From: Methylacidiphilum caldifontis
GTDB lineage: Bacteria; Verrucomicrobiota; Verrucomicrobiia; Methylacidiphilales; CAMAQI01
DNA: 35,210 nucleotides
NCBI GenBank assembly: GCA_945860255.1
Contig: CAMAQI010000003.1
Coordinates: 1 to 35,210, forward strand
Direction: 5' to 3'
Part shown: positions 1 through 35,210 of the stretch, piece by piece
Numbering within the stretch: position 1 is the first letter of the stretch
Layout of the letters: each line of letters opens with the position of its first letter
Translations under genes and position numbers: made by a program
Notes under the pieces: model-generated
Seen by the model: only the letters and a program-made list of their open reading frames with translations
What the model was told of the DNA's origin: nothing
Databases searched by the model: none

Positions 1-272
1 TAATGGCAATTTTTATGCGTCGATTTACCACCGCAGGAGCGGTCGCGAGTATGATCGTGGGAACTCTGTCCTCCTTGCTTTTAATCTGGTTTTCACCGAC
101 GGTACACATCGATATTTTGAAGCATTCGGAAGCTCTTTTTCCCTGGAAAAATCCGGCTCTTGTCAGCGTTCCACTTTCTTTTGTCGTCGGGATTGTGGTC
201 TCGATGCTGACCTATCGACTTGAAGATGATCTCAAGTACCGAGCCCTCGAAAAGAAATTGCATTTAGGATAA
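1..272 (+). CDS. actP: Sodium:solute symporter family (ActP-like cation/acetate symporter), C-terminal fragment truncated by the window start
   Basis: Hydrophobic helices with RRFTTAGAVASMIVG and FPWKNPALVSVPLSF, typical of the ActP/SSS C-terminus. The frame is open to the window edge and stops at TAA 270-272. Confidence 0.75.
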   Translation, partial: MAIFMRRFTTAGAVASMIVGTLSSLLLIWFSPTVHIDILKHSEALFPWKNPALVSVPLSFVVGIVVSMLTYRLEDDLKYRALEKKLHLG

Positions 273-276
273 TCAT

Positions 277-326
277 CACCCGGTCTAGCCAGAACCAAGA
301 CTCGCTTGGTTGTGGTATAATGGGTG
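277..326 (+). other. Long imperfect stem-loop just downstream of the symporter stop codon (possible terminator or RNA-stability element)
   Basis: AACCAAG (293-299) pairs with CTTGGTT (305-311), extended by CCA/TGG and CACCC (277-281)/GGGTG (322-326). There is no strong U-tract directly after it. Confidence 0.4.
313..321 (+). promoter_or_regulatory. Candidate extended -10 sigma70-type promoter for glpX
   Basis: TGgTATAAT is a perfect TGn-TATAAT about 160 nt upstream of the glpX ATG. A second candidate, TTGCAT(442)-17 bp-TATAAG(465), lies closer to the gene. Confidence 0.4.
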
Positions 327-479
327 GGATCGAATTTATTTCTAAAAACGCCTCTCTATCGATCTCCCTTGATCTCAACGGTTTGTCATATAAATCGATT
401 CACTTTGCATATAAACGATCGTTAAATAGAAACTAATAAACTTGCATCACCTTCATAAGATTTTTATAAGTAGTTACTT

Positions 480-1526
480 ATGACACGCGATATTGAACGA
501 ACGATTGAGTTTGAATTTGTACGAGCCACCGAAAATGCGGCCCTTGTGGCCTCACTTCATTGGTTAGGTCGTGGTAATAAAGAGGCTGCCGATGAAGCGG
601 CTTGCGATGCGATCCGCGGCGTTATGGGGATGGTTGATATTGCCGGTGAATGTATGATTGGTGAGGGAATTAAAGATAAAGCCCCCGGAATTTTTTTAGG
701 GGATAAATTGGGAACCTGGAAAGAGGGCTCTCCTCGTTTTGAAATCGCACTAGATCCGATTGATGGAACCTCCAATATTGCGAAAGGATTGCCGAACTCG
801 ATTTCCGTCATGGGGGCAACACTTGTTGATGCAGGAAAGCCAGGGATTCGAAATCTTCCGGGATTTTATTGCGAAAAACTTTCTTATGGGCCGAAGGTCA
901 TCGCCTATATGCAGAAGTTGGGAATGAAGCATATTAAGCTCGATAATTCAGTTGAAGATACTCTTCCCCTGGTTGCTGCAGCGTTAGGAAAACGGGTCTC
1001 CGAGTTGGTCATTGTCACTTTAGATCGTCCCCGCAATCAACACATTATCGATCAAGTGCGCGCCGTCGGTGCCTCTTTACGTATGGTTTCCGATGGAGAT
1101 ATCACGGCGGCTGTGGCTCCTTCACTGCCTGATTCTGGGGTTGATCTCTACTGGGGGATTGGCGGAACTCCCGAAGCGATTTTAACGGCGATTGGATTAA
1201 AATGTTTAGGGGGAAATATTCAGTCTCGCATGTGGTTTAAGACGGAGGCCGAAAAACAGGAGCAATGCGCGGGAATGCTTCACGAAGATATTTCCAAGAT
1301 TTACCATGTTGATGATTTAGTTCTCAGTGAGAGCGCCATCTTCTGTGCGACCGGAATTAGCGACAGTCCCTTATTGCCTGGAGTGAAGTTTATTGGACGT
1401 ACAGCAACCACACAATCGATTTTGATGCGCGCCAAGAGTAAGACCGTTCGCTATATTCGTGCCGAGCATAACCTCGAGCATAAACGAATTCCGATGGGCC
1501 ATGATAAAGGTTACCACCACATTTAA
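480..1526 (+). CDS. glpX: Class II fructose-1,6-bisphosphatase (GlpX)
   Basis: 348 aa with motifs VRATENAA, GRGNKEAADEAA, IGEG, LDPIDGT, LDRPR, SDGDI, GIGGTPE and ATGISD. Confidence 0.95.
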   Translation: MTRDIERTIEFEFVRATENAALVASLHWLGRGNKEAADEAACDAIRGVMGMVDIAGECMIGEGIKDKAPGIFLGDKLGTWKEGSPRFEIALDPIDGTSNIAKGLPNSISVMGATLVDAGKPGIRNLPGFYCEKLSYGPKVIAYMQKLGMKHIKLDNSVEDTLPLVAAALGKRVSELVIVTLDRPRNQHIIDQVRAVGASLRMVSDGDITAAVAPSLPDSGVDLYWGIGGTPEAILTAIGLKCLGGNIQSRMWFKTEAEKQEQCAGMLHEDISKIYHVDDLVLSESAIFCATGISDSPLLPGVKFIGRTATTQSILMRAKSKTVRYIRAEHNLEHKRIPMGHDKGYHHI

Positions 1527-1574
1527 CATTTTTTCATTCTGGCATTCGGAAGAGCGATCGGATAAAAGAGAGTC

Positions 1575-1991
1575 ATGGGTGCAGATTCTCAGGTTGAAAG
1601 TGGGTTAAAATTAATGCCAAAATTTGATGTGAACGGGCTTTTGCCTTGTGTCACGATTGATGCCGCAACCCAACGGGTTCTCATGGTCGGCTACATGAAT
1701 GAGGAGGCTTTACGCCTCACGATTTCAACAAAGCGCGCGACTTACTTTACTCGTTCCCGAAAGAAAATATGGGTCAAGGGAGAGTCCTCGGGACATTTTC
1801 AAGAGGTCGTGGAACTCCTGGTTGACTGCGATCAAGATTGCATTGTCCTGAAGGTCAATCAACTCGGAGCCGCTTGTCATACCGGTTTTCCAAGTTGTTT
1901 TTACCGTCGCCTCAAACCAGGAACAGAAGAGGAGCTGGAGTTCCTGGGAGATGAAAAACAATTCGATCCCGCAAAAGTCTATTCAGTCTAA
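1575..1991 (+). CDS. hisI: Phosphoribosyl-AMP cyclohydrolase
   Basis: Motifs VLMVGYMNEEAL, TRSR..IWVKGESSGH, DCDQD and ACHTGFPSCFYR. Confidence 0.95.
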   Translation: MGADSQVESGLKLMPKFDVNGLLPCVTIDAATQRVLMVGYMNEEALRLTISTKRATYFTRSRKKIWVKGESSGHFQEVVELLVDCDQDCIVLKVNQLGAACHTGFPSCFYRRLKPGTEEELEFLGDEKQFDPAKVYSV

Positions 1992-2000
1992 AAGATCTTG

Positions 2001-2036
2001 ATTTAGCATTGCTATCAATGCTAGCAATGCTAGCGT
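2001..2036 (+). promoter_or_regulatory. Operator/promoter of the toxin-antitoxin operon (9-bp periodic TGCTAKCA boxes and a palindrome)
   Basis: attTAGCA (2001), TGCTATCA (2010), TGCTAGCA (2019) and TGCTAGCG (2028) recur every 9 bp. There is a perfect inverted repeat TAGCATTG-ctat-CAATGCTA (2004-2023) and an extended -10-like TGcTAGCGT (2028-2036). Confidence 0.7.
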
Positions 2037-2042
2037 TATTGG

Positions 2043-2294
2043 ATGAGCACGACCCTTACGATTCGTAATTTAGATGAAGCCGTAAAACAAAAACTTCGTC
2101 TTCAAGCGGCAATCCACGGACGATCGATGGAGGCAGAAGCGAGAGAAATTCTTTGGCGGGGGGTATTTCAAAAAGAGCACCCCCACTTTCAAGAGGCACA
2201 GGGAACAGCAAAAGGAAGGTTTGATTCGTTAATCGGCATTTGGAAGGGACGTCTTTCCACTGATGAGTTAATGAAAATCACCCGGGGAGAATAA
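2043..2294 (+). CDS. FitA/StbC-like ribbon-helix-helix antitoxin
   Basis: 83 aa. The N-terminus TLTIRNLDEAVKQKLRLQAAIHGRSMEAEAREIL is the FitA/StbC RHH signature, and the gene lies directly upstream of a PIN gene. Confidence 0.9.
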   Translation: MSTTLTIRNLDEAVKQKLRLQAAIHGRSMEAEAREILWRGVFQKEHPHFQEAQGTAKGRFDSLIGIWKGRLSTDELMKITRGE

Positions 2295-2297
2295 TCG

Positions 2298-2696
2298 ATG
2301 TCTATTCTCATCGATAGCAATGTGATTTTGGATCTTGTGAATCAAGATCCCATATGGCTTGATTGGTCTCTTTCTAGCATTGAGCGTTATAGCTCGGGAG
2401 GGCTTATCATCAATTCGATTATTTTCTCTGAGTTATCGACAAATGCGACAAGTACCGAGGAAGTCGAATCTCTTCTCAAGTCGCTGGAAATAGAAATGAT
2501 CGAAATTCCACGAAAAGCCCTATTCCTCGCCTCAAAAGTCCATCTTGATTATCGTCGTCGCGGAGGAACAAGATCGACTGGACTTCCTGATTTTTTCATA
2601 GGAGCCCATGCTCAAATTGCCTCTATCCCCCTCATCAGTCGTGATAAAAGTCGATATCAAACCTATTTTCCTCAGATTACGTTGATCTCTCCATAA
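2298..2696 (+). CDS. vapC: PIN-domain VapC-family toxin
   Basis: 132 aa with ILIDSNVILD, IFSEL, LPDFFIGAHA and LISRD (the acidic PIN catalytic residues). Confidence 0.92.
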   Translation: MSILIDSNVILDLVNQDPIWLDWSLSSIERYSSGGLIINSIIFSELSTNATSTEEVESLLKSLEIEMIEIPRKALFLASKVHLDYRRRGGTRSTGLPDFFIGAHAQIASIPLISRDKSRYQTYFPQITLISP

Positions 2697-3140
2697 GAAT
2701 AAAAGGGAGTCCAAGACGAAGGGAAGTCGTTAAAGTATGGGCTCGCATTATGGTTAAGGGAGGTGACCTCTACTCGTTAATTTCATTTTGGGACAAATAT
2801 TATCATGACACTCGGGCCAATACCTTTCCCTTTGTCATACACAACTCGTTTGGAAAAATTTCGGCTCTTGGCTTCGTACCATTCGATCCGATGCCCGCCC
2901 CTCAGAATCCGTCACTTCCTGCGCACTGCGTTCCTCAATGCCTCCATTTCTCGCAGATACTCCAGATATCTTCCCCTGCAAGTTATTGTTCCATAAATAC
3001 GCTGACCCCGTGCGTTCTTCATTCCTAAAAGCCGCATAAATCAAATCCAAAATTTTATCTTGAGAGTGGCAAAAATCCGCCATTCTTAAGCCGAAAGTTA
3101 AAGAAAAAATGAATATTGATGTGCACGATTTTCTGCTACG

Positions 3141-5063
3141 GTGAAGTATATGGAAACAAGCGGACAGATAATTGCGATCATACTAATAATATTAGCCGGT
3201 GCATTTTTGCTCTTTTTCGCAATTCCGTTCGTGAAAACCAAGAGTTCGTTAAAAAGGGCGATTAAAGGGCTCAAACAACTCAAAAAAGATCCAGATCCTA
3301 ATCTTGAATCCCTCTTCGCGGAATGCGATACACTATCTCACTTATGGGCCGAATATAAAGACACACTCCATGAGCAAAAGTCGCGTAATCCTGAAACAGG
3401 GGAATTTGCAGTAGTACGAATTCGCGCAACGGTTCCAGCAGAAGTTTACTTTAAAACTGACGTAATTGTGGACACGACGCTTAATGTTGATTTTTTTAAG
3501 CACTTACCAGGTATATTCACAGGGATAGGAATCATTGGAACATTCCTTGGAATTCTAAAAGGACTTCACGATTTTAAAATCTCCGACGACTCAAATATGG
3601 TTCGTCATTCGCTTCAAGGATTGTTAGGCGGCGTTACTGAAGCATTTTTAATTTCCTGCATTGCAATCTCATTAGCAATGGTAATCACGATCATCGAAAA
3701 GATATGCATTAACCTGCTCAATAAATATGTCGAGGTACTGGTGCAGTTAATTGACGGACTTTATAATGCTGGTGCCGGTGAAGAATATTTAGCTCGATTG
3801 GTTAAAGCGACTGAGGAATCAGCTGGGCAGATGTCCGTGTTAAAAAACACACTTGTTAAAGACTTAAAAGATATTCTTACTGAATTAACCAACAGGCAGA
3901 TTGCAGCAACTCAGCAATCTACAGAACACATAGGTGCTAATGTAAGCTCAGCTTTAGGAAAAATTCAGCAAGGGAACGGCAATGCGGTGGCCGGCATGAT
4001 GCAAGATGCAATGGCTGCTTTTTTGGCAAAAACAGAAAGCTTATTTAGCGGGCAAATTAATGGAATTAATGAGCTGCAGCGTCAAACAGCAGATTCTTTA
4101 AGGGATGCAGTATCCAACATTCAAAAAGCGGCTGGTGATATTAAAAATGCGGGGGCCAGCGGAGCAGAGGTAATGTCTAACAAACTTGCAAAGGCGATGC
4201 AGGATGCCGAGCAAAGACAGTCTGACATGGATGCCAGAATGAAAGTATTCCTCGACGAGTTAAAGAAAATTTCGGATGAGTCGGCGCAGAGTTCCCAACA
4301 AAAACTTCAAGTATCTCTTGATGTTCTCACAGCGACAATGAAGGAATTCACCGAACAAATCACAATTCAGGTAAAGGGAAGCGCTGAAGCAGGTAGAGAA
4401 AAGAACCAAGCCATTGCAGACACAGCCAAAATTGCCGTCGAGGGCATGGGAGGCCAAGTCAGTGCAGTGGTGGATGAAGTGGGCAAGGCAGTTGCGGAAA
4501 TGAATTCAGCAGTACAAACATTAAAACAGACAAGCGTTGATGCCTTTGGAAAGATGAATAGCGGCGCAGATACACTTTCAAATACACTGCGACAATTTAA
4601 CGATGCTGGTCAGAGCGTATTAATCACACTTCAAAAAGCAACACAACTAACAAATGACCTTTCAAAGACATCTGGCGACATTGCAACTGTCTCACAAGCA
4701 TTAAACGGCGTAAGCGGATCCTATAAAGATACGACAGAAAAAATGGTACAACTCGTTAACCAAATGAATCAGGTCGTTGAAACAGCAAAACGAGAGACTG
4801 GCGCAACATCTGATATAGTCGCGACAATTGAAAGGGCTAGTAAATCGTTAGTCGATGCTCAGAATAACGCAGATCAATATCTCCAACGGGTCAATCAAGT
4901 TATTGAAACAGCACATGGCGAATTTACAGAAGGAATGACAAAGGCCGTGGATGAGGCAAATACTAGTTTTCATCAGTCTCTTAATAATGCCGTTAACTTG
5001 TTGAGTGGCAGCATCCAAAATCTGTCTGATACAATCGACGAACTTAGCGATAAAAAGTCATGA
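3141..5063 (+). CDS. zorA: Zorya type I ZorA (MotA-like membrane domain plus long helical cytoplasmic tail)
   Basis: N-terminal TM, then HLPGIFTGIGIIGTFLGIL and EAFLISCIAISLAM helices, AGAGEEYLARLV, and over 400 aa of Ala/Gln/Ser-rich coiled tail. ATGA overlap with a MotB-like gene. Start is GTG 3141 or in-frame ATG 3150. Confidence 0.93.
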   Translation: MKYMETSGQIIAIILIILAGAFLLFFAIPFVKTKSSLKRAIKGLKQLKKDPDPNLESLFAECDTLSHLWAEYKDTLHEQKSRNPETGEFAVVRIRATVPAEVYFKTDVIVDTTLNVDFFKHLPGIFTGIGIIGTFLGILKGLHDFKISDDSNMVRHSLQGLLGGVTEAFLISCIAISLAMVITIIEKICINLLNKYVEVLVQLIDGLYNAGAGEEYLARLVKATEESAGQMSVLKNTLVKDLKDILTELTNRQIAATQQSTEHIGANVSSALGKIQQGNGNAVAGMMQDAMAAFLAKTESLFSGQINGINELQRQTADSLRDAVSNIQKAAGDIKNAGASGAEVMSNKLAKAMQDAEQRQSDMDARMKVFLDELKKISDESAQSSQQKLQVSLDVLTATMKEFTEQITIQVKGSAEAGREKNQAIADTAKIAVEGMGGQVSAVVDEVGKAVAEMNSAVQTLKQTSVDAFGKMNSGADTLSNTLRQFNDAGQSVLITLQKATQLTNDLSKTSGDIATVSQALNGVSGSYKDTTEKMVQLVNQMNQVVETAKRETGATSDIVATIERASKSLVDAQNNADQYLQRVNQVIETAHGEFTEGMTKAVDEANTSFHQSLNNAVNLLSGSIQNLSDTIDELSDKKS

Positions 5064-5749
5064 TAGGCACACGAATTTCGTTAGGGAAGAAACATAAGGA
5101 TGAAGGAGAAAAGCCATTCTGGATTTCTTTTTCTGACCTGATGACAGCACTGATGGTCTTATTTTTACTTGTCATGAGTGTTGCACTGCTTTCTGTCACA
5201 AAAACCGTGACAGATGCAGAACGTGAAAAGCTCGAAATGGAGAATGACATCGAATCAGTCATGAATGAAATTGAGCAATCCACAAAAGATTTCCCTGGAA
5301 TAACGATCGACAAAAAACGTGGGGTAATAGACTTCGGCGACAAAGCAAGGTTTGATACTGGCAGTAGTTCCCTAACCGCACAGCAAGGCGAATATCTGAG
5401 AGCGTTTATTCCCGGACTGCTCCAAATAGCCAACGGAATTAAAGGGACAAAGTGGCTTAAGCGATTTGTTGTGGAGGGATTTACCGATGAGCGAGGTGAG
5501 TATTTAATGAATCTCAACCTTAGCCTTCAAAGAAGCCAGCGTGTTATTACGATTGTGCTGGCTCCACCAAGCCCCGGAGCTGTTACTTTTACAACCGAGC
5601 AAATTCAGCAAATAAAAGAGAAGTTTTTGGTGGGAGGCTTTTCTTCAAATTCAGCAAAGAAGTCATATGAAGAAAGTCGTCGCATAGAAATCAGAATTGA
5701 GTGTTACAGTTTGGAAGAAAAGAAGAAAATGGAAGCTGCAAAACAGTAG
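5060..5749 (+). CDS. zorB: Zorya ZorB (MotB/OmpA-like, peptidoglycan-binding)
   Basis: EKPFWISFSDLMTALMVLFL TM with the conserved Asp, followed by an OmpA-like domain (VEGFTD, NLNLSLQRS, SRRIEIRI). Confidence 0.95.
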   Translation: MIGTRISLGKKHKDEGEKPFWISFSDLMTALMVLFLLVMSVALLSVTKTVTDAEREKLEMENDIESVMNEIEQSTKDFPGITIDKKRGVIDFGDKARFDTGSSSLTAQQGEYLRAFIPGLLQIANGIKGTKWLKRFVVEGFTDERGEYLMNLNLSLQRSQRVITIVLAPPSPGAVTFTTEQIQQIKEKFLVGGFSSNSAKKSYEESRRIEIRIECYSLEEKKKMEAAKQ

Positions 5750-5754
5750 TAATT

Positions 5755-7770
5755 ATGACAACCGCTGCCGATGAGCTTCAAACAGCACTTCATACCATAG
5801 GCAAAAGATCAATTGGTAGTCGTGCTTTTGTTGATTTGCGGCCCATGTCCAAAACTATTGAGATACTTAGTGCGATAAACGATAGACCAGTTCAAATTAG
5901 TAAACAGCCCATCGAAGAGGCGCTTCACATGTACATGGCCTGTGGGCAAATTGAGACACCAAGACAGGCTAAATATCTCTGTTACGGAATCTGCAGCTCA
6001 ATTGTCCAACACGGAAAAAAAATCAAGCTCATTACAAATCAGGACAAGCTAACAACTTTACTTTCCTACGTTGAAAAATTCACAGACAGACCACAACGAT
6101 TCCAACGCTATTACCGAGGGCTTTTGGATTCCTATTTTCATTTTTCGCTAGAGCACGGCCATGAAAGTAAAGAGAATGGGAGAGAACAACTCAGGCAATT
6201 TTTAGAATCAAAACTATCTTTGATCAATAAGGAGGGGATTAATCCACAGTGGGTTACAGAGCTTAATCGCAATAGCAATCTATTAGGAAAGCGGCCAACT
6301 AAGAAGTATAGCGAAATTTTTGCTGTCGAAGGATCAGATCCATTCATGGACGTATGTGATAAAGTCCAAATACGCGAAACAACATGGCTTCAAAAGGATT
6401 ACATTAATGAAAAGGTTAAAGCCATAGCGGCCATTGATGATCATGGTTTTAAATCAAAGATAACGTATTTACTTGGGTTAATTGAGCAAAACTTAGCATC
6501 ACAAAACACTAATTTAGCCTGTATATTAGACAGATACGCACAATGTTCTGATCCTTCAATCCATACCGATTTACGAGATAAAGCTGTCGGGCTCTGGAAA
6601 AATCCTTGGATTGAGGCCAATAAAGCGCAATGGGGACTGGTTGAAGATACAACAAGAGAAATGGTCGTTGGATGGCTTAAAAAACATCTCATAGGAGCAT
6701 TCTTCGAGTATTTATCGGCAGACGGGTCAAACAACAGTAGACGCGTCAATATGTGGCGTGAGTATCACGCTGAAATTGAAGATATGTATTTTGCGCTGGG
6801 AACAAACGCACAAAAAGACAACTCGCGTAGCATGCAAGACATGAAGCGGAAAATGGTAGGGAGAACATTGACTCTGGAGGGCGTGTCGAATACTAATAAT
6901 GCTTTCATTATGATTTTCCAAAAGCATGTGATCGTCGAATTTGGCGAGCATGGAAACGCGTGCTATATCTATGAAAGAGGAGCATATTTACCATTTAAAT
7001 TGCAAGGCCAGGTAATAGGTGACAGTAGCCAATTAAAAAATGATAGCTCTGCAGCATACGTTAATAAATTAAGGCACCGAGATAAAATAAGCGAAACATG
7101 GGAAGAAACGTTTAAAGATTATCTTAAAAGCCTTGGCATTAGAATTAAGGCGCACACCCCAAGAGCTGCGAATCCACCGATACATCGACCTATCCCGCGC
7201 CCTCCAGTTGAAGATAATCCGGGATTGCGTTTACCTGCGAATAAAAAGGCTGAAATTAATGTTGCAGATGAACAACTTATCGCATCACTACCGTTAAGAA
7301 AAGAATTTCGCCTCAAACTAGAGGAATTAGTTAGTGGAACTGGTGGACGGATCAAGAGAAAATTGAATAGTGCGAATGGAGTTTGGTTTTATCCCAAAAG
7401 CCTATTGACTCATGAACAAAAACGACAAATTGAAGAACTTGGATTCCAATGGAGTTCTATGGTGCAAGGATTTTCAAAGGAAGATTTTAACGATGAGATT
7501 ACTATTAAAATCGAAAATAAACAGTTAGATGAAGAGGGCGGATTTGACTGCAATGTACTAAAAGATGTGCAGCTGCCACCGCATATCAAAAACCCATTAA
7601 AAGATTTGTTTAAAAGCCATGCCCTGACAATAAATGACCTACGCCACAAAGGTGGATCGCTATGGGTAAGTGGCAATGAAACGAATATCCCACAACAAGT
7701 TAAGCATGAGTTGGAGCGATTGGGATTCCGCTGGTCAGCTAAACGAGAAGAATTTTATTTGCCTGTATGA
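5755..7770 (+). CDS. zorC: Zorya ZorC (EH-signature domain protein)
   Basis: EH-signature region NNAFIMIF..HVIVEFGEHGNACYIY...LRHRD..ETWE, located between zorB and a SNF2 helicase. ATG 5755 (5 nt after the zorB stop) is preferred to the track's 5701, giving 671 aa. Confidence 0.9.
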   Translation: MTTAADELQTALHTIGKRSIGSRAFVDLRPMSKTIEILSAINDRPVQISKQPIEEALHMYMACGQIETPRQAKYLCYGICSSIVQHGKKIKLITNQDKLTTLLSYVEKFTDRPQRFQRYYRGLLDSYFHFSLEHGHESKENGREQLRQFLESKLSLINKEGINPQWVTELNRNSNLLGKRPTKKYSEIFAVEGSDPFMDVCDKVQIRETTWLQKDYINEKVKAIAAIDDHGFKSKITYLLGLIEQNLASQNTNLACILDRYAQCSDPSIHTDLRDKAVGLWKNPWIEANKAQWGLVEDTTREMVVGWLKKHLIGAFFEYLSADGSNNSRRVNMWREYHAEIEDMYFALGTNAQKDNSRSMQDMKRKMVGRTLTLEGVSNTNNAFIMIFQKHVIVEFGEHGNACYIYERGAYLPFKLQGQVIGDSSQLKNDSSAAYVNKLRHRDKISETWEETFKDYLKSLGIRIKAHTPRAANPPIHRPIPRPPVEDNPGLRLPANKKAEINVADEQLIASLPLRKEFRLKLEELVSGTGGRIKRKLNSANGVWFYPKSLLTHEQKRQIEELGFQWSSMVQGFSKEDFNDEITIKIENKQLDEEGGFDCNVLKDVQLPPHIKNPLKDLFKSHALTINDLRHKGGSLWVSGNETNIPQQVKHELERLGFRWSAKREEFYLPV

Positions 7771-10700
7771 GCATTTTTAAAACCAAACCAGAGTCTGCTG
7801 CCTATTTTCTAAATTTCGAAGAAGGAGGCGTTTCATGGAGCACATTTCAATCGGATAAGGCCGTGAAATGTGAATCCAAACCCAACCCCATGCTGGAAAT
7901 TTTAAGGGATGAAGGTTTAGTGGAAAACTCAGGCAGTGGTTACAAAGCTTCTTGGCAAAGCGTCTATACGATTTTACAGCATGATGATGTGAATCCTGGA
8001 GCGCTTGGAATTCCGAGTGTTAGAGATATTGCGCCGACTATAGAAAGCCTAGGCACATTAACAGACAAAGATTTTGGCATATCCATTTCTGATTGGCGAG
8101 AGATTAACGGCTCAACACTAGGAATACTCCAACCGACGGGGGCGGCATTCAAAAAAGGTGAGTGGTGGTTACTTCCTGAAGAAAGTTGGAAGCTAAGAAG
8201 TAAAATACTTGAATTTTGGAAAAGACCAGAAGAACAGAGGACGCACGAATTAAATCGGCAGAACTGGAGTCAAATCCGGCAGATGGCGCTTGCAGCAAAA
8301 GCTGAAATGACAGGCTTTCTTTATAAGTGCATCGTTATTACTCCAGATAAGCTAAAGATTGATCTAAGACGCGGAGATGCTTTAGGCACCAAAGTGATTG
8401 AAGTCATTCCGAGCTTTAACGAATGTCCTGAGAATTGGCTTGATGCGTTTGATAAACAAAACAGCGTACTCGACGAATATGTTTTACCAACTAAAGAGGG
8501 AGTTGTTCAAATTCTCTTAAAGCCAGAGGTAAAATCCGTTCTTAAACAGATAAAGCAGATGCCAGGGCGTAGAGCAGCCAGTCAACGCGCCGAGGCATTT
8601 GTCATAAATCCATTTGCCGCTCTTGGTGAGGATGCAATCAATACTATCGATATTGAAGAGTTCGAACAGGCACGAGCAGCAGCAGGGATGCAATCGGATC
8701 GTTTTTTTGCCTTTGTTGGACACGAAGAAAATTCAAGCACGCTAAAAATCGGCTTGAGGGTTTTGAGGGGAGGGGTGGTCGGAGAAGAAGAGCGTTACGA
8801 GTTTGCTAGTGACGAGCTTTTAAGCAGGTTTATTCAAAGAGCTGAAAAGAATCTGGCCGATGGAATGCAACTGATCGCTTGGGAAGATTTCGAGTTTGAG
8901 ATTTTGGGTGATACGCGCAATGAACTAGAAACAATTAAAGAAGCGCAGAAGTTAAGACAAAATGGAAAGAATATTACGAAGGAATCGGTTTTTAATTTAA
9001 CAAAATACGGCGCTAGAATAATACATATTGGAGAGCAGCCTATAATTTCTTCGCCGCATATACCAAAGCCAGAGAGTGTAAAAATAAGTATAGACATTTA
9101 TGAGTCAACCTCTAACGGTGCCGTTAATACAAGCACTGAAATAAACACTGACGATCTTAAGAATGCAATTGATAAGGCAATAGCGAACGGGGACGAGACG
9201 GTTACAACGTCATGGGGCGAAGTAATATCTATTAGCAAAGCCCAAACACTATTGGTTAAAACAAAGGGGACAGCGCCGGTTCCAACCCCACCGCCACCAC
9301 CAAAACCCATTATTCCTACGCTTGTTATTGGGCAAAACGTAAATGAATTAGAATATTTAGAGAAACGAAAAGAGCTTCTTACTGCAGATAAGAAGAAATT
9401 AGTGCTGCCTACCTCACTGCGGCCTGAGTGTAAGCTACTGGATCACCAGCTTGCGGGAGTAGCTCAAATGCAGCACCTCTATCAACTTGGGCCGCAACAC
9501 GCGCGAGGCGTCATATTGGCAGATGACATGGGTCTTGGAAAAACACTCCAAACGCTGACTTTTATTTCTAGCGTCTTTGAACTCAATAAAGATGCGTCGC
9601 CTGCTTTAATCGTAGCACCTGTATCACTGTTAGAAAACTGGCAGGATGAGATTGAGAAATTTTTTATTAAAGGATCTTTGCCATATTTAACAGCGTATGG
9701 ACAAAACTTATCCAAGTTAAGGGTTCACAAAAGTAGTATTGACGATCAATTGGTGCAGATGGGGCTAATAAAGTTTTTGAAAGATAACTGGATAGGAAGT
9801 GCGAAAATAGTCCTCACCACTTATGAAACGTTAAGGGACTTGGAGTTCTCATTTGCGGCTGAGAAGTGGTCAGTGATGGTTTGCGACGAGGCCCAAAAAA
9901 TTAAAAATCCCAATGCTCTTGTTACAAGGGCCGCGCTAAAACAAAATGTGACGTTCAAAATTGCCTGTACTGGCACGCCAGTTGAAAACAGCTTGGCCGA
10001 TTTATGGTGTCTGTTTGATTTCATCCAGTCTGGATATTTAGGAACGTTAAAAGAATTTGCAAATACCTACAGACGACCAATTGAGGCTGAGTTATCAAAA
10101 GACCAAGAAAAAATTAAAAGAGTAAATGAGCTCAGATCTAAAATTGAACCCCAAATTATCAGAAGAATGAAGCATGATGTTTGCAAGGATTTGCCAATAA
10201 AAATATTTGATAAAAAATGCAAAAACATACCCATGTCGAAATATCAAATAGATCTTTATGTGAAGGCGATAAAGTCATACGATAGAAGAGATGAAGCTGG
10301 TTTTGTTACCCAGTATGATAGCAAATTGAAATTGATTCAGTATCTTCGAGCCGTAAGCATTGATCCAAGGCCGATAGGCACGGAAATAAACTTAACCTTA
10401 AGTATTAAGGATTACTGCAAGCAGACGCCAAAAATGGGATGGCTTCTTGAAACATTGGATTCAGTTAAGAAAAAGAGTCAAAAGGCCATAGTTTTTTGTG
10501 AATTTCGTTCAATTCAAATAGTGTTAAGACACTATATTCACGAAAAATTTGGATTTTCGCCGGACATTATAAACGGCGATACTGAAACATCGACAAGCTC
10601 AGATGACAGTAGAAAAAAACGGATTGATGTTTTCCAACAAAGGCCAGGATTTGGCGTTATAGTTCTAAGTCCTATAGCAGTAGGGTTTGGAGTGAACATT

Positions 10701-11396
10701 CAGGAAGCAAATCACGTCATTCATTATACGAGGCATTGGAATCCAGCCAAAGAAGATCAAGCCACAGATAGAGCTTATCGAATTGGGCAAAAGCAAGACG
10801 TTTATGTTTACACTCCCGTGATGACAGCCGACTTCACGACTTTTGAGCAAAAGCTAGATGCTTTACTGCAATTTAAGCGGGAATTATCTAAGGACATGTT
10901 AAATGGTTGTGGCGATGTTGATCTTGGAGGATTTATTATAAAAGGAATCGCACCAAGAGGGATTGTAAATAATGAAAATGAATATTTTAATCCCGCATCA
11001 CTTCCACGAGTAAAACCATTATATTTCGAAGGATTGATTGCTGCATTGTGGAGAGCAAAAGGTTACGTTTCATATTTGACACCGCAGCATGGTGACTATG
11101 GCGTTGATGTCGTCGCTATTAATGGAAATAGGGGCGCTCTTATTCAATGCAAAACCTCAAAGAAGATAAATAATCGTGAAACATGGGATGCGATAAAGGA
11201 AGTATATACCGGAAAATCGCATTACGAACGAGTGCATAGTGGAGTAACCTTTGAGCTTTTCTGTGTGACAAATAACTATTTTAACGAAAATGCAATGCAC
11301 CACGCAAAACTTAATAATGTCACATTAATAGAGAGACAGATTTTGGAAAACGAATTAAAATTGCATCCAATTTTAGTCGATGACATACCATCATAA
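7767..11396 (+). CDS. zorD: Zorya ZorD (SNF2-family helicase/ATPase with C-terminal Mrr-like nuclease)
   Basis: ILADDMGLGKT, CDEAQKIKN, TGTPVEN, GFGVNIQEANHVIHY and WNPAKEDQATDRAYRIGQ. The C-terminal FEGLIAALW..GY..TP..GDYGVDVVA...LIQCK matches the Mrr_cat pattern. ATGA overlap with zorC. Confidence 0.93.
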   Translation: MSIFKTKPESAAYFLNFEEGGVSWSTFQSDKAVKCESKPNPMLEILRDEGLVENSGSGYKASWQSVYTILQHDDVNPGALGIPSVRDIAPTIESLGTLTDKDFGISISDWREINGSTLGILQPTGAAFKKGEWWLLPEESWKLRSKILEFWKRPEEQRTHELNRQNWSQIRQMALAAKAEMTGFLYKCIVITPDKLKIDLRRGDALGTKVIEVIPSFNECPENWLDAFDKQNSVLDEYVLPTKEGVVQILLKPEVKSVLKQIKQMPGRRAASQRAEAFVINPFAALGEDAINTIDIEEFEQARAAAGMQSDRFFAFVGHEENSSTLKIGLRVLRGGVVGEEERYEFASDELLSRFIQRAEKNLADGMQLIAWEDFEFEILGDTRNELETIKEAQKLRQNGKNITKESVFNLTKYGARIIHIGEQPIISSPHIPKPESVKISIDIYESTSNGAVNTSTEINTDDLKNAIDKAIANGDETVTTSWGEVISISKAQTLLVKTKGTAPVPTPPPPPKPIIPTLVIGQNVNELEYLEKRKELLTADKKKLVLPTSLRPECKLLDHQLAGVAQMQHLYQLGPQHARGVILADDMGLGKTLQTLTFISSVFELNKDASPALIVAPVSLLENWQDEIEKFFIKGSLPYLTAYGQNLSKLRVHKSSIDDQLVQMGLIKFLKDNWIGSAKIVLTTYETLRDLEFSFAAEKWSVMVCDEAQKIKNPNALVTRAALKQNVTFKIACTGTPVENSLADLWCLFDFIQSGYLGTLKEFANTYRRPIEAELSKDQEKIKRVNELRSKIEPQIIRRMKHDVCKDLPIKIFDKKCKNIPMSKYQIDLYVKAIKSYDRRDEAGFVTQYDSKLKLIQYLRAVSIDPRPIGTEINLTLSIKDYCKQTPKMGWLLETLDSVKKKSQKAIVFCEFRSIQIVLRHYIHEKFGFSPDIINGDTETSTSSDDSRKKRIDVFQQRPGFGVIVLSPIAVGFGVNIQEANHVIHYTRHWNPAKEDQATDRAYRIGQKQDVYVYTPVMTADFTTFEQKLDALLQFKRELSKDMLNGCGDVDLGGFIIKGIAPRGIVNNENEYFNPASLPRVKPLYFEGLIAALWRAKGYVSYLTPQHGDYGVDVVAINGNRGALIQCKTSKKINNRETWDAIKEVYTGKSHYERVHSGVTFELFCVTNNYFNENAMHHAKLNNVTLIERQILENELKLHPILVDDIPS

Positions 11397-11583
11397 TTAA
11401 ACACTGCTTTTAAATATTTTAGCATTTTAAAAATCGGCAGCTGTGGATTGGGGGGGCCGTGGATACGTGCATAATCGGGGCCTATGGAAGATCTCAAGTA
11501 AGCGTCACTGCAAGCATTTAAAGAGGTTTCGAAGTTGCTGGCTCCTTAAGTCAAAAGTCAAAATTCATAAATATTGCTCTCAT

Positions 11584-11612
11584 TTGACAATATTATTGGC
11601 AAGTGTTATTTT
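11584..11612 (+). promoter_or_regulatory. Sigma70-type promoter of the ACIII operon with an overlapping palindrome
   Basis: TTGACA (11584-11589), a 17-bp spacer ending in TGt, then TATTTT (11607-11612). Palindrome TTGaCAATA-t-TATTGgCAA (11584-11602). Confidence 0.6.
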
Positions 11613-11751
11613 GCTATTTTTTAGCGCATTTTTGTGGAAAAAAGGTTGCCATAATCGATTGGGTTGCTTAAACAAAAGGGGCTCATGAGTTATTCGCAAT
11701 ATCAAATTTCGTATTCCTTCATCGGAAAAGCTTTCATCAAGGGGTTGCTCC

Positions 11752-12411
11752 ATGGCTAATCTATTTCCTAAAGAATCAAATATTGTTCCAATCAAAATTA
11801 TCCTCTGTAAGGTCATCACGGTGATCGTCATTATTTTAGGGATTACTTACTATTTCACTCCAAAGTACACCCGAGTCGGTTATAAGCCTACTCAACCGGT
11901 GGCTTTTGATCACTCTCTTCACGCCGGACAACTCGGATTGGATTGTCGTTATTGTCATAGCTTTGGAACCGTAAGCTCTCATTCTAATGTTCCGACGACT
12001 CAAACCTGTATGAATTGTCACCGTCAGGTGAAATCAAACAGTCCTAAACTCGCCCCACTTCGTGAAAGCTGGGAGACCGGAAAGCCGATGAAATGGATCA
12101 AAATCCATCAAGCACCTGATTATGTCTATTTCAATCACTCCGCTCACTTAAATCGTGGAATTAGCTGCGCAAGCTGTCACGGGAAGGTCAATGAGATGGA
12201 GGTTGTTTGGCATGATAAGCCACACAGTATGGGTTGGTGTTTAGAGTGTCATCGGAATCCTGAATTTCATATTCGACCACAAGAAGAGGTCTTTAATTTA
12301 GATTGGAAAGCCGGAGACGGCAGTACCAAAGCCCAAGTTGCACAAGGCCGTGAACTTGTCAAAAAGTGGGATGTCAATCCTCCTCAAAACTGTCAAGCCT
12401 GTCACCGCTAA
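11752..12411 (+). CDS. actA: Alternative complex III pentaheme cytochrome c subunit ActA
   Basis: One N-terminal TM, five CxxCH motifs (CRYCH, CMNCH, CASCH, CLECH, CQACH), plus QPVAFDH and PDYVYFNHSAH. Confidence 0.95.
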   Translation: MANLFPKESNIVPIKIILCKVITVIVIILGITYYFTPKYTRVGYKPTQPVAFDHSLHAGQLGLDCRYCHSFGTVSSHSNVPTTQTCMNCHRQVKSNSPKLAPLRESWETGKPMKWIKIHQAPDYVYFNHSAHLNRGISCASCHGKVNEMEVVWHDKPHSMGWCLECHRNPEFHIRPQEEVFNLDWKAGDGSTKAQVAQGRELVKKWDVNPPQNCQACHR

Positions 12412-12435
12412 ATCAATTTAAAGAGGTTCCTGATC

Positions 12436-15400
12436 ATGAAACGCAAGTGGCAACATCCAGAAAACACACAGAACGGCAAGCAATACTGGCGCAGCTTAGA
12501 TGAGCTCGCCGGAACGCCTGCGTTTAGCAAATGGCTCCAACGCGAATTTCCCGCAGGGGCCGATGAACTCGAGCTCGATGCCGTCAGCCGCCGTAGTTTT
12601 CTCCGTCTCATGGGAGGATCGCTCGCCCTTGCCGGACTCGGAATGACCGGCTGCCGTCGTCCCGAAGGTTACATTGTCCCTTTCACCAACTCTCCAGAAT
12701 GGATGGTTCCTGGAAAAACAACGCTTTACTCAACCGCAATGCCTCGCCGTCGCGGTGCCGTTTCTTTACATGCCACGACTTATGAAGGTCGCCCGACAAA
12801 GCTAGATGGAAATCCGTTACTAAACAACGGTCTCTCGGATTCCCATGTTCAAGCAGCGATTCTTGATCTTTATGACCCAGACCGCACTCGTTCCTTTAAA
12901 AAAGGGACCAAGAAAGTTGATCTCGCTGCTTTTGCTGCTTTTATTGAAGAGGTTTCGAAAAACTACGCAGCAACTCAAGGAGAAGGACTCGCTTTCCTCA
13001 CGGAATCATCGACTTCGCCAACGCTCCAACGTCTCCGTGCCGAATTTAAATCCAAATTCCCTAAGGCGCTTATCTCAGCCTACGAAGCGATTTCGACCGA
13101 TTCAGAGCTGAAAGCGACGGAGATTGCCTTTGGTCAACGTCTTCAACTGCTTCCTCAGTTTGATAAAGCCGATGTCATCCTTTCTCTCGACTGCGATTTT
13201 TGTGCAACCGATGAAGGGGGAATTGGGGCGATTAAAGGATTTGCCTCCCGTCGTCGTGTCCGTAAATCGGGCGACACCATGAATCGTCTTTATGTCGCTG
13301 AAAGCCGAATCACCAGCACCGGAGGAATGGCCGACCATCGGCTCCGTCTCAAAGCATCACAACAGCCAGCTTTCCTCGCTTTAGTGGCGAAAGAGATGTC
13401 CGCTAACGGAGCTGGAGCTGATCTCACGACGCTTGCAAATAACGTTTCTGGATCAGTCACCTTCACAGAGGTTCAACTCCGTTGGGCGCGTGAAACTGCG
13501 ATTGATTTAATTAAGTACGGGAAGGGAATGGTCGTTGTCGGAAGTCAACAACCGGTTGCCGTTCATTTGCTGGCGATTGCAATCAATCAAGCTTTAGGGG
13601 CTTATCGCAACGAAGTGATTCGAGTCACGGCTCCTGTTCAAATTCCAGCCGCTCCTTTTTCTGAGCTCGTCACGGCAGTCAAAGCTGGATCGGTCAAAAC
13701 GCTTTTCATTATTGGTGGAAACCCGGTTTACAATACCCCGGCGGATATTGCCTGGGCTGATTTACAAAAATCAGTTGAGCAAGTGGTTCGTGTCGGTTCT
13801 TATGAAGATGAGACGACTTCCGTTAAATCGGATTGGACGATCCCTCTCGCTCATTTCCTTGAAACTTGGGGAGATGCTCGTGCGGTTGATGGAACCTACC
13901 TTGCCCTCCAGCCGATGATTCTCCCGCTTTTCGGTGCGGTTTCAGAGCTTCAAATTTTTGCCGCGCTTTTGGGTGAAAAAGAGTGTCTCATGCCCCTCCC
14001 GGTCGTTGCCCCTGCGAAAGTCGCAACTCCGACGGTCCCTGGTCAGGCGAGCAATCTTCCGATCCCTCCCGAGTTGACGGTGGTTCAAAAAACCTTTGTC
14101 GAAGTCACGAAAGCAAACAACTGGAATAAGCTCCTTCATGACGGTTTCTGGGCCGGTTCTGCTTTTGCAAATGTTGCGGTCGCTTATCGCTCCGCAGCCG
14201 TCGTCGAGTCGGTGAAGCAAAATTTCCCAAGCTATCAAGAAGGGCTTGAAGTCACATTCTTTGCTTGTCCTAAAATTGATGACGGTCGCTATGCGAACAA
14301 CGGATGGCTCCAAGAGTTGCCCGATGTTCAATCGAAGTTGACTTGGGATAACGCTGCTTACGTCAGCTATACCACCGCTCGCAAACTGGGATTAAGAATT
14401 GCAGAGATCAAACCGATCACAATTGCTTTAGACCCCGCCGAGGTCAAACGTCGCGAAGAGAATCCGACTTTGGAACTTGATGGCGATGATGCCGATGTCG
14501 TGATCATTGAGGTTGAGGGACGCTCGATCGAGATTCCGGTTTATGTGATGCCTGGTCAAGCCGATGATTCGATTGCGATTGCGCTCGGATACGGAAGATC
14601 CTTTAACGGTTATGTCGGAAACAAAGTCGGGTCAAATGCCTTTGCGATTCGAACCTCCACAAATTTATTTGTCGCTCAGAACGTTAAAATCAGTCGTGCG
14701 AACAAAGATTTTAGACTCGCGCAAACCCAACACCATTTCAGCATGGAAGGGCGTGCGATTGTTCGTGAGTTGACCTTGGAAGAGTTTAATAAGAACGCTG
14801 GCATCGTGAAGATCATGGGCATCGATGGTCACCAACCTGCAGATATGGCCTCTCTCTATGAGACTCAAATGGGTACGGGACATCGTCCGCAGCTCACCGA
14901 TCCTCATCAATGGGGAATGGTCATTGATCTAACAACCTGCGTCGGCTGTAACGCTTGCGTCGTTGCTTGTCAAAGTGAGAACAACATTCCGATCGTCGGA
15001 AAGAGTCAAGTCGGACGCGGTCGGTCGATGCATTGGATGCGAATCGATCGTTACTACTCTGAATCCCCTACCGATCCACAGATGGCGGTTCAACCGATGC
15101 TCTGTCAGCATTGCGAAAATGCGCCGTGCGAAACGGTTTGTCCAGTGAATGCAACCGTTCACAGTGAGGATGGATTAAATGTGATGGCTTATAACCGTTG
15201 TATCGGAACTCGATATTGCGCCAATAACTGTCCTTATAAAGTCCGTCGTTTTAATTTTTTCGATTACAATAAACGTAAAGTCAACAAGTCACATAAGTTG
15301 CTTGGATTTGAGGTCGGCAATCTTTACTTTGGACCGTTCGGCGAGCAAAATGATGACAAGGTGGCGGAGATGCAAAAGAATCCGAATGTCACGGTTCGTA

Positions 15401-15819
15401 TGCGCGGTGTCATGGAGAAGTGTACTTTTTGTATCCAACGCGTTGAAGAGGCGAAGATCAATGCTCTCCGACTTTCGAAAAATACGGAAAAGCAGAAAGT
15501 GGCAACCGACTCCTTTAAATCGGCCTGTCAACAAGCTTGTCCTGCAGAGGCGATTGTTTTCGGAGATATTGCAAATCCAGAAAGTGCCGTGACCAAGCTT
15601 CGTGCATTGGAGCAAAATTACGGCGTTCTTTCCTATCTTGGAACTCGGCCTCGTGTGACTTACTTGGCACGCGTTCGAAATCCAAATCCGTTACTCCCCG
15701 ATGACTATGAAAAAGTTGGGCTCAAGAGTGATTGGGATAAACAAAGTCACCTCGGCGGACATGGAGATGGCCATGGCGAGGAACACGGAGCTCATAAAAG
15801 TGAGTCCGGACACCACTAA
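12436..15819 (+). CDS. actB: Alternative complex III subunit ActB (molybdopterin-oxidoreductase-like domain fused to an Fe-S domain)
   Basis: YWRSLDEL leader and Tat/lipoprotein signal SRRSFLRLMG...GC. Fe-S motifs CVGCNACVVAC, CQHCENAPCETVC, CIGTRYCANNC and KCTFC..ACQQAC. Confidence 0.96.
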   Translation: MKRKWQHPENTQNGKQYWRSLDELAGTPAFSKWLQREFPAGADELELDAVSRRSFLRLMGGSLALAGLGMTGCRRPEGYIVPFTNSPEWMVPGKTTLYSTAMPRRRGAVSLHATTYEGRPTKLDGNPLLNNGLSDSHVQAAILDLYDPDRTRSFKKGTKKVDLAAFAAFIEEVSKNYAATQGEGLAFLTESSTSPTLQRLRAEFKSKFPKALISAYEAISTDSELKATEIAFGQRLQLLPQFDKADVILSLDCDFCATDEGGIGAIKGFASRRRVRKSGDTMNRLYVAESRITSTGGMADHRLRLKASQQPAFLALVAKEMSANGAGADLTTLANNVSGSVTFTEVQLRWARETAIDLIKYGKGMVVVGSQQPVAVHLLAIAINQALGAYRNEVIRVTAPVQIPAAPFSELVTAVKAGSVKTLFIIGGNPVYNTPADIAWADLQKSVEQVVRVGSYEDETTSVKSDWTIPLAHFLETWGDARAVDGTYLALQPMILPLFGAVSELQIFAALLGEKECLMPLPVVAPAKVATPTVPGQASNLPIPPELTVVQKTFVEVTKANNWNKLLHDGFWAGSAFANVAVAYRSAAVVESVKQNFPSYQEGLEVTFFACPKIDDGRYANNGWLQELPDVQSKLTWDNAAYVSYTTARKLGLRIAEIKPITIALDPAEVKRREENPTLELDGDDADVVIIEVEGRSIEIPVYVMPGQADDSIAIALGYGRSFNGYVGNKVGSNAFAIRTSTNLFVAQNVKISRANKDFRLAQTQHHFSMEGRAIVRELTLEEFNKNAGIVKIMGIDGHQPADMASLYETQMGTGHRPQLTDPHQWGMVIDLTTCVGCNACVVACQSENNIPIVGKSQVGRGRSMHWMRIDRYYSESPTDPQMAVQPMLCQHCENAPCETVCPVNATVHSEDGLNVMAYNRCIGTRYCANNCPYKVRRFNFFDYNKRKVNKSHKLLGFEVGNLYFGPFGEQNDDKVAEMQKNPNVTVRMRGVMEKCTFCIQRVEEAKINALRLSKNTEKQKVATDSFKSACQQACPAEAIVFGDIANPESAVTKLRALEQNYGVLSYLGTRPRVTYLARVRNPNPLLPDDYEKVGLKSDWDKQSHLGGHGDGHGEEHGAHKSESGHH

Positions 15820-15838
15820 AGCACAAGGGTAAACAATT

Positions 15839-17278
15839 ATGGCGCATGGCACGACATCAGTGAACGCGAATAGCCCCGACTACATCGCCGCGGCGAAGCA
15901 GGTCGAACGTCCTCCTCTCGTAGGGAATGGTCGTGGCTTTCATTGGATCACCGAAAAAATTTGTTCAATCATCGAGGGGGATACTCCTCGTTGGTGGTGG
16001 ATCGCTTTTTTCATCACGGGAGCTATTTCACTCCTCGTTCCGATTAGTTTGATTTATCTTGTCTCCACTGGAATTGGAACTTGGGGGTTAAATCATCCCG
16101 TCGGTTGGGCTTGGGATATTACGAACTTCGTTTTTTGGATCGGTATTGGACACGCTGGAACGTTGATTTCTGCGATTCTCTTTTTAACTCGTCAAAAATG
16201 GCGTACCTCCATTAATCGTGCCGCTGAAGCGATGACTCTTTTTGCGGTGGTCTGTGCTGGTATCTTTCCGGCCTTTCACGTTGGACGGGTCTGGTTTGCC
16301 TGGTTTTTAGCTCCCGTTCCTCAAGCGAATGCGATTTGGCCGAACTTCCGAAGTCCGTTGCTCTGGGACGTTTTTGCGGTCTCGACCTACTTCACGGTTT
16401 CAGTTCTTTTCTGGTACACTGGTTTGATTCCTGATTTCGCAACCTTACGGGATCGTGAAGTCAAGGTTTGGAAAAAGAAGCTTTATCATATTCTCTCCTT
16501 CGGCTGGCGCTCCTCCAATCGTCAGTGGAAGCATTATGAAATGGCTTATCTTTGTCTCGCCGGTTTAAGCACTCCGTTGGTGCTTTCGGTTCACTCGATC
16601 GTTTCCTTTGACTTTGCGACTTCTGTCATTCCTGGTTGGCATACGACGATTTTCCCTCCTTACTTTGTGGCAGGAGCGATCTTCGGAGGATTTGCGATGG
16701 TGTTGACGGTGATGCTTCCATTCCGAGCGATTTTCGGATTAGAGGATTTGATCACGGAAAAGCATATCGACAATATGTGTAAGATCATTTTGCTGACGGG
16801 ATCGATCGTTGGTTATGCCTATTTAATGGAACTTTTCATTGCGTGGTATAGTGGAAATCCGTACGAGAAATATGCATTCTGGAATCGTGCGTTAGGACCT
16901 TATTGGTGGTCTTATTGGGGGATGATGATTTGTAACGTCCTGATTCCTCAGCTTTTCTGGGTGAACAAATTCCGTAAAAATGTAGTCGCGGTTTGGATTA
17001 TCGTTTGGGGACCGAATATCGGGATGTGGTACGAGCGTTTCGTGATCATCGTGACCTCGATTCATCGCGATTTCCTTCCCTCCTCATGGGGAATGTTTAA
17101 GCCTGAATTGAATGACATCACTCTCTTTGTCGGAACTTGTGGGTTATTTACTTGGTTGTTTTTGGTCTTTATCCGATTCCTCCCAGTGATTGCGATTGCT
17201 GAAGTGAAAGGGGTGATTCCTGAAGCGGATCCCCACTTCCATGGAAAAGAGGATCCTAAGGGAGGTCATCATGTCTAA
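15839..17278 (+). CDS. actC: Alternative complex III NrfD-like quinol-binding subunit ActC
   Basis: [48 protein letters not shown] and [15 protein letters not shown]. Confidence 0.96.
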
Positions 17279-17858
17279 TGCACCTGTTTATGGCGTGGGA
17301 GCTGAATTTAAATCGGCGACGGAACTTTATCATGCGGCGGAGGTCGTACGGGATAAAGGATTCAAATGGTGGGATACCTATTCTCCTTATCCGATCCACG
17401 GAATGGAAATTGCCATGGGGACTGGGAAATCATGGGTCTCGACCTTTGTTCTTTGCGGAGGAATGATGGGGTTTACACTCGGAATTTCTTTAGAGTCATT
17501 GACATCAATTCCTCGTCCTGAGTTCCTTAAAGATATTCAAAGCGGTTGGTTGCTCGATCTTTTTTATCCATTGATCGTTCATGGAAAACCGTATTGGGCC
17601 TTACCTGCTTTTTTTCCAGTGATGTTTGAGCTGACCATTTTGCTCTCGGCTTTTGGAGCAATTCTCGGAATGTTGATTTGCAATATCTTACCTCGATTGA
17701 ACCATCCGGTTTTTAATTGGGAGCTTTTCTGCAAAAGGGCGAGCGATGACAGCTTCTTTTTGATCATTGAAGCGGCCGATCCTCTTTATGCAGAAGAAGA
17801 GACGAAGAAGCTATTGGAAGAACTGGGTGGAACCCAAATTACGGTGATTTCAAAATGA
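17271..17858 (+). CDS. actD: Alternative complex III subunit ActD (DUF3341)
   Basis: [20 protein letters not shown] and [11 protein letters not shown]. Start moved to ATG 17271 because of GGAGG at 17261-17265. Confidence 0.93.
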
Positions 17859-18472
17859 GATACTACCTTTTAGGATTATTTGTAGTGGTCACAGCGATTC
17901 TCTGTGTCGTCGGCTTTCGCGGTCAAATGACCGAGCGAACACCGATCGAGCTCTTTGATGACATGGATCGCCAAGCTAAAGTAAAATACCAAAAGCCCAG
18001 TGAGTTCTTTGCGGATGGACGAGCCTCTCGGATGCCGGTTACGGGAACGATTCCTGCAACCATTCCGATTGATGATGAATATTTCGTGACCGGAGCGATT
18101 GGAAATCAGTGGGGAGATGGAATGCCGAAAAGCGTAACGGTTTCCACCAAGTTTATGGCTGCGGGGAAAGAGCGTTATGAGATTAACTGTCGGGTCTGTC
18201 ACGGATCGACAGGAATGGGCAACGGGATTGTGACTCAATACGGATTAGCAGGAGTCGCTAACTTGCTTGATGAGCGTATCCGAACGATGTCGGATGGAGA
18301 GCTCTTTAATACGATTACCAAGGGTAAAGGGCAAATGATGGGCTACGGGGCAAATATCACCCCTCAGGATCGATGGGCGATTGTCGCTTATATGCGGGCA
18401 CTTCAACGAAGCCAAAAAGCTTCATTAAGTGACGTTCCAGAAACTGAACGTGGAAAATTGCTGAAAAAATAA
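17855..18472 (+). CDS. actE: Alternative complex III monoheme cytochrome c ActE
   Basis: DMDRQAK, FFADG, a single CRVCH, GKGQMMGY and DRWAIVAYMRALQ. Confidence 0.93.
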   Translation: MRYYLLGLFVVVTAILCVVGFRGQMTERTPIELFDDMDRQAKVKYQKPSEFFADGRASRMPVTGTIPATIPIDDEYFVTGAIGNQWGDGMPKSVTVSTKFMAAGKERYEINCRVCHGSTGMGNGIVTQYGLAGVANLLDERIRTMSDGELFNTITKGKGQMMGYGANITPQDRWAIVAYMRALQRSQKASLSDVPETERGKLLKK

Positions 18473-18485
18473 CAGGTCAAAAGTC

Positions 18486-19712
18486 ATGGAAGCAAAAGTT
18501 CAAGATCGAGTCAGTTTAAAGAAAGAGGACCTAGGGGGGACGATTACCGCCCTTTGGGTCATTGGGATTATCGGATTGATTGGTGCGGCAATTGGCTGTC
18601 ATCTGAATCCGAAGGCCTTTAATTTTTCGTGGTTATTTTCTTTTATGGTATTTTACACGATGGCAGCCGGTTGCTTTTTCTGGCTCATCGTTCAACATGC
18701 GACAAATTCCGGATGGAATACCTTGGTTCGCCGTCAATTGGAGAACGTTGTCGGGGTATTTCCTTATTTGGCCTTATTCTTTATTCCGTTATTGCCAATT
18801 GTCGGTGGAGATCGTCTTCACTCGCTCTGGCCTTGGTTAGATCCTGCGGTGACGGACCATGATCCTCTTTATCATGCAAAGGCTGGTTATTTTACGATGG
18901 GTTTTGATTGGCCCGCCTTTTTTTATGTACGCTTGGCCTTTTACTTTACGACTTTTGTATTAGTCGGGGCTTGGTTTCGTCGTCGATCGCTACAACAAGA
19001 TAGCGATGGTCATCCGATTCACTCGGTAGTGATGAGAAAGACTTCTTATGGCGTGATCGCCCTCTTTGCGATCAGCATAAGTTTCTCGGCAATCGATTGG
19101 ATGATGAGTATGGATTATCGTTGGTATTCAACGATGTGGGGAGTTTATATTTTTGCAGGCTCTGCAGGTTCCGCAATGGCGCTCTTGGCGATCATTCTTC
19201 ATGCTTTGAAAGCAAAGGGATACCTTCAACTCGTCACTGAGGAGCATTTTCATATTGTTGGTAAGTTGATGTTTGCCTTCACGATTTTCTGGTCCTACAT
19301 CGCGTTCAGTCAATTCATGTTGATCTGGTATGCAAATATTCCGGAAGAGACGATTTTTTATAAAATTCGTAATACGCCCGAATGGTTTCCATTAAGTATT
19401 GGATTGCTCTTGGGACATTTTATTATTCCGTTTCTTTGGTTACTCGGACAGGCGGCAAAGAAAACCCCATGGCGCCTCATCGCAGGGGCTTCGTGGATGA
19501 TTTTCATTCATATGTGTGATCTTTATTGGATTATCATGCCCGTTTATCAAAAGAGTCCGATTCCAGATTGGAAACATTTCCTTCTCAATGGAAGTTGCCT
19601 TTTGGGGATAGGTTGCATTATTGCGGCGGTTTTCTTGAGAAATCTGACAAAAGCAAACCTCTATCCTGTGAAAGATCCTCGTCTGGACGAGTCGATTCAC
19701 TTAAAGAATTAA
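18486..19712 (+). CDS. actF: Alternative complex III membrane subunit ActF
   Basis: Polytopic protein with AIDWMMSMD..WYSTMWG, FWSYIAFSQFMLIWYANIPEET and PVKDPRL. Confidence 0.93.
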   Translation: MEAKVQDRVSLKKEDLGGTITALWVIGIIGLIGAAIGCHLNPKAFNFSWLFSFMVFYTMAAGCFFWLIVQHATNSGWNTLVRRQLENVVGVFPYLALFFIPLLPIVGGDRLHSLWPWLDPAVTDHDPLYHAKAGYFTMGFDWPAFFYVRLAFYFTTFVLVGAWFRRRSLQQDSDGHPIHSVVMRKTSYGVIALFAISISFSAIDWMMSMDYRWYSTMWGVYIFAGSAGSAMALLAIILHALKAKGYLQLVTEEHFHIVGKLMFAFTIFWSYIAFSQFMLIWYANIPEETIFYKIRNTPEWFPLSIGLLLGHFIIPFLWLLGQAAKKTPWRLIAGASWMIFIHMCDLYWIIMPVYQKSPIPDWKHFLLNGSCLLGIGCIIAAVFLRNLTKANLYPVKDPRLDESIHLKN

Positions 19713-19721
19713 GGAAAATTT

Positions 19722-20054
19722 ATGACAGATACCCATGACTCATCAGAATCGAAAGGGGGCTTCGGCTCTTTTTTAAAGATCTCCTTAGGGATTGCTTTTT
19801 TTGCTTTCGTGACTGGATCGATTCTTTGTGCTTATCGTTTGGAGAATAAGACCTACGATCAAACGCGTGCGATTGAGCGGACAAAAAAATTAAATGAGCT
19901 GCGTACTAAAGAGGCAGCGATTTTGGATTCCTACGCTGTTTTGGATGAGGCAAAAGGGATTTATCAAATTCCGATTGCAAGATCGATGGAGCTTGAGATT
20001 GAGGCGCTGAAGGACAAGCCTCTTCGTACAGTGGGAGTGATCCCTGTTAAATAA
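19722..20054 (+). CDS. Small single-TM ACIII-associated protein (ActG-like)
   Basis: 110 aa with one TM, and LDSYAVLDEAKGIYQIPIARSME resembling the Y..vD...G...IPI..AM motif of ActG-type proteins. Positioned after actF. Confidence 0.7.
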   Translation: MTDTHDSSESKGGFGSFLKISLGIAFFAFVTGSILCAYRLENKTYDQTRAIERTKKLNELRTKEAAILDSYAVLDEAKGIYQIPIARSMELEIEALKDKPLRTVGVIPVK

Positions 20055-20063
20055 AGGTTTTAT

Positions 20064-21539
20064 ATGAATGGCTCAAAAGATGTACAGTTAGAGGGGTATG
20101 GCGATGAGAATTTAGACCGTTCTTTGCAGGGACCGTTAAGTCTTCTTTTTGTTTGCTCTGCCTTATGGTTGGTCGTCTCCAGTCTTTTAGGAGCAGTCGC
20201 TTTTTGGCAGCTTAAATTTCCTGGATTAATTGATTTTAAAGCTGGGATTCAGACTCCTTATGTCGGATGGTTTTTTGATTTCATTCATCAGGCCTTGAAT
20301 TATGGACGTGCCGTTGCGGCGACGAAGAGCGTGATGATTTACGGGTGGTTGTTGCAAGGATTCCTTGGGGTGGCGATTTGGCTCACGGGACGTTTGACAA
20401 AGAAGATGATTTGTAAAACAGGAAACTATTTTTTACTCGGGGCCATTGCGCTTTGGAATATCGGAGTTCTTGTTGGGTTAATGGGAGTTTTCTCAGGGGA
20501 AGCGAGTGGGTTTTCCGGATTTGATTTTCCGAAATATGCCGCAGCAATTCTCTTTACTGCTTACGCTTTTATCGGTTTAGGGATGGGAATGCGATTTGCG
20601 AAGAAGAGTTGTTCGGTACCGACGCCATCAGAATGGTATTTGATCGGGGCAATCTTCTGGTTTCCTTGGTTTTTCGGGGTCGCCTACTATTTTGTTTTTT
20701 GTAAAGTCGTTTTTGGGGTGATGCCTGCACTCGTCCATGCGTGGTATATCGGGGGACTTGAAGTGTTGGTGTTAGGATCTTTAGCGATATCGATTCTTTA
20801 CTATTTAGTCCCTTCGATTTTGGGGTTGGCGTTAAATCGAGTTCATTCTGCGAAAAGTGCGTTTTGGTTTTTTGCCTTTTTAGGAGCTTGGTCAGGGGTT
20901 CGACATTTGGTTGGCGGACCGCTTCCGGCATGGATGATTAGCTCAAGTGTTGTTGCGGGGGTATTGCTTTTGATTCCAGGAACGATCATCGCCAATAATC
21001 AAATGGTTCCGCTTTGGTCAAACTGGTGCAAGGTTAAGTCGACGCCCGTTCTCTGGTATTTGGCGACCGGCGGGGTTTCCCTTTTAGTTTGGATTTCGCT
21101 TGAGGCCATGATGTCGTTACGAGGAGTAAGTGCGGCGCTTCGATTCAGCTATTTTGAAATGGGAGTTTCAGCGGTTTTTGAATATGCCTTTTTATCGATG
21201 GTTTTATTCGGATCGATCTATGCGATTCTTCCGACGCTGACTGGAAAAGAACTACCATGCTGTGTGAAGTGCTGTTCCAAGTGTCAATTTTGGTGGGGCT
21301 TTTGTGGAGTGATTACTTTTTTTACGGGAACATTTTTTGCTGGGACCTTTATGGGATTGGGAATTAACTTCGCTCCGATGGCTTTTGTCGCAACAACGAA
21401 TTTAGCAAGTCCCTTCTTTTGGCTCTCAGTGGCAGGAGGGATCATGGTTCTTCTTGCGAATTTAATCTTCGTCAAAAACGTAGTAGCAACGGTGTTGTCT
21501 GCTTGTTGTGAATCGAATAAGGAAGGATGTTGCTCATGA
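20064..21539 (+). CDS. cbb3-type oxidase subunit I (CcoN)-fold membrane protein lacking most heme/Cu histidine ligands; Cys-rich
   Basis: About 12 TMs with CcoN landmarks (LNYGR, WNIG, SEWY, WY, YYLVP, GPLPAW, FGSIY..LP), but only four His in 491 aa. Followed by a CcoO-like gene. Confidence 0.8.
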   Translation: MNGSKDVQLEGYGDENLDRSLQGPLSLLFVCSALWLVVSSLLGAVAFWQLKFPGLIDFKAGIQTPYVGWFFDFIHQALNYGRAVAATKSVMIYGWLLQGFLGVAIWLTGRLTKKMICKTGNYFLLGAIALWNIGVLVGLMGVFSGEASGFSGFDFPKYAAAILFTAYAFIGLGMGMRFAKKSCSVPTPSEWYLIGAIFWFPWFFGVAYYFVFCKVVFGVMPALVHAWYIGGLEVLVLGSLAISILYYLVPSILGLALNRVHSAKSAFWFFAFLGAWSGVRHLVGGPLPAWMISSSVVAGVLLLIPGTIIANNQMVPLWSNWCKVKSTPVLWYLATGGVSLLVWISLEAMMSLRGVSAALRFSYFEMGVSAVFEYAFLSMVLFGSIYAILPTLTGKELPCCVKCCSKCQFWWGFCGVITFFTGTFFAGTFMGLGINFAPMAFVATTNLASPFFWLSVAGGIMVLLANLIFVKNVVATVLSACCESNKEGCCS

Positions 21540-22189
21540 ATGGTTACGGACGTCTTTTTGTCGGAATCTTGTTTGCCTTTGTTTTCTCTTGGGCGGCGTT
21601 GATTTTAGTTCCTTTAAATCAGGTGGGAAACTTAATGCCTTTGGAGGATCAAACCAGTGGGGATCTGAACCCACCCGCGTTGAGTGGTTTAGCGAAACGA
21701 GGCTCTCAAGTCTATGCGGCTAATGGATGTGCCAGTTGCCATACGCAGCAGGTTCGCTCGGAGAGCGGCGGTTCGGATATTGCGCGTCAATGGGGAGCTC
21801 GTCAAACGGTGGCTCGCGATTATTTATATCATTCGAATCCGAATTTGGGTTCAATGCGCTTAGGGCCGGATCTTGCAAATTTGGGAGTCGAGCGCCCTGA
21901 TTTGAATGTCAATGCAGGGCCGAAGAAAAAATATGATGCAGCGGGGCTTCACCAACTTTTTTATGCCCCTCGATCGATCAAGGGATCAAGCCATCCGAGT
22001 TATTCCTTTTTATATGAGAAACGGGAAATTAAGGGAGCCAATGCAGAGGTCTCTTTGATTCTTCCTGTCGGATTTGAAACAGAAGAGGGGAAAGAGGTTG
22101 TTCCTTCCGAAGATGCGAAAGCGTTGGTCGCTTATCTTCTCTCTTTAAATCGTATGTATGCGCTTCCTGAAGCGCCGGTGAAACCTTAA
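21536..22189 (+). CDS. cbb3-type oxidase subunit II (CcoO)-like monoheme cytochrome c
   Basis: N-terminal TM, G..VY...GCASCHTQQVR, GSMRLGPDLANLG and ALVAYLLSL. Start 21536 preferred (ATGA overlap; AAGGAAGGA at 21519-21527). Confidence 0.85.
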   Translation: MNGYGRLFVGILFAFVFSWAALILVPLNQVGNLMPLEDQTSGDLNPPALSGLAKRGSQVYAANGCASCHTQQVRSESGGSDIARQWGARQTVARDYLYHSNPNLGSMRLGPDLANLGVERPDLNVNAGPKKKYDAAGLHQLFYAPRSIKGSSHPSYSFLYEKREIKGANAEVSLILPVGFETEEGKEVVPSEDAKALVAYLLSLNRMYALPEAPVKP

Positions 22190-22203
22190 AGAGGAACGGG
22201 TGT

Positions 22204-22803
22204 ATGTCTGATCATTCTTCAAATCAATCGAACGAAAATTCTCATCAAGAATCGATGCTTCCTCAGTGGATGTATTGGGTTTTTGCAGCCCTTCTTATTT
22301 GGGGAGGGGCTTATTTAATGCGTTATTCCGGAGGGTTCAGCGGTGAGGTTTATGATGAATCGACGGTGACTTATGGACCGGTAAAAGGGGGAGCGGCGGC
22401 GGTCGAAGATCCTAAGGTTTTAGGGGCACGGGTTTATAAAGCGAATTGCGCACAGTGTCATCAATTGACAGGACTCGGCGTTGAGGGGCAGTATCCTCCG
22501 TTGGCTGGTTCGGAATTTGTATTAGGCAGTGAGGCTCATGTGATCCGTATTCTGCTTCATGGTTTAGTTGGCCCTATTACGGTGAACGGAAAACCTTACA
22601 ATGGGAATATGGCCCCTTGGAAAGATGTTTTGGATGACAAAAAAATCTCTCAAGTGCTCACTTATATTCGATCGGATTGGGGAAATAATGCCTCGGCGAT
22701 TACTCCAGAGATGGTTGCGGCAGTTCGCAAAGAAGAGGCAGCGCGTTCGGCCTCTTGGACTGAAAAAGAGCTTGAAGCGGCTCCTAAGGTTCTTCCGAAA
22801 TAG
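22204..22803 (+). CDS. Membrane-anchored monoheme class I cytochrome c
   Basis: LPQW..TM anchor, G..VY..NCAQCHQ..G.G....YPPLAGS, YNGNMAPW (axial Met) and LTYIRSDWGN. Confidence 0.9.
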   Translation: MSDHSSNQSNENSHQESMLPQWMYWVFAALLIWGGAYLMRYSGGFSGEVYDESTVTYGPVKGGAAAVEDPKVLGARVYKANCAQCHQLTGLGVEGQYPPLAGSEFVLGSEAHVIRILLHGLVGPITVNGKPYNGNMAPWKDVLDDKKISQVLTYIRSDWGNNASAITPEMVAAVRKEEAARSASWTEKELEAAPKVLPK

Positions 22804-22830
22804 ACTCTTTTCCGAATTGCAATTTTTCCT

Positions 22831-22874
22831 AAACTGTTGGAAATCCGTATGATCGGTGGTTCCAACTGTTTTTT
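22831..22874 (+). terminator. Probable intrinsic terminator of the ACIII operon
   Basis: AAAC-t-GTTGGAA ... TTCCAAC-t-GTTT stem with an inner CCG/CGG, and a T6 tract (22869-22874), starting about 28 nt after the last stop codon. Confidence 0.55.
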
Positions 22875-22883
22875 AGATTGAAA

Positions 22884-22916
22884 CCTTTGCGGAACTCTGC
22901 GTCCTTTGCGGTGAAA
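22884..22916. repeat. Short tandem CTYTGCG repeat unit (REP-like element)
   Basis: CTTTGCG-gaa-CTCTGCG-tc-CTTTGCG-GTGAAA: three heptamers at 22885, 22895 and 22904. Confidence 0.55.
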
Positions 22917-23025
22917 AATGAATTTCGTTGCGTCGCCGCGGGAGACGTTCCCCTGTATTTGAGAGGCATTTAAGCTATCCAGCGATTAGGCCTTCCTCGA
23001 TTTATCCCTAATACAGGAAGTGGGA

Positions 23026-24033
23026 TTATTCTTGGATGGAGACGGTCATTCCGATGCGGATCATTTTGAGAAGCTTTTCGGCGTTCCAGTTGCAAAGGCG
23101 GAAGCAGCCGTGGGATTGGGTGGCGGAGATCTCTTCTGGGATGGGAGTTCCATGGATCCCATAACCAGGGAGGCTGAGGCCAATCCAAGCGGTTCCAACA
23201 GGGTTATTAGGTCCAGGGGGGATAATGAGTTTTTTTGTGATTTTTTCCTGAAGCGCTGCTCCCTTAAAAAGTTCCGGATCAAAGGTATAGTTAGGGTTGG
23301 GGGCGAAATTTTTTACGGTTAAAATTCCAGTCGGTCTTTTTTGTTTGTCGGCAGCGATGGAGCAGGCGAAGTGGCATAGGATGAGTCCAGTCGCATCGAT
23401 TCCTTGAATACTCGTTTCCGAAAGAGAGATGCGGATTGAGTCGATTTTAGGAAGGGGGAGAAATCCCTGAAGGTTGGGAACAAGAAGTTGGTCTCCAAGC
23501 TTAGGCTCTTTAACCGTGGGGTTGAGCTCCTTGATGAAGCGTTGAGCCGTATGATGGCGCTCGGCAATGAGTTCCCATAGGGAATGGTATCCGAGAGTTT
23601 TTTGCTGACTTTTCTCGATCCAAGTGGAGAGCGGGGGGGTGATCTGAAGAAGATCGCTTTCTGTGATGGTGTAATAGGTAAAGGGGTCACTTAACGGGTG
23701 GAGAAGATTTTTTGTATTCGAGTCGAGAGTTCCTGTGATCGGGAGTTTTTGGTTTTCTTGAAAGGCGGCAATTGCACGGGTCGTTCGCTTGCCCTCTCGG
23801 CCATCAATGAAGCCGCAAGAAAAGTGACGCTGTTCGAGTCCGATTTGAAGTTGAGCTCGTTCAAATTTAGTGAGAGGCTTAGGGGGAGTTGTTGTCGGTT
23901 GAGCGGAGAGAAAGAAAATCGTTCCGATGAAAACGATGAAGCATGCAAGAGAGCGGAATCGCTTGGCAACCCAATGACTTAAAAGCCTGGGGGAGATAAA
24001 GGAAGCTTTCAATGCGACGATTTTGCATTGCAC
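23026..24033 (-). CDS. L,D-transpeptidase (YkuD family) with an N-terminal peptidoglycan-binding domain
   Basis: LQIGL....F..G.IDG..G..T..AI.AFQ...L..TG.LD (PG_binding_1) and catalytic GPNNPVG..WIGL...GYGIHGT...SHGCFRL. The start is uncertain and may lie closer to the hydrophobic signal FIVFIGTIFFLSA. Confidence 0.9.
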   Translation of the reverse strand: MQCKIVALKASFISPRLLSHWVAKRFRSLACFIVFIGTIFFLSAQPTTTPPKPLTKFERAQLQIGLEQRHFSCGFIDGREGKRTTRAIAAFQENQKLPITGTLDSNTKNLLHPLSDPFTYYTITESDLLQITPPLSTWIEKSQQKTLGYHSLWELIAERHHTAQRFIKELNPTVKEPKLGDQLLVPNLQGFLPLPKIDSIRISLSETSIQGIDATGLILCHFACSIAADKQKRPTGILTVKNFAPNPNYTFDPELFKGAALQEKITKKLIIPPGPNNPVGTAWIGLSLPGYGIHGTPIPEEISATQSHGCFRLCNWNAEKLLKMIRIGMTVSIQE

Positions 24034-24221
24034 TGAATATTTGAAAAGAGATTTATCATCAATCGGTTTAAGATCGAAACCAAGGATATCTCCTTAATGA
24101 AAACATTCTCACCCTCATCCAAATCGCTTTGAATTCAGATTGATGAATTTTAAATTCGTTTTTTTGTTTTAGGGTTATCAATTCTTTATAGCGAGCCAGC
24201 GATGGGGCTTGTTATGATGTT

Positions 24222-25205
24222 TCACCGTCGCTTATCAGAGGATCTAAAGAATGCGACGAGAGGACGGTGGTCGCTGGCTGAGGTACTGAGATAGGATTCG
24301 GGGTCTCCTTCTTTGGAGCGGTAGATAAAGGACTTTTCTTTGATCCAATCGCGCATGAGTCCTTCGCTAGCGATCATGTAATCGATTCGGCTATAGGATT
24401 TGTCGGGAAAGTAGAAATGAGTCCACCAGTCTCCGAGCCAGTCTTGGAGCCAGAGGTCGTAGGTGGGAATCTCGCTTCCTTTCGTTCCGATAATGGTTTT
24501 AACGGCCTTACTGCGAGGGGTATCATTGAGATCTCCCATCAGCAGGAGATTTGCTTCAGGCTGGGCAACAAGAAGTCGGTTCAGGGTGTTTTTGATGAGC
24601 AGGGCTTCTTGACGTCTGACGTAGTCATCTCCTGTTTCATTGGGGGAATCGGAAAGAAGGGAGGGGTCGGGACGTTTTGATTTGAGGTGAACCTGCATGA
24701 GTTGAAGTTCGTAGTCAGGAGTAATTTGAATGCGAAGATGGAGAAGTCCTCTTAAGAGTCCTTGGGGAGAACGCTCACGAGAGCCTTCTTTGGATTGATG
24801 GGTGACTTCGAATTGAAGGCTGGAATGAGAGTATTGTTCAAGAATCGGAAAACGGGAGAAGACGGCGCATTGGATTCGTAAGTCACTGCCATGAACGGTG
24901 GCGAAATAGGGATAATCGAGGCCCACTTTTTTAAGCCGCTCTTGGAGGAGTTTTAGGTAACGATCTTGAGGGTCACGAAGGATCTCACTAACTCCAAGAA
25001 TATCAGGGTGAATTCGTTTCAGAATCGTGAGAATGGATTTCATCTCCTCCTCCGGTTTCATGGCCTCTTTTTCAAATCGTCCGTTGACAAATCGGTCGGT
25101 GACCCCCCAGTTCTGGATGTTCCAGGTACAGACAGAGTAGCTTTCGGAAGATTGAGAAAAAAGCGTGACTGAGTGTAGGAAAAGAAAAAAGAGGAAAAGA
25201 GGCAT
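24222..25205 (-). CDS. Secreted endonuclease/exonuclease/phosphatase (EEP) family protein
   Basis: TWNIQN, GVSEI, VHLKS, MGDLND, RIDY and SDHRP. ATG 25205 gives the signal peptide MPLFLFFLFLHSVTLFS. Confidence 0.9.
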   Translation of the reverse strand: MPLFLFFLFLHSVTLFSQSSESYSVCTWNIQNWGVTDRFVNGRFEKEAMKPEEEMKSILTILKRIHPDILGVSEILRDPQDRYLKLLQERLKKVGLDYPYFATVHGSDLRIQCAVFSRFPILEQYSHSSLQFEVTHQSKEGSRERSPQGLLRGLLHLRIQITPDYELQLMQVHLKSKRPDPSLLSDSPNETGDDYVRRQEALLIKNTLNRLLVAQPEANLLLMGDLNDTPRSKAVKTIIGTKGSEIPTYDLWLQDWLGDWWTHFYFPDKSYSRIDYMIASEGLMRDWIKEKSFIYRSKEGDPESYLSTSASDHRPLVAFFRSSDKRR

Positions 25206-25310
25206 GATGAGGAGTTGGGAGAAAAAAGGGGAGTCGTCAAGAGATTGTCTCAAGTCAGGGGGTCCGAAGGGGATAGAAAATGTGACTTTTTGAATCGCTC
25301 ATTCTAATTA

Positions 25311-25347
25311 TTGTCCGTTTTATTCAAGATATTTGTCCATTTCTCAA
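25311..25347 (+). promoter_or_regulatory. Direct-repeat candidate transcription-factor site upstream of the DoxX operon
   Basis: TTGTCCgTTTtatTCAA (25311-25327) and TTGTCCaTTTcTCAA (25333-25347), with a 22-bp period. Confidence 0.5.
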
Positions 25348-25385
25348 TTAGATTTAAATTCGAAATCTTGCCAAGGAAATATTAA

Positions 25386-25910
25386 ATGAAAATAATCATC
25401 CAATCGTTGTCTGCAATTTATCAATCCCCATCAATTCTCAGTTTTTGGCTGCTTCGTCTCTGGTTAGGGTTTCGAGCCTTACTAACTGGAATTGAAAAAT
25501 TTTCTGGTTATAAAATTGTTCAGGAACCCCTTTTAGATGAAACGGGAAATCCGGATATCACTGGGGCGATTGTTGAGGTTAAATACAAGTTTTATGCCTT
25601 GGCGAATTATCATGGGCTTCCAGAGGCATTATCGGCCAACTTTAAGAAAGAGCCACTACTTCATCCGTTTTTATTAAACGCTTATGCGACTGTTTTGGGG
25701 CCGCTTCTTCTTCTCACGGGAGGTTGTTTGTTGCTGGGGCTTTTCACGCGACTTTCACTTTATGTGATGGGGCTTCTTTATATTTCTTTGACCTTTGGAT
25801 TGATCATGATCAATCAGAACGACGGAATAGCCGCTTTAGCGGTGCATGTAGGTCTTTGCGCGTATGCACTTCATTTATCAGTGCATAATAAACTGGAGAT
25901 CGTTCGTTAA
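25386..25910 (+). CDS. DoxX-family membrane protein
   Basis: About 4 TMs, with LLRLWLG...LTGIEKF and G.CLLLGLFTR matching the DoxX pattern. Confidence 0.8.
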   Translation: MKIIIQSLSAIYQSPSILSFWLLRLWLGFRALLTGIEKFSGYKIVQEPLLDETGNPDITGAIVEVKYKFYALANYHGLPEALSANFKKEPLLHPFLLNAYATVLGPLLLLTGGCLLLGLFTRLSLYVMGLLYISLTFGLIMINQNDGIAALAVHVGLCAYALHLSVHNKLEIVR

Positions 25911-25970
25911 TTATAGATTTCTTCAAATGTCTATCGATTCAGATGATAAAATGAGTTGGAGGAAAAAAAG

Positions 25971-27317
25971 ATGAAACAAGCAAATTTTGGCTCTCTATTG
26001 ACTCGGCGAGATTTTATGGCGCGTTCTGCACTTCTTGGAGCGGGGACACTTCTCACAAGCTCATGGGCTTTTGGAGAAACGCAAACGAAGCCCATCGCTG
26101 CTGCCTCTTCAAATGATATTCAAATTGCGATTGTGGGGGTAGGGGCTCAAGGGCGTATCTTGATGGATGCCTTGCTTCAAATTCCGAATATTCGCGTTCG
26201 GGCCGTCTGTGATATTTGGGATTATGCTCGAAAGTATGCCGTCAATAAACTGAAACAAGCAGGAATGGAGGCAACGGGGTATATTGACATCGAAGAGATG
26301 CTCCAAAAAGAAAAACTGGATGCGGTGGTGATTGCGACTCCTGATTTCTGGCATGCTCCGCATACCAATCTCTGTCTGAAGGCGGGGCTCCATGTTTATT
26401 GCGAAAAGATGATGTCCAACACCGTGGAAGGGGCCCGTTCGATGGTCCGTACCATGCGTGAGACGGGGAAGCTTTTACAGATTGGCCATCAACGTCGCAG
26501 TAACCCTCGTTATATGCATTCCCTTTTTAATTTGATTCAAAAAGGAAATCTTTTGGGGAAGATGACTTGTGCAAGTGCCCAGTGGAACCGTGCCGTAGCA
26601 GAGGATGTCGGCTTTCCGAAGGCTTACGAAATTCCAGCGGCGACATTGAGTCGATTTGGTTTCAAAGATATGCATCAATTTCGTAATTGGCGTTGGTTCC
26701 GTGATTTAAGCGGGGGGCCGATTTCTGATCTTGGGGCGCATCAGATCGATATTTTCAATTGGTATTTTGGGGTTCGTCCAAAAAGTCTTATGGCATCGGG
26801 GGGAACTGATTATTATCAAGGGCGAGAGCATTATGATAATGTGATGGTGGTTTATGAGTATCCACTGGCACATGGAACTGCACGGGCCTTTTATCAGGTA
26901 CAGACGACGACGAGCTCAGGGGGGGGATATTTTGAACTTTTTAATGGGGATCAAGGATCGCTGCAGATCTCTGAAAATCCTCGTTTAACGAAAGTTTATC
27001 GTGAGACAACCGCTCCTTCGTGGGAACCGCTTGTTGAAAAGCATTATCTTGCGAAGTCGGCTTATGTTGCCCCTTCTGCTGAGAAAGTCGATTCCCGGGA
27101 GAGTAAACCGCCAGAAGGGTTTGAGATTCCGGTTGTGTTGAATAAAAAACTTCATCAACCGCATCTTGAAAACTTTTTTGATGTTGTTCGGGGAAAAGGG
27201 CAGTTGACCTGTGCGGCAGATCATGCCTTTGAGAGTGAGGCCTCGATTTTTCCAGTGAATGCGGCGGTTGAGGCGCGAAAAGTGATCGATCTGACCCCAG
27301 AGATGTTTGCCGTTTAA
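25971..27317 (+). CDS. Tat-exported Gfo/Idh/MocA-family oxidoreductase
   Basis: Twin-arginine signal TRRDFM..SALLGAG...WAFG, with GVGAQG, AVCD, IATPDFWH, YCEK, QIGHQRRS and WRW...SGG.ISDLGAHQID. Start 25971 after GGAGG (25958-25962). Confidence 0.92.
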   Translation: MKQANFGSLLTRRDFMARSALLGAGTLLTSSWAFGETQTKPIAAASSNDIQIAIVGVGAQGRILMDALLQIPNIRVRAVCDIWDYARKYAVNKLKQAGMEATGYIDIEEMLQKEKLDAVVIATPDFWHAPHTNLCLKAGLHVYCEKMMSNTVEGARSMVRTMRETGKLLQIGHQRRSNPRYMHSLFNLIQKGNLLGKMTCASAQWNRAVAEDVGFPKAYEIPAATLSRFGFKDMHQFRNWRWFRDLSGGPISDLGAHQIDIFNWYFGVRPKSLMASGGTDYYQGREHYDNVMVVYEYPLAHGTARAFYQVQTTTSSGGGYFELFNGDQGSLQISENPRLTKVYRETTAPSWEPLVEKHYLAKSAYVAPSAEKVDSRESKPPEGFEIPVVLNKKLHQPHLENFFDVVRGKGQLTCAADHAFESEASIFPVNAAVEARKVIDLTPEMFAV

Positions 27318-27338
27318 AATGATCATTTAAAATTATTT

Positions 27339-28373
27339 ATGAGACCCGTTACCTTATTTACCGGACAGTGGGCTGATTTGCCCCTGAAACAGCTCCTTAC
27401 TCATGTCAAAGCCCTTGGTTTTGATGGGGTCGAATTAGCCTGTTGGGGGGATCACTTTGACCCCATTCTCGCTCTTGAGAACAAAGAGTATATTCCTGAA
27501 CTTTGGAATTTACTTCAATCTCATGGCTTAACCTGTGTCTCGATTTCCTCCCATCTGATTGGGCAGGCGATCTGCGATCGGATTGATGAGCGACATCAAT
27601 CAATTCTTCCCTTGGAGATCTGGGGGGATGGGGAGCCTGAAGGGGTTCGACAACGTGCGGCGGAACGGATGAAAGTAACCGCGCGTGCCGCTCGGAAATT
27701 TTTCGATGCGGCGCCAGCCTCCCTCAAGCCAGAGCGGGTGGTAGTGAATGGGTTTACCGGTTCTTCGATCTGGCATTCATTGTACGCATTTCCTCCGCTT
27801 CCTGTTGGGTACTGGGAAAAGGGATATGAGGATTTTGCGAATCGCTTTCTTCCGATTCTCGATGTTTTCGAGGAAAATGATGTTTACTTTGCCCTCGAAG
27901 CCCATCCGACAGAGATTGCGTTCGATCTCGTCTCTGCAGAAAAATCGGTCCATGCGGTCAAGGGACATCGACGGTTTGGATTTAATTTTGATCCCTCTCA
28001 TTTTGGGTATCAAGGGGTGGACTATGTCCAGTTTATCTATCGATTTGCCGAGCGTATTTTCCATGCGCACATGAAAGATGTTTGGTGGAACAGTGGCAAT
28101 GGATCGGTCGGGGTTTTTGGAGGGCATCTTCCCTTTGGAGATCGTCGACGTCATTGGGATTTTCGCTCGTTAGGACGAGGCAATATCGATTTTGAAAAAA
28201 TTATCGTGGCACTCAATGATATTGGGTATCAAGGGCCGCTTTCTGTGGAGTGGGAGGATGGTCGTATGGATCGTTTTCACGGGGCCAAGGAATCGTGCGA
28301 GTTTGTTCGTCGACTTCAGTTTACGCCGAGTGACGCCGCCTTTGACTCCGCTTTTTCGAAGGAGGTCGCATGA
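27339..28373 (+). CDS. Xylose-isomerase-like TIM-barrel protein (sugar phosphate isomerase/epimerase or 3-ketoglycoside lyase family)
   Basis: [52 protein letters not shown] and SVEWED (metal-binding E/D/H/E). Confidence 0.9.
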
Positions 28374-29527
28374 GTCGAAAGATTCGAATGGGGATGATTG
28401 GCGGGGGGGAGGGATCATTTATTGGAGCCGTGCATCGGATGGCGGCAAATTTGGATGGTCAAATTGAATTGGTTGCGGGCTGTTTTTCGTCGCAGAAAGA
28501 GCGAAACAAGATCTCCGGGAAGCAATTATTCATTGAGCCACGACGGATTTATTCTGACTTTGAATCGATGGCGAAAGGGGAGGCAACATTGCCTGAAGGA
28601 GAACGAATTGACTTTGTCTCAATCGTCACTCCAAATCATTTACATTACACCCCTGCGATGGCTTTTTTGAAAGAAGGATTTCATGTGGTTTGTGATAAGC
28701 CGATGACCTTCACATTAAAAGAGGCCTTAGAATTACGGAAGGCGGCACAGAAATCAAAAAAACTTTTCATGCTCACGCATAATTACAGTGGGTATCCGAT
28801 GATTCAAGAGGCCCGAGAGCAGGTTAAAAAAGGAGCCCTAGGGAAGATCCTAAAAATTGTCGTTGAGTATTCACAGGGGTGGCTGTTAAAGCGGATTGAG
28901 CGTGAAGGACAAAAGCAGGCGGTTTGGCGTACCGATCCTAAAAAAGCCGGAATTTCATGCTGTATTGGAGATATCGGGACACACGGCGAACATCTTGCAC
29001 GATTTGTGACCGGCTTGGAAATCGAGAGTCTTTGTGCCGATTTAACGACCTTTATTAAGGGACGACCTCTTGAAGATGATGGGAATGTACTCCTGCGTTA
29101 CAAGGGAGGAGCAAAGGGGGTCTTGATTTCATCGCAGATTATGGCCGGGGAAGAGAATAACTTAGTACTTCGAGTCTACGGCGAAAAAGCCTCATTAGAA
29201 TGGCATCAAGAACATCCCAATGAGTTGAGTTTGAAATTTTTGGATCAGCCGCGACAAATTCTTCGTCGAGGAAATAGTTACATCGGTGATGTCGCAAAAG
29301 ATTACACGCGGATTCCGTTTGGGCATCCGGAGGCCTTCTTAGAGGCGTTTGCGAATCTATATCAATCGATGGTACGAGCCATACGGCATCGGGAATCGAC
29401 CTCCGACCCCACCCTTCTTCGAGATTTTCCCGGAGTTGAAGATGGAGTAAAGGGGATGGCTTTTGTGGAGACAGTGGTACGGAGTTCAAAAAGTTCTCAA
29501 AAATGGACGAAACTGACAAAGTCTTGA
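28370..29527 (+). CDS. Cytoplasmic Gfo/Idh/MocA-family oxidoreductase
   Basis: [42 protein letters not shown] and [14 protein letters not shown]. No signal peptide; ATGA overlap with the upstream gene. Confidence 0.92.
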
Positions 29528-29563
29528 ATCTTTTAAAAATCAAGATAACCTAAGGAAAAGCGA

Positions 29564-30220
29564 ATGAAAAAAATATCAATGCAAGTTAAATTAATCGTTC
29601 CCCTCTTGGCTCTCATTTTTTACCCGCTTCAGGCAGCAGAGGCACCTGTTTCGATCTCATTTCCACCCCCGAAGATTATTGGGACTCCTGTTCCGATTAA
29701 GGTTCCGAATTTGGAAAAACCGGGAAAACAGCCAACGATTATAGCTCCTGCGGGAACCGTTAACCTTGCCGCAAACAAGAAAGTGACTTCGAGTGATGCC
29801 GCCCCGATCATTGGTGATCTTTCCTGTGTTACTGATGGCGATAAACTTTCCGATGATGGTTATTTTGTGGAGCTGGCGGAGGGAAAGCAATGGGTTCAGA
29901 TTGATCTCGGGAAAAGTTCTCCGCTTTATGGAATCGTTCTTTGGCATTATCATGGACAGCAGCGCGTCTATTTTAACGTTGTGGTTCAAGTATCAGACGA
30001 CGAAGATTTTTTGACCAACGTCAAAACGGTTTTTAACAACGATCGCGATAATTCCTTAGGCCTCGGCGCCGGAACGAATCTTTCCTATATCGATACAAAT
30101 GAAGGAAAAGTTATTCCGTTGAATAAAATTTCAGGGCGTTACGTTCGACTTTTTAGCAAAGGCAACACCTCGAATGCGGCCAATCACTATATTGAAGTTG
30201 AGGTATACGGAACTCCATAA
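29564..30220 (+). CDS. Secreted discoidin (F5/8 type C)-like domain protein
   Basis: Signal peptide ending LQA, Pro-rich N-terminus, NLAANKKVTSS, VTDGD, QWVQIDLG, GRYVRLFS and EVEVYG. Confidence 0.85.
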   Translation: MKKISMQVKLIVPLLALIFYPLQAAEAPVSISFPPPKIIGTPVPIKVPNLEKPGKQPTIIAPAGTVNLAANKKVTSSDAAPIIGDLSCVTDGDKLSDDGYFVELAEGKQWVQIDLGKSSPLYGIVLWHYHGQQRVYFNVVVQVSDDEDFLTNVKTVFNNDRDNSLGLGAGTNLSYIDTNEGKVIPLNKISGRYVRLFSKGNTSNAANHYIEVEVYGTP

Positions 30221-30265
30221 TTCAGAGAAGCGATTTAGAAATAGAAGCGCCTATCCGTTAATCTT

Positions 30266-31162
30266 ATGAAGTCACATCGTTTTGAACATCAAGCGATGGC
30301 GACAGTATTTGAGATCTGGATCAATTCAGAAGATCAGGCCTATGCGAAGCAGGCGGCATTGGAGGCCAAGAGGCTTATCGATGAAATTGAGTCGGAGCTG
30401 AGCTTTTATCGCGAGGAAAGTGACATTAGTCGTATTAATGCGTTGCAGCTGGGGGAAACGATTTTCATTGGAGAGCATACAAGACGTTCTCTCCTCCTTT
30501 CTCTTGAGCTTTGTCAAGAAACGCAAGGGGCCTTTGATCCGAATGTCGGGCATTCGATGAAAGTGATTAAAGATGAAAAGGGGAATGCTTCCCATTGGTC
30601 TGAGTGGTTTACTTTAAAAAAGAGATCTGCGGTCGAGTCGAAAGGACTACTAATATTTGATGAATCCAAGCGGAGTGTCGAACTTGGAAGTGAACTTCCT
30701 GTTGCCTTTGATCTTGGGGCGATTGGGAAAGGGTATGCTCTTGATCGACTGGCGTTATTGTTGAAGGAGTGGGAGTTGTCTCGTTTTCTTCTTTCTGGGG
30801 GAGGAAGTAGTCTTCTTGCCGGAGCCTCCCCAGAGGGAGAAGTGGGGTGGCAGGTGGCGCTGGGGAAAAAAGAATATGAAATCTCCGAGAGGTCACTTGG
30901 TGCCTCGGGGATTCAGCTCAAGGGAGCCCATATTATTGATCCCCGGAGTGGATTGCCAACGGCACGATTTAGAGCTTGGGCATTTGCAAAAAGTGCGGCA
31001 CGAAGTGACGCCCTTTCAACCGCAGCGATGCTCTTGCCTCTTAATTGGTTTCAAGATCGAATCGACTCCTCATCTGAGGAGCTCTTTTGTATTCAAGAAA
31101 CAGAGCAAAGCGAACCGCTGTTTTTTGGGGCTTTCCCAAACGAAAAGAGCTTCGTAGAATAG
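30266..31162 (+). CDS. apbE: FAD:protein FMN transferase (ApbE family), no signal peptide
   Basis: AMATVF, LS....SDISRIN, T.GAFDP, DLGAIGKGYALD, HIIDPRSG and SDALSTA. Confidence 0.9.
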   Translation: MKSHRFEHQAMATVFEIWINSEDQAYAKQAALEAKRLIDEIESELSFYREESDISRINALQLGETIFIGEHTRRSLLLSLELCQETQGAFDPNVGHSMKVIKDEKGNASHWSEWFTLKKRSAVESKGLLIFDESKRSVELGSELPVAFDLGAIGKGYALDRLALLLKEWELSRFLLSGGGSSLLAGASPEGEVGWQVALGKKEYEISERSLGASGIQLKGAHIIDPRSGLPTARFRAWAFAKSAARSDALSTAAMLLPLNWFQDRIDSSSEELFCIQETEQSEPLFFGAFPNEKSFVE

Positions 31163-31170
31163 AAATCATT

Positions 31171-31962
31171 ATGGCAAAGATCAACTCCACGATCTCTTCT
31201 TTGGGTCAGATCTCCGATCAGCTTCTTTTTTCACTGGAATTTAAATCCTTTCCGATCTCCTCGGAGCTTGTTTTTCAATTAATGAATCTGCTTAAGGACG
31301 TTCATTTTTTCGTTAAAAATTGTGAAGGAAAGTTTATTGCGGTGAATCGGGCATTTCAGCTCAATGCGGTGGGCTCTGAGGAACGGTCAATGCTCGGAAA
31401 AATCGATGAAGACTTTTTTCCGATTGATCTGGCAAGTAAATTTATGGAGGACGATCAAACGGTTTTAAAAAGCGGAATGCCGTTGCTTCATCGGATCGAA
31501 TTGATTCCCCATACCGATCTTTCGGTTTATTGGTATGAAACAAACAAGTTTCCTGTTTTTGATTCTGAGCGGCGTGTTGTTGGGCTTGTGGGGACGACCC
31601 ATCAGATCTCGGAGAGCCATCAGGGAATTACCTCCTCTTCTGAAATAAATAAGGCACTTTCCTATCTTCGGAATAATTTTTCTCGAAGAATTGAGTTAGA
31701 AGAAGTTGCGGAGTATTCGGGGTTAGAGTCTCGGACATTGAATCGGCGTTTTACTCGACTCTTTCAGTTGACTCCGATTCAATTTCTTCGAAAAATCCGA
31801 TTAAATGCCGTTTGCCAGCTCTTGATTCGAACGGATAAGAGTATTTCAGAAATTACCTATGACACCGGATTTTGTGATCAAAGTCATCTGAATCGCGATT
31901 TTCTCAAAAAAATTAAAATGACCCCATTTCAGTATCGAAAAAAATATAAACATGATTTTTAG
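31171..31962 (+). CDS. PAS-domain AraC-family transcriptional regulator
   Basis: FFVKN.EG.F..VN..F...GK.D..FFP..LA..F..DD..V (PAS_4-like), then a C-terminal AraC HTH (SRTLNRRF, TPIQF...RL, GFCDQSHL.R.F.....TP.QYR). ATG 31171 preferred, 8 nt after the apbE stop. Confidence 0.92.
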   Translation: MAKINSTISSLGQISDQLLFSLEFKSFPISSELVFQLMNLLKDVHFFVKNCEGKFIAVNRAFQLNAVGSEERSMLGKIDEDFFPIDLASKFMEDDQTVLKSGMPLLHRIELIPHTDLSVYWYETNKFPVFDSERRVVGLVGTTHQISESHQGITSSSEINKALSYLRNNFSRRIELEEVAEYSGLESRTLNRRFTRLFQLTPIQFLRKIRLNAVCQLLIRTDKSISEITYDTGFCDQSHLNRDFLKKIKMTPFQYRKKYKHDF

Positions 31963-33409
31963 GATGAAGAAAGGAACCCTATTAGTTTCCTGTTTATTTA
32001 TTGCGCTCCTTGTTTTGATAAGTTTTTCTTTTCGATCAGATCTCTCTTACAAAATCCCCTTTCACACCGATGAATCGACCCAAGCGTGGATTCTCCAGGA
32101 GGGAATGAAATTAGGGTATATCAAATATGATCCGCTGCATCATCATGGTCCAGCACCTCTGTATCTTAGGCAACTTTTTTTGGGTTTTCAGCAAAGTTCC
32201 GATTGGGGGGAATGGACGGAGCCCGGGCTTCGTCGGTCGGGAATCTATTGTTCGATTTTAACGCTTGTCCTTTTTTTTGTGATGCTTGTTCGCTATTCCG
32301 TATATTCTGCCCTTTTGACAGGGCTTCTTTTTGCCTTTCATCCCTATTTGATTTATTATCACACCCAAGCGATTCATGAGCCTATTTTTGTTTTTTTTGG
32401 AATTGCTCTCTTAAGTTCTCTTCATTATGCAAAACTGAAATCGAGTTTTATCCTGCTGCTTGTTGCTGGAATTTTTGCGGGACTTTTTCAATCGAGCAAG
32501 GAGACGTGGGTTCTCCTTCCTGTTTGTGCTTTTTTTGCTTGGGGGGTGAATGGGTCGCTGCGTTCTTTTTTGCCCCTTTTTATCGAGGCCAATCGTGCAA
32601 TTTACTTTTTTTTGGGGGCGATATTGATCTCTGTTCTTCTCTATTCCGGTTTTTTTCAAGATCTTCACGGAATTTTCAATTCTTGGGCCACTTTTTGGAG
32701 TTATCAAACGGAAGAAGGACATACGAAGCCGTTTTTTTGGTATTTCCAGTCACTCTTTGGATTATTCCCCTTAAATCTCCCGTTGCTGCTCTGCTCACTT
32801 GTTTGGGTCATTCCGTGGATTCCATTAAAAAATAAATCGGCGGTTCCTTGCTGGGTTTGCGTGTGGAAGTGGATCGCTCTTTTTCAGCTCATCAGCTATT
32901 CGTTGATTCCGTATAAAACTCCGTGGCTTCTTTTGTTGGCCTGGACCTTGATCATTCCTGCTGCGGGGTGTCAGCTTGACTTGTTTTTACGCTCTTCGTA
33001 TTGGCATAAACGACTCGGTATTTTAATGATCTTGTTGCTTGGAATCGGGTTTTACGTTCTTCAATGGAACCCATTAAGTGCCTCTCTCTATCCCTATTCT
33101 TATTCTGCGACTTCGACAGAGATTCACGGAGTTCTTGAGTTCGTCAGAAAAAAACAAAGATCTGTTCATCGGGAGATTCGAATAGCCGTCGAAGGGGATT
33201 CGTATTGGCCGCTTCCTTGGTATCTCAGGGGATATCCTTCCGTTGGGTATTTTGAACATGAAGCCCCCGAAGGGTTCGATTATATTATGAGCGTAGAACC
33301 GCAATTGACAAAGGAGTCGAGATTAGATCAATGGGAGTTGCGAGAAAATATTGCGGTGACATTGATCGATTGTGCGGTCCCGACGCAAATGATTGATCAG
33401 AAACAATAA
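31952..33409 (+). CDS. GT-C fold integral membrane glycosyltransferase (TIGR03663/PMT-like)
   Basis: PFHTDE, YDP..HHGP, HE, SKET, GHTKP, YKTPW and YWPLPWYLR, with many TMs. Start is 31952 or 31964. Confidence 0.8.
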   Translation: MIFRMKKGTLLVSCLFIALLVLISFSFRSDLSYKIPFHTDESTQAWILQEGMKLGYIKYDPLHHHGPAPLYLRQLFLGFQQSSDWGEWTEPGLRRSGIYCSILTLVLFFVMLVRYSVYSALLTGLLFAFHPYLIYYHTQAIHEPIFVFFGIALLSSLHYAKLKSSFILLLVAGIFAGLFQSSKETWVLLPVCAFFAWGVNGSLRSFLPLFIEANRAIYFFLGAILISVLLYSGFFQDLHGIFNSWATFWSYQTEEGHTKPFFWYFQSLFGLFPLNLPLLLCSLVWVIPWIPLKNKSAVPCWVCVWKWIALFQLISYSLIPYKTPWLLLLAWTLIIPAAGCQLDLFLRSSYWHKRLGILMILLLGIGFYVLQWNPLSASLYPYSYSATSTEIHGVLEFVRKKQRSVHREIRIAVEGDSYWPLPWYLRGYPSVGYFEHEAPEGFDYIMSVEPQLTKESRLDQWELRENIAVTLIDCAVPTQMIDQKQ

Positions 33410-33599
33410 ATTATTTCCGCTTCCAGCGTCGAGTGCTTCTCGTTTTACGAGCCTTTTCCCCGTAGCCCGAGGCACAGCTCCGAAAGCATTCGGTGGTGCC
33501 CCTCCAGTTTTTCATCACCAGTTTGGTTGCAGAGTTTACGAGGCGAAGTAGTTTCTCATTCAAGAAATGGGTTGAATGAAAGGGGGAACAAGGCCTCTG

Positions 33600-35210
33600 T
33601 TAAGGAGCAGGAATGAGCTCGATTGTTTTCTCCATATCCTCTCCGTCACGAAGGATCAGATTTTCTTCGTAAGATAATTTTCCGTCGATAAAAAGTTGAA
33701 TTCGCTGTTCTCCAGAAGAGAGCGTCAGATCGCGCCGACCGTTCTGGAGCGAGTGAGTGATATCGTTTATCCGTAGCCTTAATCCTGTACGTAGTGGCTT
33801 CACCTGAATTCTGAGGATACCTGAGGAGACGCTGAGCTCGGAGATGTTTTCGGTTGATCCCTCTACTTGGATACGTCGAGACTCACGAATATCCCCTCTT
33901 GAATCAGAGAAGATAGCCTCGTGATATCCGATCGGAAGGAAAAATCGATACGGGATGAGGCGTTTACTGGAGTTATTAATCGAGACAAAGAGATCTTCCG
34001 CATTGGCTTCGAAACGAATGGCAACCCAAGGAGAACTTAAGACGACGGTCTCATTCCGCTGAGCGATCATTTGAGGGAAGCTAAACTCCGGTTGGCCTTC
34101 TTGCGTGATCGAGAATCGGTGGATTCCTTTCGACAGATAGAGGCCCTCGAGTTCCGGGGGAATCGGAATACGGTCGACCTTGAGTAGATAGGCTTTTGGG
34201 TCTAACGAGTTTTGGCGTGTGGAATCGAGCACTTGAATGCGAACGAAAGGGTTTGAAAAGAGACTATTTTGAGAGACCGATTGGTACTGTTTTCCATTCC
34301 AAAGAATCCGATGGAGCGCGGCTCGGTTTCCTTGTCGTAATAGGAGAAAGAGGGGTTGGTTTTGGGTTGAGAGTTCGGCATTTCCTTTTCCTTCTTGAAG
34401 GAGATCCCCATTGTCGCGAAAGAGGCTCCAAGTGACGCTTGAGTTCGTGGTATTAATATCGAGTTGACTGCTGATAAGGATTTGACCTGAGGGTCGCAAG
34501 AAATAGATAATCAACAAAAGGAGCGTTGTGGCCACGAGGATGGAGCCCCATTTGACGAGAATCGCTTTGCGGTTTCTTTTAACATAGCCTTCGATGAGAG
34601 TGAGAAGGCGTGAGGCTTCGACTTCGTAGTCACTTCCTGAGAGCTGATCGTTATGAAGAGTTTCTCTAATTTCTTCGCAAAATTCTGAAATGGCACTCCA
34701 ATCCAGTTTTTGAAGATCCATTTCTTGGAGCTTCGTGAGAACCGCCTGGATTTGAACGAGCCGTTGGTTGATTTTGGCAACGAGATCGAGTACTTCTCGC
34801 TGCTCATTGATACGAAAGTGAGGAGGAATAGACTTAATTGCCTCCATTGCCTTCAGGTGATTTCCTGCCACCGCCATCGCTCTGGCTTGTTGGACAGAGA
34901 GTTGGAGGTTGCTGTTTTTTTTGCGAAGCTCTTCGACTGCTTTTTCCGAAGTGAGAAGTTGATGACGTAAGACCGTCGTGCAGGAGTTTGGATCTGTGAG
35001 GAGGGTTGCGGTGAGTCGGATATCAGGCAGGTTGACGCTAGGGCTTTGAAGTTTTCGAATTGCAGAAATCTTTAAAAGAAGGATTATAGAATTTAAATCA
35101 CGAGGCCAGACGAACGGATCGGCTCCGATGGGGGATTGATCGGAGGCAAAGGCAGAGATGGCGGAGTCGAATTTTTTTTGGTATTCTTGAATCTCACGGC
35201 TGAGAAAATC
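33600..35210 (-). CDS. Single-pass membrane protein, helical N-terminal part and C-terminal beta-rich (PEGA-like) repeats; 5' end outside the window
   Basis: Manual translation shows the frame of the 33600-34877 ORF stays open to position 35210 (DFLSREIQEYQKK...QQARAMAVAG). TM WGSILVATTLLLLIIYFL, and repeated L..G.H/Q strands (LSKGIH, LPIGYH, LSSGEQ). Confidence 0.6.
   Translation of the reverse strand, partial: DFLSREIQEYQKKFDSAISAFASDQSPIGADPFVWPRDLNSIILLLKISAIRKLQSPSVNLPDIRLTATLLTDPNSCTTVLRHQLLTSEKAVEELRKKNSNLQLSVQQARAMAVAGNHLKAMEAIKSIPPHFRINEQREVLDLVAKINQRLVQIQAVLTKLQEMDLQKLDWSAISEFCEEIRETLHNDQLSGSDYEVEASRLLTLIEGYVKRNRKAILVKWGSILVATTLLLLIIYFLRPSGQILISSQLDINTTNSSVTWSLFRDNGDLLQEGKGNAELSTQNQPLFLLLRQGNRAALHRILWNGKQYQSVSQNSLFSNPFVRIQVLDSTRQNSLDPKAYLLKVDRIPIPPELEGLYLSKGIHRFSITQEGQPEFSFPQMIAQRNETVVLSSPWVAIRFEANAEDLFVSINNSSKRLIPYRFFLPIGYHEAIFSDSRGDIRESRRIQVEGSTENISELSVSSGILRIQVKPLRTGLRLRINDITHSLQNGRRDLTLSSGEQRIQLFIDGKLSYEENLILRDGEDMEKTIELIPAP

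Follow-up and report, generated by a model that had tools for sequence, protein, structure and literature searches.

A CcoN-like protein lacking most histidine ligands in verrucomicrobial ACIII operons: a possible scaffold for two c-type cytochromes

What does a cbb3-like module do at the end of an ACIII operon when its largest subunit has lost nearly all the residues that hold haem and copper? The question is raised by a 35,210-nucleotide stretch of DNA from Methylacidiphilum caldifontis (the whole of it is called the window here). Clusters of ACIII genes followed by 'cbb3' genes are known from verrucomicrobial methanotrophs and Opitutaceae (PMC8498564, citing Refojo et al., 2010; PMC6688271; PMC11102522) and share the operon architecture of the window; in the relevant passages of these papers the ACIII-linked 'cbb3' gene is counted as a terminal oxidase. 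A His-less ACIII-linked CcoN was not described in the parts of the literature that our search covered.

An ACIII operon ending in CcoN-, CcoO- and CcoP-like genes

Ten open reading frames occupy the + strand between 11752 and 22803, and the junctions between neighbours measure -38 to +24 nt. This agrees with an earlier sequence-only reading, which had described ten closely spaced genes in one orientation, running up to a terminator-like hairpin. The order is actABCDEF, a small membrane gene, the CcoN-like, CcoO-like and CcoP-like genes (N, O and P below), and a hairpin with a T-run, after which the neighbouring genes are encoded on the other strand:

11584..11612, +, promoter-like site TTGACA-17-TATTTT with TG, 10/12 matches, 140 nt 5' of actA
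11752..12411, +, actA, membrane-anchored pentahaem cytochrome c (5 CxxCH in 219 aa; Cytochrome_C7 and c3 families, QrcA-like)
12436..15819, +, actB, fused molybdopterin-like and Fe-S subunit with a Tat-variant signal (1127 aa, QrcC/QrcB-like)
15839..17278, +, actC, NrfD-type quinol-binding membrane subunit (PF03916, 73.7 bits)
17241..17858, +, actD (PF11821 ActD, 186 bits)
17855..18472, +, actE, monohaem cytochrome c (1 CxxCH; PF13442)
18486..19712, +, actF, second NrfD-like membrane subunit (234 bits to 6F0K_F ActF)
19722..20054, +, small single-helix protein P0004 between actF and the N-like gene (110 aa, without known family)
20064..21539, +, CcoN-like protein P0001, 12-helix haem-copper-oxidase fold (PF00115, 82 bits)
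21527..22189, +, CcoO-like monohaem cytochrome c with N-terminal helix (PF02433 FixO, NF011055; CASCH at residue 68)
22204..22803, +, CcoP-like membrane-anchored monohaem cytochrome c with c552-like haem domain (FixP_N anchor, PF00034/PF13442, one CxxCH)
22836..22874, +, terminator-like hairpin at about 22836-22866, then TTTTTT to 22874 (sequence and fold, z-score -2.0)

The features of ACIII can be recognized in the encoded proteins: a pentahaem ActA, an ActB that combines a molybdopterin-like part with Fe-S dicluster domains and carries a Tat-type signal (TIGR04519 at residues 15-56, Fer4 dicluster at 826-948, RRSFLR motif), two NrfD-like subunits (ActC and ActF, the latter also matching 8K9E_F, 6LOD_F and 6BTM_F), ActD, and a monohaem ActE. 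Judged from sequence, the ACIII operon (actABCDEF) is complete, and its product is predicted to be ACIII, a quinol:cytochrome c oxidoreductase. A promoter-like site is present, but such sites are no commoner here than in shuffles (12 found in the region versus 13.8 expected), and it is therefore weak evidence. Scans of the region for promoters and terminators were no richer than those of shuffles; the hairpin and its T-run exist, but with a fold z-score of only -2.0.

Ligand loss in the CcoN-like protein and haem motifs in its partners

The last three genes resemble the cbb3 CcoNOP complex (C-family; 3MK7/5DJQ, 8SMR, 6XKW, 9G6B) in their N-O-P order and in the 12-helix subunit I fold of N. The AF2 model of P0001 has a pLDDT of 88.9, and Foldseek aligns it with 3MK7_A at E 1.5e-17, TM 0.84/0.89 and an rmsd of 1.8 Å. 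Unlike CcoN, in which two His bind haem b, one binds haem b3 and three bind CuB, P0001 has T87, G230, R280, H281, V368 and A370 in the ligand columns and G274 in the column of the cross-link Tyr, as read both by HMMER pairwise alignment to PDB CcoN and from MAFFT alignments, which agree. Five of the six ligands and the Tyr are thus missing, H281 alone is left of the set, and the whole protein has four His. Its TIGR00780 score is 61.7 bits, compared with a curated family cut-off of 583.15. Because these residues are gone, P0001 would be unable to bind haem b, haem b3 or CuB as canonical CcoN does, and should therefore not reduce O2 or NO in any known way. Identity as a nitric oxide reductase NorB (cNOR/qNOR) was considered and rejected: the six-His columns of NorB (haem b, haem b3, FeB) are empty as well, and the Foldseek match to 3O0R_B is weaker than that to CcoN. 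P0001 is the only PF00115 match in its contig (C3), in agreement with the earlier statement that the window encodes no complete haem-copper site.

The partners differ from N in this respect, each carrying one CxxCH. As in cbb3 oxidases, a monohaem CcoO-like protein (FixO family) with an N-terminal helix is modelled on the same face of N: the N+O complex of the window scored 0.86 versus 0.00 for the best control, with run agreement of at least 94% and partner pLDDT of at least 79. Of 157 solved complexes, 116 attained this mark, as did two of 215 mismatched pairs, but because solved cbb3 complexes exist, the result may only mirror likeness to them. The third subunit shares the FixP_N-type anchor of CcoP, but it has one haem motif instead of two, and the three genes, unlike those of ccoNOP, are embedded in an ACIII operon. 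Single-haem P proteins are also found in the canonical ACIII-linked forms (47/47). The closest PDB matches of the P haem domain are T. thermophilus c552 and the c-domains of Cu nitrite reductases, while CcoP matches it more weakly; c552 is a donor to Thermus oxidases. The sequence-only reading had spoken of a 'pseudo-cbb3 module' of three proteins; that description fits the N subunit, but O and P retain exactly one haem-c motif each in the window as in 46/46 His-less loci of the survey described below.

Recurrence and history in Verrucomicrobiota

A gene-neighbourhood survey of ACIII clusters, as the sequence-only reading had proposed, covered 97 loci from 401 Verrucomicrobiota genomes, which are related to each other. 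His-less N proteins occur in 46 of the loci and canonical ones in 51, the two groups being defined by the very trait that is counted. In 93/97 loci actF lies directly upstream of N (with a spacing of at least 250 nt in 92/93), and in 84/97 all six act genes are present on the same strand. The His-less arrangement is widespread and recurrent in the class and not peculiar to the window. P0004, a putative ActG-like protein in the sequence-only reading, has no match in Pfam, NCBIfam or the PDB, falls in the Atlas only into hypothetical clusters from Verrucomicrobiota and Planctomycetota, and has a weak homologue (phmmer, 22-38 bits) in 36 of the 97 loci.

Among the 47 His-less proteins, including that of the window, the number of His left of the six is 0 in 15, 1 in 26, 2 in four and 3 in two. 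The Tyr of the cross-link, present in all 51 canonical proteins, is found in none of the 47, and the ligand columns show over 25 different residue patterns that differ between clades. Annotation pipelines call these proteins cbb3 subunit I, while a standard haem-copper oxidase classifier, according to its published methods, discards sequences without six His (PMC3084760); the His-less forms have thus probably been overlooked for a technical reason.

The ACIII tree places the window protein together with four genomes from its order that carry pmoA. Their sole C-family-like gene is a His-less N with the pattern SESSHFV and 5-7 His in all, and a search of the four for ccoN gave no match above 29 bits. 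These genomes presumably represent the organisms of PMC8498564, PMC6688271 and PMC11102522.

The proposed search of the present genome for a genuine ccoN or coxA was successful: an A-type CoxA/CoxB is encoded on contig C54, and a fused CcoNO is divided between contig ends, on C189 and C79. The operon itself would end without a working oxidase, and no oxidase gene lies downstream of the N-O-P module in the window, but the cell is not left without a terminal oxidase, since working-looking ones are encoded elsewhere. The same holds more widely: all 46 genomes with a His-less N have a further COX1 match (best E <= 3.6e-125), and the five genomes in which the ACIII-linked N is the sole COX1 match all have a canonical form. 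An A-type CoxA is found 1.4-2.3 kb downstream on the same strand in 12/46 His-less versus 2/51 canonical loci.

The trees of the ACIII genes call for at least 10 changes of state. That of ActB+ActC requires 11, of which starred branches impose 10, and a joint clade of all His-less forms is rejected there (delta lnL 2751, p-AU 3.3e-6); the ActD+E+F tree requires 12 changes and the O+P tree six. An alternative history, in which a His-less N-O-P module arose a single time long ago and reached other ACIII operons through recombination or transfer, would fit the lower count of the O+P tree and a FastTree of N alone, where 45/47 His-less proteins form one clade (98% support, two changes). However, the inner order of that clade mirrors the ACIII tree. 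Moreover, a tree under a site-heterogeneous model nests three His-less proteins within a canonical clade and separates the basal His-less groups, and the likelihood of the N alignment, computed with a mixture model, is slightly better when the clade of mixed state found in the ACIII tree is held together (lnL +15.3, p-AU 0.80). Proteins retaining two or three His, moreover, look like intermediates. We therefore treat the single clade of the FastTree, against which the site-heterogeneous and mixture-model analyses of N and the AU test on ACIII all speak, as a long-branch artefact. Because that clade was nevertheless recovered, a single old origin followed by exchange between operons keeps a small share of the probability. 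This alternative bears on history only, not on function.

A possible role for the module in electron transfer

Selection has maintained the N gene after the loss of its ligands. All 47 His-less genes are open, full-length frames, and their dN/dS is 0.055-0.36 (14 pairs), compared with 0.013-0.147 in canonical N (11 pairs). Canonical N has 153 conserved columns; the His-less proteins retain conservation in 39 and have lost 54, among them all six His. Gly, Pro, Trp and Tyr make up most of the 39, of which 14 belong to the predicted O interface, whose columns are only slightly better conserved than the others (entropy 1.76 versus 2.00). No new conserved polar residue common to His-less N emerged from the column comparison. 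These sequence comparisons support the module as a conserved and selected part of ACIII operons.

We favour, with a probability of roughly 60%, the reading in which N is a cofactor-less scaffold holding two c-type cytochromes that relay electrons from ACIII. The last three genes would descend from a cbb3-type oxidase built into ACIII operons throughout the verrucomicrobial class. N has lost its ligands for haem b, haem b3 and CuB but, under purifying selection, has kept the 12-helix fold and the surface on which the CcoO-like protein is predicted to dock, and it would anchor the membrane-bound O-like and P-like cytochromes, with their intact haem-c sites, beside ACIII. Quinol electrons would leave ACIII via ActA/ActE and pass through the O and P haems to the real acceptors of the cell, here the A-type oxidase on C54 and the fused CcoNO, and in relatives the A-type oxidase encoded just downstream. 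Both the assembly of N, O and P with ACIII and the use of their haems as a relay are what we infer from this arrangement, and the relay would need an exit for electrons from the O and P haems. The sequence-only reading, partly supported overall, had proposed a dedicated non-catalytic adaptor, scaffold, electron exit or sensor; the first three agree with the reading preferred here, but nothing speaks for a sensor.

Catalytically dead subunits kept as structural parts are familiar from the peptidase-derived core proteins of the bc1 complex, where an enzyme fold was likewise retained under selection inside a respiratory complex after the loss of catalysis; those belong to a different protein family, whereas loss in His-less N would have occurred many times in parallel within one bacterial class. 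A second precedent comes from Flavobacterium johnsoniae, whose ACIII-aa3 supercomplex (6BTM) is described by Sun et al. (2018), as cited in PMC8498564. ACIII is wired there directly to its partner via bound c-haems, with no soluble carrier, and the match of the window ActF to 6BTM_F shows the same type of complex. The partner there, however, is an active A-type oxidase, while the adjacent partner in the window has no active site, and a further acceptor would therefore be needed.

N is unlikely to have been retained purely as a structural or assembly part on which the stability of ACIII depends, in the manner of dead enzyme subunits in other respiratory complexes, with O and P dispensable or independent of it. 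The strict synteny with actF, the retention of structural residues, and the fact that repeated loss of catalysis was never followed by gene loss in the sampled loci would all be expected in that case, but every His-less locus has O and P genes with intact haem motifs and a low dN/dS, and the modelled N-O interface is retained, although this may mirror likeness to solved cbb3. Such a role would also overlap with that of a scaffold and does not exclude it.

N might instead still work as a redox enzyme, or bind a metal or haem, through unconventional ligands, in the window lineage perhaps with a metal or Fe-S centre on its cytoplasmic Cys clusters, making the module a new ACIII-attached reductase or redox sensor. 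P0001 has 15 Cys, with the motifs ELPCC-x-CC and C-terminal ACCxSxKEGCCS conserved in P0007 and P0008 (64-81% identity), other His-less N proteins are Cys-rich as well (P0050, 13; P0051 and L082, 11 each; L116, 9), and purifying selection on N would be consistent with such an activity. However, most His-less N have one to five Cys, and the motifs are confined to a few lineages; the variation of the ligand columns by clade and the lack of a shared new polar residue also argue against a common site, and the topology of CcoN would place the Cys clusters in the cytoplasm, far from the periplasmic O and P haems. We consider this explanation distinctly improbable, and take the Cys clusters of the window lineage as a hint of an added function that lies outside the scaffold reading. 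Finally, somewhat relaxed selection relative to canonical N, other oxidases in every carrier and very long N branches (for the window protein, 3.05 in the site-heterogeneous tree) might evoke a recently inactivated cbb3 oxidase on its way to loss and without present function, but such a decaying relic is very hard to credit given intact frames throughout and dN/dS far below 1 in 14/14 pairs (on which grounds a pseudogene was rejected), a confident model, and His-less forms that are common to whole genera and families and hence old.

Taken as a whole, the picture is about evenly poised between right and wrong: an oxidase subunit stripped of its haems and copper at least 10 times in one class with its gene kept, a fold turned into the non-catalytic holder of a two-haem wire in an ACIII supercomplex, a methanotroph cbb3 that is no oxidase, and, in the window lineage, an added set of conserved cytoplasmic Cys clusters that may bind metal. 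If it is true, the oxidase fold has a second, non-catalytic job in an ACIII supercomplex, as part of a two-haem cytochrome c wire to other terminal enzymes, and what is listed as a 'cbb3-type high-affinity oxidase' in verrucomicrobial methanotrophs and many of their relatives is not an oxidase at all. When respiration in Verrucomicrobiota, including the acidophilic methanotrophs, is modelled from genomes, this gene is counted as a high-affinity, low-oxygen oxidase; if N cannot bind its cofactors, such models overstate microaerobic capacity and miss the way in which electrons pass from ACIII to the oxidases that do work. An enzyme turned repeatedly and in parallel into a scaffold that is then retained would be a clean natural experiment on the origin of pseudo-enzymes inside membrane complexes, and one that is directly testable in cultured strains.

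Gene content and boundaries of the ACIII operon

The source genome (2.39 Mb in 244 contigs, 87% complete, phylum Verrucomicrobiota) carries on contig C3, which is the window, ten plus-strand ORFs at 11752-22803, adjacent ones overlapping by up to 38 nt or spaced by up to 24 nt, which bears out the claim of the sequence-only reading that ten co-oriented, tightly packed genes place an N/O/P module (CcoN-, CcoO- and CcoP-like) behind alternative complex III (ACIII). Six of the ten were identified by family and motif searches as the textbook ACIII set.

Features of the operon and of the cluster upstream of it
Within 3141-11396: 640-aa protein, first listed of four co-oriented genes
Within 3141-11396: MotB-plug/OmpA-like protein (family search)
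Within 3141-11396: EH_Signature protein, ZorC-like (family search)
Within 3141-11396: SNF2 helicase with Mrr nuclease domain, ZorD-like, 1209 aa
11584-11612: promoter-like site, statistically weak
+ strand: ActA, five CxxCH motifs
+ strand: ActB, 1127 aa, Tat-variant signal, Fe-S dicluster domains
+ strand: ActC, NrfD family
+ strand: ActD, PF11821 (186 bits)
+ strand: ActE, monohaem
+ strand: ActF, matching chain F of the Rhodothermus structure 6F0K (234 bits)
+ strand: small single-helix protein 3' of actF, 110 aa
20064-21539, + strand: N-like gene, first of three in cbb3 oxidase order, 491 aa
+ strand: O-like gene, FixO/CcoO-like monohaem cytochrome
+ strand: P-like gene, FixP N-terminal anchor, one haem motif
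About 22836-22874: hairpin and T-run at the end of the unit, statistically weak

The 110-aa protein had no family, PDB or informative Atlas match. As to the proposal that the unit runs from promoter to terminator, sites were found at both ends, but both are statistically weak; the boundaries are supported by the flanks, with a Zorya-like cluster of lower G+C upstream and opposite-strand genes downstream. The upstream cluster (3141-11396), anti-phage-like and presumably of Zorya type, has a G+C of 0.37-0.43, lower than that of the ACIII operon. Just upstream of it, 2298-2696 encodes a 132-aa PIN-domain protein that may be the toxin in a toxin-antitoxin pair.

Fold and ligand columns of the CcoN-like protein

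The N-like protein, P0001, is a full-length but weak COX1/CcoN match (PF00115, 82 bits; TIGR00780, 61.7 bits, below the cut-off of 583). Its ligand columns read the same whether P0001 was aligned to CcoN chains of known structure (HMMER) or to 50, and later 97, homologues (MAFFT). T87 stands in place of the haem b His of TM2, G230 in place of the first CuB His, R280-H281 in place of the HH pair, and V368/A370 in place of the HxH that ligates haem b3 and haem b; G274 occupies the position where every canonical relative (six His ligands and active-site Tyr kept) has Tyr. The whole protein contains four His. The genome's own true CcoN fragment, serving as internal control, has canonical motifs. 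An AlphaFold2 model of P0001 (pLDDT 88.9, pTM 0.90) superposed on P. stutzeri CcoN with TM 0.84/0.89 and an rmsd of 1.8 A at 18% identity. With the fold kept and the ligands gone, P0001 is, judging from its residues, a CcoN-shaped protein that cannot provide the canonical coordination of haem b, haem b3 or CuB.

P0001 has 15 Cys, and two clusters, ELPCC-x-CC and a C-terminal ACCxSxKEGCCS (residues 396-406 and 480-491), are kept in its three closest homologues (64-81% identity); by homology to CcoN topology both motifs would be cytoplasmic. A few other His-less proteins (most or all of the ligands lost) are Cys-rich as well.

Distribution and probable repeated loss of the active site

Searching 401 Verrucomicrobiota genomes, a sample of mutually related genomes, with P0001 gave a match at E <= 1e-10 in 121 of them. 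Matches at E <= 7.7e-39 numbered 91, all within the same class; four weaker matches in the same order plus two in other families brought the set to 97 loci, which were searched with the window's ten proteins (about 20 kb having been fetched around each of the 91). The neighbourhood survey proposed from the sequence did recover His-less CcoN at ACIII clusters: 46 of the 97 loci are His-less and 51 canonical (HHYHHHH in the seven key columns), with a same-strand actF directly upstream in 93/97 and a complete, co-oriented actA-F set in 84/97. In seven of the 13 loci without the full set (L062, L067, L072, L084, L093, L123, L127), the sequence breaks off at a contig end or at the edge of the fetched stretch; the remaining six are a stand-alone N-O-P (L117), the two loci from other families (L131, L132), and L092, L094 and L104.

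At L092, L094 and L104 (genomes G354, G369 and G342), actE and actF alone lie upstream of N within 12 kb; with actA-D out of reach, the cluster there may be divided or broken up. N keeps 2-3 of the six His at these loci, and an A-type CoxA then follows. One genome, G366, holds both a His-less ACIII-linked N-O-P (L042) and the separate canonical N-O-P without actF upstream (L117), the latter branching close to the outgroup in the tree of N.

The key columns of the 46 His-less loci show more than 25 residue patterns. Among 47 His-less proteins, P0001 included, 15 keep none of the ligand His, 26 keep one, four keep two and two keep three, and the active-site Tyr is kept in none. A single CxxCH is present in the O partner at all loci, canonical and His-less, and in the P partner wherever found, including all 47 P proteins found in canonical operons. 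Unlike textbook cbb3 with its dihaem CcoP, the ACIII-linked module of the surveyed loci thus has a P with one haem motif, and since this holds even in canonical operons, the ancestral ACIII-linked cbb3 of the class was already unlike the dihaem form. A wider protein search found the same canonical/His-less mix in metagenome proteins; the database annotation of such proteins is 'cbb3-type cytochrome c oxidase subunit I'.

On a FastTree of concatenated ActB and ActC (84 rows), the canonical and His-less states require 11 changes, 10 of which are forced by starred branches; the ActD+E+F tree requires 12, the O+P tree six and an IQ-TREE of 42 rows again 11. All of these trees come from FastTree or other quick searches, and the genomes sampled are related, so the root and the exact counts are provisional. 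An AU test on the 42 rows rejected the grouping of all His-less rows (delta lnL 2751, p 3.3e-6). A FastTree of N alone placed 45 His-less proteins in one clade, with long branches flagged. Under a site-heterogeneous model, three His-less N fell inside a canonical clade and the basal His-less groups were separate, and constraining N to the mixed clade of the ACIII tree raised the likelihood by 15.3 (p-AU 0.80). Given these AU and mixture-model results, the single clade was read as fast convergent evolution after loss. We conclude that the active site was probably lost on many occasions, in operons that were themselves passed on vertically.

Each of the 47 His-less genes is an uninterrupted, full-length reading frame. 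By the Nei-Gojobori method, dN/dS was 0.055-0.36 for His-less N (14/14 close pairs), 0.013-0.147 for canonical N (11 pairs, some with saturated dS) and 0.07-0.39 for the O and P genes that accompany a His-less N. Canonical N has 153 strongly conserved columns; in His-less N, 39 of these stay so (mainly Gly, Pro, Trp and Tyr, 14 of them at the modelled O interface) and 54 no longer do, including all six His, a second HH pair, H185 and E151; this column comparison revealed no newly conserved polar residue in His-less N. A complex model of N and O scored 0.86 against 0.00 for the best control, a mark reached by 116/157 solved complexes and 2/215 mismatches (runs agreeing in at least 94% of contacts, partner pLDDT at least 79); because solved cbb3 complexes exist, this measures likeness to them rather than binding.

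Other oxidases and the proposed role of the module

The search of the source genome for a genuine ccoN or coxA, also suggested earlier, found both: an A-type CoxA/CoxB (TIGR02891, 655 bits) and a fused CcoNO split over two contig ends, with its His motifs intact. A second His-less CcoN-like gene (G000:C189:1588-3648, locus L005 of this genome; 473 aa; PF00115, 39.9 bits; ligand columns A,H,S,R,D..L,T) has a CcoO-like partner that keeps CxxCH, and P and ACIII are absent there; this pair adjoins the true fused ccoNO and is divergent from it. No second ACIII was found in the 87% complete assembly.

Every genome with a His-less N (46/46) has another COX1 match (best E <= 3.6e-125), and the five genomes with no COX1 match besides the ACIII-linked N are all canonical. 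An A-type CoxA lies downstream in 12/46 His-less versus 2/51 canonical loci; in the window's branch of the ACIII tree it follows N-O-P by 1.4-2.3 kb on the same strand, and it is absent after the module in the window. The haem domain of P most resembles Thermus c552 and the c-domains that occur fused to copper nitrite reductases. The other oxidases, the downstream CoxA and the c552-like P agree with a picture in which N, without cofactors, holds two c-type cytochromes next to ACIII; O and P would then pass electrons from ACIII to genuine terminal enzymes.

In the window's order, four genomes have 3-4 pmoA genes each; none was found in the source genome at 87% completeness. Behind the ACIII operon of these four come a His-less N with the pattern SESSHFV (5-7 His in the whole protein), O, P and an A-type CoxA. 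They contain no ccoN-family match above 29 bits, and their other COX1 matches score roughly 430, 250-270 and 196 bits.

That ACIII stands beside cbb3 genes in these bacteria is already known, as stated in a passage of PMC8498564 citing Refojo et al. (2010). The passages covered by the literature searches held no mention of the His-less ACIII-linked form. A haem-copper oxidase classifier discarded sequences without the six His, according to the methods in PMC3084760, which may explain this gap. Passages on verrucomicrobial methanotrophs count a cbb3-type oxidase adjoining ACIII among the terminal oxidases (PMC8498564, PMC6688271, PMC10205796, PMC11102522). We infer that the four pmoA genomes are the methanotrophs of those papers; if so, their listed cbb3 'oxidase' would be one without an active site.
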